A DNA stretch of 64,000 bases from Acidobacteriota bacterium (GCA_045862895.1 BTUO01000001.1:998890-1062889), one strand, 5' to 3'. Shown: positions 1 to 64,000, counted from the first letter of the stretch. The notes: a model not told the origin generated them from the letters alone. A program made the numbers and translations.

Positions 1-339
1 CCTTTGCCACGGCCGAGCGCATCTACCGTTGTCTGGGAGGGGGTCGGCCGGCGCGTGCGGGCGACGTATTCCAGCGGCGGGAGGAGGTGAGTCGTTCCAC
101 GATCCGTAGGTGGCAGCGGTCGGGATGGGTCGTCCTACGCGATCGCACCGTTCTCACCGCGAAGGGCTGTGCTGCCCTTCCGATCCACCAGGAGGTCGTG
201 GAGTTCGCTCGACGATCGGGTCGCAGCACGCTCTTCCTGTAGGTCCGCACCGTGCCACCCATTCCGACCCTGAGCTGCTCCGGCGTATCTGCCTGCTCCT
301 CGTTGCGCCCGCTCCCGGAGCTTCAGCGGCTCTCCGACT

Positions 340-520
340 GCTGGTTAGGAGCCAGCCATGTTTCCCGGCCCGGGAAACGCCGCCGCCGCGTCCGCGGCCG
401 TCGGGTTTCCTTCGGGCGGGAAACGGCTGGCAGCTGCTCGCTTGAGCTCGCAGGTCGATTCGGCGGCCAGGAGTTGCAAGTTTGCAACTCCACGGCGAGC
501 ACCCTCAGCTGGGGGCCGCG
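340..520. promoter_or_regulatory. candidate oriT / relaxosome binding region upstream of mobC-relaxase
   Basis: Three inverted repeats lie in non-coding DNA directly 5' of mobC. They are at 360-378 (GTTTCCCGG c CCGGGAAAC, perfect 9-bp arms), 405-424 (GTTTCC...GGAAAC, imperfect) and 470-491 (GGAGTTGCAA gt TTGCAACTCC, perfect 10-bp arms). MOBP/MOBQ oriTs typically sit in this position; the nic site itself was not identified. Confidence 0.4.
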
Positions 521-883
521 GTGAGCCGCCGTGGGCGCCCGCGCAAGGACCCAGCGCGGGCTCGCGTCGTCAAGAACGGCGCGCACTTCACCCCCGCCGA
601 GGACGGCCGGCTGCGCGAGCGTGCCCGCATCCTCGGAATTACGGTCGCCGAGCTCCTGCGCGAATCATCGCTCGGCCGACCGCTCCCCCGGCGCCACCAG
701 CCCCACCCGATCGCTTCGGATCAGTGGGTCGAGCTCGGGCGGCTCGCCGCGAACCTGAATCAGCTCCAGCGAGCGATCAACCGAGGGCAGACCGAGGACG
801 TGCCGGTCGCCCTCGTGGAAGAGCTTCGCTGCCTGCTCCACGAGGTCCGCCAGGCGCTCGTCGGCAACGCGGGTGCCGCGTGA
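482..883 (+). CDS. mobC: mobilisation accessory protein MobC
   Basis: The frame includes the RGRPRKDP N-terminus typical of MobC. It sits directly upstream of the relaxase and its stop overlaps the relaxase start (GTGA). The probable true start is GTG at 521, where the protein would begin VSRRGRPRK. Confidence 0.65.
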   Translation: MQLHGEHPQLGAAVSRRGRPRKDPARARVVKNGAHFTPAEDGRLRERARILGITVAELLRESSLGRPLPRRHQPHPIASDQWVELGRLAANLNQLQRAINRGQTEDVPVALVEELRCLLHEVRQALVGNAGAA

Positions 884-3132
884 TCCAGAGCATCCACAAG
901 GGCAAGAGCTTCCGTGGCGTCCTCAACTACGTCTTCGGCCGCGCCAAGTCGCCCGAGCTGGTCGGCGGCAACATGTATGGCGAGGACCCACGGGCGCTCG
1001 CGCAGGAGTTCGGCGAGTGGCGGGAGTTGCGGCCAGGCCTGACTCGGGTCGTCTTCCACTCCTCCCTGTCGCTCCCCCACGGACCGAGCGGGCGCGAGGA
1101 GCTCACCGACGCGCAGTGGCGCGACGTCGCCGAGCGTTACCTGGAGCATCTCGGCTACGGGCGCTCGCCGTTCGTGGTCGTGCGGCATCGCGACACCGAG
1201 CACGACCACGTCCACATCGTCGCGGCGCGCATCGGCGCTGACGGCCGCGCCGTCTCCGACTCGCACGACTACCGACGCGGCGAGGAGGTCCTGCGGGCGC
1301 TCGAGCGCGAATACGGGCTCACTCAGGTCAAGTCCGCGCATGAGGTCGACAAGTCCGCCCTGCGAACGGGCGAGATTCGACAGATCGAGCGGACGGGGGA
1401 GGTGAGCAAGCGGCTCCGGCTCCAGGATCTCCTCGACCGCGCCGCCGCCGACCGACCGTCGATGAGCGTCTTCCTCGAACGGCTGGGGGAAACGGGAGTC
1501 GAAGCGGTGCCGCGGGTCGCGACCACGGGACACGTCTCGGGCATCTCCTACGGGCTCGAGGGGGCGAGCTTCCGGGGTTCGGCACTCGGCCGCTCGTACT
1601 CCTGGCGAGGGCTCCAGGAGCGCCTCGGCGTCGACTACCAGCCAGAGCGCGACCTCTCGGCGGTCCGAGCGGCCGCGGCGGCTCGGCCGGATCGTGGCGC
1701 CGGTCGCGCGCCCTCGTCTTGGTCTCCTGCGAGCCTCGACGCGCTGCGGAAGGAGCTCGATGCACTCCCGAGCGCCGCGCGGCGCGGCGCCGTGTCGGGC
1801 GCCACGGCCGGACTCGCCCGTAGCGGCGCCGGAGCGCTCGACGGCCCGGCCGACGCCGTCCGCGTGGCCTACGCTCTTCGCTCTCCTCGTTCGGCGCTTC
1901 GCCTCGCCGTGCGCCGGACGCCCGGACTGGGCGCCGTGGCGCCGATTCTCGACCTCGCCACGGCGGCGCGCTCACCTCTCGGACTGCTCCTCTACGGCGC
2001 GCGCCTCGCGACGGCTGCGGGCCGGCTGGCGCTGCCTGCGCTCGCCCGAAGCGTCGCTCCGAGCCCGTTGTCGCGGAGCGTCGCCGCGGCCTACGTCCGA
2101 GCGGCAGCTACGGACGCACCCTCGATGAGCGTGCTCCTCGAACGCCTCGCGTCCGCCGGCGTCCGGCCGCTCCCGCTGCTCGGACGCGGTGGAGAGGTGC
2201 GCGCGATCGCCTATCGCCTGGGTGACGAGGTGATCCCCGGCCAGGCGCTCGGACCGTCCTTCACCTGGACCGGCCTGCAACGGCGACTCGGAGTGAGCTA
2301 TGAGCCGACGAGAGACCTTCCTCGAATCCGCGAGAGTCGTGAACGATCAGGCACTGAACGAGATCCCCGCTCCGGCGCGGAGCAGCTCAACGAGCGGCGA
2401 TCTGGCCGCGATCCTGGGCGCCATGACGGAGACGAACCGAAGGCTGGAGGCGGTCGAGCGAGCCGTTCAGGCAGCGCCGCAGGCGAGGCGCGATCCCACG
2501 ACCTCGAGGCCGGCGAGGGAGCGCGCGGCGGGGATCGCCGTGTGGACTCTCGCCGCGTCCCTGATCACGCTGCTGGGGATCACGCTGCTCAAACCCGACT
2601 GGGCGCTCCGGCCCCGGCAGCGGGCCGAGCTGCTACTCGGCGAGAGGCTCTACCAGCGCCTGCAGCACATGGAGGAGCCGGAGCGGCTCGAAGTGCTGGA
2701 GTCACTCTGGGTGGATCCGCCACCGACGAGCGACTAGCCGCGGCCGAGCTCCGTGCGGCTCTATGGGGAACCGGGACGCCCGAGCTTGCGACGTATCACC
2801 GGCATCGCGCCTACTCCGCCAACCTCGAGCGCGCGGACTCGGCTTGGGCGACCGCAGCGCTCCGGCGCGGCGTCGAGCCGCATGTTGTGCTGCGCGAGGT
2901 GGCGGAGAGGGGAGCCAAGGCTGCGGCTCCGAAGGAAGCCGCGCTCGCCCACGGAACGCGCGTCGTGGCGCGCGCGCTTGCGACGGTGCAGCCAGGGCGC
3001 GCCGTCGAGCAGACGGTCTCAATGACCGTGCAGGCGCTCGCCACTGCGGTCAAGGTGCCGCTCGCGGTCGTGAAGGCACTGCTGATCATCCGCACCATCG
3101 CGCGGGAGCTGTCGCAGGACCGGGGCCGATGA
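880..3132 (+). CDS. conjugative relaxase (MobA/VirD2-like, MOBP/Q-type relaxase-mobilisation nuclease domain) with repeat-containing C-terminal domain
   Basis: The N-terminus reads IQSIHKGKSFRGVLNYVFGRAKSPELVGGNMYGEDPRALAQEF and the three-His motif is HRDTEHDHVHIVAARIG, both typical of the Pfam Relaxase family. The GTG start at 880 overlaps the mobC stop. The six-frame ORF 358-3132 is an artefactual 5' extension through the oriT region. Confidence 0.85.
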   Translation: MIQSIHKGKSFRGVLNYVFGRAKSPELVGGNMYGEDPRALAQEFGEWRELRPGLTRVVFHSSLSLPHGPSGREELTDAQWRDVAERYLEHLGYGRSPFVVVRHRDTEHDHVHIVAARIGADGRAVSDSHDYRRGEEVLRALEREYGLTQVKSAHEVDKSALRTGEIRQIERTGEVSKRLRLQDLLDRAAADRPSMSVFLERLGETGVEAVPRVATTGHVSGISYGLEGASFRGSALGRSYSWRGLQERLGVDYQPERDLSAVRAAAAARPDRGAGRAPSSWSPASLDALRKELDALPSAARRGAVSGATAGLARSGAGALDGPADAVRVAYALRSPRSALRLAVRRTPGLGAVAPILDLATAARSPLGLLLYGARLATAAGRLALPALARSVAPSPLSRSVAAAYVRAAATDAPSMSVLLERLASAGVRPLPLLGRGGEVRAIAYRLGDEVIPGQALGPSFTWTGLQRRLGVSYEPTRDLPRIRESRERSGTERDPRSGAEQLNERRSGRDPGRHDGDEPKAGGGRASRSGSAAGEARSHDLEAGEGARGGDRRVDSRRVPDHAAGDHAAQTRLGAPAPAAGRAATRREALPAPAAHGGAGAARSAGVTLGGSATDERLAAAELRAALWGTGTPELATYHRHRAYSANLERADSAWATAALRRGVEPHVVLREVAERGAKAAAPKEAALAHGTRVVARALATVQPGRAVEQTVSMTVQALATAVKVPLAVVKALLIIRTIARELSQDRGR

Positions 3133-3656
3133 TTCGGCTCAAGACGAGGGCGCCCCTGGTCGCGGTCGGTGTCTTCCTCCTGATCTACGTCGTCCCGCAG
3201 GCCGTGGGTCTCCGGATCAACACCTCGACGAGCATGCCCCGGGGCCTGTACCGCTCGGTCGGTGGAAGCGCACGGCCGGGCGCGTGCGCGGCCGTCTGTC
3301 TCCCGGCGGTCGTCTCGAGGTTCGGGATGGAGCGCCACTACCTCGGCGCCGGATCCTGCCCCGACGGCGCTGAACCGGTCGTGAAGATGGTTGCGGCGGT
3401 CGGGGGCGACGTCGTCGAGGTGACGGCGGCGGCGGTCCTCGTCAACGCCATCGCCCTGCCGAACAGCCGGCCGCTCGACCGCGATCGAGGAGGCCGCGCG
3501 CTCACGCCGTACGCGCGGGGACCCCAACGCCTCGAGCCGGGGGATGTGTGGCTCCATTCACCCTACGAGGAGCGCAGCTGGGACAGCCGCTATTTCGGCC
3601 CCGTGCGCGTCGAATGCGTCACGACGCTCGTCGAGCCGGTGCTGACCTTCCGATGA
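3129..3656 (+). CDS. traF: conjugal transfer signal peptidase TraF (S26 peptidase family)
   Basis: Begins MIRLKTRAPLVAVGVFLLIYVVP and ends ...WLHSPYEERSWDSRYFGPV, matching the TraF/TrbF-peptidase family. The ATG at 3129 overlaps the relaxase stop (ATGA). Confidence 0.7.
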   Translation: MIRLKTRAPLVAVGVFLLIYVVPQAVGLRINTSTSMPRGLYRSVGGSARPGACAAVCLPAVVSRFGMERHYLGAGSCPDGAEPVVKMVAAVGGDVVEVTAAAVLVNAIALPNSRPLDRDRGGRALTPYARGPQRLEPGDVWLHSPYEERSWDSRYFGPVRVECVTTLVEPVLTFR

Positions 3657-5761
3657 GCGCCCAGCCGCCCTATCGGCATTCGTCCAACGGGGAGGTCACG
3701 GCCAAGGGCGTCGTCGTTCGCGGCATAGCGGTAGTGATCGGTGTCGGCGTGCTGGTCGCATGGGCGGTGACGCAGCACGCTGCGCTGCGTCTCGGGTTTC
3801 ACCCGTCGCTCGGGCGCCCGTGGCTCCCCGCGCTCCCCGGCCGCGAGGTGCTGTTGAACCTCGTGGCGTGGGCGCTGTGGGGTGCGGCGCTGCTGCTCCT
3901 CGTTCCGAAGCGCACGCGGTTGCTCTCCCCCATCGTCGCCGTGCTCGGGGCAGGAGCCTTCGCCTGGTCGCAGGGGCCGCTCTTCACCCCCTTCCACGTC
4001 GTCGTCTGGGCTCGGCGCCTCGGAGCAACGGCCGAGACACGGGAGTTCTGGAAATCGGGATTCCAGGTTCTTGGCGTGGTGACGGGAGCCGCGGCGGCCG
4101 TGGCGGCCATTGTCGTAGCCGTCGTGATCCGGCGACTCAGGCCGCAGTCGGACCTGCACGGCTCGGCACAATGGGCGACGGAGCGGGAGGCGAAGGATGC
4201 CGGGCTGTTCGCTGAGACTGGGCTGATCCTGGGTCAGTGGCCTGGCCAAGAGGGGCGAGGACGAACGCTCCGACACGACGGTCCGGAGCACGTCTTCGTC
4301 TTCGCCCCGACCCGGAGCGGCAAGGGCGTCTCGCTGGTCGTGCCGAACCTGCTCACCTGGCCGCACTCGGTGCTCGTCCACGACATGAAAGGGGAGAACT
4401 GGGTGCTCTCGGCGGGCTGGCGCAGCCGCGAGCTCGGCAGCCTCTGCCTCAAGTTCGATCCGACTTGCTCGGATGACTCGGGGGCGCGCTACAACCCGTT
4501 GCTCGAGATCCGGATGGGCGACCAGGAGGTGCGCGACGCGCAGAACGTGGCCGACATCCTCGTGGACCCGAACGGCGACCGGATTCGGGACCACTGGGAT
4601 CGGACGGCCCACTCCCTGCTCGTCGGCCTGATCCTGCACGTTCTCTATGCGGAGAAGGAGAAGACGCTCGCTGGCTGCGCGCACTTCCTCGCGCGCCCCG
4701 ACCGCCCGATCGACCTGAGCCTCGAGGTCCTGCTGGGCAGCGAACACGCGCCGCCCGGTCATCCTGGTTGGCGCGACCCGGTGACAGGAGACTGGCTGCG
4801 GACGCACCCCACCGTCGCCGCCGCAGCGCGCGCGCTGATGGACAAGTCGCAGAACGAGCGCTCCGGTGTCCTCTCGACAGCCCTCAGCTTCCTCGACCTC
4901 TATCGCGATCCGATCCTGGCCCAGAACACCGCCGTCTCGGATTTCGCGCTCGAGGACTTGGTGAGCCACGAGCGGCCGGTGAGCCTCTACCTGACGGTTC
5001 CGCCGTCCGACCTCAGCCGCACCCGTCCCCTCGTCCGGCTCCTCCTGAACCAGGCTTGCCGGCGCCTGACGGAGCGGATGGACTTCTCGGCGGGTCGGGG
5101 GAGAGGGGCGGGAAAGCACCCGCTCCTCCTGATGCTCGACGAGTTCCCGGCGCTCGGGAAGCTCCAGTTCTTCCAGGAGTCCCTGGCCTACCTCGCCGGC
5201 TACGACATCCGGGCGATGCTGATCACCCAAGACCTCTCGCAGCACCAGGGCGTCTACGGCAAGCAGGAGTCGATCACGGCGAACTGCCACGTCCGGATCG
5301 CCTTCGCTGCGAACAAGCCGGAGACTGCCGAGCTGCTGTCGCAGATGGCCGGCGACACCACGGTGTCGCACAAACAGGTCTCCTACCGAGGTGGGCGCTT
5401 CGACCTGGTGATGGACCACCGGAACATCACACAGCAGGAGATCCGACGCCGATTGCTCACTCCCGACGAGGCGATGCGCCTCGATCCCGACCACGCCGTC
5501 GTGTTCGTGGCGGGTCAGCAGCCGATCTACTCGGCGAAGGCGCGCTACTTCGCCGACCGCGAACTGTCGCGGCGGGCGAGCCTGCCCGCGCCGGAGAGTA
5601 CCGAACGCGTCATGCCGCACACCTCGACGTGGCAGCGCCTCGAACCGATCGCCAGCCCGGCACGGGCCAGCGCCGAAGTCGACGCGTGCGGGCGCGCGAG
5701 CGCGGCAGCGGGTCAGCGCTGCGATCGGGACCGGGCCCTGGATCGGTCGCCGAGCCTCTAG
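3653..5761 (+). CDS. traG: type IV coupling protein TraG/VirD4
   Basis: The N-terminus is membrane-anchored. The Walker A region reads FVFAPTRSGKGVSLVVPNLLTW and ...LLMLDEFPALGKL... is typical of TraG/VirD4. The ATG at 3653 overlaps the traF stop. The 785-aa antisense ORF 3590-5947 is rejected. Confidence 0.85.
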   Translation: MSAQPPYRHSSNGEVTAKGVVVRGIAVVIGVGVLVAWAVTQHAALRLGFHPSLGRPWLPALPGREVLLNLVAWALWGAALLLLVPKRTRLLSPIVAVLGAGAFAWSQGPLFTPFHVVVWARRLGATAETREFWKSGFQVLGVVTGAAAAVAAIVVAVVIRRLRPQSDLHGSAQWATEREAKDAGLFAETGLILGQWPGQEGRGRTLRHDGPEHVFVFAPTRSGKGVSLVVPNLLTWPHSVLVHDMKGENWVLSAGWRSRELGSLCLKFDPTCSDDSGARYNPLLEIRMGDQEVRDAQNVADILVDPNGDRIRDHWDRTAHSLLVGLILHVLYAEKEKTLAGCAHFLARPDRPIDLSLEVLLGSEHAPPGHPGWRDPVTGDWLRTHPTVAAAARALMDKSQNERSGVLSTALSFLDLYRDPILAQNTAVSDFALEDLVSHERPVSLYLTVPPSDLSRTRPLVRLLLNQACRRLTERMDFSAGRGRGAGKHPLLLMLDEFPALGKLQFFQESLAYLAGYDIRAMLITQDLSQHQGVYGKQESITANCHVRIAFAANKPETAELLSQMAGDTTVSHKQVSYRGGRFDLVMDHRNITQQEIRRRLLTPDEAMRLDPDHAVVFVAGQQPIYSAKARYFADRELSRRASLPAPESTERVMPHTSTWQRLEPIASPARASAEVDACGRASAAAGQRCDRDRALDRSPSL

Positions 5762-5788
5762 CCTGGCGGATGGCACGGAGAGAGGCCC

Positions 5789-5820
5789 TTGACCCTGTAC
5801 CGCACTACAGGGTTCATACT
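5789..5820 (+). promoter_or_regulatory. MerR-type operator/promoter: -35 TTGACC, 20-bp spacer containing perfect dyad CCCTGTACcgcacTACAGGG, -10 CATACT
   Basis: Read directly from the sequence: TTGACC at 5789-5794, dyad at 5793-5812, CATACT at 5815-5820. An over-long 19-20 bp spacer with an internal palindrome is the hallmark of MerR-family regulated promoters. Confidence 0.55.
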
Positions 5821-5826
5821 CTCGGC

Positions 5827-6258
5827 GTGCGAGCGGAGGCGGAGCGTCTGACGGTCGGTGAGGTGGCGAGGGGCGCGGGCGTGCGCGTCGAGACAGTGCG
5901 CTTCTATGAGCGCGAAGGCCTGATCGATCGACCGGCGCGAACACCATCGGGATACCGCCAGTACGACCACGGGGTCGTTCGGCGGATTCGCTTCATTCAG
6001 CACGCCAAGGGTCTCGGCTTCTCCCTTCGCGAGATCGGCGAGCTCCTCTCCCTCCGTGCGGCGCCCGACGGCACTTGCGCGGCTGTCAGGGCGCGCGCTC
6101 TCGCGAAGATCGGAGACATCGATTCGCGCATTGCCTCCCTCGGCGCCATGCGGCGTGCGCTGGTGCGGCTGGTGGAGGCTTGCGCGGGCGGCGGACCGGC
6201 AAGCGAGTGCCCGTTCCTCGAAGCCTTGGACCAGGAGAATGACCATGCGGTCGATTGA
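5827..6258 (+). CDS. merR: MerR-family metal-responsive regulator with Hg-MerR-like Cys spacing
   Basis: With a GTG start at 5827 the N-terminus aligns to MerR (LTVGEVARGAGVRVETVRFYEREGLI in the HTH). Three Cys are spaced 35 and 9 residues apart (C...35...C-x8-C), matching C79/C114/C123 of Tn501 MerR. The six-frame ORF 4768-6258 is a spurious extension. Confidence 0.7.
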   Translation: MRAEAERLTVGEVARGAGVRVETVRFYEREGLIDRPARTPSGYRQYDHGVVRRIRFIQHAKGLGFSLREIGELLSLRAAPDGTCAAVRARALAKIGDIDSRIASLGAMRRALVRLVEACAGGGPASECPFLEALDQENDHAVD

Positions 6259-6559
6259 GCTGATCTACTTCCCCGGCTGTCCGAATGTAGCTGCCGCCCG
6301 CGAGGCTCTCGGTCGTGCCTTCTCTGCTCTGAACCTGCCCCCGCAGTGGACCGAGTTCCAAACGGACGACCCGGCGTTGCCGGACCATGCCCGTGGGTAC
6401 GGGTCGCCGACCATCCTCGTGGATGGCCGGGACGTCTTCGGTGGAGAGGGGACGGGTTCCGCGAGCTCGTGCCGGCTGTACCTCGACGAACTTGGCCGAC
6501 CTGCCGGGTCTCCACCGCTCGAGCGTATTGTCGCTGCTCTCGCTGGAACCGCGTCATGA
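6239..6559 (+). CDS. glutaredoxin-like thioredoxin-fold protein (monothiol CPxV motif)
   Basis: MTMRSIELIYFPGCPNVAAAREAL ... SPTILVDGRDVFGGEG resembles the glutaredoxin/NrdH fold with a single active-site Cys. The ATG at 6239 overlaps the merR 3' end and the stop overlaps the merT-like start. Confidence 0.45.
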   Translation: MTMRSIELIYFPGCPNVAAAREALGRAFSALNLPPQWTEFQTDDPALPDHARGYGSPTILVDGRDVFGGEGTGSASSCRLYLDELGRPAGSPPLERIVAALAGTAS

Positions 6560-6957
6560 GGAAGCGGGGCCCCACACCACCTCCGTTCGACACCCGCAAG
6601 GTTGGCGGCGAGGTCGTGGCCGCCGGCGCGGCGGTAGCTGGCGCGGGAGGAGCCCTGATGGCGACGGCCGCGACCGCATGCTGCGCGGGGCCCGTGATTG
6701 CGCCGCTCGTCCTCGGGATTCTTGGTGCTGGAGGCGCAGCCTGGGCGGCCCGCTTCGAGCCCTACAGCGTCTGGTTTCTGGCCGGCTCCGGAGGGATGCT
6801 CGCGTTCGGTTTCTGGTCCATCTACCGGGTCCGCCTCGCGTGCGAGGTCCCGGCGGGAGGGCGGAACGCAAGGCAGCGATTGGTGCGCCTTCTCCTATGG
6901 GTGTCGGCCAGCCTCTGGGTGGCCGCGGTAGCGATCAACGTGTGGGTGCTCCCGTGA
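6556..6957 (+). CDS. merT: MerT/MerF-like membrane transporter with vicinal CC motif in first TM helix
   Basis: The first TM helix reads ...ALMATAATACCAGPVIAPLVLGILGAGG... and two or three TM segments are predicted. The ATG at 6556 overlaps the upstream stop (ATGA). Confidence 0.55.
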   Translation: MRKRGPTPPPFDTRKVGGEVVAAGAAVAGAGGALMATAATACCAGPVIAPLVLGILGAGGAAWAARFEPYSVWFLAGSGGMLAFGFWSIYRVRLACEVPAGGRNARQRLVRLLLWVSASLWVAAVAINVWVLP

Positions 6958-7134
6958 AGAGGGGCCCATGCGGGGATCGCCGAGAGCTGCCGTGACTGCG
7001 CTGTGCGAAGTGACCGAGTCCTCGCCTCGGTGCCCCGTCTCCATCTCGACGCCGAAGCCCTGAAGAAGGCTGCTGATTCGGCCTGAAAGCAGGGCGATCC
7101 GGGGCCGCGAACGCGCGGCCCAGCTCAACATCTG

Positions 7135-7163
7135 TTGACACTATCTCAACGCTTGTGTAGTGT
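7135..7163 (+). promoter_or_regulatory. sigma70-like promoter candidate for trb operon (TTGACA-17 bp-TAGTGT)
   Basis: TTGACA at 7135-7140, 17-nt spacer, TAGTGT at 7158-7163, just upstream of trbB. The -10 lies very close to the predicted trbB ATG at 7172, which implies a leaderless or very short 5'UTR, so confidence is low. Confidence 0.3.
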
Positions 7164-7171
7164 CCCCGTCC

Positions 7172-8155
7172 ATGCGGCAGGGGCCACACGACGAGCAGCG
7201 GCAGCGCTGGACTGAGGGGCTGACCCGCGAGCTGGGGGAGACCATCGTCGGCGCACTCGGAAACGACGACTTGGTCGAGGTCCTCCTCAACCCAGACGGG
7301 CGACTCTGGCTCGACTCGCGCACCGAGGGGATGTACGACTCCGGCTCGCGGCTCCTCCCTCAGGAGGCGGAGGCGATCCTTGCCTCGATCGCCGGCATGC
7401 TCGGAACGCAGATCGACTCCGAGCACCCGATCATCGAGGCCGAGCTACCGCTCGACGGGAGCCGGATCGAGGGCATGGTGCCGCCGCTCGTGGCGAGTCC
7501 GTGCTTCGCGATCCGCAAGCGGGCGACGCGGGTATTCCCTCTCTCGCACTACATCGAGACGGGCTCGATGACCCTGCTGCAGGCCGAGCTGCTGCGGGCG
7601 GCCATCGCCGAGCGGCGCAACATCCTGATTTCTGGCGGAACCGGCTCGGGCAAGACGACGCTCGTCAACGCGATCCTCGACGAGATGGTCCGGCTCGGCG
7701 AGCCGAGCGAGCGCTTCATCCTGCTCGAGGACACGGTCGAGCTCCAGTGCACCGCCGAGAACCACACGGCTCTTCGCACCACGCGCCACGTCGACCTCGC
7801 CACCCTGGTCAAGGCGACGATGCGTCTCAATCCCGACCGAATCATCATCGGCGAGGTCCGGGGGCGCGAAGCCCTCGACCTCCTCAAGGCCTGGAACACC
7901 GGCCACCCCGGCGGCTGCACCACCGTTCACGCCAACAACGCCGTCGCCGCCCTGCACCGCCTCGACCAGCTGGCGCAGGAAGCGGGCGTGCCCTCCCAGC
8001 GCGCCCTGATCGCCGACACCGTCGGCCTCGTCGTCCACATCGAGGGAGGGAGCCGCGGGCGCCGCGTCTCCGAGCTCGTTCGTGTCGCCGGCCTCGCCGG
8101 CGACGGCAGCTTTCAACTCGAGCCGACCGCGGCTCGGCCTACCGAGGAGGAGTGA
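7172..8155 (+). CDS. trbB: conjugal transfer ATPase TrbB (VirB11 family)
   Basis: Walker A ILISGGTGSGKTTLVNAIL plus RIIIGEVRGREALDLLKAWNTGHPGGCTTVHAN are typical VirB11/TrbB motifs. The ORF track begins at GTG 7160; the ATG at 7172 is preferred. Confidence 0.85.
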   Translation: MRQGPHDEQRQRWTEGLTRELGETIVGALGNDDLVEVLLNPDGRLWLDSRTEGMYDSGSRLLPQEAEAILASIAGMLGTQIDSEHPIIEAELPLDGSRIEGMVPPLVASPCFAIRKRATRVFPLSHYIETGSMTLLQAELLRAAIAERRNILISGGTGSGKTTLVNAILDEMVRLGEPSERFILLEDTVELQCTAENHTALRTTRHVDLATLVKATMRLNPDRIIIGEVRGREALDLLKAWNTGHPGGCTTVHANNAVAALHRLDQLAQEAGVPSQRALIADTVGLVVHIEGGSRGRRVSELVRVAGLAGDGSFQLEPTAARPTEEE

Positions 8156-8161
8156 CAAGTC

Positions 8162-8482
8162 ATGAAGCACTGGAGGGAGAAGGGACAGAAGCTCGGGGCG
8201 CTCGCCGCCCTCTGGATGTTGACCTCGCCGGCCGCCTTCGCGACCACGGGCGGAACGTCGATGCCGTGGGACGAACCGCTCATTCGCATCCAGGAGAACC
8301 TCACCGGCCCGGTCGCGAGCGCGATCATCATCATCGCCGTCGCGCTCGCTGGCGTGATGTGGGCGCTCTCCGACCACGGCACCGGCATGCGCCGAGTGTC
8401 CCAGGTCATCTTCGGCGCCGGCGTGGCGCTCGGCGCGGTGAGCTTCGTCACGGCACTCGGCTTCTCTGGGGCAGTTCTCTGA
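8162..8482 (+). CDS. trbC: T4SS pilin TrbC (VirB2)
   Basis: 106 aa with a signal peptide and two hydrophobic segments, in the trbB-trbC-trbD order. Confidence 0.7.
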   Translation: MKHWREKGQKLGALAALWMLTSPAAFATTGGTSMPWDEPLIRIQENLTGPVASAIIIIAVALAGVMWALSDHGTGMRRVSQVIFGAGVALGAVSFVTALGFSGAVL

Positions 8483-8817
8483 TGACCGTGAAGCGAAGGT
8501 CGCTCCGAACCGTGCCGCTGCACAGTTCGCTCACGCGGCCGATTCTCCTGGGCGGGGCCGAGCGTGACCTCGTGATCATCGAGGTGAGCGTGATCGCGGC
8601 GCTGCTCTTCGGCGTCGGCTTCCGATTCGCCAGTCTGAGCCTTGCACTGCTGATCGGCACGGTCGGTCACCGCATCCTCGTCTGGATCGGCCGCCAGGAC
8701 CCGCAGGCCACGCGCGTCTTTGCCCGTCACCGGCTATACCAGCCGTTCTACCCGGCGACGGCGGCGGTCGGCGCGCCGATCTCCCGCGTGCCTGTCTTCC
8801 GGGGGGACACGCGATGA
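8482..8817 (+). CDS. trbD: TrbD (VirB3)
   Basis: About 110 aa membrane protein lying between trbC and trbE. Its ATG overlaps the trbC stop. Confidence 0.65.
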   Translation: MTVKRRSLRTVPLHSSLTRPILLGGAERDLVIIEVSVIAALLFGVGFRFASLSLALLIGTVGHRILVWIGRQDPQATRVFARHRLYQPFYPATAAVGAPISRVPVFRGDTR

Positions 8818-11276
8818 TCCTGCGCGAGCATCGGCACAAGCCGCAGGGCCTCGCCGACCTCCTGAACTGGGCCGCCCTGGTTGGCGAGGGGATCGCCGTC
8901 AACAAGGACGGCTCGTTCCTTGCCGGCTGGAGCTACACCGGTCCCGACCTCGACGCCGCCACGGCCGAGGAGCTGGCGCTTCTCTCGCAGCACTTCAACC
9001 AGGCGCTCCTGCCGCTCGGCGACGAGTGGCTCCTGAACGCCGACGCCATCCGGCGGCCGAGCCGCGACTACCCGCCGCCGGGTCCCTTCCCGGACCCGGT
9101 CTCGGAGCTCCTCGACGAGGAGCGCCGCGAGCAGTACGAGTCGGGCCGCCGCAACTTCGAGACGACCTACACCCTCTGCGTTTCGTGGCTGCCGCCCGAC
9201 GAACTCCAGTCGAGCCTTGCGCGCTGGTTCATCAGCGGCGAGGACCGCAAGGGGCCGGACTGGCGGGCCCAGGTCGACACCTTCGTCGACCGGCTGGAGG
9301 ACATCGAGGATCGCCTCTCGGCGTCGCTGGCGCTCACCCGCCTCACGTCCGAGGCGCTGCTGACGCACCTGCACACCTGCCTGACCGGGCTCTACCACCG
9401 CGTCTCGGTGCCCGACACGCCCTGCTACCTCGACGTCCTGCTCGCGTCGCAGGACCTCTACGGCGGATTCAGTCCGCGGGTCGGCGACCGGCACCTCCGG
9501 GCGATCTCGGTCACGGGCTTCCCCCACGAGTCGCACCCCGCGATGTTCGACTTCCTCCACCGCATCCCGATGGAGTACCGGCTCTCCCATCGCTTCCTGC
9601 CGCTCGACCCCGAGTCGGCCGCCAAGCACATCCGGCTCTACCGCCGAAACTGGTGGCAGAAGCGAAAAGGCCTCGGCGGGCTGATCAAGGAGGCGATCAC
9701 CACCGAGGAGAAGGCGGCGGAGCCGAAGTTCCTGAACCGCGACGCCGTCCGCATGGCGGAAGACGCGGACGAGGCGCTCGCCGAGTGTCTCGGGGGAGCG
9801 GTCCGGTACGGCTTCTACACGACCGCCATCGTCCTGATGAACGAGGACGAGGCCGCCGTCGAGGTCGCGGCGCGCCAGGTGCTGAAGGAGATCCACAACC
9901 GCGGCTTCGCGGCGCGGATCGAGCGCGTCAACGCCCTCGAGGCGTTCCGTTCGAGCCTGCCGTCGCACGCTCATCCGAACGTCCGCCGGCCGCTCATCAG
10001 TACGCTCAACCTCGCCGACCTCCTGCCGACGACGAGCGTCTGGCCGGGCCTGCCGACCAATCCTTGCGGGTACTACCCGACGGGGAGCCCGGCGCTCCTC
10101 TGGGCGGCGACCAGCGGCTCGACTCCGTTTCGCCTGAACCTCCACGTCTCGGACGTCGGGCACACCCTGGTACTCGGGCCGACCGGAGCGGGCAAGAGCA
10201 CGCTTCTGGGTCTCATCCAGGCGCAGTTCTTCCGCTACCCGGACGCCCAGGTCTTCACCTTCGACAAGGGCTACTCGTCGTTCCCGCTGGTCGCCGCCTG
10301 CGGCGGTCATCACTACGACATCGCCGCCGAATCGCTCGACGCCCTGGCCTTCTACCCACTCGCCGAGATCGATCGGCCGGCGGAGCGGACCTGGGCCGCG
10401 GAGTGGATCGAGACCCTCATGGCTCTGCAGGGCGTCGTCGTCACGCCGGCTCACCGCGGCGCGATCGACCACGCTCTCGGCCTACTGGCCGTCTCGCCGT
10501 CCCGCACGCTCACCGACCTTCAGGTGAAGCTCCAGGACCCGAACCTCCGCCAAGCCCTCCGCCCCTACACGCTGAAGGGCAACTTCGGCGCCCTGCTCGA
10601 CGCGCAGAGCGACGGTCTTCGCGAGGGCCGCTTCCAGGTCTTCGAGATGTCGCACCTGATGGAGCTCGGCGACCGCATCGTCATCCCGGCGCTCCTCTAC
10701 CTCTTCCACCGGATCGAGCAGCGGCTCGACGGGCGGCCGACGCTGATCATTCTCGAGGAGGCCTGGACCTACCTCCTCCACGAGCTCTTCGCCGAGCGGA
10801 TCCAGCTCTGGCTCAAGGAACTTCGCAAGTACAACGCCGCCGTCGTATTCGTGACGCAGAGCCTCGCCGACATCCACGCCTCGTCGAAGCGCCACGTCAT
10901 CTACGAGAGCTGCCCGACCAAGATCCTGCTCCCGAACAGCGAGGCGGGCTCCGAGCAGGGCGCCGCGATCTACCGCGCGATCGGTCTCAACGAGCGGGAG
11001 ATCGAGATCGTCGCCCAGAGTGCCAAAAAGCGCGACTACTACTACACCTCGCCGCTCGGCAACCGCCTGATGGACCTCACCCTCGGGCCGCTCGCGCTGG
11101 CTTTCGTCGGCGCCACCGGCCGCGAGGACCTCCGCGCGATCCGCGAGCTGCGGGCGATGTACGGCCCGGAGTGGCCGCGTGCCTGGGTGCGCCAGCGCGG
11201 ACTCGACCGCTGGGCGGACCAGTTGGCCGACCGATCGAGTGACCGCAACGAAAGGAGCCTCGCATGCGCCGGCTGA
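8814..11276 (+). CDS. trbE: T4SS ATPase TrbE (VirB4)
   Basis: 820 aa with Walker A LVLGPTGAGKSTLLGLIQ and the conserved C-terminal VirB4 region. The alternative-frame ORF 8720-11242 and the antisense ORF 8748-10472 are rejected. Confidence 0.9.
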   Translation: MILREHRHKPQGLADLLNWAALVGEGIAVNKDGSFLAGWSYTGPDLDAATAEELALLSQHFNQALLPLGDEWLLNADAIRRPSRDYPPPGPFPDPVSELLDEERREQYESGRRNFETTYTLCVSWLPPDELQSSLARWFISGEDRKGPDWRAQVDTFVDRLEDIEDRLSASLALTRLTSEALLTHLHTCLTGLYHRVSVPDTPCYLDVLLASQDLYGGFSPRVGDRHLRAISVTGFPHESHPAMFDFLHRIPMEYRLSHRFLPLDPESAAKHIRLYRRNWWQKRKGLGGLIKEAITTEEKAAEPKFLNRDAVRMAEDADEALAECLGGAVRYGFYTTAIVLMNEDEAAVEVAARQVLKEIHNRGFAARIERVNALEAFRSSLPSHAHPNVRRPLISTLNLADLLPTTSVWPGLPTNPCGYYPTGSPALLWAATSGSTPFRLNLHVSDVGHTLVLGPTGAGKSTLLGLIQAQFFRYPDAQVFTFDKGYSSFPLVAACGGHHYDIAAESLDALAFYPLAEIDRPAERTWAAEWIETLMALQGVVVTPAHRGAIDHALGLLAVSPSRTLTDLQVKLQDPNLRQALRPYTLKGNFGALLDAQSDGLREGRFQVFEMSHLMELGDRIVIPALLYLFHRIEQRLDGRPTLIILEEAWTYLLHELFAERIQLWLKELRKYNAAVVFVTQSLADIHASSKRHVIYESCPTKILLPNSEAGSEQGAAIYRAIGLNEREIEIVAQSAKKRDYYYTSPLGNRLMDLTLGPLALAFVGATGREDLRAIRELRAMYGPEWPRAWVRQRGLDRWADQLADRSSDRNERSLACAG

Positions 11277-12073
11277 AGCACATCGTCGTCGCTTGTCTCT
11301 GCCTCAGTCTGGTCGCGGGCCTCGTGACCCCTCGTCCGGCGAAGGCGCAGTGGCTGGTCTACGACGCCGTCAACTGGATCGAGAACGCCACGCAGGTGAT
11401 CCAGCAGGTCTACGAGATCTACCAGCAGTACGAGCAGCTCATCAACGACTACCAGCGCTACGCGACGATGGTGAAGAACCTGGAGCGCTTCGACGAGCTC
11501 TCCTTCCGGAGCCTCGTGGGGCTGGCCGTGGCGGTGAACGACATCATCCAGTACGGCGAGTCGCTCGGCCACACCCTGGACGACATCGACGCCCAGTTCG
11601 CCGAGACGTTCCCGGGCTACGAGCCGATCCTCGAAGAGGGCTGGCTGGAGATCTTCGAGCATCGCAACCGCCGCACGCTCGACACGCTGCGCTACTCGCT
11701 CAACGCGCTTCACCGGATCTCCTGGGAGTCGGTTCCGTCGCAGCACATCCTCGAACGGCTCGCCGCCGACGCCGAGGCCGCGGACGGCAACGTCGAGGCG
11801 CTGCAGGCCGCCAACGAGTTCCTGCACCACCAAGCCGGCGAGCTCGCCGAGATCAGCCAGCAGCTCTCGCTCCAGACCAACGTCCAGACGGTCTACTGGG
11901 CCTACCAGCTCGACCGCGAGGCGTCGGACCGCGCTACGACCAGTCAGTGGATCGTCAACGGGGTCGCCGAAGTGCCGCCTTACGACGGCGCCGGCGGGTC
12001 GCGCGGCGTTCCCGCCGACTGGCCATGGGCCTGCTACGGCTGCACGCGCTCGGCAGGCAGGGGGTCGCGATGA
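11264..12073 (+). CDS. trbJ: TrbJ (VirB5-like)
   Basis: Signal peptide MRRLKHIVVACLCLSLVAGLV followed by a coiled-coil-rich region. An RBS AAAGGAG sits upstream and the gene is in the Ti-type trb order (E-J-K-L). Confidence 0.65.
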   Translation: MRRLKHIVVACLCLSLVAGLVTPRPAKAQWLVYDAVNWIENATQVIQQVYEIYQQYEQLINDYQRYATMVKNLERFDELSFRSLVGLAVAVNDIIQYGESLGHTLDDIDAQFAETFPGYEPILEEGWLEIFEHRNRRTLDTLRYSLNALHRISWESVPSQHILERLAADAEAADGNVEALQAANEFLHHQAGELAEISQQLSLQTNVQTVYWAYQLDREASDRATTSQWIVNGVAEVPPYDGAGGSRGVPADWPWACYGCTRSAGRGSR

Positions 12074-12480
12074 GGGCTTCATTCCTGTCCGGTCTCACAG
12101 CCATTGCGCTGGCGAGCCTGCTGGCTGCGGGTTGCGGTCAGGCCACCGCCGAGGAGCTCGCCAACGGAGATGACCCGCTTACCGCGCTCCGCTCGCCGGT
12201 TCGGTCGGCCCGCTACGACGGGGCCTTCTGGAACCGCGAGGCGGTCCGGTCGACCGACCTCTGGGCAGACGCGGTCGCCTACTGTCGGACGCCCGGCAAC
12301 TCCGCGGCTCCGAACTGCCAGACCGTCGGGCTCGTCCTCTCGACGATCGAGCTCGAGAAGGCAGCGAAGGAGGCGAAGCGCCAGCTCCAGATTCTCCTCG
12401 AGCAGAGCAAGCACTTGGGGCCGCTTCCCCCCGTTCGCCCCGGTCGGCGCTCCGGCGCAGCGCCCGGCGGGCAGGACTAA
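12070..12480 (+). CDS. trbK: TrbK-like lipoprotein (putative entry exclusion)
   Basis: Lipobox LLAAGCG. A small gene between trbJ and trbL, overlapping the trbJ stop (ATGA). The assignment rests on position only. Confidence 0.4.
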   Translation: MRASFLSGLTAIALASLLAAGCGQATAEELANGDDPLTALRSPVRSARYDGAFWNREAVRSTDLWADAVAYCRTPGNSAAPNCQTVGLVLSTIELEKAAKEAKRQLQILLEQSKHLGPLPPVRPGRRSGAAPGGQD

Positions 12481-12486
12481 GGCGAT

Positions 12487-13308
12487 ATGCCAGTCCTCGG
12501 CATCCTGGACGGCATCGTCCAGACCTTCGAGCTCGCCACGCAGACGTGGTTCACGACGCTTTTCCCGATCGCGCAGAACCTCTTCTTCGCGCTCATGGTC
12601 ATCCAGATCGCCTGGGTCGGGATCTGGTCGACGCTCGGCCGGCACGAAGGCGGCGAGCAGGTGCTCGTCCACATCCTCCGCCAGGTCTTCGTCCTGTCGA
12701 TTCTCTACACGGTGCTCGTCTTCTCCCCGATCTGGGTGCCCACGGTGATTGGCTCGTTCGAACAGGCCGGCGCCGCGGCCGGCGGTATCGACGGCATCAA
12801 CCCGTCGTCGGTCTTCTCCGGAGGGTTCCTGCTCGCACTCGGCCTGCTCGACGGGCTCAACAACTGGGGCCTGCTCAACCCGATCACCGGGCCGATGATT
12901 CTGTTCACCTGCCTGACGCTCATCCTCTGCTACGCCTGGATGGCCGGAATGCTTCTCGTCTACTTGGTCGAGAGCTACATCGTCCTCGGCGGCGGCGTGG
13001 TGCTCCTCGGTTTCGGCGGCTCGCGGTTCACTGCCGGGCTCGCCGACGGCTACCTCGTCTACGTCTTCCGGGTCGGCGTGAAGCTCTTCGTCGCCTATCT
13101 CATTCTCGGCATCGCCGGCTCGCTCGCCGCGCAGTGGGCGGGGATGCTCAACGCCGTCGCGCTCGACAATCCCGGGCCGCTCTTCGAGGTCCTCGGTGGC
13201 GCTGTCGTGCTCGCGCTCGTCACCACCAAGGTGCCGATGTTCGCAAGCCAGATGCTGGGCGCAGGCCCTGGCTTCAGCCTGCGCTCCCTGTTCGTGGAGG
13301 GTCAATGA
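12487..13308 (+). CDS. trbL: TrbL (VirB6) integral membrane protein
   Basis: Polytopic hydrophobic protein, 273 aa, in the VirB6 position. The antisense ORF 12079-13305 is rejected. Confidence 0.65.
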   Translation: MPVLGILDGIVQTFELATQTWFTTLFPIAQNLFFALMVIQIAWVGIWSTLGRHEGGEQVLVHILRQVFVLSILYTVLVFSPIWVPTVIGSFEQAGAAAGGIDGINPSSVFSGGFLLALGLLDGLNNWGLLNPITGPMILFTCLTLILCYAWMAGMLLVYLVESYIVLGGGVVLLGFGGSRFTAGLADGYLVYVFRVGVKLFVAYLILGIAGSLAAQWAGMLNAVALDNPGPLFEVLGGAVVLALVTTKVPMFASQMLGAGPGFSLRSLFVEGQ

Positions 13309-13997
13309 AGCTGAACCGATTTCTCCGGCGCGACCGCGCCGGCTCGGAGCCGACGCCCGAGGATCCGAGCCTCGCTCGGGGACGTCGCGAATGGGCCGAC
13401 CGTTACGCCGGCCTCTCGCGCGGGAAGCGCAACTGGCAGCTCGCGGCGATCGGCCTTCTCGCGGTGGACGGCATCCTGTCCGTCGGCTTCATCCACCTCG
13501 CGAGCCAGAGTCGTATCTCGCCGTTCGTCGTCGAGGTCGACCGGCTCGGCCAGGCCGTGGCTTTCGGGCCGGCCGAGCAGCTCCGCAAGACGGACGAGCG
13601 CCTGATCCGCTACCAACTCAACCTCTTCATCCGGGACGTGCGCTCGGTCTTCTCGGATAGCGAGGTCCAGAAGACCGTGATCAATCGCGCTTACGGCCAC
13701 GCCAAGGACGGCGCGCTCGGCTTCCTCAACGACTACTTCAAGAGGAGCAACCCGTTCCTGCGCGAGGCCGAGGGCACGGTCGCCGTGCAGGTGCAGTCCG
13801 TGCTCCGTCTCTCGGCGTCGAGCTGGCAGGTGCAGTGGCGGGAGACCCAGATCGCCCAAGGTGGCCGGATCCTCTCGGAAACCGCCTGGCAGGCGGTGCT
13901 CGGCGTCGAGCTGACACCGCCGGAGACCACCGACGTGCTGCTCGTCAACCCTCTCGGCCTCTACGTCACCGAGATCAATTGGACGCAATCCCTGTGA
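13305..13997 (+). CDS. trbF: TrbF (VirB8)
   Basis: N-terminal TM (WQLAAIGLLAVDGILSVGFI) followed by a periplasmic NTF2-like domain. The ATG overlaps the trbL stop. Confidence 0.7.
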   Translation: MKLNRFLRRDRAGSEPTPEDPSLARGRREWADRYAGLSRGKRNWQLAAIGLLAVDGILSVGFIHLASQSRISPFVVEVDRLGQAVAFGPAEQLRKTDERLIRYQLNLFIRDVRSVFSDSEVQKTVINRAYGHAKDGALGFLNDYFKRSNPFLREAEGTVAVQVQSVLRLSASSWQVQWRETQIAQGGRILSETAWQAVLGVELTPPETTDVLLVNPLGLYVTEINWTQSL

Positions 13998-14008
13998 GGA
14001 GAACTTCG

Positions 14009-14935
14009 ATGTCCCGATGCTCGACGTCTCAGCCCAAGCGCTTCGCAATCACCTGTCTCGCCGTTCTCGGAACCTTTGGTGCTCTCGGCACGGGCGCCGC
14101 GAACGCCGGGTCGCGCCCCGACGCGGCCGTCCGGGAGGCGACCCAGCAGTACGCCACGACCGGCAAGGCGCCAGTCATCGAGCGCAGCGATTCAGTGGTC
14201 TATCCCTTCGGCGAGAGCCAGCCGGTGCTCCAGTGCACGCCGCTCCGGGCCTGTGACGTCGAGCTCGAGGCGGGAGAGGTCGTCCACGGCGTGGCCCTGG
14301 GCGACACCGAGCGCTGGATCTCGAGTCCGCTCTATTCGGGCGATCCGGACGCGCTCGTACCGCATGTGGTGGTGAAGCCGCGCGACTACGGCATCAGCAC
14401 CAACATGATCGTCACCACGACCCGCCGGACCTACCACCTCAACCTGGTCGCGCCGGCGAAGGGGAAGAGCGAGGACGCCGAAGGCGCCTACCTCCGGCGG
14501 GTGCGCTTCTACTACCCGGGTGACGTCGTGGAGCAGTGGTCCGACGCCGCGCAGCTCGAGTCCGCTCGCGCCAGCCGGAAGAGCGAGGCGACGATCGCGA
14601 GCCTCACCGGCGCTATGAACCCGGGCCGCATGAACTTCGACTACGCGGTCTCCGGCGGCGTCTTCACCGGCTTCCGGCCTACCACGATCTTCGACGACGG
14701 GCATCACACCTACATTCAGCTCCCCGCGGGTGCCGCGGCCGTCGACGCGCCGGCCTTCCTCGCTCGCACGGAGTCGGGCGAGGAGGCGATCCTCAACTAC
14801 CGGATGACCGGTTCCTGGATCGTCGTCGACGGGCTCTTCGAGCGCGGAGAGCTGGTGAGCGGTGTCGGCCGGTCCCGCAAGGCGGTGAAGATCGCGAACC
14901 GAGGCTTCGCTCGCGTGGCGGCGGGGGGCCGCTGA
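14009..14935 (+). CDS. trbG: TrbG (VirB9)
   Basis: Signal peptide followed by a VirB9/CagX-like beta-rich sequence (YHLNLVAP..., ...THTYIQLP). Confidence 0.75.
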   Translation: MSRCSTSQPKRFAITCLAVLGTFGALGTGAANAGSRPDAAVREATQQYATTGKAPVIERSDSVVYPFGESQPVLQCTPLRACDVELEAGEVVHGVALGDTERWISSPLYSGDPDALVPHVVVKPRDYGISTNMIVTTTRRTYHLNLVAPAKGKSEDAEGAYLRRVRFYYPGDVVEQWSDAAQLESARASRKSEATIASLTGAMNPGRMNFDYAVSGGVFTGFRPTTIFDDGHHTYIQLPAGAAAVDAPAFLARTESGEEAILNYRMTGSWIVVDGLFERGELVSGVGRSRKAVKIANRGFARVAAGGR

Positions 14936-16206
14936 TGGAGACGACGACCCCACCGGCCGAGCCGAGGGAGGCGGAGCTCGAGCTCACGCCACGGCCCCGA
15001 ATCAAGAAGCTCAGCTCGGCGATCGTCTGGATCGCCGCCATCTTCGCGGTCGCCGTGCTCTGGCTCGTCGGCTACCTCGTGAGCTCCAAGGCGCGCCGGC
15101 CGAACCAGGAGCGGCGCGCCGCCTCCGTTCCGCCGCCGGTGGACGACCTCGCCGAGCGGATCCAGCGAGCAGCCGAACGGGAGGCGAAGCTCGCCGCAGA
15201 ACAGGCCGCGATCGCACGCGGCCGGCAGTTCGGGTCCTCCCGCGACCTGCCCCCCGGCTTCGAGCAGCTGCTCGCGGAGCAGGAGCATCCCCTGGTGGCG
15301 GGTCCGCCCGTGGACACCTACGGACGCGAGTACGCTCGCGGTGGCGCCGGGGAGACCTCCACGGCGCGTTCACCGCTCCAGCGCGCCCTCGACTCCGACC
15401 TGGTGCCGACGGCGTTTCGCTCGACCAGTCCGAGGGCGGCTTCGACACCCCATCGGCCCGACGCGGAGGGGTTGGACGGCGGCGTGGCAGGGCCTCCGGA
15501 TCTCGCGTCTCTTCGCGCCGAGCTGGTGCGAGCCGTCGAGGCCAAGGTCGCGCCACCAGCCGAGCCGCCAGGGAAGCCCGCTCCGGGCACGCTGCACCCG
15601 GCGGGCTCGCCGTTCCGAATCTCAGCCGGCGCGCTCATCCCCGCGGTCCTCACCGCCGGGATCAACTCCGACCTGCCGGGTCAGACGACCGCGCTCGTCC
15701 GTCGCAACGTCTACGACAGCCGGACCGGGCGCTACCTGCTCGTCCCGCAGGGCAGCCGCCTGGTCGGCGAGTACGACAGCCGCGTCGCGTTCGGCCAGAG
15801 CCGGGTGTTCGTCGCCTGGAACCGTCTGATCTTCCCGGACGGCCGTTCGCTCGACCTCGCGGGCATGCAGGGAGCGGACGTCGCCGCGGCGGCCGGGCTT
15901 CGCGACCGGGTGAACAACCATTTCGTCCGCACCTTCGGCAGCGCGCTTTTGATCGCCGCCGTCTCGGCTGGCGTGCAGCTCTCGCAGCCCGACGACGACG
16001 GCAACTTCCAGTCCGGCCCCACGCCCTCGCAGCTCGCGGCGGCGGCCGTCGGCCAGGAGCTCGGCCGCGTCGCCACCGAGTACCTGCGCCGCAACCTCGA
16101 CGTCCGTCCGACGATCGAGGTCCGGCCCGGCTACGAGCTGAACGTCGAGGTCACCGCCGACCTAGACCTGCCCGGCCCCTACGAGCAGGCGCTCGCGTCG
16201 AATTGA
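14935..16206 (+). CDS. trbI: TrbI (VirB10)
   Basis: TM anchor, a Pro-rich linker and a conserved C-terminal VirB10 domain (RRNVYDSRTGRYLLVPQGSRLVGEYDS...FVAWNRLIFPDGRS). The ATG overlaps the trbG stop. Confidence 0.75.
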   Translation: METTTPPAEPREAELELTPRPRIKKLSSAIVWIAAIFAVAVLWLVGYLVSSKARRPNQERRAASVPPPVDDLAERIQRAAEREAKLAAEQAAIARGRQFGSSRDLPPGFEQLLAEQEHPLVAGPPVDTYGREYARGGAGETSTARSPLQRALDSDLVPTAFRSTSPRAASTPHRPDAEGLDGGVAGPPDLASLRAELVRAVEAKVAPPAEPPGKPAPGTLHPAGSPFRISAGALIPAVLTAGINSDLPGQTTALVRRNVYDSRTGRYLLVPQGSRLVGEYDSRVAFGQSRVFVAWNRLIFPDGRSLDLAGMQGADVAAAAGLRDRVNNHFVRTFGSALLIAAVSAGVQLSQPDDDGNFQSGPTPSQLAAAAVGQELGRVATEYLRRNLDVRPTIEVRPGYELNVEVTADLDLPGPYEQALASN

Positions 16207-16943
16207 GGCACGGCATGCGCATCGTCACGGTGACCAACCAGAAGGGGGGAGTGGGGAAGACGACGCTCGTCTGCCACCTCGCTCTCGCCGGCGTGGAGCG
16301 CGGGCTGCGCACTCTGGTGGTCGACCTCGACACGCAGGGGAACGCCAGCACGATGCTGGCGCGCGACGCGGCCGTCGCCCAGCAGCCGGGTGGCGCCGCC
16401 GCGCTCTTCGCGGAGGCTCCGATCGCGCCGGCGGTCACGCCGAATGGCCTCCACCTGCTCCACGGTCACCAGCGGCTTGACGAGGTTGACCAGCGGGTCG
16501 GCCTCGCGGACGCGACGCGCGTGCGCGACCGCCTGCGGGCGCTCCCCTATGACTTGGTGGTGATCGACACGCCGCCGGCGATCGGGCTCCGCCACCTTGG
16601 GCCGCAAGTCTGGGCCGATCTGGTCGTGACGCCGCTCGAGCCGAACAGCTTCTCTCTGCTCGCGCTCGGGCAGACGCTCGCCACGATCGAAGAGATTCGG
16701 GCGATCCGCCCGGGGCTCGAGAACCGCATCCTCATCAACCGCTTCACACGATCTTCCGGCCAGCAGAACCGCTACATCGAGCTGCTCGGCGAGCACGTGC
16801 CGCTGACGCGGCCGTTTCTGACCCTGCGCGTCGCCGTTTCGGACGCGCTCGATGAAGGGGTCCCGGTCTGGCGCTTCCGCCGCGCCGACCGCGAGACCCG
16901 GGAGACTTGGATGGAACTGTGCGGAGGGCTGATCGGTGGCTGA
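16203..16943 (+). CDS. parA: ParA partition ATPase
   Basis: Deviant Walker A MRIVTVTNQKGGVGKTTLVCHLA. Confidence 0.8.
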   Translation: MRHGMRIVTVTNQKGGVGKTTLVCHLALAGVERGLRTLVVDLDTQGNASTMLARDAAVAQQPGGAAALFAEAPIAPAVTPNGLHLLHGHQRLDEVDQRVGLADATRVRDRLRALPYDLVVIDTPPAIGLRHLGPQVWADLVVTPLEPNSFSLLALGQTLATIEEIRAIRPGLENRILINRFTRSSGQQNRYIELLGEHVPLTRPFLTLRVAVSDALDEGVPVWRFRRADRETRETWMELCGGLIGG

Positions 16944-17877
16944 GAGAACAGAGGCAACCCTGGGCATGAGCTCGCTGGATCGCCTGCGCGAGCTCAAGGA
17001 GGAAACCGAGCGCCGCCAGGCGGGAGGCCGCCGGCGGGTGGTCGATCTCCCGGTCGTCGAGGTTCACCCCGACCCGCGCCAGGTCCGCAGCGACTTCGCC
17101 GCCGACGTCCTGAGCGCCGAGGATCAGGAGGACCTCGAGGGCCTCGCGCGCAATATCGCGGCCATCGGCATCCACAACCCGATCCACGTTCGACCCGACG
17201 CCGAGGGCGGCTACGTCATCATTTCCGGCGAGCGCCGCTGGCGTGCCGCAGGGATCGCCGGCCTGGAGACCGTCCCTTGCCTCGTCGCCGCCGAGGGCGA
17301 GCTCGACGCGGGGCGCAACACACTCACCCAGCTCTCGGAGAACCTCCAGCGTTCGAACCTCAAGCTCCTCGACGTCGGCAACGCGCTCAAGCGCTGCCTC
17401 GACGAGACCGGCCTCGGCCAGGCAGAGCTGGCCAAGGAGTTGGGGAAGTCGAAGTCGTGGGTGTCGAAGTACCTCGCGCTGCTGAAGGCGGAAGGGCCGT
17501 TTCGGGCGGCGCTCGATGAGGGCCTTCTCGGTAATCCGGAAACGGCCCGGATGTTCGGGCGGCTCGATAGCCGACTTCAAGAGCGACTCCTCCGAAGCGC
17601 TAGGAAGGCGAACGAGCCCATCGGCCACGCTGAAGTCGTGAAGCTCGACCGGCGAGGGAGAGACGTGGCCGAGACACCTCTGCTCTCCAAAGGCCAGGAG
17701 GCAGAACATAAGCCTGTGCAGGCCGAGGCACCAGAGGAGGAGACCGGTGGCTACCTCGTTCGGCTTTCCTCAGCGCAGCTGAATGAACTCATCAGGCGCC
17801 TCGGGGGAACGCCGCAGGCATCGGATGATCTGGTTGACGTCCTCCTGACGCTACTCGCGCCTCCAACGAGCGCTTAA
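16936..17877 (+). CDS. parB: ParB partition protein (ParB/Spo0J N-terminal domain + HTH)
   Basis: ParB box GERRWRAAGIAGLETVPCLV and HTH region ELAKELGKSKSWVSKYLAL. Confidence 0.8.
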   Translation: MAERTEATLGMSSLDRLRELKEETERRQAGGRRRVVDLPVVEVHPDPRQVRSDFAADVLSAEDQEDLEGLARNIAAIGIHNPIHVRPDAEGGYVIISGERRWRAAGIAGLETVPCLVAAEGELDAGRNTLTQLSENLQRSNLKLLDVGNALKRCLDETGLGQAELAKELGKSKSWVSKYLALLKAEGPFRAALDEGLLGNPETARMFGRLDSRLQERLLRSARKANEPIGHAEVVKLDRRGRDVAETPLLSKGQEAEHKPVQAEAPEEETGGYLVRLSSAQLNELIRRLGGTPQASDDLVDVLLTLLAPPTSA

Positions 17878-17959
17878 GCCATTCGGTGAGGTTCCAGCGA
17901 TCTGCCGAGACGGTAGGGCACAGAGGGCTAGAATCGGTTCAGCCCTGGAACGCCCACTA

Positions 17960-19525
17960 ATGTCCGCAAAGAGACGCCGGCGCCGTCGGGGGGCCGGCCA
18001 CACGCCTCTCTCGAAGCTCCAGAAGCGCGGAAGCGCTCTTCTGTCTCCGTACGCTGGTCTTCCGATGAAGTCGAGCTTTTGGGACCGCGATCTCGTCCCA
18101 GAGTTCCTCTGGGTTGGCGCCCTCCGCGAACTCGTGCCGCTCGATGACCTTCACAAGCCGCACTACGCGCTCATGGACGCGCTCGACAGCTGCTGGCGCA
18201 GCGAAGAGCCGGCTATCGGAATGATCAGCGAGTTCGGGGACGCAAGCCTGGATAGAGCAGCCTTCGTGACCAACCACGCAGCGGTACTGCGCGATGTCTT
18301 TCTTGGGCCATTTGGGCGTCTGCTTGCGTTCTATCCCGACTCGCCTGCGAGTTGGCTTGTTTCGCGCGAGTTCTTGGATGAAGGCGGCCATCTCGATCCG
18401 GGGAGAGAGATTCCCATTCTCCGCAACCTCGTAACCGATCTCCTGGACCCCCGAGGTGAGCTCGCGACGGCAGTCCGAATGGTGGCCTTGGGAAGACTCC
18501 TCAAGGGCGGTCGGATGCTCTTCCCCAGGGACTTTCCACTCGCGTCCTTGCTGCCGAAGTACCCGGACGGATGCACTGCGGATGAGCGCGCTGAGATCGA
18601 GTCGTTTGGACGGGCCGCCGTTGGTGCCCATCTTTCCGCGACCGCGGAACGGCGCACCAACGAGTGGGCAAGGTACTTCTGGCGCCACAACTACGATCTG
18701 ACTCCCTGCAGACCACGGCTGATGATCGTCGCCGGAGGACGGCCCGCCGAGGCGGGGGATCTCGAGCGACTTCAGGAGCTTGTAGGGAAGAACACCGAGG
18801 CCGCCCGGTCCTACATCGATCGCCTGGCACAGAGGATTGCATACGACCTCTATGAGCCGGAGCAAGGAGAGGTCCTGCACGGATTGTTCGCGCGGACGGT
18901 CCGGCTCTATCTCCTCGTGTGTGAGAACCCATCGCTGTGGGCCAGGGACGTGGCCGGGATTCTGCTTCGCTGCCTAGTCGAGACGGCGATCACGTTCTGC
19001 TACTTGGCGGCAAGAGGCGAAAGCGAGGACTTCCGTCGCTTTCGAGAGTATGGAGAAGCTCAGAAGAAGCTCCTCATGCTCCACCTTCAGGACTCGCACC
19101 CGGATGCCGTGACGCTCGAAGGCAGGACATCCGAAGACATCTCCGCTGAGCTTGGAGGCTTCTCCGCCGAGCTGTTACACATAGAGCTCGGGAACTGGTC
19201 GAAACTGGACGCGCGAAAGCTGGCGAAGGAAGCCGGGCTCGAGGAGTACTACAGGCTCATCTTCACTCCCACGAGCGCCGACATCCATGGAACTTGGGCG
19301 AGTCTGAAGGACTCGAACCTTTCGATCTGTAGCGAGGTCCTTCATCGGTTTCATCGGCTGCCCACCTACGCGGAGCCGCCCCTATTCGTAGCGACGCTCG
19401 AGGCTGCCCAAGCAGTTCTGCGAAGAGTCCATGCTGTGGCAGTCGAGAGGCTCCGATTCCCTCCCGATCTAGTGCTCGAAGGCCTGCTGGACGAACAGCC
19501 CGAGCCAGACGAGCCACCGGCCTAG
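17960..19525 (+). CDS. hypothetical protein (521 aa), lower-GC cargo gene
   Basis: A long ORF with protein-like composition and no recognised motifs. Its GC is visibly lower than that of its neighbours. The true start may be an internal Met near 18065. The antisense ORF 17957-18880 is rejected as non-protein-like. Confidence 0.45.
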   Translation: MSAKRRRRRRGAGHTPLSKLQKRGSALLSPYAGLPMKSSFWDRDLVPEFLWVGALRELVPLDDLHKPHYALMDALDSCWRSEEPAIGMISEFGDASLDRAAFVTNHAAVLRDVFLGPFGRLLAFYPDSPASWLVSREFLDEGGHLDPGREIPILRNLVTDLLDPRGELATAVRMVALGRLLKGGRMLFPRDFPLASLLPKYPDGCTADERAEIESFGRAAVGAHLSATAERRTNEWARYFWRHNYDLTPCRPRLMIVAGGRPAEAGDLERLQELVGKNTEAARSYIDRLAQRIAYDLYEPEQGEVLHGLFARTVRLYLLVCENPSLWARDVAGILLRCLVETAITFCYLAARGESEDFRRFREYGEAQKKLLMLHLQDSHPDAVTLEGRTSEDISAELGGFSAELLHIELGNWSKLDARKLAKEAGLEEYYRLIFTPTSADIHGTWASLKDSNLSICSEVLHRFHRLPTYAEPPLFVATLEAAQAVLRRVHAVAVERLRFPPDLVLEGLLDEQPEPDEPPA

Positions 19526-19678
19526 TCGACAACCGGTTTGCCCGCAGAACCCGCGTCCGGTGTCGTTTCATCGGCGCCCCACATTCGATTCCGCTGCTCG
19601 CGGCGCGCAAGGCCGAGCCCTCCGGGTGGCCTGCGGCCAGCCTTGTCGCGCCGCTGCGCGGCTACATCTCGGGTGGGC

Positions 19679-20212
19679 ATGCGCCGAACGACACCCAACC
19701 GCGAGAGCCAAGATCCCCAGTCCCAGAACCGCCTCAACTTCGTCGAGCCCGGCAAGCCGGGTTTCGAGCCGGAGACGATCGCCCGCTACCGCGTGGCCCT
19801 CGTCCGCGAAGAGGCCACCCCCTATGAGTCGCCCGAGCACTGCGGTGACCCCGCGGCCGCTGCCCGGTTCCTCCACACCATCCTGTCGTCCTGGGATCGG
19901 GAGGTCATGGGCGCCCTGTTCCTGGATACCCGCAACCGGGCGATCGGGCACCAGCTCGCCTACATCGGCACGCTGACCCGCGCCGCCGTCGAGCCTCGCG
20001 GCATCCTGACCGCCGCGTTGCTCGTCAACGCCGCCGGAATCCTCCTCTTCCACAACCACCCGAGCGGGGATCCGTCGCCCAGCGCCGAAGACCTCGCTTT
20101 CACCCGCCGGATGGCGGAGGCGGGCGAAGTCGTCGGGGTCCGGCTCGTCGACCACATCATCGTCGGGGAGGCACCCGCCTTTGTCTCCCTCCGCCAGCGG
20201 GGCGCGTTCTGA
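19679..20212 (+). CDS. radC: RadC-family JAB/MPN domain protein
   Basis: JAMM motif LLFHNHPSGDPSPSAED. The start is chosen at the ATG at 19679 within ORF 19538-20212. Confidence 0.8.
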   Translation: MRRTTPNRESQDPQSQNRLNFVEPGKPGFEPETIARYRVALVREEATPYESPEHCGDPAAAARFLHTILSSWDREVMGALFLDTRNRAIGHQLAYIGTLTRAAVEPRGILTAALLVNAAGILLFHNHPSGDPSPSAEDLAFTRRMAEAGEVVGVRLVDHIIVGEAPAFVSLRQRGAF

Positions 20213-20222
20213 GCTGCTCGCG

Positions 20223-20855
20223 ATGAACGATCAGCTCGCACTCTTCACAGCGCCGGTGCCGGCGACGGCCGACCATGACCCTCCAGGCAACCCCCTGAAC
20301 CGAGACCCCGCCTGGCCTCACACCACCTGGCGATTCGGGTCAGATCGGGAGATCGAGTACCGGCATCCCGAGCCGGCCTCGCCGCCGCCGGCGGCAGTCC
20401 TCGGCGGCACCTGGCAGTGGAACCCGCTGGTCCCCGGCTGGCGCCTCGACTATCCGCGCCCGCCGTTCTCCCTCGCTCCGAAGGGCATCGGCGGAGACCG
20501 GCACGGTCCGAAGCTCCTCCCGCCGTCCGGCTTCCTCGAGATCGACCGACGCCGGCTGGCCGGGCGCTGTCCGCACTGCGGCCAGCAGAGCGGCGGGTGC
20601 TGGGGAGGCCCTGGCTGGCACGGCTGGAGCGACCCCAGGGTGGCCGCCGCCTTCGAGGCGGAGGAAGCGGCCGGCCGGCACTGCTACGGCCTCACGGTCG
20701 TCGACGTGCCGGAACTGGGTCCGCTGAGCCCCCTCTCCCATTACTCGCGATGGGGCGCCGGCTACTGCAGCGCCTGCGGCGCGATCACCTGGAACGACTT
20801 CCGGGATCCCTCCAGCGCCTACTACCGGCCGCCGGTGACGGCCGACGGCCCCTGA
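20223..20855 (+). CDS. hypothetical protein with CxxC...CxxC zinc-ribbon
   Basis: CPHCGQQSGGCWG ... CSACGAITW. Lies downstream of radC, as is often seen on ICEs and plasmids. The start is uncertain (MNDQLALF at 20223). Confidence 0.4.
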   Translation: MNDQLALFTAPVPATADHDPPGNPLNRDPAWPHTTWRFGSDREIEYRHPEPASPPPAAVLGGTWQWNPLVPGWRLDYPRPPFSLAPKGIGGDRHGPKLLPPSGFLEIDRRRLAGRCPHCGQQSGGCWGGPGWHGWSDPRVAAAFEAEEAAGRHCYGLTVVDVPELGPLSPLSHYSRWGAGYCSACGAITWNDFRDPSSAYYRPPVTADGP

Positions 20856-21175
20856 AGCCCTGCGCGGGGGTTCCTACTCCGCCCGGTGCCGAAGGCGTTC
20901 GACTCAGGTCTACAAGCTAATGACCGCACGTCGCCTCGCCTGGAAGCGGCAGGCGCGCTCTCACCCTCGACCTTCACGCGGTCGCCCTTGTCGGGCGTTC
21001 GAGGAGGAATCGGTGTCCAGGCGGCGCAGCGGATCGGTGACCGCCCTCGGCAGCGCAGCTGACGGCTGAAGACCAAACCGCGCATTCGGGGGAAGCGCTG
21101 AACCGGGGACTCGCGCCGAGATCGAGCCCCGCTTCGTGACCAGCCTGCCGGGGAGGCAAGCCTGCTACCGAGGCC

Positions 21176-21960
21176 CGGGCAGGCGAGCGCCGCGCCAGCC
21201 AGAAGCCGCTGTCACGCCTCTCGCCACACGCTCCAGGGTGCCCCACCGGGCTGCGCGCGAGCCCCTCGTCTCCTCCGGGGCGTCGTGCTCGCCCAGCCAC
21301 CCACCCTGGAGCAGCCCGTGCCTCTTCGTCCTCGCGCCCTCACCGACGTCAAGAGTGCGAAGGGCGGTCTCGTCATCCTCCTCCTTTGATCGCGGTCTCC
21401 GCCCAACGTCCCGTAAACCGTGCCCGCGGTGCGCCCGGCCGCAAGGCCAAGCCTCCGGCGCGCCGACTGACGTCAAGCGGCGCGGCCTTGTCGGCCGGGC
21501 TTCGTTCACCCCGGGCTCCCACCGGGCCGTGTTGGACGGTAACCACAACCAAAGGAGAAGGCAGATGACCAACAAGACCGCAATCACCCTCTACGGCAAC
21601 GTCGGCGGAGACCCGGAGACCCGCACCATCCCCGGCAAGCAGGTCACGAAGCAGTTCTACGACCCGATCATCGACGACATGGTCGAGCGCGAGTTCACCA
21701 CCCCCGAACGCGAGGTCCGGACCTTCTCGATCGCCGTCAGCAAGAAGGACGCCGAGGGCAACGACGTCACCCGCTGGATCCGCTGCGATGACTGGAACCG
21801 CCTCTCCCGCCTGGTCGGCAAGGGCGACCGTGTGAAGGTCAAGGGTCACTTCCGCGAGCGCACCTACCAGAAGGACGGCGAGACGAAGACCGTGCGCGAC
21901 TTCGTCGTCGAGGACCTCAAGATCGAGCGCCACAAGATCCGGCAGCGGGCGGAGTAGGAA
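21176..21960 (+). repeat. direct repeat copy 1 (~780 bp; structured leader + ssb-like gene), ~90% identical to 49274-50048
   Basis: Direct comparison of the two regions in the sequence. Similarity begins at GGCAGGCGAGCGCCGCGCCAGCC and ends at the ssb-like stop codon. Substitutions and small indels are concentrated in the non-coding leader. Confidence 0.85.
21565..21957 (+). CDS. SSB-like OB-fold protein (130 aa, no acidic C-terminal tail), copy 1
   Basis: The RBS AAAGGAGAAGG lies 4 nt before the ATG. Third-position GC exceeds 90%, whereas the in-frame upstream extension 21136-21564 has markedly lower third-position bias. ITLYGNVGGDPETRT ... KGDRVKVKGHFRERTYQKDGETKTVRDFVVEDLKI matches the SSB OB-fold pattern. 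Confidence 0.65.
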   Translation: MTNKTAITLYGNVGGDPETRTIPGKQVTKQFYDPIIDDMVEREFTTPEREVRTFSIAVSKKDAEGNDVTRWIRCDDWNRLSRLVGKGDRVKVKGHFRERTYQKDGETKTVRDFVVEDLKIERHKIRQRAE

Positions 21961-21975
21961 CCGCGCGGGGCCTCG

Positions 21976-22000
21976 GGGGCCGCCCCGTCGGGGCGGCCCC
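21976..22000 (+). terminator. GC-rich hairpin GGGGCCGCCCC-gtc-GGGGCGGCCCC after ssb-like copy 1
   Basis: Perfect 11-bp stem with a 3-nt loop, 19 nt after the stop. There is no U-tract, which is common in high-GC genomes. Confidence 0.4.
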
Positions 22001-22146
22001 GCTTCGCGCGGCGTCCTTCGCTGCGGGTCACGGAGGCCCTACCCGTACGGGTGGTCGCCACACCGGGTGGATGTTGCATCGGAGAGGATCGCCGCCCCAA
22101 CCCGAAAGGTGGTGCGCAGCGCTGGAGGTCGTCGTAGCGTTTCGAC

Positions 22147-22500
22147 ATGCGACGGCTCCGGCACAGGCTCGCGTGGTTGGCGGCACTCGCCGCCTTGGCG
22201 TTTGCCGGAGTCCTTCCGCTCTGTGGCGACTGCGGATCGTGCGGCTCGTCGTGCCCGGGTCGCGACGCCTGCCACGAGGTGGCGACGTGGCTGGATGGCC
22301 CGTCGTGCTGCGCATCGGCTGGCCCGGCGGCCGCTGCCGATGCGGCGAGCCAACTCGCGGCCAAAGTCGTGGCGCCGCTGCCCGAAGTCGCCGCCACGCT
22401 CCCGCGCGTCGACGGCCACGTATTGGTCGGCCAGCGCGCGACCTGTCAGGTTTCCCGCACGCTCGATCGCTGTACCCTCTTCTCCTCCTTCCTCATTTGA
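22147..22500 (+). CDS. small secreted Cys-rich protein (CGDCGSCGSSCPGRDACHE...SCCAS)
   Basis: N-terminal signal-like hydrophobic segment. Third-position GC is about 85%. It lies upstream of the cupredoxin operon. Weak RBS and overlapping alternative ORFs keep confidence low. Confidence 0.3.
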   Translation: MRRLRHRLAWLAALAALAFAGVLPLCGDCGSCGSSCPGRDACHEVATWLDGPSCCASAGPAAAADAASQLAAKVVAPLPEVAATLPRVDGHVLVGQRATCQVSRTLDRCTLFSSFLI

Positions 22501-22634
22501 TCTGCCTGCGGTAGCCGCCGCGGCGGCCGGACAGCCCTCCGCGTGGGAGGTGCTGCTCGACCGTCGCTTCGCGCTCGCGTGCGCTCTGCGTTTTCCCGCC
22601 GAGCGCCAGCGGATCCACAGGGGGGAGAAAGTCG

Positions 22635-23153
22635 ATGTCTCGATTCGGCCTCGGTTCGATCGTCGCGCTCGCGGCGCTAGCCGTCGTCCTTGCCGGCTTG
22701 CTCGGGTTCTCCGGTGAAGCGGATACGGCGCCGGGGCCAGTGGAGCGAGAGATCCTGGTCGTTGCACGGTCCTACGCGTTCGAGCCGCCGGTGATCCGGG
22801 CGCGGCGCGGCGACACGCTGCGGCTGCGCTTTGCCTCCACCGACGTGGTCCACGGCTTCTACCTCGAGGGCCACGACCTCGACGTGACGATCCCGCCGCT
22901 GTCGCGCCGAGTTCTCGTCGCGCGCGCCGGCCGGTCGGAGGCGACCGAGGAGGTGGTTCTGGTGCTGGAGCGGTCCGGCAAGTTCCGCTTCCGCTGCTCG
23001 AAGACTTGCGGCGCGATGCACCCGTTCATGCAAGGGGAGCTGATCGTGGGGCCGAATCACCTCTTCGTCGGCTCTTCGATTGCGTCGGTCGCTCTGCTCG
23101 CGGTCGGGCTGGTGTGGGCCCTCGCCTCGCCCGGCCGTGGAGGATCGCGATGA
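22635..23153 (+). CDS. CuA-type cupredoxin domain protein (CoxB-like copper centre)
   Basis: An N-terminal TM or signal segment. The CuA-like ligand set is [11 protein letters not shown] ... [12 protein letters not shown] (compare COX II CSELCGINHAYM). RBS GGGGGAGAAAG. Confidence 0.6.
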
Positions 23154-24601
23154 GCCTCCCGATCGTCACTGACCGCCCGTCGCGAGGGATCGACCTCCTG
23201 GCGCGCCTTCCGCTCCTGCGCCGACTCTCGTTGCAGCGGTGGTTCCCGCTCGCAGGTGCTCTCTTCCTGCTCGTGCTCGGAGCGGTCCTGGTCGCGGGCG
23301 GGTTCACCGGCACTCCCGTGGGCAATCGGAGCGGAATCGTGGTGGCGGTCTGGATCCTCTGGTGGTTCCTGTTGATCGCCGTGCTGCTGCCGTTCGGCGC
23401 GCGGGCCTGGTGCGGGGTCTGTCCGGTTCCGGTGATCGGCGACTGGGTCCAGCGTCGCCGGCTCACGAGCGTCGCCGACGAAGACCCGCGCGCCACGTCG
23501 GTGGAACCCGGCAAGCTGATCGGCCGCAATCGCTATTTCGGCCTAGCGTGGCGGTGGCCACGTGCGTTGTCGAACCTCTGGCTCCAGAACCTGGGGTTCC
23601 TCCTGCTCGCCACGTTCAGCGTGGTGCTGCTCACCAGCCCGCTCGCGAGCGCGGTCGCCGTCGTCGGCATGGTGCTCGCCGCGACCGCCGTTGCCTGGGT
23701 CTTTCGGCAGCGGACCTTCTGCCGCTACCTCTGTCCGGTCGGTGGCTTTCTCGGCCTCTACTCGATGAGCTCGACGCTCGCCGTGCGCGCCCGGGAGGCG
23801 AGCGTCTGCGCGGCGTGCCGGGAGAAGAGCTGTCTCGCCGGCAGCGCCGGCGGCTGGGGCTGCCCGTGGCTCCAGTACCCGAGCCGGCTCGACCGGAACA
23901 ACGCCTGCGGCTTCTGTCTCGAGTGCGTGAAGAGCTGCTCGCACGGCAACATGACGATCTTTCTCCGCCGGCCCTTCGCCGAGCGGCGGCTCCTCGGCTG
24001 GGACGAGGCGTTCAAGGCGTACCTCATGGTCGCTCTGGCGATCGCCTACTCGGTGGTCTACCTCGGGCCCTGGGGTGAGCTCAAGGCCGCGGCGAACGTC
24101 GGCGAGGCGAGCGGCTGGCGCGCCTTCGGGCTCTACGCCGGCGCCTTGTGGATCCTGGCTCTGGTCGTCGTGCCCGGCGCCTTCGTGGCGGCGGCCTGGG
24201 GCGGTCGCCGCCTCGCCGGCGCGCGGCTCGCGTTGCGCGATGCGGCACTCGCTTCGGCGAGCGCCCTGGTCCCCTTCGGCCTGCTGGCCTGGATCGCGTT
24301 CAGCGTGCCGCTGATCCTCGCCAACGGCAGCTACGTGCCGAGCGCGTTATCGGACCCCTTCGGCTGGGGGTGGGACCTGTTCGGCGGCGCTGCGATGCCC
24401 TGGAGCCCGCTGCGGCCGCACTGGACGCCCTGGCTCCAGTCCGGTCTCGTCCTGGTCGGCCAGGGCGCGGGGTTCCGCTCGGGCTGGCTCGCTCACCGGG
24501 ATCTCGTGGGCGATCGCCGTGTCGCGGCGATCGCGTTCGCGCCGTCGGCGCTGCTGCTGACGGCGATCGCGCATGTGCTGCTGGTGCTCTATGCGGGGTG
24601 A
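23150..24601 (+). CDS. NosR/NapH/CcoG-like polyferredoxin membrane protein
   Basis: WCGVCPVP and [10 protein letters not shown] motifs plus a Cys cluster CAACREKSC...[11 protein letters not shown], with multiple TM helices. The ATG overlaps the upstream stop. Confidence 0.6.
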
Positions 24602-24605
24602 GGCG

Positions 24606-25619
24606 ATGACCGCATCGATCGGCGAGAGGGTGGCTGTCCTGGCGGTGGCCGCGGCGCTGGTTGCGGCCGTGGTGATTCCGCTGCGCATCGAGAGCGGGCG
24701 GCGCGACGCGCGGGAGAGCTCCATCCGGACGCTGGAGCTCACCGGCCTGATGCGCCAAGGCATCTGGACCGACGAGCGCGTGACGGCGGCCAACGCCTGG
24801 CGCGACGACTTCCGACCTGCATGTCCGGTGCTCGTGGTCGGCGAGCCGGTGAGGCTGCGCCTCGCGAGCGCCGACGTCGTGCACGCATTCGCGCTGCCCG
24901 ACCTCGGGGTCGCGCCGGTCGAGGTCTATCCGGGGCGGCCCGTGGAGGTCGTCGTCGTGCCGCGCGAAGCGGGAGTCTTCGCGTTCTACTGCACGACGGT
25001 CTGCGGCGACGCCCACTTCGGGATGCGCGGTGTCGTCCAGGTGGTCGAGTCGCCCGGTGTCCAGGTCGCCGAGTCGCCCGGTGTCGCCGCGGCTTCGATC
25101 CCCGCGACGCCCGGTCGCGACTACTGGCGCGCTGAGGCACCCGCCGACGACGCGGGAATGGTGGCGCGGGGAGCCTGGATCTTCCGGCGGCAGGGGTGTG
25201 TCACTTGCCACGGGGAGGGGGCGGCCGGGGGCGTCGCCAATCCCGGGGCGATGAACGCCACCGTTCCGGCGCTGGCGGACCTCGCCCGTCGCACCTTCCT
25301 GTTCACGTCGGCCGACGCGGCGTCGGTGGTGCGCGCGCTGGAGCAAGGGCCGCTCACCGCGCTCGACCAGGCACCTGAGATCCCGCTCTACGCCGTCGTG
25401 AAGAAGCAGTACCTGGCGACCCACCAGCTCGTCGCCTCCGGGCGCGTCGCCGCGCCGATGGACCCCACGAGCTCCCCTCCGCCGCTCGAGATGCCGGCGT
25501 GGGGGGCCCGCCTGACCGGCCGGGACATCGACTCCGTCCTCGCCTACCTGTTGACCCTGAGCCAGGACCGCACCGCGACCGCCGCGGCCGGGCCGGGCTC
25601 GACCACGTCGAAGGAGTGA
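24606..25619 (+). CDS. CuA-cupredoxin/cytochrome c fusion protein
   Basis: CuA-like CTTVCGDAHFGM followed by the haem motif CVTCHGEG, with an N-terminal TM segment. Confidence 0.6.
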   Translation: MTASIGERVAVLAVAAALVAAVVIPLRIESGRRDARESSIRTLELTGLMRQGIWTDERVTAANAWRDDFRPACPVLVVGEPVRLRLASADVVHAFALPDLGVAPVEVYPGRPVEVVVVPREAGVFAFYCTTVCGDAHFGMRGVVQVVESPGVQVAESPGVAAASIPATPGRDYWRAEAPADDAGMVARGAWIFRRQGCVTCHGEGAAGGVANPGAMNATVPALADLARRTFLFTSADAASVVRALEQGPLTALDQAPEIPLYAVVKKQYLATHQLVASGRVAAPMDPTSSPPPLEMPAWGARLTGRDIDSVLAYLLTLSQDRTATAAAGPGSTTSKE

Positions 25620-25623
25620 AGCC

Positions 25624-26241
25624 ATGAGATTCCACATCGTTCCCGCCATCGTCGCCCTCGGACTCGGCTTGGCCCTCACTGGCTGCGCGCGCAGCGAGGG
25701 ATCCGTGCAGGGATCCGCCCCGTCGGCATCCCCTGCGACGCACGTGTCCGCCCCCGCGGTCGACCAGCGGTCCCCATCCCACGCAGGGCACGGTTCCACC
25801 GTCACCACCGCCGCCACGGGGCAGGCGGCACCGGGTCAGATCGTGCCGACGGCGGCTTCGGGTGTCGCCCTGCCCGCCTTCAGCGGGACCCGAGAGGAGA
25901 CGACGCGGTTCATCGAGTACTTCCGGAACATCCCTCTCACTCCCGAGCAAGAGCGAACCAAAGTCGAAGCCCTGACCGCCATCCCCGCGCCCTGCTGCGC
26001 GGAGAACCCGCTCTCGACCTGCTGCTGCCCGTGCAATATGGCCAAGGCGGCGTGGGGGCTCAGCGCCTGGCTGATCACCGAGAAGGGCTTCGGCGCGGAA
26101 CAGGTCCGCGAAGCGACCCGCGCCTGGCTCGCCGCGACGAACCCGGGCGGCTTCTCCGGCGATGCCTGTCACAGCGGTGGCTGCGCCCGGAAGATCAGCC
26201 AGAACGGCTGCGGCGGAATGAACGAGGCCGAGGTGCTCTGA
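25624..26241 (+). CDS. Cys-rich lipoprotein (CCAENPLSTCCCPCNMAK)
   Basis: Lipobox LALTGCA. The Cys cluster suggests metal binding. It is the last gene of the plus-strand operon. Confidence 0.45.
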   Translation: MRFHIVPAIVALGLGLALTGCARSEGSVQGSAPSASPATHVSAPAVDQRSPSHAGHGSTVTTAATGQAAPGQIVPTAASGVALPAFSGTREETTRFIEYFRNIPLTPEQERTKVEALTAIPAPCCAENPLSTCCCPCNMAKAAWGLSAWLITEKGFGAEQVREATRAWLAATNPGGFSGDACHSGGCARKISQNGCGGMNEAEVL

Positions 26242-26295
26242 TCCGGGCTGAGTCGAAGCTCGCCGCCGCCAGAGTGGATCCGGCCGGGGCGAGCT

Positions 26296-27645
<1,350 letters not shown>

Positions 27646-27697
27646 GCCTATATCCGCAGTCCCCCGTACGTCGCTGGCTGCGTCCGCGCGATGCGTT

Positions 27698-28492
27698 CTA
27701 CCGTCCCTGGACGTGCCGGAGCGTCTCCTCGGCGTCGAGCTCGCGTGTCGCGTTGCCGGTGCGCACCAGGAGGTGCGAGCCGTGGCCGTCGCGCAGGAAG
27801 ACCGGGCTCGGCGCCGGCTCGACCGTGACGCGGCAGACGTCGCGGTCGCCGACCCGTTGGAAGAGGACGTGGACGAAGGTGCACGACGCCGTGCCGAGCT
27901 TCTGCGCCACGAGATCGAGGATCAGGCGCTCGAAAGCGTCGTGGCTCCTGCCGCGCAGGGTCGCGAGATCGGGTTCGATCCCGAGGACCTCTCCGGAGTC
28001 GGCGACGCCGATCAGCAATGTTCCCCCACCGCCGTTCAGGAAACCGGCGATCGAGCGGACGATCGGCGACTCGAGCTCACGATGGACACAGCCATTGCGG
28101 TAGTCCCAGCGGATCGACGCCTTGAACTCCAGGCTCTGTCCTTCTCCCTGGCGAATCAGAGTCGCGAGATCGCGATCGAGCAGCCGGGCCAGGCGCTCCA
28201 CTTGCCGCTGGTGGCGCCGAGCCGCCACCGTGAAGAGACCGGAGAAGAGCCCGAGGGCCGTGCCGAAGGCCGCGAAGCGGCCGGTCATCACGAGCATGCC
28301 CGGCTCGAAGGCCGCGAGCAAGCTGTCGAGCGCAAAGCGCCAGGCCCGCCCGAGCCCAGCGGTATCGGGGGCGTGCTCGAGCCAGTAGATGACCATGGTG
28401 GCTGGGTGGAGCAGCAGCACCCCGAGTGCTCCCCCGATCGCCACATGGGCTCCGACCAGCGCCCAGGCGCCGACCCGCGCGATTCGTCGCAT
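27698..28492 (-). CDS. membrane-anchored AlbA_2 (Schlafen-like) domain protein
   Basis: Two N-terminal TM helices, then GEGQSLEFKASIRWDYRNG...LLIGVADSGEVLGIEPD, typical of Pfam AlbA_2 (PF04326). Start taken at MRRIARVGAW. Confidence 0.5.
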   Translation of the reverse strand: MRRIARVGAWALVGAHVAIGGALGVLLLHPATMVIYWLEHAPDTAGLGRAWRFALDSLLAAFEPGMLVMTGRFAAFGTALGLFSGLFTVAARRHQRQVERLARLLDRDLATLIRQGEGQSLEFKASIRWDYRNGCVHRELESPIVRSIAGFLNGGGGTLLIGVADSGEVLGIEPDLATLRGRSHDAFERLILDLVAQKLGTASCTFVHVLFQRVGDRDVCRVTVEPAPSPVFLRDGHGSHLLVRTGNATRELDAEETLRHVQGR

Positions 28493-28520
28493 CACGGCCG
28501 CTGATTCCGATCCGCCGGCC

Positions 28521-29726
28521 TCAGTTGTCGGCGGCCGGAGGCGGGGCCTCCGCCGGCATCGGAACACTCGTCCCGGGACCGGGACCCGGTGGAGCCAGGA
28601 CCAACGAGAGCGTGCGGCGCTCGCCGCCGCGGTAGAGGTCCAGAGTCACGGACTCGCCAGCCTGCTTGCTCTCGAGCCAGTCCAGTAGTTCGCCCGAGGA
28701 ACGGATCGCGCGGCCATCCACCGCTTCGACCAGGTCACCGGCGAGCCACCCTCCGGGAGTCTTCCGTTGGGTGCCCGTCACGCCGAGGCGTGCCGCTTCG
28801 CTGCCCTCGTCGACCGTGAGTACCAGCGCACCCGCGAGGCCGAGCGCCTCCACCAGGGCGTCGGGCGCCAGCCCGAAGCCAAGGCTCGGGCGGACGATGC
28901 GCCCATGCCGAACGAGCTGGGGCACGGATCGCGCCACCGCCGCCGCCGGAATCGCGAAGCCCACGCCGGCGGACGAACCGGAGGTGCCGTAGATCGCTGT
29001 GTTGACGCCCACCAGCCGGCCACGGCTGTCGATCAACGGGCCGCCCGAGCTCCCGGGGTTGATCGCCGCGTCGGTCTGGATCACGTCGTGGATGCGGACG
29101 CCCGACGGGGAGTCGACGGTGCGACCGAGGGCGCTCACGACCCCGGTGGTCAGGGTGTGATCGAAGCCGAAGGGGTTGCCGACGGCGAGCACGGTCTGTC
29201 CCACCCGGACACGGGTCGAGTCGCCGACGGGCAACGGCACAAGTCGCTCTGCCGGAGCGTCGACTCTCAGCACGGCGAGGTCCAGCTCTGGCGCAATGCC
29301 GACCAGGCGCGCACGCCAATGCGAGTGGTCGGCGAGCGCCACCTCGACCTGCTCGGCTCCGTCGATGACGTGGAAGTTCGTGACGACATGGCCTTGGCGA
29401 TCCCAGACGAAACCGGAGCCCGCGCCGAGCGGCAGCTCGTGCACGGCACCGGCCGATTCCTCGACATGCCGCGAGAAGGTGCGGATGCAGACCACCGATC
29501 GAGAGGCTGTGTCGAAGAGGTCGATCGTCGCGGCCTCGGCGGCGAGCAGGGAATTGGCCGGTTCGCCTTCGGACGCCGGAGCGGCGATCGTCGGCGCCCC
29601 CGCCTTCATTGTTGCTGCCGTTCCGGGTCGTACCCCCCAAGCGGCGACCACGATCAGAATCAACCACACCGAGCCGCCGCGACAGCCCAGCCGCAAATCG
29701 GCAAGCGATTTCTCATCGCGCTTCAT
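28521..29726 (-). CDS. htrA: HtrA/DegP-family serine protease with PDZ domain
   Basis: Catalytic triad context HVVTNFHVIDGA, DLAVLRV and GNSGGPL-like PGSSGGPLID, plus a C-terminal PDZ. RBS AAAGGAGCAAGG before the ATG (end coordinate 29726). Confidence 0.85.
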   Translation of the reverse strand: MKRDEKSLADLRLGCRGGSVWLILIVVAAWGVRPGTAATMKAGAPTIAAPASEGEPANSLLAAEAATIDLFDTASRSVVCIRTFSRHVEESAGAVHELPLGAGSGFVWDRQGHVVTNFHVIDGAEQVEVALADHSHWRARLVGIAPELDLAVLRVDAPAERLVPLPVGDSTRVRVGQTVLAVGNPFGFDHTLTTGVVSALGRTVDSPSGVRIHDVIQTDAAINPGSSGGPLIDSRGRLVGVNTAIYGTSGSSAGVGFAIPAAAVARSVPQLVRHGRIVRPSLGFGLAPDALVEALGLAGALVLTVDEGSEAARLGVTGTQRKTPGGWLAGDLVEAVDGRAIRSSGELLDWLESKQAGESVTLDLYRGGERRTLSLVLAPPGPGPGTSVPMPAEAPPPAADN

Positions 29727-30768
29727 GCCTTGCTCCTTTCTCTCCAACGATCGCGGGTGCGGCCGTGGCGGCGGAAATCTCGTTGTGCCCTCCGAGATGG
29801 CCCGGAGGCCACCACCCCTTTGCGACGACGCTCTCGAGGGCCGCGAGTGCCGAGGAATCGATCCGATCGGGCGCCATGGCGCGCAGCTCTTCAATGGCGG
29901 ACTCCGGCGTCGCGGCGGGCCGGTAGCGTCGTGCTTCGGTGATCGCGACGAAGATGTCCGCGACTTTCAGGGCGCGGGCGAGAAGCGGGATCTCCGGGCC
30001 TCGAAGGCCTCGGGGATAGCCGCTGCCGTCCGGGCTCTCGTGGTGAGAAAGAACCGTCTCGGCGAGATCTTCGGCGCCGCCCACCGAGCGAACCAGCTCC
30101 GCGGCGATGCGCGGATGGTCGCGAATCCTGGCCCGCTGCTCGAGCGAGAGCTGCTGATCGGACTGAAGAACGTCGTCGCCCAGGCCGATCTTGCCGATGT
30201 CGTGGAGGCGGCCCGCGAGGTGCGCCGCGGCCCTCTGGGAGCGATCGAGGCCGAGCTCGTGAGCGACGAGCTCCGCGAGGTCCGCCACGCGGCGGGAGTG
30301 CTCGGCGAGAGCGGGGTCCCGCGCGCCCAGGGCGGTCACGAGAGCGTCGAGGGCACTGCGCACCTCGCTCCGGGCAGCGGCGAGAAGCACTCGGTCGCGC
30401 TCGTCGCGGCGGCGCTCCGCATCCGTCGTGAGCGACCCGACGAGCAGGCCGACGGTGACGAAGCCGGCCACGACGGCGAGCTCGTCGAGCAGCGAAGCCC
30501 ACGGTGACGGATCGCGAAGGGCAACGTGCCCGAGATAGAGCAGGCTCGCGGCGCCGGCGAACAGGGCACCCACGCGCGCACCGCGCGCCTTTCCCGCCAG
30601 GACGATCGGCGCCAGATAGAGAGCGGCCAGGCCCACGTGGACCGCGTGCCGAAGCCCGGTGCCCCGCGCGCCGAGCAGGAAGTGGAACACGGTGATCGCG
30701 CCGAGGAGCACCCATGCCCAGCGGAGCGTGCGGCCCCTCGCCTCCGCGAGCGCAGAGTCCTGGGCCAT
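29713..30768 (-). CDS. membrane HD-GYP domain phosphodiesterase
   Basis: HD motif HLAGRLHDIGKIG and HHESPDGSGYPRGL (HD-GYP signature). The N-terminus has about four TM helices. Confidence 0.8.
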   Translation of the reverse strand: MAQDSALAEARGRTLRWAWVLLGAITVFHFLLGARGTGLRHAVHVGLAALYLAPIVLAGKARGARVGALFAGAASLLYLGHVALRDPSPWASLLDELAVVAGFVTVGLLVGSLTTDAERRRDERDRVLLAAARSEVRSALDALVTALGARDPALAEHSRRVADLAELVAHELGLDRSQRAAAHLAGRLHDIGKIGLGDDVLQSDQQLSLEQRARIRDHPRIAAELVRSVGGAEDLAETVLSHHESPDGSGYPRGLRGPEIPLLARALKVADIFVAITEARRYRPAATPESAIEELRAMAPDRIDSSALAALESVVAKGWWPPGHLGGHNEISAATAAPAIVGEKGARHEAR

Positions 30769-31010
30769 CGATGGACCGGAGAATGCGGGGTCCTCCGGAG
30801 TGCGGAGGCTACGTCCCCGGCCTCTGCGGACGGCGCCCCGGATCCGCGCCGAAAGAGTGCGCCGCGCCGCCGAGGGGGCCGTGCGATGGAGTTCAGCTGC
30901 TTCGGTGAGCTTCGTCGGATGCGGTGTCACTGTCGCCTCCTCGACTCTCCGCGGATCTGCGCGATCGGGCCAGCCGCGGAGGGCCGGCCCGATCTGGGGT
31001 CGCCTGCGCG

Positions 31011-31472
31011 TCAGTCGATGCCGTCGACGCGCGAGCCGCACTTCGACATCGAAGATCCGTAATAGGGGTTCGCGACCGCCGTGTCGGAGGTCGGCTGCAG
31101 CCAGTAGGCCTTCACCATGGGGCAGTGATAGAGCTGGGCGCCAGTGAAACCGGTCGCCGTTGCGAGCCGTGCCATCGCGCGCGACAGCTCGGCGAACGAC
31201 GTCCGCAGGAGCTCGAGCTCCTCTCCGTCGAGCTTCTTCGCCGTCTGGGCCACCTCGACATAAGCGCCGTCCGCACCCTCGCCCGCGGCGTTAGCGAGCG
31301 CGGCGAGGCGGGACGCCGCAGCGGTCACGCCCGCCACGCGGTCGGCGGCGAGCGCATCGTGAATCTCGTCGTAGGCCGCGAAGAGCGGCGCGGTCGGCGG
31401 CGGCGCAGCTTCCGCGCGCACGGCAGTGCCCGCGAAGAGTAGGAGTGCCGGAATCAGAACCTTGCGGATCAT
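31011..31472 (-). CDS. periplasmic metal-binding protein (DUF3347-like; YHCPM...CG motif)
   Basis: Signal peptide MIRKVLIPALLLFAGTAVRAEA. C-terminal YHCPMVKAYWLQ...NPYYGSSMSKCG. Lies directly downstream of cusA. Confidence 0.45.
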   Translation of the reverse strand: MIRKVLIPALLLFAGTAVRAEAAPPPTAPLFAAYDEIHDALAADRVAGVTAAASRLAALANAAGEGADGAYVEVAQTAKKLDGEELELLRTSFAELSRAMARLATATGFTGAQLYHCPMVKAYWLQPTSDTAVANPYYGSSMSKCGSRVDGID

Positions 31473-31531
31473 CAAGGGAAGCCTCCGTTTCGTTGGTTTC
31501 GTCGTCCATCGGGGTGAAATGGGGATCGGAG

Positions 31532-34500
31532 TCATGCCACGCTCGGCTCGAGCTCCGGTTCCGAACCGGGCTGCGGCTCGGGGTTCTTTTCGATCTCGCG
31601 CCGCCGCCAGAGCTTGTAGATGGCCGGATAAACCAACAGCTCGAGGGCGAACGAGGTGATGAGGCCGCCGATCATCGGGGCGGCGATTCGTTTCATGACG
31701 TCCGACCCGGCCGAGGTCGACCACATGATCGGCAGGAGGCCCATGAAGGCCGCCGCCACCGTCATCATCTTGGGTCGGGCCCGCTTGACGGCGCCGTGGA
31801 CGATGGCCTCGTCGACCTCGCCCTCGTTCCGCAGCAGGCCGCGCCGCTTGGCGTCGTCCCAGGAGAGGTCGAGGAACAGCAGCATGAAGACGCCGGTCTC
31901 GGCGTCGAGGCCGAGGAGAGCGATCATGCCGACCCAGGCGGCGATCGAGACGTTGTAGTCGAGCAGCCAGAACAGCCAGATCGCGCCGATTGCGGAGAAC
32001 GGGACCGCCAGCATCACCACCGTGGCCTTGAAGCTGGAGCGGGTGTTCGCGTAGAGGAGGGCGAAGATCAACACCAGCGTGATCGGCACGACCACCTTGA
32101 GGCGCTCGCGGACGCGGATCATGTTCTCGTACTGCCCGCTCCAGGTGAGCGAATACCCAGCCGGGAGCGTTACTGCGCTTTCGACCCGTCGCTTGGCCTC
32201 CTCGACATAGCTGCCGACGTCGCGCCCGGCGATGTCCACGTAGACGTAGCCGGCGAGGAACCCGTTCTCGTCACGAAGCATGGACGGCCCCTGGAGCAGC
32301 CGGACGTCGGCGAGTTGGGCGAGAGGTACCTGGGCCATCGTGGGGGTCGGCACCAGCACGCGACCGAGCCTCTCGGGGTCGTCCCGCAGCTCGCGTGGAT
32401 ACCGGACATTCACCGGATAGCGGGCGCGGCCCTCGATGGTGGTGGTGACGTTCTCGCCGCCGATCGCCGCCGCGATCACCATGTGCAGGTCGTCGATGAC
32501 GAGACCGTAGCGAGCGAGCTGGTCGCGGCGCGGAGAAATGTCGAGGAAGTAGCCGCCGGCGACTCGTTCGGCGTAGGCCGACCGCGTGCCGGGTACGTCG
32601 CGGACGGCCTGTTCGATCTCGGCGCCGAGACGTTCGATCTCGGCCAGGTCGGCGCCGAAAACCTTGATCCCCACGGGAGTGCGGACTCCCGTCGTCAACA
32701 TGTCGATGCGGGCCTTGATCGGCATCGTCCAGGCGCTGGTCACGCCGGGGCTCGCCAGGGCGCGGTTCATCTCGTCGACGAGCTCGTCCCAGGAGATGTG
32801 GTCGGGCCAGAAGGGGCGGAATGCAGGCTTCGTCCAATCGGGCCAGTCCGAGTACCACCGCGGCTTGGCTCGCCACTCGTCCTCGGGTTTCAGCACTACC
32901 GTGGTCTCGAACATCGAAAACGGAGCCGGGTCGGTGGACGTGTCGGCGCGCCCCGCCTTGCCGAAGACCCTCTCCACCTCCGGGAAGGCGCGCAGCACCT
33001 TGTCCTGGGCAATCAACAGCTCCTGCGCCTGGGCCACGGAGATGCCCGGAAGCGTCGTAGGCATGTGAAGAATGGTGCCTTCGTTGAGTGGCGGCATGAA
33101 CTCGGAGCCGAGGGTGAAATAGGCCGGTACGGAGATCGCGACCAGAAGCAGCGCCGCACCGATGACCTTCTTGGGGTGGCGGAGGACGAAGCGACAGGCC
33201 GGCTCGTAGACGCGGAAGATCGAGCGGCTGATCGGATGACGCTCTTCGGCATGGTAGGTACCGACGAGGGCGCCCGTCGCCAGCCGAGCCAGCCACCGCG
33301 GCCGGAAGCTGAACGGATCGATCCGGGCGAACATCATGCGCAGCGCGGGGTCGAGGGTGATGGCTAGGAGCGCGGCAATGGCCATCGCCAGGTTCTTCGA
33401 GAAGGCGAGGGGCTTGAAGAGGCGCCCCTCCTGGTCGACGAGGGCGAACACCGGCAGGAAAGCGACGGCGATGACCAGGAGCGAAAAGAAGACTGATGGA
33501 CCCACCTCCATCAGGGCCTCCAGGCGGACCTGATGAAAGCTCCCCTTGCGACCACCGACCTGCCAGTGGTGAATCTTGTTGTAGGCGTTCTCGACCTCGA
33601 CGATCGCTCCATCCACGAGGACGCCGATCGAGATGGCGATTCCTGCGAGCGACATGATGTTGACCGTCAGGCCCATGAGGTACATGGGGATGAAGGCGAG
33701 CAGCACCGAGATCGGAATGGTCAGAATGGGAACGACCGCGGAAGGCACGTGCCAGAGGAAGAAGAGGATCACCAACGAGACGATGATCATCTCGATCACC
33801 AGCTCGTGCTTCAGCGTGCCGATCGCGCGTTCGATCAGCGTCGAGCGGTCGTAGGTGGTGACCACTTCGACGCCCGCGGGGAGAGACTGCTTCAGGTCCG
33901 CCAGCTTCGCCTCGACAAGGCGGATGACGTTGAGCGCGTTCTCCCCGTGACGCATCACCACGATGCCCCCGACGGTGTCGCCTTCACCGTCGAGGTCCGA
34001 AACGCCACGGCGGATCTCGGGACCGAGCTCGATGTTCGCTACGTCGCGCAGCAGCACCGGGACGCCCCCGGGAGCGACCTTGACCACGATCTGCCCGAGG
34101 TCGTCCGTGCTCTTGGCGTAGCCACGGCCGCGCACCATGAACTCCCGCCCCGACAGCTCCAACAGGCGTCCGCCGATCTCGTTGTTCGAACGCCGCACGG
34201 CGTTGACGACCGTGTCGATCGGAAGTCCATAGGCCGCCAGCCGGTTAGGGTCGACCGTCACCTGGTACTGCCTCTGGTAGCCACCGATCGAGGCGACTTC
34301 GGCGACCCCGGGAACGGACTGCAGGGCGTAGCGCAGCGTCCAGTCCTGGTAGGAGCGCAGCTCGTCGAGCGAGTGCTTCTTCTCGCGGTCGACGAGGGCG
34401 TACTGGTAGACCCAGCCGACGCCGGTCGCGTCCGGACCGAGCTCGGTCTGGACGCCCTCGGGGAGCCGCGACTGGATCTTGGACAGATACTCGAGGACCC

Positions 34501-34822
34501 TGGAGCGTGCCCAGTAAAGGTCGGTGCCGTCCTGGAAGATCACGTAGACGTACGAGAACCCGAAGTCGGAGTAGCCGCGGATCGCTTTGACCTTCGGCGC
34601 TCCGAGCAGGTTGGCGATGATCGGGTAAGTGACCTGGTCCTCGAGGATGTCGGGAGAACGGTCCCATCGCGAGTAGACGATGACCTGGGTGTCGGAGAGA
34701 TCCGGCAGAGCGTCCAGTCGGATCTGCCGCAAGGTGTAGCCGGCGAGGACGATCAGGACAGCGACGGCCCCGAGCACGAGGAATCGGTTTTCGGCGGAGA
34801 AGCGGATGATGCGCTTGATCAT
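31532..34822 (-). CDS. cusA: heavy-metal efflux RND pump CusA/CzcA family
   Basis: 1096 aa. The N-terminus MIKRIIRFSAENRFLVLGAVAVLIV and overall HME-RND architecture match. The antisense ORFs 31445-33367 and 33533-34849 are rejected. Confidence 0.9.
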   Translation of the reverse strand: MIKRIIRFSAENRFLVLGAVAVLIVLAGYTLRQIRLDALPDLSDTQVIVYSRWDRSPDILEDQVTYPIIANLLGAPKVKAIRGYSDFGFSYVYVIFQDGTDLYWARSRVLEYLSKIQSRLPEGVQTELGPDATGVGWVYQYALVDREKKHSLDELRSYQDWTLRYALQSVPGVAEVASIGGYQRQYQVTVDPNRLAAYGLPIDTVVNAVRRSNNEIGGRLLELSGREFMVRGRGYAKSTDDLGQIVVKVAPGGVPVLLRDVANIELGPEIRRGVSDLDGEGDTVGGIVVMRHGENALNVIRLVEAKLADLKQSLPAGVEVVTTYDRSTLIERAIGTLKHELVIEMIIVSLVILFFLWHVPSAVVPILTIPISVLLAFIPMYLMGLTVNIMSLAGIAISIGVLVDGAIVEVENAYNKIHHWQVGGRKGSFHQVRLEALMEVGPSVFFSLLVIAVAFLPVFALVDQEGRLFKPLAFSKNLAMAIAALLAITLDPALRMMFARIDPFSFRPRWLARLATGALVGTYHAEERHPISRSIFRVYEPACRFVLRHPKKVIGAALLLVAISVPAYFTLGSEFMPPLNEGTILHMPTTLPGISVAQAQELLIAQDKVLRAFPEVERVFGKAGRADTSTDPAPFSMFETTVVLKPEDEWRAKPRWYSDWPDWTKPAFRPFWPDHISWDELVDEMNRALASPGVTSAWTMPIKARIDMLTTGVRTPVGIKVFGADLAEIERLGAEIEQAVRDVPGTRSAYAERVAGGYFLDISPRRDQLARYGLVIDDLHMVIAAAIGGENVTTTIEGRARYPVNVRYPRELRDDPERLGRVLVPTPTMAQVPLAQLADVRLLQGPSMLRDENGFLAGYVYVDIAGRDVGSYVEEAKRRVESAVTLPAGYSLTWSGQYENMIRVRERLKVVVPITLVLIFALLYANTRSSFKATVVMLAVPFSAIGAIWLFWLLDYNVSIAAWVGMIALLGLDAETGVFMLLFLDLSWDDAKRRGLLRNEGEVDEAIVHGAVKRARPKMMTVAAAFMGLLPIMWSTSAGSDVMKRIAAPMIGGLITSFALELLVYPAIYKLWRRREIEKNPEPQPGSEPELEPSVA

Positions 34823-34839
34823 GGCGATCTCCCCTCGGC

Positions 34840-36312
34840 TCAGTGCTGATGGCCGGTGTTGGCGGGCGTCGGGGCGGTGGCTCCGGCGGACGGTGCGGGT
34901 GCCTGCGCCGCCTGCAAAGCGGCGCGCAGTTTCGATTCGGAGTCGAGAAGGAAGTTGGCACGGGTCGCTACGCGTTCGCCTTCACGAACTCCCGACGAAA
35001 TGACGACCCTGCCGGCGCCACGAAGTCCGACCTGGACATCGCGCGGCTCGAAGGTTCCGGGCTCGAGCTCGACGAAGACCACCTGCCTCAGTCCGGTGTC
35101 GATCACCGCGTCCTCGGGGACGGCGATGCCATCGGCCGCCTCCAGGTCGGCCGTGACGTCGACGAACATGCCGGGCTTCAGGTGACCGTCGAGATTGCCC
35201 AGCTCGAGGCGCACCTTGAGAGTCCGGCTCTCGGCCGAGAGCGTCGGGTAGATGAAGGTGACCTCGGCAGGCATGACGTGTCCGGCCTCGTAGGGCAGGT
35301 GGACATCCGCCCGCTGTCCGACGCGCAAGAGCCGCGCTTCGTTCTCGTAGAACTCGGCCTCCACCCAGACATGGGAGAGGTCGGTGAGCGTGAAGAGCTC
35401 CATACCGGGCTGAACCTCCATTCCTTCGAGAACCTCCTTGGTGCTCACGAAGCCGGAGGCCGGTGCGACCAGCGTGACCGTGCGTTGCGCCTTGCCCGTG
35501 CGCTCGATGGTCTCGAGGAAGCTCTGTGGCACGTCGAACAGCTCCAGACGTCGGCGCGACGATGCGGCGAGCTCTTCGCCGCCTTCTCTGACTTCGGGAA
35601 TGTTGGAGCTCGCGAAGCGGGCGGCCGACTGCCGGGCGCGCAGGTACTCTTCCTGCGAGGCGAGCAACTCCGGCGAGTAGATGGCGAGAACCGGCTGGCC
35701 TCGGCGCACCAGTTGCCCGGTGAAGTTGACGTGGAGTTTCTCCACCCAACCGGCGATCTTGGTGTGGACGTGGCGAACCAGCCGCTCATCCGGCAGCACC
35801 AGACCCACGGTCCGGGTGGAGCTGGCGAGATGCTCGCGCGCCGCGACCGCGGTGCGGACGCCGGCGAGCTGGATGCCGCCGGCGTTTACGGAGACGGTCG
35901 CCAGCCCCGGAACCGAGCTCGCCGGGCGCGAGGCTTCGTCTGCATAGACCGGCACGTACTCCATCCCCATCGAGTCTTTCGCCGGCACCGGCGAGGTCAC
36001 CGACGGGTCCATCGGGCTGCGGTAGAAGAGGATGCGACGCTGTTCGGCGCCCGCGGCGCTGCCGGACCGGTCCGCGGCGTGCTCGCTCTTAGGAATCGGC
36101 ACCAGCTTCATGCCGCAGATCGGGCAGTCGCCCGGCTTGTCGGAGGTGTAGGTCGGGTGCATCGGGCAGTGCCAGCCGGCCCCCTCCTCCGAGTGCTCGG
36201 CGCCGCAGCCGAGAAACGGCAGGGCGACGAGGAGCAACCCGAGCACGAGCAGCGTGCGCCGGGCCGCGGCGGAGCGGGCGAGAGAATGGAACGGGTTGCG
36301 GAACATGGTCAC
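34840..36312 (-). CDS. cusB: RND efflux membrane fusion protein CusB/CzcB with N-terminal CPMHP...CPICGM metal-binding domain
   Basis: Signal/lipobox region, then WHCPMHPTYTSDKPGDCPICGMKL and a periplasmic adaptor beta-barrel region. Confidence 0.8.
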   Translation of the reverse strand: MTMFRNPFHSLARSAAARRTLLVLGLLLVALPFLGCGAEHSEEGAGWHCPMHPTYTSDKPGDCPICGMKLVPIPKSEHAADRSGSAAGAEQRRILFYRSPMDPSVTSPVPAKDSMGMEYVPVYADEASRPASSVPGLATVSVNAGGIQLAGVRTAVAAREHLASSTRTVGLVLPDERLVRHVHTKIAGWVEKLHVNFTGQLVRRGQPVLAIYSPELLASQEEYLRARQSAARFASSNIPEVREGGEELAASSRRRLELFDVPQSFLETIERTGKAQRTVTLVAPASGFVSTKEVLEGMEVQPGMELFTLTDLSHVWVEAEFYENEARLLRVGQRADVHLPYEAGHVMPAEVTFIYPTLSAESRTLKVRLELGNLDGHLKPGMFVDVTADLEAADGIAVPEDAVIDTGLRQVVFVELEPGTFEPRDVQVGLRGAGRVVISSGVREGERVATRANFLLDSESKLRAALQAAQAPAPSAGATAPTPANTGHQH

Positions 36313-37640
36313 TCCTTCACGCCGGCCAGGAGTGACCCGGTACCGGCCATGCGGTCGAATGCGACGGAAGCGATGAATCGGTCGGCCTCGCGGCGCGCGA
36401 GCGCGACGCGGGCTTCGAGCCAGAGGTTGAAGTCCTCGATGACGGTGGAGAAATCTCCCCGGCCGGTGAGGTAGCCGGCACGGGCGGCGGCGAGGGCGGC
36501 GCTCGTCTGGGGCAGGATGCCCTGGCGATAACGGTTCGCCTGCTCGTCGGCGTTCTGCCAGGCGGCGAGGAGGCTCGCGGCCTCGCCGCGCACCATTGCC
36601 TCGGCGTCCGCCTGCTCTCGGCGCGCGGCCTCGAGCTCGTACTCGGCAGCGCGCAGCATCGGCAGCTGCTTCTGGCGGCGCCAGATCGGCAGCTCGACGC
36701 CGATGCCGAGCAGGACGACGGGGTCGTAGCCCCCGCGCGCGGCGAGCCCGGCATTGGCCGAGAAGTTGGGCTTGAGCTCGAGCCGGGCGAGCGCGACCCG
36801 ACGCTCGGCGGCGATCACGGTCGCCTGCGCCCGCCGGACCTCGGCGGAGCCGGCGAGAGCGAGCCGCTCGGCATCGGAGCCGATCGGCCGGCTGCCCGGC
36901 AGGAGCCGGGTGTCCGCGAGGGGTGCGTCGCCGGGGCGATCGAGCCAGCGGTTGAGCTCGGCGACCAGGGTTCGCCGCTCCATGGCCAGGTCGCTCACCA
37001 ACTCAGCGATGCGCAGCTCCTGGACCTGGATCTTGAGCACCCCTTCCTGGTCTCCCTCGCCCGCGGAGTAGCGACTGTGGGCGATCTCTTCGAGCAGGTC
37101 GACCAACTCGTCGGCCGCGGCGAGCGCCTCGCGCTCGCGATCGAGTGCCCAGACCCGCGCGTAGAGAGAGCGAACCTCGGCGGCGACCTGCCGCTCGAGC
37201 GCGGCGAGATCGGCCCGCGCCCGCTCGGTTTCGGCCCGCGCGACGTCGCGCGCGGCGGCGCGTTTGCCGGGGTACGGGAGGCCCTGTCGGGCCCGGACGC
37301 CGAGCATCGACATCTCCTCCGAGCCGACAGTCGGCTCGAAGCCAATGTTCTGGAGCTCTGCCTCGACCATCGGGTCGGGCAGGGCGCCGGCGGGCGCCTC
37401 CATCTCGCGCCGCGCCTCGATCTCGGCCCGCTTCGCGGCGAGCGCCGGGGCTCGCGACAGCGCCTCGGCGACGAGCGCCTCGAGCTCCGCGACAGGCTCA
37501 TCGGAGAGTAGCCCCGGCGCCGAGGTGAGGTCGGCCGTCCGAGATTCGGTTGGGGTTGCTGCGGGCGCGGGCTCGGCCTGCCCGAAGGCCGGCGCCTGGA
37601 GCGCCACCAAGAGGGTGAGCGCTGGGAGAATGCGGTCCAT
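36309..37640 (-). CDS. cusC: outer membrane factor CusC/CzcC (TolC family)
   Basis: Signal peptide MDRILPALTLLVALQAPAFG and the two-repeat OEP architecture. Confidence 0.75.
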   Translation of the reverse strand: MDRILPALTLLVALQAPAFGQAEPAPAATPTESRTADLTSAPGLLSDEPVAELEALVAEALSRAPALAAKRAEIEARREMEAPAGALPDPMVEAELQNIGFEPTVGSEEMSMLGVRARQGLPYPGKRAAARDVARAETERARADLAALERQVAAEVRSLYARVWALDREREALAAADELVDLLEEIAHSRYSAGEGDQEGVLKIQVQELRIAELVSDLAMERRTLVAELNRWLDRPGDAPLADTRLLPGSRPIGSDAERLALAGSAEVRRAQATVIAAERRVALARLELKPNFSANAGLAARGGYDPVVLLGIGVELPIWRRQKQLPMLRAAEYELEAARREQADAEAMVRGEAASLLAAWQNADEQANRYRQGILPQTSAALAAARAGYLTGRGDFSTVIEDFNLWLEARVALARREADRFIASVAFDRMAGTGSLLAGVKE

Positions 37641-37710
37641 GAGGTCCTCCTCGACCATTCCGGATGGAGCCCGCCTCTATTGGCGGGGTCCGCTCAGGCG
37701 TGGAGGGGCC

Positions 37711-38079
37711 TCAATTCCTCAGGACACAGGTCCTCGCCAGGCAGTCGAGAGGAGGGTGCGGTTGCCTCCGGTCGGGCAGGAATGGAATGGCGACCGGCAG
37801 CAGGGCGATCGCAGCGGTGGAGCCGCCGACGATTGCCACGATCGTCAATGGGTCCCGCTCCGGCACCACGGGCGCCGCGGCTCGCGCCGTGGGTGCGTGC
37901 TCACAGCAGTCCATCGAGACCGTCGCCGGGGCCGGCGGGCAGCAGTCGTGCCCGCCCGCTCCGCCCCCGTCCATCATCGGGCAGTCGGCCATGGCACATG
38001 CCTCGAACGCCGCCGCGAGGCCCGGCAGGAGCAGGGCCACGGCGACGGCGAGTGCGAGGAGCTTGGCGAACGGCCTCAT
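37711..38079 (-). CDS. small secreted Cys-rich protein, paralog A (leader gene of cusCBA)
   Basis: Signal peptide, then CAMADCPMMDGGGAGGHDCCPPAPATVSMDCCEH...LDCLARTCVLRN. Paralogous to 39253-39624, with conserved Cys positions and a shared LDCLxxxCVLR C-terminus. Confidence 0.5.
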   Translation of the reverse strand: MRPFAKLLALAVAVALLLPGLAAAFEACAMADCPMMDGGGAGGHDCCPPAPATVSMDCCEHAPTARAAAPVVPERDPLTIVAIVGGSTAAIALLPVAIPFLPDRRQPHPPLDCLARTCVLRN

Positions 38080-38117
38080 GGACGGTTCCGGAAGCGGGTC
38101 TCGGTGGCGAGTTCGTG

Positions 38118-38606
38118 TCAGCCGACGGTCACGGTGACCAGCATGTGGTTGGTCTCGCCATTGGAGTGATCCATGCCGAAGAAGTCGTAGTCGTGCCGGC
38201 CCATCGGCGCGTTCGCACCGTGGCAGCCGTACTCGCCGCCGAAGTCTTCGAAGCAGTAGATCCCGTCGTTGGGCGTCCGGTCACCGTGCGTGCCGTCGTC
38301 GTACAGGGTCATGCGGCCACCGTTCATCATCGAGCCGTGGCCGTTGGGCCGCATGTAGTCGATGCGAGCCGTGTGGCCCAACGCGGGCCGACCCGCGAGG
38401 TCGACGAGGTGCGCCTCGAAGCGCGTGCTGGCCCCCGTCCCGTGATCGCGCGAGACGGTCGTGCCGTTGACGACCGTGCCGGCGACCGACACGGTGGCCT
38501 TCTGCAGCACGATCGAGCTGCTCGTAGGCTGGGTGGGGCTCGAGCCATCGCAGGCCGAAACGGCGAGGCCGGCGACGAGAGAGAGGGTGAGGAGCTTGGT
38601 GTGCAC
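38118..38606 (-). CDS. His/Met-rich lipoprotein, putative periplasmic metal binding
   Basis: Lipobox LAVSAC, with many His, Met and Asp residues (HGSMMNGGRM, HGDRTPNDG, HGANAPMGRHDYDFFGMDHSNGETNHM). Confidence 0.45.
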   Translation of the reverse strand: MHTKLLTLSLVAGLAVSACDGSSPTQPTSSSIVLQKATVSVAGTVVNGTTVSRDHGTGASTRFEAHLVDLAGRPALGHTARIDYMRPNGHGSMMNGGRMTLYDDGTHGDRTPNDGIYCFEDFGGEYGCHGANAPMGRHDYDFFGMDHSNGETNHMLVTVTVG

Positions 38607-38660
38607 GATCGGTCCTTTCTTCGCGGATTCCGCGGGCGCGACGGCGAGAGAGCTCGCCGA

Positions 38661-39053
38661 TCAGTTGTTCATCGAATCGTCGGGGTCGGCGAGCCGGACG
38701 ATGTCGCCCTTCTCGACCTTGCCGTCGAGCACGGTCGCCTGCGCGAAGTGCTCGTCGACGATCGCGTCGACCCTCACCTTGCCGACCTTCTCGCGATGGA
38801 AGCGGACCCCTTGCTTGGGATTGCCGCTCCGGGCGCGGGTTACCCGGACGACGTCGAGCACCTGGCCCGGGGCGGCGCCCTCGGCGGTCCCGATGCAGAG
38901 GTAGATCCCTTCGGCCGATGCTTCGATGACGCTGCCGGCCATGAAGACGGTGTGCCGGATGCCCGGGTTCTCGGCGCGGGCGGTCGAAACGGCGAGAAGG
39001 GTCGAAACAGCGAACAGAGAGGCGGCGAATGCGAGCTTCGAGATCTTGGTCAT
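38661..39053 (-). CDS. secreted hypothetical protein
   Basis: Signal peptide MTKISKLAFAASLFAVSTLLAVSTARA. No recognisable motif. Confidence 0.35.
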   Translation of the reverse strand: MTKISKLAFAASLFAVSTLLAVSTARAENPGIRHTVFMAGSVIEASAEGIYLCIGTAEGAAPGQVLDVVRVTRARSGNPKQGVRFHREKVGKVRVDAIVDEHFAQATVLDGKVEKGDIVRLADPDDSMNN

Positions 39054-39252
39054 GATGAGCTCCTCCGCGAGCGGGCGGACGGCGTGCGTTGTCGGTCGCT
39101 CCCCGTGGGGTGCGATCCCTGGTCCTCGATGGGTGGCGCGGGTGGCGCCGGTCGTCGTCTTGCGAGTCAGGCTCGTCCAGAACATGAGACACCTCGTCGA
39201 ACACCGCAGGCATGCACCACCATGGTGCAGCCCTACAGGCGCGACGTGGCGC

Positions 39253-39624
39253 TCAGATCCGCAGGACGCAGCTTTGACTGAGGCAGTCGAGGGCGCGGGA
39301 AGGGCGGGCCTTGGCCGGCCAGGAGATCTCCGCTTCCAGAGACCCTCCCGGATCCGGCGCGTCGACGCTCGCGAGCGCAGGGGCGGCGGGCTTCTCGGCC
39401 ACCCGGGTCGGCGTAGCCGGTGCTTCGACCCGTTGCTCGCAGCACGGTGCCGTCAGGCTGGTATCGGCGGCCGGGCAGCAGTCGTGGCCGGCCTGCTCCG
39501 CTGGGGCTCCGCACTCGACCATCGGGCAGTCGGGCATACCGCACGGCGAGAGCGAGCTGGCCAGGGCCGGCAGCAGCAGCGCGATCGAAAGCGCGGATGC
39601 GAGAGTGCGGAAGAGACTTCTCAT
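39253..39624 (-). CDS. small secreted Cys-rich protein, paralog B
   Basis: MRSLFRTLASALSIALLLPALASS...CGMPDCPMVECGAPAEQAGHDCCPAADTSLTAPCCEQ...LDCLSQSCVLRI. The ATG is verified at 39622-39624. Confidence 0.5.
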   Translation of the reverse strand: MRSLFRTLASALSIALLLPALASSLSPCGMPDCPMVECGAPAEQAGHDCCPAADTSLTAPCCEQRVEAPATPTRVAEKPAAPALASVDAPDPGGSLEAEISWPAKARPSRALDCLSQSCVLRI

Positions 39625-39713
39625 CTCGTCGAGACGATACGAGCCGGTCAACCGGCCAGGCCATACCCGAAAAGGTGGGTGTCGCTGGACTACGCGGGTG
39701 GCTCCCGGCACGG

Positions 39714-40370
39714 CTACGCCCTGTCCGCCCGGTGGAGGGCCATGGTGCCGAGCGGCGTGGGGATCCGGCGGGTGACCCCGACCCCCTCGAATCCTGCCTG
39801 GCGGAAGGCGTCGGCCAGGCCACCGGCGAGCTGGGGCGACGTGTTCGCGAACCCGTCGAGCCACTGGACCGGGAGGAAGAGCAGCCGCTGCAGGCAGCTC
39901 GTCGGCGGGCCCCAGTCGGCGACGTGGAGCTGCCCGCCCGGTCGGAGGACCCGATGGAGCTCGCGAGCGGCCGAGACCTTGTCCTCGACCGCCAGGTGGT
40001 GGAAGAAGAGGGTCGAGACGGCCCGATCGAAGCTGGCGTCGGGATACGGCAGTCTTGTCGCTAGACCCAGCTGCCAGGTGATCTCGACGCCGGCTTGTGT
40101 CGCCTTCTGCTCCGCCTTGGCCAGGACCTCGGCATCGCCGTCGACGCCGAAGAGCTGGAGCCCCGGGCAGCGCCGCGCCATCTCGATTGCCAGGGTCCCC
40201 GTGCCGCAGCCAAGGTCGAGCACGCGTTGGCCGGGCCGCAGCCCCGCCTGCTCGATGGTCGCGACACGGAACGTCCGCTCCCGGGTGGTCGCGGCGACCA
40301 CGCCGTCGTAGAGCGGCGTCAGCCACCGGTAGCGGAGGGCGTGGACGTAGGAAACGTCTTCTCGCGCGGT
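39714..40370 (-). CDS. class I SAM-dependent methyltransferase
   Basis: Motif I VLDLGCGTGTLAIEMA and a typical post-I acidic residue (LFGVDGD). Confidence 0.7.
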   Translation of the reverse strand, partial: TAREDVSYVHALRYRWLTPLYDGVVAATTRERTFRVATIEQAGLRPGQRVLDLGCGTGTLAIEMARRCPGLQLFGVDGDAEVLAKAEQKATQAGVEITWQLGLATRLPYPDASFDRAVSTLFFHHLAVEDKVSAARELHRVLRPGGQLHVADWGPPTSCLQRLLFLPVQWLDGFANTSPQLAGGLADAFRQAGFEGVGVTRRIPTPLGTMALHRADRA

Positions 40371-40381
40371 CATGGCGCGCC

Positions 40382-40807
40382 TCAGCTCGATCGACCCGAC
40401 GACCAGTGGACGTGGACGATGAGCCAGCGCTCGCCTCGGCGCTCGAGAACGAGGGTCTCGGTGCCGCGGGACGCCACCGGTTTTCCGTTGGACTGGCCGC
40501 TCGACTCGGTGCGCGTCAGCACGATCGCGCGGTCCGCGCCGCCGAGGACCTTGCGGTCGACGACGCGCACGTCGATCTCCGCGAGGTAGGCGAGATCGCC
40601 GTCGAGGTGATGGCTCGCGTATTCCTCGCGCGACAGCTCGGCACCGCCATGCTCGAAGATCACGACCTCGGGCGCGAGGCAATCGAGCACCGCGACCCGG
40701 TCCCCGGACTCGAGAGCCTTGCCGAAGCGCGCCGCGGCCTCGACTGCCGCTTCTTCGCCGTACGCGGCCGGTGCCAGCGCGATCAGGAGGGTCGCCGCGA
40801 CGGCGAT
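40382..40807 (-). CDS. secreted SnoaL/NTF2-like fold protein
   Basis: Signal peptide MFIAVAATLLIALAPAAYG. Length and pattern are consistent with the DUF4440/SnoaL-like family. Weak call. Confidence 0.35.
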   Translation of the reverse strand: MAVAATLLIALAPAAYGEEAAVEAAARFGKALESGDRVAVLDCLAPEVVIFEHGGAELSREEYASHHLDGDLAYLAEIDVRVVDRKVLGGADRAIVLTRTESSGQSNGKPVASRGTETLVLERRGERWLIVHVHWSSGRSS

Positions 40808-40887
40808 AAACATCCAGCGCGTCCGTGGGCCGCGCGCGAGGTGATGCCTCGCGGTCTGGCCAGCAGCCGTCCCACCGATGGGCGACG

Positions 40888-41592
40888 TCATGACGGCTGC
40901 CGCCCGGCGAGCATCGCCCGGTGCGCGGCGAGGTTCGCCTCGCTCTCGAAGTAGACGACCGCGCCGGTGGGGAGCACGCCGATCACGGCCACCGCCTTGT
41001 CGACCATGCGTCCACTCACCGGGTCCATCGCCTGGCGCGCTTCGGCGTCGGTCGCGAGGCGCTCCTTGCACATCGGGCAGCAGCCGAAGTAGGTCTTGCC
41101 GCCGACTTCGACCGGAATCTGCGGGCTGTCGAAGAGCGAGTTGTTGACCATGCAGACGAAGCGCGGATCAACCTGGCGCAGGGCCGCGGCCTCGTCGGCC
41201 GCGATCGGCGCGCCCGCCGAGGTCGGGACCGGCATCGCCGCCATTCCCCCGCCGTGGCTGCCGTGCCCCTCGTGGCCCTCGTGCTCGGACTTGGCGAGCT
41301 TCACTTCGATCGCCACGTTCTTGCCGTCCTTGGCCTCGTACATCACGACCGCGCGCGCGCCGACCGCGACGTCATCGCGCCGGGCCGCGGCGTCGCCGCG
41401 CTTGTAGGACGTCGCGTCGGTGAGCACGAACGTCTCGAGCTTCCCGTCCTTCGTTTCGAGCTGGAGCTCCGCCGCCCCGACGGCGCGCACGGTGCCCATG
41501 GCGTTATGGTGGTGTCCTTCGTGCGCGACGGCGGGGGCCCCGACGAGCGCCACGGCGGCGGCGAGTGTCCAACCGAGGGTGCTGCGGTTCAT
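40888..41592 (-). CDS. periplasmic His-rich YHS-domain copper-binding protein
   Basis: Signal peptide; HEGHHHN and HEGHEGHGSHGGG tracts; C-terminal YHS/TRASH-like KTYFGCCPMCKERL. Confidence 0.55.
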   Translation of the reverse strand: MNRSTLGWTLAAAVALVGAPAVAHEGHHHNAMGTVRAVGAAELQLETKDGKLETFVLTDATSYKRGDAAARRDDVAVGARAVVMYEAKDGKNVAIEVKLAKSEHEGHEGHGSHGGGMAAMPVPTSAGAPIAADEAAALRQVDPRFVCMVNNSLFDSPQIPVEVGGKTYFGCCPMCKERLATDAEARQAMDPVSGRMVDKAVAVIGVLPTGAVVYFESEANLAAHRAMLAGRQPS

Positions 41593-41641
41593 TCTCATTT
41601 CGACTTCTCCTTGTCTGGCTTTGGTCTACGGTCGGTTGCGG

Positions 41642-42253
41642 TCAGTGGTGAGGCGCGGTCGGAGGGGAGGAAGCGTCGTCGCCGGCAAGGAAGCGCTCCA
41701 TCTCGAGCTCCTGCTCCAGCTCGGCCCGCGAGATCGGGTTGTGACGCTTCATTTCGGCGAGCTCCGCTTCGGTGAGCGCGGGGAGCAGGCGAATGAGTTG
41801 CACGAGCTCCCAGGTCTCGGCGTCGTCCTCGGGCGAAGCGGTGCCCCAGGCCGGCATGCCGGTCAGCTTGATGCCGTTCTCGATGATCCAGAAGAGCTCG
41901 CCGTCGCTGAGCTCCTGGGTCGCGGGCGCCGTCATGTCCGGCGCCCGTGGGTAGAGGTTGCGGCCCATCTTGGTGTCGCCCTTGCCGTCGTTGCCGTGGC
42001 AGGACGCGCAATGGTCTGCCCAGTGGGTGCGGGCCGAGCGCAGCCCTTCGGGCGTCGGCAGGAGCGGGTTCCGTGCCCGCGCCGTGCTGGCGGGAATCAG
42101 CAGGCCGCGAGCGGCTCTCGCCATCACGACTTCGGCGCGGGGTGGATCTTTGCGCGCCGAGATCCCGGTGAGCGCGAACCCGATCGCAGCGACGGACGCC
42201 ACTCCGCCGACCACGGCGAAGAGGCGGACGATCCACTTACCCACCGTGCTCAT
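41642..42253 (-). CDS. membrane-anchored c-type cytochrome
   Basis: TM anchor, then the haem-binding motif CASCHG. Confidence 0.7.
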   Translation of the reverse strand: MSTVGKWIVRLFAVVGGVASVAAIGFALTGISARKDPPRAEVVMARAARGLLIPASTARARNPLLPTPEGLRSARTHWADHCASCHGNDGKGDTKMGRNLYPRAPDMTAPATQELSDGELFWIIENGIKLTGMPAWGTASPEDDAETWELVQLIRLLPALTEAELAEMKRHNPISRAELEQELEMERFLAGDDASSPPTAPHH

Positions 42254-43601
42254 GGCTCGGCTCCTTTTCCGGCGCCGCCGGGTCGACCCGCCACGACACC
42301 GTGCCCGGCGGGTAGTCGTACCAGCCCGGATCCTCGTAGCTGGTGATCCCTTCGCGGATCTTCAGCACCGTGAACATGCCGCCCATCTCGATCGGTCCGA
42401 ACGGCCCCGTGCCGGTCATCATCGGCAGCGTGTTGGGCAGGCCGGGCATGTGCTCGCTGTGCGCCGCGTGCTCGGCCATGCCGGAGGAGCCCATCGCCAT
42501 GTAGCCCTCTACCAGGCGCGAGATCTCACGCGAGACGCCCTGCTGATCGACGCCGATCATGTTCGGGATGTCGTGGCCCATCGCGTTCATCGTGTGGTGC
42601 GTCTTGTGGCAGTGGAGCGCCCAGTCGCCGGGGTTGTCGGCGACGAACTCGAAGGCGCGGGTGGTGCCCGGCATGACGTTGATCGTCGTCTCCGGCCACC
42701 AGGCCGAGCGCGGGATCTGGCCGCCGTCGGTCTCCGTGACCCACATCTGGTGACCGTGGAGGTGGATCGGGTGGCTCGTCATGCTGATGTTGGCGAGCCG
42801 GATGCGGGTCCGATCGCCGAGCCGGCAGACCAGCGCGTCGGTGCCGGGGAACGCCTTGCCGTTGAAGGTGAAGAGATTGAAGTCGAGCATCACGGACGGG
42901 TCGGGCGTCTTCGTTCCCGGTCGAATGAAGAACATGTGCGGGAAGATGCAAAAGTCGCGGTCGATCTGCCGCTCGGGGCGCTTCGGGTGGATGATGAAGA
43001 AGCCCATCATCCCCATCGCCATCTGGACCATCTCGTCGGCGTGCGGGTGGTACATGTGCGTCCCGTGCTGTCGCAGCGTGAACTCGTAGACGTAGGTCTC
43101 GCCCGGTTGGATCTGCGGCTGGTTCAACCCGCCGACGCCGTCCATGCCCGCCGGCAGCAGGATGCCGTGCCAGTGGATCGTGGTGTGTTCCGGCAGCCGG
43201 TTCTCGACGAACAGGCGGACGCGATCGCCCTCGACCGCCTCGATCGTGGGGCCCGGCGACGTGCCGTTGTAGCCCCAGGCGTTGACCTTCATGCCGGGCG
43301 CGAACTCGACCTCGACGGGCTCGGCAACGAGATGGAACTCCTTCACTCCGCCATTCATGCGGAAGGGGAGGGTCGGTACGTTTGGCGTTATGACCGGTGT
43401 ATAGGGCAGGCCGCGCGCGGCGCGTCTCGCCGCCGGAGCGGGGGGCGGCGTCGCGGGCGGATCGGCGGGCTGGCCGTGCCCCGCGTGCGGAGACTGAGCG
43501 AGGGCCTCGCCTCCGCCCAGGGAGAGGCGGGCGCGATCGAGCAGGGCCGCGCCCGCCGCGAGCAGGGCGGCACGAGAGAGCCAGGTGCGGCGCGAAATCA
43601 T
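42237..43601 (-). CDS. multicopper oxidase (CueO/CopA/CuoB-like), Tat-secreted
   Basis: Tat motif SRRTWLSRAALLAAGA. Copper ligands HWHG, HPHADEMVQMAMGMMG, HPIHLHGH and HCHKTHHTMNAM. Confidence 0.85.
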   Translation of the reverse strand: MISRRTWLSRAALLAAGAALLDRARLSLGGGEALAQSPHAGHGQPADPPATPPPAPAARRAARGLPYTPVITPNVPTLPFRMNGGVKEFHLVAEPVEVEFAPGMKVNAWGYNGTSPGPTIEAVEGDRVRLFVENRLPEHTTIHWHGILLPAGMDGVGGLNQPQIQPGETYVYEFTLRQHGTHMYHPHADEMVQMAMGMMGFFIIHPKRPERQIDRDFCIFPHMFFIRPGTKTPDPSVMLDFNLFTFNGKAFPGTDALVCRLGDRTRIRLANISMTSHPIHLHGHQMWVTETDGGQIPRSAWWPETTINVMPGTTRAFEFVADNPGDWALHCHKTHHTMNAMGHDIPNMIGVDQQGVSREISRLVEGYMAMGSSGMAEHAAHSEHMPGLPNTLPMMTGTGPFGPIEMGGMFTVLKIREGITSYEDPGWYDYPPGTVSWRVDPAAPEKEPSHEHGG

Positions 43602-45037
43602 CGGTTGCCTCCGGTCGAGGGGTGCTTGTGCTCAGCGATTGGGGCCGGCGAGCCGTCTCCTGGCGGTGCCAGGGCGGACGTTGCCCTCTCGGCGAGCGCG
43701 CCGCCGACGGCGCGCTCGAGCCGTGCGCGAGCGATCCAGTAGTCGCGGCGCGCGGCGGTCGCCGCTTGTTCGGCTTCGGTCTCCTCGCGGCGCGCGAGCA
43801 GGAGGTCGTAGACGCCGAGCAGCATCATGTTGTAGTGCAGAAGGGTCTGCTCGAGGACTTCCCGGCGCTTCGGCAGTAGGGTCCCCTCGTGCGCTTCTAC
43901 GAGTGCCCGGGCGCCGATCAGGCGATCCCTCGCCAGCCGGACCTCGGAGCGGATCTCGATGGCGAGCTGTTCGAGCAGGCGCTGCGCTCGCCGCTGCTCG
44001 GCCTCGAGGCGAGCGATCGAGGCTGCCCCGGTGTCGAAGATGGGCAGTGCGATCGCGAGCTGCGGCCCGCGCAGCCGCGTCCCGTCGGTGTCCTTCTCCT
44101 GGTTGAGGCCGACCTCGATGCCGACCGGGAAGTAGCGCGTGCCGCGCTTGAGCGCGAGGGCGCGGCCGACGAGGTCGACGCCGAAGCGTGCCGCGCCGAG
44201 GTCGAGCCGCTGTTCGATCGCGCGGCGCTCGAGCCCGGCCGAATCGGGATCCGCGGCCGGCAGGGGCGGCAGGTGGCGCGCCGCCGTCCATTCGGTCGCC
44301 GCCCCAGAGAGGCCGAGGAGCACGTTCAGCCGCTCCCGCGCCTCGCCTTCGTCGAGCTCTGCCCGGGTGAGATCCACCAGCGCCTGGGCGTCGGCGGCCT
44401 CGAACAGCGCGATCTCGCGCACCTCGAGGTTTCCGGCGTCGCGCTGCCGGCGCGCCAGCTCGGCCGCCGCCGCCGTCAGGTCGCGCACGGTCGTCGCGCG
44501 GTCGGATGTCTCCTCGGCGGCGACGAGCTCGAAGAACGCGACGCGCGTTTCGGCGACAAGGTCGAGCATCGTCTGGCCGAGGCGGAGCTTCGCGGCCTCG
44601 AGCTCGACCGCGGCCAGTCGCTTGCGGGCTGGCTGCACGAGAATGTCGAGGATGTCCTGCACTATTTCGACCTCGATGTTCGTGCCCGATCCCTCGCTCG
44701 GCGTCCGGCGGAAGGCAGACAGACCGGGATTGGCCAGCCGGGTTGCTTGCGCGTAGTCGGCGCGGGCGATGCCCAGCTCCTCGATCTCGGCGAGCAGCTC
44801 ACGGTTGCGGAGCAGGGCGATCTGCGCCGCGGAGCGATCATCGAGCGGGTCGGCCAGCAGGCGCGCGGCGGCCTGCTCGGCGGCGTCCTCTTCGGTCTCC
44901 GTGCGAGCCCACGACGCCTGGGCGCCGGACCTTTCGTTGACGGTCTCGGCGACGCTGTCGAACGTCGGCCGCGGATCGACCGAGGCGCAGCCGGCGAAAA
45001 GCAGGAGACCGAGGGGGGCGAGAGCGGCGCGGGTCAT
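43598..45037 (-). CDS. TolC-family outer membrane efflux lipoprotein
   Basis: Lipobox LLLFAGCAS and the two-repeat coiled OEP pattern. Confidence 0.65.
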   Translation of the reverse strand: MTRAALAPLGLLLFAGCASVDPRPTFDSVAETVNERSGAQASWARTETEEDAAEQAAARLLADPLDDRSAAQIALLRNRELLAEIEELGIARADYAQATRLANPGLSAFRRTPSEGSGTNIEVEIVQDILDILVQPARKRLAAVELEAAKLRLGQTMLDLVAETRVAFFELVAAEETSDRATTVRDLTAAAAELARRQRDAGNLEVREIALFEAADAQALVDLTRAELDEGEARERLNVLLGLSGAATEWTAARHLPPLPAADPDSAGLERRAIEQRLDLGAARFGVDLVGRALALKRGTRYFPVGIEVGLNQEKDTDGTRLRGPQLAIALPIFDTGAASIARLEAEQRRAQRLLEQLAIEIRSEVRLARDRLIGARALVEAHEGTLLPKRREVLEQTLLHYNMMLLGVYDLLLARREETEAEQAATAARRDYWIARARLERAVGGALAERATSALAPPGDGSPAPIAEHKHPSTGGNR

Positions 45038-45453
45038 GGCGCGCCGTGCTCCTTCTCGACCGGGACGAGCGCCATCCCGCACTTCGGGCAGGCTCCAGGT
45101 TCGGAGGAGCGCACCTCGGGGTGCATCGGGCAGGTGTAGGCGACCGCCTGGGACTCAGCGCCGGGTGCGGATTCGTGATGCTCATGCCCGGATGGCGCCG
45201 CCTCGGGCGCTTCCGAGTTGGCCGTGGCGCGCGGCGGTACGTACGGCGACCGGGGAGATTCGGCGGCGTCAGGGTTCGCCGGATTCTGGGCGCGACCCGC
45301 CGTGGGTGGCGGGGTGACGGTGCATCCGGCGAGCAGCAGCAGCGACGCCAAGGCGAAAACGGGGGCGGTCGGCACGGGGCGGCCTCCTCGATCGTGGAGT
45401 GCGGAGCAACCCCACCGGCAGCGCCGGCGGGGCACGGAGACAACTGTCGCCAC
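45034..45453 (-). CDS. lipoprotein with CusB-N-terminal-like CPMHPE...CPKCGM metal-binding domain
   Basis: Lipobox [39 protein letters not shown]. The start codon is uncertain (probably an internal GTG). Confidence 0.45.
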   Translation of the reverse strand: MATVVSVPRRRCRWGCSALHDRGGRPVPTAPVFALASLLLLAGCTVTPPPTAGRAQNPANPDAAESPRSPYVPPRATANSEAPEAAPSGHEHHESAPGAESQAVAYTCPMHPEVRSSEPGACPKCGMALVPVEKEHGAP

Positions 45454-45482
45454 GCCCTACGAGGGCGCGGCGACGCTCCGTC

Positions 45483-45905
45483 TCACACGCGAAGCGGCAG
45501 GACGAACGCGGGGGGGGGTGCGTGCGGTGGCGAGGCCGCCACCAGCCAAGGTGGAGCCGGCGTGAGGCTGGCCAGGTCGAGCGCGGGGGAGCGCGTGGCG
45601 AAGGCGCTGGCGGCGGCGAGCAGGCTCGCTCCGCGCTGCGCCTCCGGTGCTCGCGCCTCGAGTGTCCCCGGGGGGAGCCGGGGATCGCCGGCGCAGCAGC
45701 AGTCGCTGCTCCAGGCCCCGTCGGGGCTCGGCTGCGCAGGCGCCTCGACCGACTCGTGGCATTCGCCTGCCACATCGGTTGCGTGCGTGGCCCGCGGCAT
45801 GGGCATCTCGCAGATGCAGAAGCCGAGGGCCAGCGCCGCGATCGCTGCGAGGGCGGTCGTTGCCGCGAGGCGGCGTACGGTGGGCGAGGCGGCGAACAAG
45901 CTCAT
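45483..45905 (-). CDS. putative secreted Cys-rich protein (CICEMPMP...ECHE...DCCCAGD)
   Basis: Signal-like N-terminus and a Cys cluster reminiscent of the small Cys-rich paralogs. Weak evidence only. Confidence 0.25.
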   Translation of the reverse strand: MSLFAASPTVRRLAATTALAAIAALALGFCICEMPMPRATHATDVAGECHESVEAPAQPSPDGAWSSDCCCAGDPRLPPGTLEARAPEAQRGASLLAAASAFATRSPALDLASLTPAPPWLVAASPPHAPPPAFVLPLRV

Positions 45906-45940
45906 GCCGGCGCAGAGTCTGAGCCCGGGGGCGCCGCTTG

Positions 45941-48583
45941 TCAATTCGACCCTGACGAAACCGAGGGGCCGCTCGCCGGGCTCGCAGGCGGCGCTCCGAG
46001 CGCTCCGCCGCCGACTTCGACGCGGAAGGCGCGCAGACGCAGCGCGTTGGCGATGACCGACACGGAGCTCAGGCTCATCGCAGCAGCCGCCAGCATGGGC
46101 GACAGTAGCCAGCCGGTGAAGGGATAGAGCAGCCCGGCCGCGATGGGCACTCCGGCGGCGTTGTAGGCGAAGGCCCAGAAGAGGTTCTGCCGGATGTTGC
46201 GCATCGTGGCGCGCGAGAGCTTGCGGGCGCGGGCGATGCCCCGCAGATCGCCGCGCACCAGCGTCACGCCTGCGCTCTCCATCGCGACGTCGGTGCCGGT
46301 GCCCATCGCGATGCCGACCTCGGCGCGGGCGAGCGCGGGGGCGTCGTTGATGCCGTCTCCGGCCATGGCGACGAAGCGACCTTCGGCCTGGAGCCGCTCG
46401 ACCTCGCGCACCTTCTGGTCGGGAAGTACCTCGGCGACGATCGTGTCGATGCCGAGGGTCCTACCCACCGCCTCCGCCGTCTTTCGGCTGTCGCCGGTCA
46501 GCATGACGATGCGGATCCCTTCGCCGTGCAGGGAGCGAAGTGCCTCGACCGTCGTGGCCTTGATCGGGTCCGCGACCCCCAACAGGCCGGCGAGGCGGTC
46601 TCCAACCGAGAGGTACATCACCGTCTGGGCTTCGCCCCGGAGTCGTTCCGCCTCGTCACGAAGCGAGGTGACGTCGACGCCGCTTTCCTCCATGAGCTTG
46701 AGGTTGCCCAGCGCGACACGCTTGCCGGCGACGAGCCCGGCCACGCCCTTGCCAGTCAGTGACTCGAAATCGACGACCTCGGCGGCCTCCAGACCGCGTT
46801 CACTCGCTCCCGCGAGGATCGCCGCCGCCAGCGGATGCTCGCTGCCGCGCTCGATCGCCGCCGCGAGCCGCAGGACCTCGTTCTCGTCGAATCCGGTTGC
46901 CGGTCGCAGGGTGACGAGCCTGGGCTTGCCCTCGGTGAGGGTGCCGGTCTTGTCGACCACCAGCGTGTCGACCTTGCGCAACAGCTCGATCGCTTCGGCG
47001 TTACGGAACAGGACCCCCATCGAGGCCGCCTTGCCCGTCGCCACCATGATCGACATCGGCGTCGCGAGCCCGAGAGCGCACGGGCAGGCGATGATGAGCA
47101 CGGCGACCGCATTCACCAGGGCGTGGGCCAGACGTGGCTCAGGTCCCAGAACCGCCCACGCCGCGAAGGTCAGGGCCGCGATCGCCAGGACGGCGAGGAC
47201 GAACCAGCCGGAGATCTGGTCGGCGAGCTTCTGGATCGGCGCGCGGCTGCGCTGCGCCGCGGCGACCATGGCGACGATTCGCGCGAGCAGGGTCTCGGAG
47301 CCGACCTTCTCGGCGCGCATGACGAAGCCGCCGGCGCCGTTGATTGTGGCGCCGACGACAGGGTCGCCAGGTCCCTTCGAGACCGGCATCGGCTCGCCCG
47401 AGACCATCGACTCGTCGATCGCGCTGGTGCCCTCGAGCACGACGCCGTCGACCGGAACCTTCTCTCCGGGGCGAACGCGCAACCGGTCGCCTACCGCGAC
47501 GAGCTCGAGCGCCACGTCCTCTTCGACGCCATCCTCGCGCAGCCGGCGGGCGCTCTTGGCTGCGAGTCCCAGCAGCTTGCGGATCGCCGCGCCGGTCGCG
47601 CCCCGTGCCTTGAGCTCGAGCACCTGCCCGAGCAGGACGAGCGCCGTGATCACCGCCGCCGCCTCGAAGTAGACGGGTACGTGGCCGTTGGCGTCGCGGA
47701 AGGTCGCCGGGAAGATCCCGGGCACCAGGGTCGCCACCAGGCTGAAGCCGAATGCCACGCCGACGCCGAGACCGATCAGCGTGAACATGTTGAGGCTGCG
47801 GTGGCGCACCGAGGCCACCGCGCGTTCGTAGAACGGCCAGGCGGCCCAGGTACAGACGGGGATCGCCAAGAGCATCTCGAGCCAGAGCCGGGTCGATGCC
47901 GACAGGGTGCTCGCGACCGGCGTGCCCGGGAGGAAGGCGTCGCCCATGACCAGCACGAGCGTGCCCAGGGCGAGCGGCACGGAGACCCAGAAGCGGCGCC
48001 GCATGTCGAGGTACTCCGCGCTCGGCCCCTCCTCGAGCGTGGCTACGCGCGGCTCGAGCGCCATGCCGCAGATCGGGCAGCTGCCCGGCGCGTCGCGCAC
48101 GATCTCCGGGTGCATCGGGCAGGTCCACTCGGTCCTGGTGGCGAGCGGCGCCGGCATCACCGGCTCCAGGGCCATGCCGCACTTCGGGCAGGCTCCGGGC
48201 CGGTCGCTTTCGACCTCGGGGTGCATGGGGCAAGTCCACTTCGTGCCGCCCGGCGAGGCTTCCGCCGGTGCGGCCTTGGGTTGCGGGGCGTCGCCGGAAC
48301 CGGCAGGCTGCAGGTGAGGCTCGGTCGCTGCCTTTGCCGAGGTCGTCGCCGCCGGCTTCCCCGCGAGCGGGTAGCGCGTCGGATCGGCGTCGAACTTCGC
48401 CTTGCAACCCGCCGAGCAGAAGTGGACGACCTCGCCACCGCGCTCGGAACGGTGCTTCGAGGTCGCGGGATCCACCGTCATGCCGCAAACCGGGTCCAGG
48501 GCGCCCGTGGCGGTCGGCTGCGTGGTCGTCGAATGCGTCGGGTGAGAATGCTCGTGGCGGTTGGGGTCGTCGTGTGCGCTCAT
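45941..48583 (-). CDS. copA: Cu(I)/Ag(I)-translocating P1B-type ATPase with N-terminal YHS domain and two CPMHPE/CPxCGM metal-binding modules
   Basis: YHS motif CGMTVDP...HFCSAGC. Modules [21 protein letters not shown] and [21 protein letters not shown]. Transport motif CPC ([14 protein letters not shown]), phosphorylation site DKTGTLT, and a C-terminal [10 protein letters not shown]. The alternative-frame and antisense ORFs across this region are rejected. Confidence 0.9.
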
Positions 48584-48620
48584 GGCTTCGATCTTCCCTC
48601 CTCGACTGAAGCAGACGGTC

Positions 48621-49208
48621 CTAGCGCGAAACCCTTACACCGCAACTGCAGTCGAGACAGCCGTGGTCGGCGCAGGTGCGGCAAGAGCGTTGGAGATCGG
48701 CCCGCAGCGCCGTGCGCGCCCGGTGGAGCCGGACCATGGCGTTGTTGGCGGTGAGGCCCGCCCCGCGGGCGAAATCGGCCGGCCGGCTTCCTTCGAGGTC
48801 GACCCGGCGCAGGATCTCGCTGTATTCCGGACGGAGCGCCGGGAGCAGCGCCTCGAAGCAGTGGCAGAGGGCGGCCTCGATCTCCGGCGGCGGCTCGCTC
48901 GCGTCCCCGAGCTCGCGCGCCAGCGCTTCGAGGCCACGCGCCTCCGCGCCGCGTCGGCGATAGTGGTCGACCACCGCGTTTCGCAGCAGCCGGTAGAACC
49001 AGGCCACCGCCCGCTCCTCATCGCGAATCTCTCCCGCCTGCTCGAGTCCGCGCACGAACGCCTCCTGCAGGATCTCCTCCGCGGCAGCCCGACTCTCGAC
49101 TCGGCGCTCGAGAAACGCGAGGAACCGCCGGTGATTCTCGACCCAGGCGGCGACGACCGCGGGCTGGGGTAGTTCCGGCGCTGGCTGCTCGTGTTCGAGA
49201 CTCTCCAT
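48621..49208 (-). CDS. ECF sigma factor with C-terminal Cys-rich extension (CorE-like, copper-responsive type)
   Basis: Sigma-70 region 2 and 4 patterns ([12 protein letters not shown]..., ...[35 protein letters not shown]), then the tail [15 protein letters not shown]. Start chosen at MESLEHEQ. It sits directly upstream of copA and the multicopper oxidase, as does CorE in Myxococcus xanthus. Confidence 0.65.
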
Positions 49209-49273
49209 CACGCGACGATACTCCCCTGGCGAAGACCGTCCGCCGCAGGACTGCCTGAGGCAGGGCAGGCGAG

Positions 49274-50048
49274 CGCCGCGCCAGCCAAAGACCGCTGTCA
49301 CGCCGCTCGCCCCTCGCTCCAGGGTGCCCCCAACCGGTCTGCGCGCGAGCCCCTCGTCTCCTCCGGGGCGTCGTGCTCGCCCAGCCAGTCACCCTGGAGC
49401 GGCCCGTGCCTCTTCGTCCTCGAATCTCCACCGACGTCTAGAGCGCGAAGTGCGGGCTCGTCATCCCTCTCCTTCCGTCGCGGTCCCCGTCCAACGTCCC
49501 GGAAATCGTCCCCGAGGTGCGCCCGGCCGCAAGGCCAAGCCTGCGGCGCGCCGACTGACGTCAAGCGGCGCGGCCTTGCCGTCCGGGCTTCGTTCACCCC
49601 GGGCTCCCACCGGTCCGTGTTGGACGGAAACCACAACCAAAGGAGAAAGCAGATGACCAGCCAGACCGCAATCACCCTCTACGGCAACGTCGGCGGAGAC
49701 CCGGAGACCCGCACCATCCCCGGCAAGCAGGTCACGAAGCAGTTCTACGACCCGATCATCGACGACATGGTCGAGCGCGAGTTCACCACCCCCGAACGCG
49801 AGGTCCGGACCTTCTCGATCGCCGTCAGCAAGAAGGACGCCGAGGGCAACGACGTCACCCGCTGGATCCGCTGCGATGACTGGAACCGCCTCTCCCGCCT
49901 GGTCGGCAAGGGCGACCGTGTGAAGGTCAAGGGTCACTTCCGCGAGCGCACCTACCAGAAGGACGGCGAGACGAAGACCGTGCGCGACTTCGTCGTCGAG
50001 GACCTCAAGATCGAGCGGCACAAGATCCGGCAGCAGGCGGAGTAGGCG
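49274..50048 (+). repeat. direct repeat copy 2 (~780 bp; structured leader + ssb-like gene)
   Basis: See copy 1. The ssb-like proteins differ at two residues (N3S and R to Q near the C-terminus). Confidence 0.85.
49653..50045 (+). CDS. SSB-like OB-fold protein, copy 2
   Basis: RBS AAAGGAGAAAG, then ATG at 49653. About 98% identical in amino acids to copy 1. Confidence 0.65.
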   Translation: MTSQTAITLYGNVGGDPETRTIPGKQVTKQFYDPIIDDMVEREFTTPEREVRTFSIAVSKKDAEGNDVTRWIRCDDWNRLSRLVGKGDRVKVKGHFRERTYQKDGETKTVRDFVVEDLKIERHKIRQQAE

Positions 50049-50056
50049 GCAGGAAG

Positions 50057-50084
50057 CCGGGGCGCCCTCGGATTGGCGCCCCGG
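50057..50084. terminator. hairpin CCGGGGCGCC-ctcggatt-GGCGCCCCGG between convergent ssb-like copy 2 and the giant minus-strand gene
   Basis: Perfect 10-bp stem followed by a T-containing tract. It sits between two convergent stop codons (50045 and 50114). Confidence 0.4.
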
Positions 50085-50113
50085 CTCACATTCTTGAGGG
50101 CTGCGGTTCTTGG

Positions 50114-53100
50114 CTACCTGATTGCGGTCTTGGTGGCTCCACCGTGCTCGGTGGCGCGAGGTCGACAGCGCACTTTGACTGCCCCCTTGGTGAAGGCATC
50201 GTCGGTAGCCTTGCTGGACCACACAAAGGCCTCACCGGGCCGTAGGTGGGCCATCTTCTCCGGCGTCAGACCGCCGAGGGCCGCGTTGGCCTTCTGGATG
50301 TGCTTCAGCCACGCCGGCGAGTTGAACTTGTGGAGAATGATCTGGGTCGAGAGCTCGATGAGCTGCACTGGGACGGAAGGTGGGTCCTGGCTCGCGACCA
50401 TGATGCTCGTGCCCTTATGCCGCATCTCGCGGACGACCTCGACGAGGCCGGCAACGAGGTCGGGGCTCTCAATGTACTTATGCGCTTCGTCGAACACGAC
50501 GAGCTTGTTGAACTTCCGCCCTTCGAAGGTGACCTCGGCGAAAAGCTGGAGCAGCACGACGAAGAGCCCGAGGGCTTGGTCCTTCTCCATGAACTCGTCG
50601 CGAAGGTCGACGATGACTAAGCGGCCCGGCCTGATCACCTCGCCGAGGTGCGTGTTGTCGTCGATGAACTCCTCGGCGAGCTCGAGGCGTCCGTGCGCGA
50701 GCTCCTTGATGTGCTCGGGCATGCGCGAGTCGTCGATGCCCTTCCTGAGCCCCGCGAGCGTCAGGTCGTCGCGCAGCTGCTTCATGATGCGGTTGAGCTG
50801 CCGGATGTACGTCGCCTGGTTGCCGACGGCACCCATCAGGAAGCGCCAGTGGCTAGCCTGGAGCTCCGCGGCGGCGAACTGCAGGGGTCGGATCTCGATC
50901 GCCGGATACTCGGCGCGGCGCTCCTCGAGCTTGTCGGCGGGCACGAGCAGCAGAACATCTTCGAGCGCACGAGGCTCAGCCCCGTACCTCTCTCGAAGCG
51001 TGGCGACCTGAGCCGCGTCGCTGTTCGGGGCCACCATCGAGGTGAACTCCGGCGCGTAGTCCATAGTCGGGCTGTAGTGGAAGATGACAGTCGCGAGCGG
51101 CTGGGGAAGCCGGTTGATGCCGTCGATGGGCAACGACGCCATCTCCGCCACCGTGCCCAGCGTGTAGCTCTTGCCTCCTCCCTGGACCCCGAAGAGGCTG
51201 ATCGTGTGGGTTTGGTTGAGGTCGAGCGCGACGGTTCGGCCGGCGACCTCTCCAAGGATGCCGTACTGCGGCGAAGCCCCGGCGACACCGAGCATGATGT
51301 CGTAGGCGGGGCCATCTCCAGCCGTCCGGGCGGCCTCGCGGTGCGCGCCGAAGCCCTCCTCGTCGGTCGGAGGCGCGGACACGGGCTTGCTCGGCACCAG
51401 GTCGGCGGTTGCCGCCGGAACGAGCGGCTCCGAGGGCGTGCCGGGGCGCGGCGACGCAGGCGTCACCGAATCAGGCAAGAGCTCGCCGTCGCGGCCGGGC
51501 GTAGATGAAGTCGGCGACGGGTTCTCTGCCCGAGCTCTATCGACCTCCCCTTCCTTGGGCGCCAGCGCCTCGTCGCGCCCGCGGGGCGACACAAGCTCGT
51601 CCCAGGACACCGTGCGCTCGCGGCTGCCTCCGAGAAACGCCGCGGCCTCGAGAGTCGGAATGCTCGGAGCGCGGTGACGACGACGGGTAAGCTCCGCTTC
51701 GCCGCGTTCTGCTGGCGGTGTCTCTGACTGGGCATCTTCGACGCCCGCAGCCATCTCCTCTGGCGTTGGTACGGCCGCGTCAACGAGCTCGCGGATCAGG
51801 CTCACACCCACCCGATGAAATTCGACACCGTTTTCGTGCTCGATCTCGGTTCCGTCTTTCTCGAAATCAAAGACGATGGCACTTCGCGTGAAAACGAGGC
51901 GATACCCATCTTCGAGCGAGCGCAATAGGAAGCGCGCCTCTTCGGCAGCGCGCCCGTCCATGACTCCGTAGCGCACGCCGCGGTCGAGGTAGAACTCCAG
52001 CAGCGCGACGAGCTCCCGCGTCTTGATGAGGCGGTCCGCTCGATCGACCGGACCTCGAAGCGGATCGAAGTGCGTGGAAAGGACTTCCTGACTCTGCGCG
52101 ATTTGGATCGTGATCCGATCCTTCAGCGCGGTGTAGGCGGCCAGGTCGCCGACGGCGGTGTAGCACTTCACCTCGACTAGGCGGCAGGTGATAGTGCGCT
52201 CAGCGGCGTTGAGGTCGAAGAGGCCCAAGTCTGTCCGCTTGAAGCTGACGTCGTTCCCAAGCTCGTCGGCGATCTGCTTCAGCGACCGGTAGAGCTCGAG
52301 GTGAGCGTCCAGCGGGACCGCGATCTGGCTCTGGAACGCCCCTTGGTGCTCCAGGTACATGCGCGACAGCGCGAGGCCCAGCGCTTCCGCGCGTTGCGAC
52401 GGCGCCGAGATGAGCTTGAGCGCGAGCCGGCCTGAAAGCGAACGAAGCTGGTCGAGCACGGCAACTGCGTGTTGGCCGTCTGCCTGGAGGCCATAGGCCT
52501 CCAGGACCGGAACCAGCATCGCCTCAAGCTCTGCGACCGAGCGAGACGTGATCGTTAGGCGATGCCCGAGTGATGCGCCGACGTCGGGGGAGTGGTCGAT
52601 GAGGTAATCGGGGCGGTCCCGTCGGCCACCGTGATCGAAAAACTCGATTCCCATGTTGCGGTCAAGGGTGAGCACCCAGTCGCTCACCTCGTGGACCTGG
52701 TACAGCAGCGCGCGGTCCGTGGCGTCGAGGGCGAGGGCGATGACCGGCCGCATGTCGATTCCCGCCTGACCCGTGGCCACTGCGGACGTTGCATTCGAGA
52801 TCATCGCCGGGAGCGTCGACAGCAGATCGGTCAGCTCCTCGCTGCCAGCGAGCGGTAACGCGATGCCGTGGCGCGGCGTGCGCCGCCAGGCGATCGTCGC
52901 GTCGTCCTCCTGGTAGTCGACGTGGTAGTCCTGCAGGAGTCCGTGGACGGGGGCCGCCGACTCACGCATCGATGCGTTGGTCGCGCCAACCTCCCCTGCG
53001 GGGAAGAGGTCGAAGAGGAACGTGAGGTGGGCGGAGAACCGGTCCGGGTTGGCGCGGAAGTCCGACGTGCTGCGAACGCCCAGCGCGAGCTTCGGCCGAA

Positions 53101-55705
53101 GGTGATCGCTACCGGGCGTTGCGAACGCGTCCGCCTCCCGGCCGCTCTGGCTTCCCGACGGTGAGAGCAGCTCGGCGAGCCCTTCGCCGACTCCTGGGGC
53201 GTCGGCATCGGGAACGAACAGCCGAACGTCGTACCGGATGTCATTGAAAACCGGCTGGCGTTGCAGCGCGAGCAACATCTCCGCAAGGACGCCGGCGCGG
53301 CCCGGATTGAACGCGTTGATGATGAGCGTGGTGATGTACGGGTGCTGGACCAGATAGCGTTGCACACGGGCAGCGAGGGTTTCACCGTCGATCGCAGCAC
53401 CGCCAATTCCCGGCTCCGGGAGACCAAATGCGGAACAAACCTCCCCGAGGAGACCACGCGGGTCCGGCTCGTGGGCAGGCGCGTAGAGGGTCCAGTGCGG
53501 TGCCAGGTTGTCGATTGGGGTCATCAGTCGCCCGCTCACAGACTGCCCGCCCGGAGTGGCGAGAACCGGCGGGTGAGCGACTGGAGCGAGCTGCTTTAGA
53601 AGCGCATCTCTCGTGGCCATCACGAACTCGGCCGGGCCCTTGCGGGCCGCCTCGAGCCACTGCGCTCCGGTCTCTGCCCACGCTGCGAACCAAAGAACAC
53701 GGAGCGGATGCGTCGGCGCCACGAGGGCGGCCTCGCGCCGACGGCCGCGATGGTCGATGACCGCGACGGTCACCGTGTCCAAAGTGAGCATGCGCCAGAG
53801 GTCTGCGAGAGCAGCCTTCCCTTCGAGGCTGTCACTCGCTTCGGCGCGCCGGAGGAGCGCCGCGATGAGGCTCTGGTACGCGCCCGCGTACGCCACCGCC
53901 AGCGGCCGGAGCGCCAGGAGATCGGCGGCCTGCGTGACGAGCTCGCTCGCGCCAGAACGGACCGCCTCGAACCATGCCGTTCGGGCTTCGAGGAAGTCGC
54001 GGCACTCATCCGCGGACGGCCATCGTGCTTCCTCGACCGTCGGCTTGTCGGGCTGCCCCATCCGAACGGCGATGCGCCAGGCGACAGGCCCGGTCGGGGC
54101 CGCCAGGATCGCCTGTTCGAGCCTCTTCAGAGCTCGAGAGACGGACACCTGGACTGTCCCATCCCGACCGAACTGCACCTCCAGCATCTCAGAGCCGGAC
54201 GCCTGGCCGTGCCGTCGCTCTGCCCAGGCAGCACTCTGAGGCGCGATGGAAGATGGATCCCGGCCGTCCACGACGGCGCTGAACTCCAGGCGGAGTCGCG
54301 CGTGCTCCAAACTGTCGTCGTTCGGCACGGCTCGCTGCGGTGGCGGGGGTGGCTCGTCAACCTCCGTAACGACGTAGAAGAGGTCGCTCTCGTTGGGCCG
54401 CGGAACGGAGGCGTCTTCGTCGTCGACAGCCCACGGCAGCGCGTGACCACTCTCGTCGATCAGGGGGATGAGCTCGCCATCCTCGGTCTGTGCGAGCACC
54501 CGAACGAAGTGCCAGCCTTCTTCCCAATCGACCTTATGAAGACTATTCAGGTCGATCGTCGCGGTGAGCCGGGAGGAGGTCCACGCCTTCCTGCTGCGAA
54601 CGAGCCCGACAGGGCCGGTCTCTTTAGAGATCACTTGCGCGACGAATTTTGTGAGGCCCTCGACCCGTGACGGGTGCGGATCAACGCGGAATCCCACGTT
54701 GAACTTGCGGAGCCCGCCCTTGCCCACGACGAGGATCTTCTCGTCGGCCTTGAGCTCCTGAAGCTTCGAGTCGGAGGGGCTGTCGCCGACCGTTGGCAGC
54801 TCCACCACGACATCGCCAATGAAGACGTGACCCTGCTCGTTGGCATTCTCCTCGAACTCCCAACGATGGAAAGCGAACCTCCAGCAAGCTCGGTCCAGAA
54901 CGATTCGGCGCGTCCACTCGCGCGGGTCCTCGACGCCCGCGTCGCTTAGGAACTCGCCAAGCTGGCCCTGCAATGACCCCTTCTTCAGCCCCAGCTCCAG
55001 CACGCGACCGCGCTCGGAGCGTCCGGACCAGGTCAGCGTGCGTACCGCGTCGCGGTTCAGTGCGATGCGGGCAGGCGCCTTGGTCGGATCGGCCAAGAGC
55101 TCGAAGTCCGGTACCAAGGCGAGCTCGAACAGCCCGGCACCTACAGCCTCCGGATCCCCGCCATTCATCTTCGCTGTCAGAAGAAAGCGCACTACTGACA
55201 AGGGCTCGGCGAAGGGCCAGGGCGTGTCGCCTTCGAGCCTGCGAAGGCCCTCGGCGACGGCACCTCGAATCGCCGCTGGTAGGTCCCCAATCAGGCGGTT
55301 GCGGAGGCGCGTGTAGACGTCACCCAACGAAACGTCCTCGAAGGTCGCGATACCGAAACTGTCCTCGGCGGCAGCCCGAACGTCGTTCGGGATGAACACG
55401 AGGAGTGGTGGTCGCTGCGCGCCATCCGGCAGCGGGTTGCGAAGCTCGACGAGCTTCGTTGAGGTAACCGTCAGCGTTGGAGGCGTCGAGCTGTGCCCGT
55501 TGCCGAGGATGACGACCTGAGCCTCGGGGACCTCGGCACGCAAGCGGCCGCATAGCCGCACCATGAGATCGCGGTCCAGATCGGTGAGGCGCATGCAGTG
55601 CCCTCGGCCGCGCAAGCGCAGGAGCTCGGCGAGGCGTGGGAAGAGCTCGACCTCGAGCTCGGCGGCCAGATCGTGAGGCTGGATCGTGCGGAGGCCCTGG
55701 CTCAT
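50114..55705 (-). CDS. giant (1863 aa) protein with C-terminal HerA/FtsK-like DUF87 ATPase (DptH/DndH-like architecture)
   Basis: The C-terminus has Walker A ISLFGVQGGGKSYTLGTVAEM and Walker B/DEAH-like LVVFDEAHKYIESPD...SIMVASQDPPSVP. The start overlaps the upstream gene's stop. Confidence 0.7.
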   Translation of the reverse strand: MSQGLRTIQPHDLAAELEVELFPRLAELLRLRGRGHCMRLTDLDRDLMVRLCGRLRAEVPEAQVVILGNGHSSTPPTLTVTSTKLVELRNPLPDGAQRPPLLVFIPNDVRAAAEDSFGIATFEDVSLGDVYTRLRNRLIGDLPAAIRGAVAEGLRRLEGDTPWPFAEPLSVVRFLLTAKMNGGDPEAVGAGLFELALVPDFELLADPTKAPARIALNRDAVRTLTWSGRSERGRVLELGLKKGSLQGQLGEFLSDAGVEDPREWTRRIVLDRACWRFAFHRWEFEENANEQGHVFIGDVVVELPTVGDSPSDSKLQELKADEKILVVGKGGLRKFNVGFRVDPHPSRVEGLTKFVAQVISKETGPVGLVRSRKAWTSSRLTATIDLNSLHKVDWEEGWHFVRVLAQTEDGELIPLIDESGHALPWAVDDEDASVPRPNESDLFYVVTEVDEPPPPPQRAVPNDDSLEHARLRLEFSAVVDGRDPSSIAPQSAAWAERRHGQASGSEMLEVQFGRDGTVQVSVSRALKRLEQAILAAPTGPVAWRIAVRMGQPDKPTVEEARWPSADECRDFLEARTAWFEAVRSGASELVTQAADLLALRPLAVAYAGAYQSLIAALLRRAEASDSLEGKAALADLWRMLTLDTVTVAVIDHRGRRREAALVAPTHPLRVLWFAAWAETGAQWLEAARKGPAEFVMATRDALLKQLAPVAHPPVLATPGGQSVSGRLMTPIDNLAPHWTLYAPAHEPDPRGLLGEVCSAFGLPEPGIGGAAIDGETLAARVQRYLVQHPYITTLIINAFNPGRAGVLAEMLLALQRQPVFNDIRYDVRLFVPDADAPGVGEGLAELLSPSGSQSGREADAFATPGSDHLRPKLALGVRSTSDFRANPDRFSAHLTFLFDLFPAGEVGATNASMRESAAPVHGLLQDYHVDYQEDDATIAWRRTPRHGIALPLAGSEELTDLLSTLPAMISNATSAVATGQAGIDMRPVIALALDATDRALLYQVHEVSDWVLTLDRNMGIEFFDHGGRRDRPDYLIDHSPDVGASLGHRLTITSRSVAELEAMLVPVLEAYGLQADGQHAVAVLDQLRSLSGRLALKLISAPSQRAEALGLALSRMYLEHQGAFQSQIAVPLDAHLELYRSLKQIADELGNDVSFKRTDLGLFDLNAAERTITCRLVEVKCYTAVGDLAAYTALKDRITIQIAQSQEVLSTHFDPLRGPVDRADRLIKTRELVALLEFYLDRGVRYGVMDGRAAEEARFLLRSLEDGYRLVFTRSAIVFDFEKDGTEIEHENGVEFHRVGVSLIRELVDAAVPTPEEMAAGVEDAQSETPPAERGEAELTRRRHRAPSIPTLEAAAFLGGSRERTVSWDELVSPRGRDEALAPKEGEVDRARAENPSPTSSTPGRDGELLPDSVTPASPRPGTPSEPLVPAATADLVPSKPVSAPPTDEEGFGAHREAARTAGDGPAYDIMLGVAGASPQYGILGEVAGRTVALDLNQTHTISLFGVQGGGKSYTLGTVAEMASLPIDGINRLPQPLATVIFHYSPTMDYAPEFTSMVAPNSDAAQVATLRERYGAEPRALEDVLLLVPADKLEERRAEYPAIEIRPLQFAAAELQASHWRFLMGAVGNQATYIRQLNRIMKQLRDDLTLAGLRKGIDDSRMPEHIKELAHGRLELAEEFIDDNTHLGEVIRPGRLVIVDLRDEFMEKDQALGLFVVLLQLFAEVTFEGRKFNKLVVFDEAHKYIESPDLVAGLVEVVREMRHKGTSIMVASQDPPSVPVQLIELSTQIILHKFNSPAWLKHIQKANAALGGLTPEKMAHLRPGEAFVWSSKATDDAFTKGAVKVRCRPRATEHGGATKTAIR

Positions 55706-57387
55706 GGCATCCCCCCGTTGGTGCCATTCGGGGGCTCGATGCGATAGCGCGGCGTTACCGTCTGGGAGACGTAGGCGTCGGAGAGGTCGCGATAGAACCC
55801 GACCTCACGCAGGCGGGCTGTGAAGGCGGCCGCGTTCCCGCGCAGCGCGGCTCGGTCCTCGATGCTGGGGGCGCCAAAGCCATCTCCCCGAGGCAAGCGG
55901 TCGATGTGCAGTCCGTAGCGTTCGCGCAGCCAGGTCAGCAGTGCCTCGATCCGCATCTCGCCGGTGTAGAAGGGCCCGCTCGGCGTGTCCTGATGCAGCA
56001 CCGCGATCTGCAGCAAGACCTCGAGAAGGCGGCTGTCGAGCACGAAGCGCCGTGCAGCTCCTTTCGTCCGCCCCTGCGCGATGAGCGCTCCAGGGCGGTT
56101 CTTCATGAGCAATGAGTCGATGCACTCGGTGATGTACTGGCGATGGAACCTGCCACGTAGCGCCACGAGCATTTCGACGTAGGTGTCGAATTCCGAGAGC
56201 TTGAGGTCGAGGACCGCTTTGAGCTCCGGGTCGAGGTCGGACTCGGTGTTGCCCGCGGAGTCCTGGACGAGCGCGTAAACTCGTGCGCCGAAAAACTTCG
56301 CACGCTCGTCTTTGTGCAGCGGTTCGAGCAGCTGAAGCACCTCAGGGACGCCGAGCTCCTCGCCCTTGGGCCGATGAAGTTTGCCCGTCCTGACCATCGA
56401 CTCGCCGAACTCGTCAAGCTTCTTGAATGAGAAGTAGGCCTTCACGAACGAAGGGATGCGCCGGTAGTGCAAGTCGGCGCTCCGCACGGCCAATTGCGCC
56501 GCGGCTCTTTCGGGCTGGCCCGCGACATCGACGAACAGCCCCACGCGATACGGGCAGTCGCCGTGCGGATTGTCAGCGCTCCGCGGGTCTACTGGGCAGG
56601 CACTCGGCGCGCAGATCGGGTCCGCCCCCTTCCGCTTTACCAAGGCCGGGAGGAGCTTGAACAGGCGCAGATGGTAGAGCGCCAGGTGGAAGGCGAGCAG
56701 AACCTTTAGGTAGTCGACCATCACCGAACGTGGGATATGCCGCTCGTAGAAGAGCAAGCGCTTGATGTCCTCGGCGAGGAGGTCGGCCGCCCCGATGCAC
56801 AGCGGCGTGAAGCTGTCGCGGCCGCTGCGGGTGTCCGGTGCGTCTTCTACCTGCTCCGTGAGACGCAAGAGCGCCTGCGTCTCGACGTCGAGGACAGCCG
56901 CACCATCCGTCCTTCCCGTGACCTTGTCGTGTCCCTGGAAGAAGAACCGGTTCAGCTGCTCGATCGCAGCCTGCCCAGCGCCTTTTCGCGAGTGGTAGAG
57001 CGTCTCGTAGAGATGCTGCGCCGCCCCGTAGTCGCGCGAGTGCTTCGGGTTGCGGAAGCGGTATGTGAACCCGTGGAGCGGGCGAGGCGCGGCCACCGCC
57101 TGGTTCGATTTCCCCCGGTTCACGACGTCCATGAGGTGGGTTTCGACCCACCGCTCGAGGACTTCCCGGTACTGCGTGAAGCCCGTAAACCACTCCGGGT
57201 GCTCGAGGAACTCGTCCACGAAAGCTTCCACCGAGAGCTCGAAGCGGCGCTTGAGACGGCTCGGAAAGCCGTTGTGTGCGAGGCGGGCGAACAGCGCCGT
57301 CAGCACGCGGTCCATCTCGAGCTGTTTGAAGTCGAGGTAGGACACCTTTTTGGAGTTGAACGCGCGGTCCTTGCTCGACAAGCCCAT
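55702..57387 (-). CDS. hypothetical protein (561 aa), middle gene of putative defence operon
   Basis: Protein-like composition, translationally coupled on both sides, no recognised motif. Confidence 0.5.
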   Translation of the reverse strand: MGLSSKDRAFNSKKVSYLDFKQLEMDRVLTALFARLAHNGFPSRLKRRFELSVEAFVDEFLEHPEWFTGFTQYREVLERWVETHLMDVVNRGKSNQAVAAPRPLHGFTYRFRNPKHSRDYGAAQHLYETLYHSRKGAGQAAIEQLNRFFFQGHDKVTGRTDGAAVLDVETQALLRLTEQVEDAPDTRSGRDSFTPLCIGAADLLAEDIKRLLFYERHIPRSVMVDYLKVLLAFHLALYHLRLFKLLPALVKRKGADPICAPSACPVDPRSADNPHGDCPYRVGLFVDVAGQPERAAAQLAVRSADLHYRRIPSFVKAYFSFKKLDEFGESMVRTGKLHRPKGEELGVPEVLQLLEPLHKDERAKFFGARVYALVQDSAGNTESDLDPELKAVLDLKLSEFDTYVEMLVALRGRFHRQYITECIDSLLMKNRPGALIAQGRTKGAARRFVLDSRLLEVLLQIAVLHQDTPSGPFYTGEMRIEALLTWLRERYGLHIDRLPRGDGFGAPSIEDRAALRGNAAAFTARLREVGFYRDLSDAYVSQTVTPRYRIEPPNGTNGGMP

Positions 57388-60300
57388 CAGCGCATCTCCT
57401 CGGCCACCCCGGGAGGTGCATCCATCGCTCCGCGCGTCAGCGCCGCGGGCGCCTGGAGTGGTAAGTGGGCCATCTCGAGGCGCCCATCTTCATGGCGCTC
57501 TACACGGTAGAAGTCGTGGCCGGTAGTCGTCAGCAGCACCTCCTGGTAGGGCGCCGATCCGAGGACGTTCTTGAAGACTGCCAGACTCAGGTAGTAGCCC
57601 TGTTCCTCCTCGAGGCTCGGCCGGTAGCCGTGGTTGAGACGCTCCAGCATCTCGAACACGTCGAGATTGATGACGAGCTCCGCCTGGTTGTCCTGATCGT
57701 CGTAGCGGAGCACGAGCGCGCCCGGCATGTGCTCGACGAACCGTGCCCGGCTCGCGGCGTCGCGAACGCCGAGCTGGAAGCGGCTGACGTCGTAGAGCCG
57801 ATACGACCGGATCGTGCCGTGCTCGACCTGGCGGACCTGGAGCGCGAGGCTGCCCGAGAGGCGCGTAGGGTCGAACAGCCCCTCGCCCCGGTTGATGGCC
57901 TGCAGCACCTCGGGGAGCGCGAGCTCGGGCATGGCTTCCCGGCTCACCATCTTCAGCATTCGATCGCCTGAGCGGTACGAGAGCATCGCGCGCCAGCCGC
58001 CGTCGCGTCGCTCGAAGAACGCCCGCCTGCGCGCCATGGCGACGTAGCGCCGATGAGTTTCCGTCCGGTGGGGCGTGGGTTTGCCGGAACAGTCTCGCGG
58101 AAGATTCTCGTAGAGCGCTCGCAACACCTCGTGGTCATAGCGGCCGCGGTCGGCAAAGCCGAAGCGGCTCCTGTCTTGGGACGGGCTCACGAAATCGAGG
58201 CCGCGGTCGAGGCGTGGGTCACCCGCTGCACTAACATCCACATCCCGAAGCAAAGTGAGTAGCCGGTCGACTGTCGCCGACTCCGCGCCCATCCACGCGT
58301 TGAAGTAGAAGGCAGCCGCGATCTCATCACGCCGGCCGTCCGCGTAGAGCTTGTGAATCTCGGCGCAGTCGCGGGCGGATGTGAGCATGAATGCGAGCGC
58401 AGAGCGAAGATCCCGCAGCGTGATGTGCAGCCTCCCGCGAAGGTGCGTGAGGGTGTAGAGCGTCTTTAGCCGCTCCAGCACCTGCGGCCCGGCCGTGCGA
58501 TCTTGAAACGTTTGCACGTTGTGGAGGGCATAGCAGCGCTCCTTGAGATCGCAGCTGTGGCAAGCGCCCCAGAACTTCGGATGGGTCAGGAGCAGCGTCT
58601 GACGCACGAGGATCGAGTCGACCTCCCCGCGTGGGCCGTCCCCGTTGGCCACCACGCTGCGGAGGTTCAGGTTGACCACCGCGACGCCATTGGCGCCGGC
58701 GCCGGTCAGGAGGCCCTCCTCGGCAATGCGCAGCAATGCCGGGAAGGCGGCCCGCTCCGTCTGCAGGAAGTCGACCAGCCGGCCCTCGTTGATTGCGACC
58801 AGGCGCGTCTCCTTGTCGGGCCAGGCCAACGGGTCGTCCCCCTTGAAGGGAGCGAAAAACTCGCGAAGCACCTCATCGTTGCCCCGGGTGTCTTCGTCCT
58901 GAGAGCCGTCGTAGTTCGTCAGGAAGGTCCGCTGAACGGTCCTGAAGCGTCGGCCATTCAGCAGCGCCTCGCTCGACACGAGCTGTGCCTGCTCGCCGGC
59001 CTGCACCTCAAGCTGCTGCAAGAAGGCGGTCTTGCCGTCCCCGGCGTTGCCGGTGATCAGAACGAGCTTAAACCTGCCGGCGATGACATCGGGCATCAGC
59101 CGGTCGTCAAGCAGGGTGGGCACATAGGTGCGGCGTCCGAGGTCATCGAGGCCGCGGGTGCCTGCGTTGGTCTGAGGGCTCTGGCTATACAGCGTGAGCA
59201 GGTAGTTTACGAACGGATTGGTGTTCGGCGGGATGTTGCCGCCGATCTCCGGGACGAGCAGCGAGTCTGAGCTATCGGCCGTCGGCTCTCGTCGTGCGCG
59301 CGTGACATCTTCCAGTGCCTCGAGCAGCGCCGAGGCTGAGGCAAAGCGGTCGGCGCGCTTGGGCGCGATGGCCTTCAGCACCACGCCCGTCAGCTCGGGG
59401 GCCAGGTTCGAGAGACCGGGAAGTTCGCGTGGGTCGTGCGCGTTCGTGGCCGGCGGAGGCGACATCGACTTCCAGGGATAGACACCGGTCAGCGCCTCGT
59501 AGACCGTGAGGCCCAGTGCATAAAGATCGCGGTCCACCAGCTCACTCGGCGACGGAGTCGCGGAGAGATCGAGGTCGGGCGGGAGGTACCGGCGGGAGCC
59601 GCCACCGTGCCCGTTGTCCTCGGTCCGCACGGCGACGTTGAAGTCGATGATCTTGGCTCCCCGCACCGTCCAGAGCAGGTTCGAGGGCTTGATGTCGCAG
59701 TGGTAGACGCCCTCACGGTGGAGGTGGACGAGCCCCTGTGTTACCTGCCGAAAGAGCACGAGGGCGTCTTCGGGCGCGAACCGCGCATCTCGGATGAGGT
59801 CGCCGACGTCCTCGCCGTCCACGTACTCGAACAGCAGGTACGGCGGACCGTCGCCCGGAAGCACGTTCGCGTCGATGACGCGCACGACGTGCGGATGCTC
59901 GGGCAGGTGGACGAGGGTCTTGTACTCCTTCTTGAGCCGCTCGAGGGTCGAGTGACGATCGCGAAGGATGATCTTGAGCGCCCGCGTCACGTCGCCCAGC
60001 GTGTCGACGACCTTGTAGACCACGCCGAAGGTGCCGCGTCCCAGCTTGGCCTGGACTTCGAGCTTGCCGGCGAGAAGCGTGCCCCTCGCGACGTCGGTCC
60101 AGTCGATGGCCGGCGGCTGCGTGGAAGGCGGCTGTGGGGGTGGAAGTTCGGCCGGTGGCGGCGCGACGTCGGGCTCGCTGGGGACTGAGGCGGCCAACGC
60201 TTGGTCGAGGGCCTGAAGCGCCGCGACCGAGGTGAGCCGCTGGCCCGGGTCGAAGGTACAGAGCCGCTGCAGCCAGGCGTCGAGAGGCGGCGCGATCTCG

Positions 60301-61583
60301 GCCCGGTGCGTCGACGGCTTCACCGGGAACACGCCGCCCTGATCGAAGAGCTCCGTCGGCGAGCCGAACGGCCGGTGCCCGGTGAACAGCTCGAAGAGCA
60401 CCAGACCGGCACCGAAGACGTCCGAGGAGGGGCTCGCGTTGGCCGGCTCCTTCCACGTCTCGGGAGCCGCGTAGTTCGCGTCGATCTTCTCAGCGATCTC
60501 TGCGGCGATCGTGAGGCTCCGGTCTGTCCCGGCGCGAGCGTGATCGAAGCCCGTGAGCCGGATGTGCCCGTCGCTGCCGAGCAGGATGGTGCTCGGTGAG
60601 AGGTCGCGGTGGACGACTTCGTGGGCGTGGCAGAACGCAAGCGCCTCGAGCAGCTCCCTGGCGACCCGTAGCTTCTGGTCGAGGGTCAGCGCCAGCGCGG
60701 GCTTGTCGATGTGCAGGCGCAGCGCCTGACCCGAAACGTCCTCGGTGACCAGCACGTAACGGTCTTCACTCTCGGTCGCGAAGAAGCTCTTGGCACCGGC
60801 GATGAACGGGTGCCCGGGGAGGCGGTTGAGCGCGAAGAAGGCGTTGGCGATCCGGGCCTTCTGCCGCTCGCGCTGGTCCGGGTCCGTCACGTAGGGGTCG
60901 GCTTGGTAGGCTCGCAGCAACGCCGTGCCGCCCCGCTTGCCCGCGAAAGTGTTGATGGCGCGGTACTCGGTGAAAGTGTCGCTGGCGCCGAGTCGCTCCA
61001 CCACCTCCCAATCACCAAGCACCAGGGGGCCCGAGCGAGACCTGGCGACACCGACCAGGGCGCTGCGCACCATGCCGTGCAGGCGCGAGATGTTCTTCTC
61101 GAAGCGCGCCGGGAGTCGACTCGCATTTTGGAAGAACGACGCGGCCTTCTTGAGGGTGGTGACGTTTTCGCTGTCGCGGCTGCCCTGGTCGACCAGGTGT
61201 GCGTCTGGGGCGGTCAGGAGCACCACCGCTTCGACGAACACGCCATCAAGGTCGCGGCGGCCGGGTTGGCTCTCGGTGAGAATGCCCTTCACCGTTCGCG
61301 CGTGCCCCCGCAGCTTCAGGAGTGGCGAAGTGAAGGGCTGGCGCCCCTCCGGATACCACTTGGGCCCATAGACATCGATGAGCCCGCGTGTGCCCTTGAC
61401 GTCGACAAGGTACAAGCCGTGCGGTGTCAGTACGGCGATATCCACTTCGAAGGACTCGCCGCCACGACGGATCTCGAAGTTGTGGAAGATGAGGTAGCTT
61501 CCGGGAAGTTGATCCCGAAGGTGCGCGATCGCCAGACGCTCGGCGTCGTTCACGGGTTCGCCGATAGGGACCACCGCTGCCAT
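57387..61583 (-). CDS. multidomain protein: N-terminal NERD nuclease-related domain, tandem Ser/Thr protein kinase domains, C-terminal P-loop NTPase
   Basis: NERD domain ERLAIAHLRDQLPGSYLIFHNFEIRRGGESFEVDIAVLTPHGLYLVDVKGTRG. Kinase 1 has VVHRDLSPSTILL, GFDHA and AAPE. Kinase 2 has FGVVYKVVD, ALKII, YHCDIKPSNLLW and IIDFNVAV. Walker A LVLITGNAGDGKTAFLQQL. Confidence 0.75.
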   Translation of the reverse strand: MAAVVPIGEPVNDAERLAIAHLRDQLPGSYLIFHNFEIRRGGESFEVDIAVLTPHGLYLVDVKGTRGLIDVYGPKWYPEGRQPFTSPLLKLRGHARTVKGILTESQPGRRDLDGVFVEAVVLLTAPDAHLVDQGSRDSENVTTLKKAASFFQNASRLPARFEKNISRLHGMVRSALVGVARSRSGPLVLGDWEVVERLGASDTFTEYRAINTFAGKRGGTALLRAYQADPYVTDPDQRERQKARIANAFFALNRLPGHPFIAGAKSFFATESEDRYVLVTEDVSGQALRLHIDKPALALTLDQKLRVARELLEALAFCHAHEVVHRDLSPSTILLGSDGHIRLTGFDHARAGTDRSLTIAAEIAEKIDANYAAPETWKEPANASPSSDVFGAGLVLFELFTGHRPFGSPTELFDQGGVFPVKPSTHRAEIAPPLDAWLQRLCTFDPGQRLTSVAALQALDQALAASVPSEPDVAPPPAELPPPQPPSTQPPAIDWTDVARGTLLAGKLEVQAKLGRGTFGVVYKVVDTLGDVTRALKIILRDRHSTLERLKKEYKTLVHLPEHPHVVRVIDANVLPGDGPPYLLFEYVDGEDVGDLIRDARFAPEDALVLFRQVTQGLVHLHREGVYHCDIKPSNLLWTVRGAKIIDFNVAVRTEDNGHGGGSRRYLPPDLDLSATPSPSELVDRDLYALGLTVYEALTGVYPWKSMSPPPATNAHDPRELPGLSNLAPELTGVVLKAIAPKRADRFASASALLEALEDVTRARREPTADSSDSLLVPEIGGNIPPNTNPFVNYLLTLYSQSPQTNAGTRGLDDLGRRTYVPTLLDDRLMPDVIAGRFKLVLITGNAGDGKTAFLQQLEVQAGEQAQLVSSEALLNGRRFRTVQRTFLTNYDGSQDEDTRGNDEVLREFFAPFKGDDPLAWPDKETRLVAINEGRLVDFLQTERAAFPALLRIAEEGLLTGAGANGVAVVNLNLRSVVANGDGPRGEVDSILVRQTLLLTHPKFWGACHSCDLKERCYALHNVQTFQDRTAGPQVLERLKTLYTLTHLRGRLHITLRDLRSALAFMLTSARDCAEIHKLYADGRRDEIAAAFYFNAWMGAESATVDRLLTLLRDVDVSAAGDPRLDRGLDFVSPSQDRSRFGFADRGRYDHEVLRALYENLPRDCSGKPTPHRTETHRRYVAMARRRAFFERRDGGWRAMLSYRSGDRMLKMVSREAMPELALPEVLQAINRGEGLFDPTRLSGSLALQVRQVEHGTIRSYRLYDVSRFQLGVRDAASRARFVEHMPGALVLRYDDQDNQAELVINLDVFEMLERLNHGYRPSLEEEQGYYLSLAVFKNVLGSAPYQEVLLTTTGHDFYRVERHEDGRLEMAHLPLQAPAALTRGAMDAPPGVAEEMR

Positions 61584-63010
61584 CAGGCCGCCTCCTCGAT
61601 GGCTCGCTCGACGAGTGAGACTCCCTGCCGCTCAGAACCGATCGCTCGCGAGAGCGCTTCGACCATATGGCCGACGAGAGTAACGACCTCTTCGCGCTTC
61701 TTGCCGGTCCACCACGGGATTCGCAGATCCGCCAGGAGCGAGCAGTCGAGGCTCGGTATGGAAGAACCAAAGGCTGTCCCGATTGCCGCGTAGTAGCCGG
61801 GCTCGGTCGCGAACACTGCCCAAGCGAACAATGCGTCCTCGCGCGACTTGCACCGGATTCGCACGAGGTGCTCGGATGCAGCGGATCCGTAATAGGAGGG
61901 CATCGGGAGAACGGCCCGGCCGATGATGCCGCCGAGCTGGCCACTACGAGGTAGGAGGAGGTCCCTCTCGGTGACGAGCTGTCGCTCGAGATCGGGAGTC
62001 CGGGATCTGGAAATGAGGTAGTCGCCGACTGGGTCGAGACGGAAGACCTCGGACGACGATAGAAACGGTACGCCATACGCCTTGTCTTCCACTTTGCGAC
62101 GGGCGCCGCGGTTTGGTTCGAAGACCTCATCGACGACGTCGCCCAGGCGCTGAGTGGGGCCCGAGGCCAGGCATTCGCGGGCGGCGCGGATCCCCGATGC
62201 GTGGTGGAACGCATCAAGTCGCCTCTGGAGAATCAACGACCTCGAAGTGGTCCAGAGGTCGCTGGTGGTCCGATGGCTCCAGCTCAGGCTCTTGGTCACC
62301 TTCTGAACAATCGTGGCCCGTAGCGATGCGGCTTCGGACCTGCGGACGGCGGAGATCTCGACGAGTTCATGCGCCGTCCGCTCCACATCACGGCCGAGTC
62401 GCGGCACCGGGAGGTCCGCGATGTGCTCCGGTTCGATGGACTGGATGATCGAACCGTAGGTGCCCGAGGTCACCAGCGGCACGCCGAACTTGCTGCTCAG
62501 GAAGGCGTAGACGTAGCCCGGGTTAACCTTCCTCGAGTCCGGGACCACCTTCATGACGTGCTGCGACGTCCACATGCCGTTCATATCCGGCCGCGCGTAG
62601 ACCATTCGGCCGATCGTGCCAGAGCACGAGATCAGGGTCATTCCAGGTTCGATGCGGAGGTAGGAGAGCTTCGCTGACTCAGCATCCCGCCGTCGGAGGT
62701 ACGGCAGAGTGCTGAGGTCTGCCTGGAGCATCGCGGCGCTCCCGAGGAACGGAACGCCGTGCTCGGGACCTTCGACGAATCTGCGGGAGAAGTGCGGGCC
62801 GTTGAAGATGCCACCCTCGTGACCAGCTGTCAGATCCGCCAGCCTCTCCTTCCGGCAAGTCAGCTCCTCCAACCGGATCCTGGCCTCGAGGGCACCGGAC
62901 ATGTACGGGCCGCAGTCGAGGCGTCGTCCGTCTCGGCGCATCCAGGCGCTGGGAATGGCCTTGACCTTCATGCGTCGGGCTCCGAGTGCTCGGCGCGGAC
63001 CGTGCGGCAA
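61583..63010 (-). CDS. HsdS-like specificity protein with two target-recognition-domain halves
   Basis: Repeated halves each carry GVPFL...(D/M)xLISxSG(T/R)...GxxGIIGRxV and LADL(P/R)(V/I)P-like segments typical of type I S subunits (Methylase_S). The stop overlaps the NERD-kinase start (ATGA). The N-terminal start is uncertain, possibly MKVKAIP at 62971. Confidence 0.55.
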   Translation of the reverse strand: MPHGPRRALGARRMKVKAIPSAWMRRDGRRLDCGPYMSGALEARIRLEELTCRKERLADLTAGHEGGIFNGPHFSRRFVEGPEHGVPFLGSAAMLQADLSTLPYLRRRDAESAKLSYLRIEPGMTLISCSGTIGRMVYARPDMNGMWTSQHVMKVVPDSRKVNPGYVYAFLSSKFGVPLVTSGTYGSIIQSIEPEHIADLPVPRLGRDVERTAHELVEISAVRRSEAASLRATIVQKVTKSLSWSHRTTSDLWTTSRSLILQRRLDAFHHASGIRAARECLASGPTQRLGDVVDEVFEPNRGARRKVEDKAYGVPFLSSSEVFRLDPVGDYLISRSRTPDLERQLVTERDLLLPRSGQLGGIIGRAVLPMPSYYGSAASEHLVRIRCKSREDALFAWAVFATEPGYYAAIGTAFGSSIPSLDCSLLADLRIPWWTGKKREEVVTLVGHMVEALSRAIGSERQGVSLVERAIEEAA

Positions 63011-63165
63011 GGGTCAGCGGTGGGCAGAAAGTCGCCGGCGACGGTCCTCTCCTTCCGCCGGAGCACGGGCACGGCTGGGTGTCCTTTGACGCGGCGGGCG
63101 CCGTCAGAAGAGACACCAAACCCGTCACAGATGGAGCGGCTGCAGGGCTTGAGGTCCCGCCGGCA

Positions 63166-63225
63166 CGCGACTGCCAGACGCTCGGCGTCGTTGACGGGCT
63201 CGCCGATGGCGACCACCATTGCCAT
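63166..63225 (-). pseudogene. duplicated N-terminal fragment (about 19 codons) of the NERD-kinase gene fused after HsdS-like gene 2
   Basis: MAMVVAIGEPVNDAERLAV versus MAAVVPIGEPVNDAERLAIAHL. The 63166-63260 block is about 85% identical in nucleotides to 61536-61610. The ORF then diverges into non-coding-like sequence (62968-63165). Confidence 0.45.
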
Positions 63226-63983
63226 CAGGCCGCCTCTTCGATGGCGCCCTCGACGAGCGTGCGCGCCTCGCGTTCCTTCGCCACGGCAGCGTGACGGAGC
63301 TCGGCGACCATCGCCCCTTCCTTGCCGATGCGCTTTCGGACCGGATCTCCGGGGTCGGGCACGACGACACGGCCAATCTGATGAACGTCGAGATGCGGGA
63401 TGGACGAGCCGTAGGCTCGAGCTTTGAGCTGCCGCAGCCCGAAATTGGACGTAAGGGCGACGAACACGAAGCCCGCAGTAGCTGCATCAGGACAGTTGAT
63501 CCGAATTGCATCCTCGGACACTGCGCCGCCCAGGATGTCGCCGTACGGCAAGACGGCCGTGCCGATGATCCCGGAGAGCTGGCCAGAACGAGGGATCAAG
63601 ACGGTCCTCTCCGTAACGACGTACTCCTGAACGCCCTGCTGATTCTTTGGTAGGAAGTACATCTCAGTAGGCTCACTCCACATCAGCGCTGCTGTTCCGA
63701 AGAACCGCACTCCGAAATCCGGATCGTCGAGGCGAATACGCTTGAATCGGTTCGGCTCGATGATTGAACTCGCAAGCTTGCCTACCGTCGTGGTTCCAAT
63801 AGGCGCGCTCTTCAGTTGAGCGACTACCTGATTGCCGTAGGGGCTGTGGAAGAACGCGTCGAAGCGCTCCTGGATTGTAGATGCGGGAACAGATACGCAC
63901 GAATACGGCATCGGGCTGCTCGCTGGGGTGAGCGGCTCCAAGTGCGCCAGAGTCTCCAGCTCGCGAACAGCGTCGGCAAGCAA
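63225..63983 (-). CDS. HsdS-like specificity protein 2 (single TRD half visible; 5' end may extend beyond window)
   Basis: Aligns to the C-terminal half of HsdS-like 1 (PRSGQLSGIIGTAVLP..., ...AYGSSIPHLD..., C-terminus LVEGAIEEAA versus LVERAIEEAA). The window ends 17 nt past the first Met. Confidence 0.5.
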   Translation of the reverse strand: MLADAVRELETLAHLEPLTPASSPMPYSCVSVPASTIQERFDAFFHSPYGNQVVAQLKSAPIGTTTVGKLASSIIEPNRFKRIRLDDPDFGVRFFGTAALMWSEPTEMYFLPKNQQGVQEYVVTERTVLIPRSGQLSGIIGTAVLPYGDILGGAVSEDAIRINCPDAATAGFVFVALTSNFGLRQLKARAYGSSIPHLDVHQIGRVVVPDPGDPVRKRIGKEGAMVAELRHAAVAKEREARTLVEGAIEEAA

Positions 63984-64000
63984 CTTGGAGGCGTTCGCGC

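What the first reader, a model, noticed from the sequence alone, without database searches (positions are those of the whole stretch)
61536..63260. Tandem HsdS-like cassettes with a duplicated S-C-terminus/NERD-N-terminus junction
The roughly 90 bp block spanning the last codons of an S gene plus the first 16-19 codons of the NERD-kinase gene occurs twice, at 61536-61610 and 63166-63260, at about 85% identity. At the second copy the NERD N-terminus is only a 19-codon stub followed by degenerate sequence. The two S proteins share conserved framework segments but have divergent recognition regions. This is the footprint expected from recombination-mediated cassette exchange or duplication at a fixed junction. 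It is analogous to hsdS shufflons, although here the repeats are direct rather than inverted. It suggests specificity switching or recent acquisition of a second TRD.
Basis: seen in the sequence. Interest (0 to 1): 0.6.

Follow-up and report, generated by a model that had tools for sequence, protein, structure and literature searches.

The report
Duplicated specificity gene in a MADS operon
An anti-phage MADS operon in an Acidobacteriota genome carries a second, different copy of its DNA-recognition gene, joined to the first by a small in-frame fusion of two gene fragments; this is a rearrangement scar that probably adds a second target sequence, not a switching device.

Summary
The repeat is real: 61524-61618 vs 63166-63260 is 86% identical at a constant 1642-nt offset, with a local alignment score of 132 against at most 39 for background.

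The locus is a MADS (methylation-associated defence system) operon on the minus strand: mad5(S2, cut by the window end) - 85-codon ORF - mad5(S1) - mad6 (NERD kinase) - mad7 - mad8.

The "stub" is not degenerate. It is an in-frame chimera of mad6 codons 1-~43 and the last 42 codons of the mad2 methyltransferase. This is the novel joint left by duplicating or inserting a 1642-nt unit (mad2 3' end + mad5 + mad6 5' end). Its start and stop overlap the flanking mad5 genes (TGATG, ATGA).

The two S proteins have different C-terminal recognition domains (34% identity), and each has closer relatives in other genomes. Two specificities are therefore likely.

The junction block is conserved across the family (91% and 88% to another genome's junction, 82% between the two copies here), so its identity does not show recency or a dedicated recombination site. 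There are no inverted repeats, no recombinase in the part of the window examined, and the longest exact match is 20 nt. Shufflon-like switching is not supported.

Of 137 other MADS loci scanned, 2 carry independent tandem mad5 genes, each with an analogous in-frame chimeric ORF. This is a new variant of a known system, of modest interest.

The parts
63225..64000 (-). mad5 copy S2 (upstream specificity gene). Only the C-terminal 258 codons are visible; the gene runs off the window end.
   Evidence: NCBIfam MAD5 NF047740, 171 bits, model positions 207-461; PADLOC mad5. No stop upstream within the window. Logan contig L085 extends it by 134 nt to 302 aa. C-terminal recognition domain 85% aa identical to L006, a Thiodictyon MAG.
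63151..63258 (-). Junction copy J2: last 11 codons of S2 plus the first 25 codons of a mad6 remnant.
   Evidence: 82% identical to J1 and 88% to the L005 junction. Repeat statistics.
62968..63225 (-). 85-codon chimeric ORF. Its ATG overlaps the S2 stop (TGATG) and its stop overlaps the S1 ATG (ATGA). GenBank annotates it as hypothetical protein GMU64619.1.
63097..63225 (-). mad6' remnant: codons 1-~43 of the NERD kinase. Well preserved for nt 1-75, weakly recognisable for nt 76-129.
   Evidence: Ungapped protein alignment to MAD6 residues 1-44. Nucleotide alignment. 65/75 vs 27/51 identity to L005.
62968..63094 (-). mad2' remnant: last 42 codons plus the stop of the MADS methyltransferase gene, read in its native frame.
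   Evidence: 77.5% over 129 nt to the 3' end of the gene upstream of mad5 in L005. That gene is MAD2 (NF047738, 986 bits). Colinear 79% alignment with L166 starts exactly here.
61583..62971 (-). mad5 copy S1, complete (462 aa): two recognition domains plus two long helices.
   Evidence: NF047740, 493.7 bits (cutoff 400), model positions 1-461. AlphaFold pLDDT 88, pTM 0.88. Top PDB matches are S subunits of PacII, BsaXI, EcoKI, EcoR124I and others. Identical to GenBank GMU64618.1.
61509..61616 (-). Junction copy J1: last 11 codons of S1 plus the first 25 codons of intact mad6.
57387..61583 (-). mad6: NERD domain plus two protein-kinase domains and a large C-terminal region (1398 aa).
   Evidence: NF047741, 773.6 bits (cutoff 460); Pfam NERD and Pkinase; PADLOC mad6.
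55702..57387 (-). mad7
   Evidence: NF047733, 675 bits (cutoff 410)
50114..55705 (-). mad8: 1863-aa ATP-binding protein with a HerA-like C-terminal region.
   Evidence: NF047742, 229.7 bits (cutoff 175); PADLOC mad8, weak DndH and HerA hits.

Best explanation
The region is the promoter-proximal part of a MADS (methylation-associated defence system) operon in an Acidobacteriota MAG. The specificity gene mad5 is present twice in tandem.

The arrangement is: [mad2, outside the window] - mad5(S2) - mad6'(codons 1-~43)::mad2'(last 42 codons) - mad5(S1) - mad6 - mad7 - mad8. This is what results when a 1642-nt unit (last 127 nt of mad2 + mad5 + first ~129 nt of mad6) is either duplicated in tandem or inserted from a related MADS locus by homology-assisted recombination. 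The mad6'::mad2' fusion is the novel joint.

Shown:
- The gene identities.
- The chimeric composition of the stub.
- Colinearity of mad2'-S1-mad6-mad7-mad8 with single-copy loci.
- The different C-terminal recognition domains of S1 and S2.
- Recurrence of the same architecture in two unrelated MADS loci with different breakpoints.

Inferred:
- Both S proteins are made. Every boundary in the chain S2/stub/S1/mad6/mad7/mad8 is a TGATG or ATGA overlap, so the in-frame stub keeps translation coupled through the scar.
- Each S protein pairs with the single MAD2 methyltransferase and the effector proteins. The system would then mark and police two bipartite DNA motifs instead of one, which would make phage escape by accidental methylation harder.

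The ~100-nt repeated block is simply the most conserved stretch of this part of the operon. It may serve as a homology anchor when mad5 alleles are exchanged between genomes, but it is not a switching site.
For: - System identity. NCBIfam equivalogs MAD5, MAD6, MAD7 and MAD8 all score above their curated cut-offs, and PADLOC finds mad5-8.
- S fold. pLDDT 88, and all top PDB matches are S subunits.
- Stub composition. Residues 1-44 align ungapped to MAD6 1-44. Residues 44-85 align to the MAD2 C-terminus of L005, L166 and L167.
- Colinearity. A single 7543-nt, 79% alignment of the window with L166 runs from 126 nt before the mad2 stop through mad5, mad6, mad7 and into mad8, and starts exactly at the chimeric joint.
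- Unit length. The repeat offset of 1642 equals 127 + 1386 + 129.
- Different specificities. C-terminal recognition domains of S1 and S2 are 34% identical. S2's is 85% identical to L006; S1's is 71-73% identical to L022, L043 and L027; S1 as a whole is 77-78% identical to P0236 and P0237.
- Composition. GC3 of the C-halves is atypical: 70-76% against 81-84% for mad6-8.
- Independent recurrences. L028 has MAD6(1-44, in-frame 69-codon deletion, 114-150)::MAD4 C-tail. L107 has MAD6(1-52)::MAD4(34-206). That is 2 of 137 informative loci.
- Coupling. All boundaries overlap, and no promoter-like site on either strand and no terminator-like site on the coding (minus) strand lies in 61400-64000.
- Precedent. 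MADS methylates a bipartite Type-I-like motif, TCAGNNNNTCC, in P. aeruginosa. [quoted passage not shown]
Against: - The N-terminal half of S2 and the intact mad2 lie outside the window, and I could not retrieve them. S2 integrity, and tandem duplication versus foreign insertion, are therefore unresolved.
- Expression of either S protein, methylation motifs and defence activity are untested.
- S1 and S2 are far too divergent for a simple recent in-situ duplication. A second step (allele replacement) or a foreign origin is needed.
- The mad6' remnant decays unevenly: 87% identity for nt 1-75 against 53% for nt 76-126, Fisher p = 4e-5. Neither model predicts this without an additional recombination event or some constraint.
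Confidence: 0.72

Rival explanations
1. Programmed or high-frequency specificity switching. Recombination between the two direct junction repeats (or between the S genes) would delete or swap cassettes, so that the population alternates between specificities, as in hsdS shufflons.
For: Two S genes share conserved segments in the same orientation: the junction block, a motif in the second recognition domain at 61904-61977 / 63546-63619, and the end of the N-half at 93% over 60 nt. Short-read contigs break at equivalent positions inside both S genes and share a 30-mer, so exact repeats do exist.
Against: There are no inverted repeats between the copies. No recombinase was found among the operon genes or the downstream flank examined. 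The longest exact identity between J1 and J2 is 20 nt, which from my own knowledge is below the ~25-30 nt usually needed for efficient RecA recombination. S1 is full length and the visible part of S2 is intact, and both are translationally linked rather than silent partial cassettes. A deletion between direct repeats is irreversible. The same contigs occur in 3 samples with the tandem form.
Confidence: 0.06
2. The junction block is kept similar because it is an active recombination anchor. mad5 C-halves are repeatedly replaced by homologous exchange with incoming mad5-mad6 DNA, with the downstream crossover resolving inside the first ~75 nt of mad6 or of the stub. This would refresh that part of the stub. 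It is compatible with the best explanation and adds a mechanism for the uneven decay.
For: The proximal 75 nt of the stub shows no excess decay (87% vs L005, compared with 91% for intact J1), while nt 76-126 is only 53% (intact: 86%). The same pattern appears in L028, at 87% vs 63%. In codons 1-25 the changes are mostly non-synonymous (3 synonymous and 6 non-synonymous codon changes in the window's stub, 4 and 5 in L028's), so protein-level constraint is weak. Recognition-domain mosaicism between genomes is visible: the L001 mad5 combines an S1-like N-half with an S2-like C-half. The block at -33..+75 is the most conserved nucleotide stretch around.
Against: No donor sequence was identified. 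J1 and J2 are not each other's closest relatives, so there is no sign of intralocus conversion. Numbers are small. A nucleotide-level constraint for re-initiation of translation could give the same pattern.
Confidence: 0.3
3. The 85-aa ORF is a functional small protein, for example a MAD6 N-terminal peptide that docks on MAD5 or regulates the kinase, rather than a scar.
For: The ORF is open, has an ATG, and keeps 6 of 7 family-invariant residues of the MAD6 N-terminus. Analogous ORFs are open in L028 and L107. It is called as a gene in GenBank and in Logan.
Against: The three stubs share only the MAD6 N-terminal ~25-50 residues and are fused to different partners: MAD2 tail, MAD4 tail, most of MAD4. 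Sparing of invariant residues is not significant by my own hand hypergeometric estimate, not a tool result (p about 0.4 and 0.15). The ratio of synonymous to non-synonymous changes is close to neutral. The fragment covers well under half of the NERD domain, which spans residues 12-123 in MAD6.
Confidence: 0.05
4. Assembly artefact: mis-joined or falsely duplicated S genes in a metagenome-assembled genome.
For: The source is a MAG, and short-read contigs break inside both S genes.
Against: An independent short-read contig (L085, 3 samples) spans S2 C-half, stub and the S1 start at 100% identity. The copies differ by 14-18% in the repeat and by about 66% in the recognition domains. The joint is a clean in-frame gene fusion. 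The same architecture occurs in two unrelated assemblies.
Confidence: 0.02

Closest known systems
MADS, methylation-associated defence system (Maestri et al.; preprint 10.1101/2023.03.30.534895, published Cell Host Microbe 2024 according to the reference list read)
   Same: mad5 (S subunit), mad6 (NERD kinase), mad7 and mad8 are in the canonical order, with equivalog-level scores. A mad2 methyltransferase remnant is present. Related loci show mad1-mad2-(mad3-mad4)-mad5-mad8.
   Different: There are two tandem mad5 genes separated by a mad6'::mad2' chimeric ORF. The subtype apparently lacks mad3 and mad4 between mad2 and mad5, inferred from the remnant and from L005 and L166. [quoted passage not shown] I found no description of tandem mad5 or of the chimeric joint in the searchable library.
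Type I restriction-modification systems with more than one hsdS gene serving one methyltransferase (e.g. lactococcal plasmid-borne hsdS, staphylococcal Sau1; from my own knowledge)
   Same: The S subunit has two recognition domains and two helices, and the bipartite motif of MADS is Type-I-like. An extra S gene would add a specificity without duplicating the enzyme.
   Different: The partner proteins are MAD2 and MAD6-8, not HsdM and HsdR. The extra S gene sits in tandem inside the operon and is translationally chained. Pfam Methylase_S does not score at E<=0.01.
Phase-variable hsdS invertons / shufflons (S. pneumoniae SpnD39III, Mycoplasma pulmonis; PMC4948785, PMC7672463; titles and abstracts seen)
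   Same: Several hsdS-type genes at one locus share conserved segments that can recombine.
   Different: Those loci use inverted repeats, an adjacent site-specific recombinase, and silent partial hsdS cassettes. Here the repeats are direct and diverged, no recombinase was seen, and both genes appear complete.
Recognition-domain exchange and 'domain movement' in Helicobacter pylori Type I S genes (PMC3077401; abstract seen)
   Same: Recognition domains behave as modules that move between alleles through flanking conserved sequence. MAD5 recognition domains show the same mosaic distribution across genomes.
   Different: That process replaces domains within one gene. Here a whole extra gene with flanking gene fragments was added.

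Membership tests
MADS (methylation-associated defence system) | MAD6, MAD7 and MAD8 present together (mandatory components in the authors' MacSyFinder model) | tested here: met
   NF047741 773.6 bits (cutoff 460), NF047733 675.1 (cutoff 410), NF047742 229.7 (cutoff 175). The genes are adjacent and overlapping.
MADS (methylation-associated defence system) | Specificity subunit MAD5 immediately upstream of mad6 | tested here: met
   S1 scores NF047740 493.7 bits (cutoff 400) over the full model. The S2 fragment scores 171 bits over model positions 207-461.
MADS (methylation-associated defence system) | N6-adenine methyltransferase MAD2 in the operon | tested here: inconclusive
   Only a 42-codon 3' remnant lies in the window. 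An intact mad2 is expected upstream of 64000 but could not be retrieved.
MADS (methylation-associated defence system) | Methylation-dependent protection against phages and plasmids | not testable with these tools
   Needs a methylome and infection assays.
Type I HsdS-type specificity subunit | Two globular target-recognition domains, each followed by a long conserved helix | tested here: met
   AlphaFold model pLDDT 88.3, pTM 0.88, with helices at 194-228 and 424-461. Foldseek top hits are 7vru_C, 8w0p_C, 1yf2, 3okg, 1ydx, 2y7c, 5ybb and 7bst, E 1e-11 to 1e-6, probability 1.00, over 411-484 columns.
Type I HsdS-type specificity subunit | Sequence match to Pfam Methylase_S (PF01420) | tested here: not met
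   No Pfam family at E<=0.01. PADLOC Type I specificity models do match, at 1e-15.
Type I HsdS-type specificity subunit | Encoded with hsdM and hsdR | tested here: not met
   The neighbours are mad6-8 and a mad2 remnant.
Phase-variable hsdS shufflon / inverton | Inverted repeats inside or flanking alternative hsdS cassettes | tested here: not met
   Only three weak inverted pairs (71-77%, 22-31 nt) in 57000-64000, none pairing S1 with S2. The shared segments are direct.
Phase-variable hsdS shufflon / inverton | Adjacent site-specific recombinase | tested here: not met
   The visible operon genes are mad5-8. The downstream flank examined encodes a sigma factor, an SSB-like protein and metal-resistance genes. 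The region upstream of 64000 was not seen.
Phase-variable hsdS shufflon / inverton | Silent, truncated hsdS copies lacking their own expression signals | tested here: not met
   S1 is full length with its own ATG. S2 matches the model through to its end. Both sit in a chain of overlapping ORFs.
Tandem-duplication / insertion scar | Novel joint fusing sequence from the 3' boundary of the unit (mad6 5' end) to sequence from its 5' boundary (mad2 3' end), with repeat spacing equal to unit length | tested here: met
   The stub is MAD6(1-~43)::MAD2(last 42 codons). The offset 1642 equals 127 + 1386 + 129.

The most novel reading that the evidence does not exclude
MADS operons may tolerate gene gain and loss only when the scar stays an open, in-frame 'relay' ORF that preserves the unbroken chain of overlapping stop/start codons. 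The conserved mad5-3'/mad6-5' block may act as a portable homology anchor that lets these systems stack or swap specificity genes. Four independent rearrangement joints are all in frame and end on the native ATGA overlap: the window; L028; L107 mad6'::mad4'; and L107 mad3'::mad4'. L028 also carries an in-frame 69-codon internal deletion. By my own rough estimate, the chance expectation is about (1/3)^4 to (1/3)^5.
Probability: 0.35. Interest if true: 0.5.

Novelty: new variant of a known kind. Interest (0 to 1): 0.3.

Why it matters
If both MAD5 proteins are active, one MADS enzyme set would police two DNA motifs. MADS is known to be escaped by phages that become methylated by accident (preprint). 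Doubling the motif set should lower that escape rate, and it is a cheap way for a large eight-gene system to diversify.

The scars also give a readable record of how such operons evolve. Whole specificity genes are added together with fragments of their neighbours, and every scar found so far keeps the reading frame. This points to translational coupling as a real constraint on operon architecture.

For annotation, small 'hypothetical proteins' between duplicated defence genes (here GMU64619.1) can be recognised as chimeric remnants.

None of this changes the general picture of restriction-like systems. It is an instructive but incremental case.

Tried and rejected
- Pfam on S1, S2 and the stub gave no family. 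Identity came from NCBIfam and PADLOC.
- tblastx and blastn of the 180-nt spacer against the first three related loci found nothing. The mad2 origin only appeared with more loci.
- Attempts to see S2's N-half and the intact mad2 all failed. Exact look-ups of S1 and P0235 are not on record. The MAD6, MAD7 and stub look-ups returned only short Logan contigs. A homologue search with the S1 N-half returned no same-organism fragment. An exhaustive representative search with S2 gave at best a 53% relative.
- A plasmid collection search found no related tandem.
- L031 looked like a second case because of the gap between mad5 and mad6, but it is an insertion of a transposase-like ORF into mad5.
- Weak second NERD-like hits in L025, L040, L051 and L068 (E 0.06-0.5) were dismissed as not being stubs.
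- An apparent compensated 2-nt frameshift in the stub disappears in an ungapped reading, so it is not treated as evidence.
- Recent in-situ duplication with concerted evolution was rejected, because J1 and J2 are each closer to L005 than to each other and S1 and S2 have closer relatives elsewhere.
- A test for protein-level constraint on stub codons 1-25 was not significant (and my own hand hypergeometric estimate).

Full report
**1. Observation**

All relevant genes lie on the minus strand.
- The repeat finder reports a direct repeat at 61487-61615 / 63129-63257 (129 nt, 79%). A second in-register pair lies at 61904-61977 / 63546-63619 (74%). Both have an offset of 1642 nt.
- The local alignment score is 132. 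Codon-block shuffles give 20 +/- 2.5, and the maximum over 400 other windows of the same sequence is 39.
- Identity collapses to 35% further into the S genes and to 52% beyond about 75 nt into the kinase frame.

**2. What the genes are**

Pfam recognises only the NERD and kinase domains of the 1398-aa protein. NCBIfam and PADLOC identify the whole locus as a MADS operon:
- MAD5, specificity subunit: S1, 61583-62971, 493.7 bits over the full model.
- MAD6: 57387-61583.
- MAD7: 55702-57387.
- MAD8: 50114-55705.
- A second MAD5, S2: 63225 to beyond 64000, matching model positions 207-461.

S2 has no stop upstream within the window.

An AlphaFold model of S1 (pLDDT 88, pTM 0.88) has two globular domains, each followed by a long helix. 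Its best PDB matches are all S subunits of Type I or related systems.

The proteins are identical to GenBank entries GMU64617-GMU64619 of an Acidobacteriota MAG, all annotated 'hypothetical protein', on a 1.2-Mb contig.

In P. aeruginosa, MADS methylates the bipartite motif TCAGNNNNTCC. The authors noted operons with multiple hits to one gene type (preprint 10.1101/2023.03.30.534895).

**3. Anatomy of the stub**

The 85-codon ORF (62968-63225) starts at an ATG that overlaps the S2 stop (TGATG). It ends at a stop that overlaps the S1 ATG (ATGA).
- Residues 1-44 align ungapped to MAD6 residues 1-44.
- From codon 44 onward it is the C-terminus of the MAD2 methyltransferase. The match is 77.5% over 129 nt to the 3' end of the gene preceding mad5 in L005. 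NCBIfam identifies that gene as MAD2 at 986 bits.
- A single colinear 79% alignment of 7543 nt with the single-copy locus L166 starts exactly at this joint. It runs through S1, mad6 and mad7 into mad8.

The stub is therefore mad6'(1-~129 nt)::mad2'(last 127 nt), fused in frame. The repeat offset fits: 127 + 1386 + 129 = 1642. This is the novel joint of a tandem duplication, or of an insertion of a homologous fragment, whose unit runs from inside mad2 to inside mad6.

**4. Not an artefact**

Two Logan short-read contigs, each seen in three samples, are 100% identical to the window. One of them (L085) spans S2 C-half, the stub and the first 47 nt of S1.

**5. What the repeat's identity means**

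The block from -33 to +75 around the mad6 ATG is conserved across the family.
- J1 is 91% identical to the L005 junction, and J2 is 88% identical to it.
- J1 and J2 are only 82% identical to each other.

The repeat's similarity therefore reflects conservation of the MAD5 C-terminal helix and the MAD6 N-terminus (consensus MAxVIPIGxPVNDAER...). It does not indicate recency, concerted evolution or a dedicated site. The longest exact match between the two copies is 20 nt.

**6. The two S proteins differ**

- Their C-terminal recognition domains are 34% identical.
- S2's domain is 85% identical to that of a Thiodictyon MAG (L006).
- S1's domain is 71-73% identical to those of Myxococcales, Leptolyngbya and Methylosinus loci.
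- S1 as a whole has 77-78% relatives in single-copy loci.
- A relative (L001) combines an S1-like N-half with an S2-like C-half.
- Sliding identity shows the mosaic: 93% at the end of the N-half, 30-45% through the central region and second recognition domain, and 80-90% at the junction.
- GC3 of the C-halves is lower than in the rest of the operon.

A simple recent in-situ duplication cannot explain this. Either a duplicate was later overwritten by a foreign allele, or the S2-mad6' segment came in from another MADS locus.

**7. Recurrence**

I scanned 137 other MADS loci that have at least 3.3 kb upstream of mad6. Two have tandem mad5 genes.
- L028, another Acidobacteriota MAG, is an eight-gene type. 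Its 94-codon stub is MAD6(1-44), then an in-frame 69-codon deletion, then MAD6(114-150), then the MAD4 C-terminal tail.
- L107 has a 229-codon stub, MAD6(1-52)::MAD4(34-206). NCBIfam confirms it (MAD4 1.4e-45, MAD6 2.3e-16). Its junction repeat is 94% identical over 161 nt.

The breakpoints and fusion partners differ, so these are independent events. In every case the stub is in frame and keeps the TGATG and ATGA overlaps.

L107 also has a 49-codon MAD3'(Walker A)::MAD4'(tail) ORF. It bridges mad2 and the first mad5, and is another in-frame scar, this time of a deletion.

**8. Mechanism**

Shown:
- The architecture.
- The chimeric joint.
- The different recognition domains.
- The unbroken chain of overlapping ORFs.
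- No promoter-like site on either strand and no terminator-like site on the coding strand in 61400-64000.

Inferred:
- Both S proteins are translated by coupling through the stub.
- Each S protein assembles with the single MAD2 and the MAD6-8 machinery, giving two specificities.

Switching is unlikely, for these reasons:
- There are no inverted repeats.
- No recombinase appears in what is visible.
- S1 is a complete gene and the visible part of S2 is intact.
- The repeats are short and diverged.

**9. Unexplained**

The mad6' remnant decays unevenly.
- In the window, nt 1-75 is 87% identical to L005 and nt 76-126 is 53%. Intact mad6 gives 91% and 86% (Fisher p = 4e-5).
- L028 shows the same pattern, 87% vs 63% (p = 0.002).
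- Changes in codons 1-25 are mostly non-synonymous, so protein-level constraint is weak.

One reading is that allele exchange repeatedly resolves within the first 75 nt and so refreshes it. The other is a nucleotide-level constraint for re-initiation of translation. I cannot separate the two.

**10. Verdict**

This is a real, non-artefactual rearrangement scar in a known defence system. It is a new variant (tandem mad5 with an in-frame mad6'::mad2' relay ORF), seen independently in three of 138 loci in total. It is not a shufflon. Interest is modest.

Noticed in passing
L107:1325-1477: Between the mad2 stop and the first mad5 start lies a 49-codon ORF. It is an in-frame fusion of the MAD3 N-terminus (including the Walker A motif GANGSG) to the last ~11 residues of MAD4, so mad3-mad4 were deleted and left an in-frame scar with overlapping start and stop codons. 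This suggests how six-gene MADS subtypes (mad1-2-5-6-7-8, as in L003, L005 and L166) can arise from eight-gene ones.
   Followed up: partly
L031:8390-9990: The 3' end of mad5 is interrupted by a 455-aa transposase-like ORF on the opposite strand. This MADS locus appears to be disrupted by an insertion sequence.
   Followed up: partly
window 21170-21958 and 49257-50046: A 792-nt direct repeat at 94.6% identity (99% over the last 247 nt) covers two paralogous ~275-aa ORFs with an SSB domain. The second copy ends 68 nt from the mad8 stop. The pair brackets a ~28-kb block of copper and heavy-metal resistance genes, so it may mark a mobile island next to MADS. The Logan contig L084 ends exactly in this repeat.
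   Followed up: partly
window 31535-48583: Downstream of MADS lies a metal-resistance cluster: an AcrB/CusA-type pump, a CusB-like fusion protein with a heavy-metal-binding domain, two outer-membrane efflux proteins, a multicopper oxidase, and a CopA-type P-type ATPase. An ECF-type sigma factor follows at 48624-49301.
   Followed up: partly
window 62477 and L085:1-30: The two short-read contigs that carry S1 and S2 both begin with the same 30-mer (GCTGGTGACCTCGGGCACCTACGGTTCGAT), at about S residue 165. L085 ends 47 nt into S1. This pattern suggests that part or all of the N-terminal halves of S1 and S2 share exact k-mers, so they may form a long near-identical direct repeat. The S2 N-half lies outside the window and could not be retrieved.
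   Followed up: partly
L166:204-3071: The closest single-copy relative of the S1-type operon sits next to a 955-aa protein with a Replic_Relax domain. This hints that this MADS subtype travels on a plasmid or an integrative element.
   Followed up: no
MAD5 family alignment (72 sequences): Unlike classical HsdS, the first recognition domain of MAD5 (S1 residues ~110-190) is strongly conserved across the family (0.6-0.78 column conservation). The central region and second domain are much more variable (0.3-0.5). In some loci the second half resembles the first-domain type.
   Followed up: no
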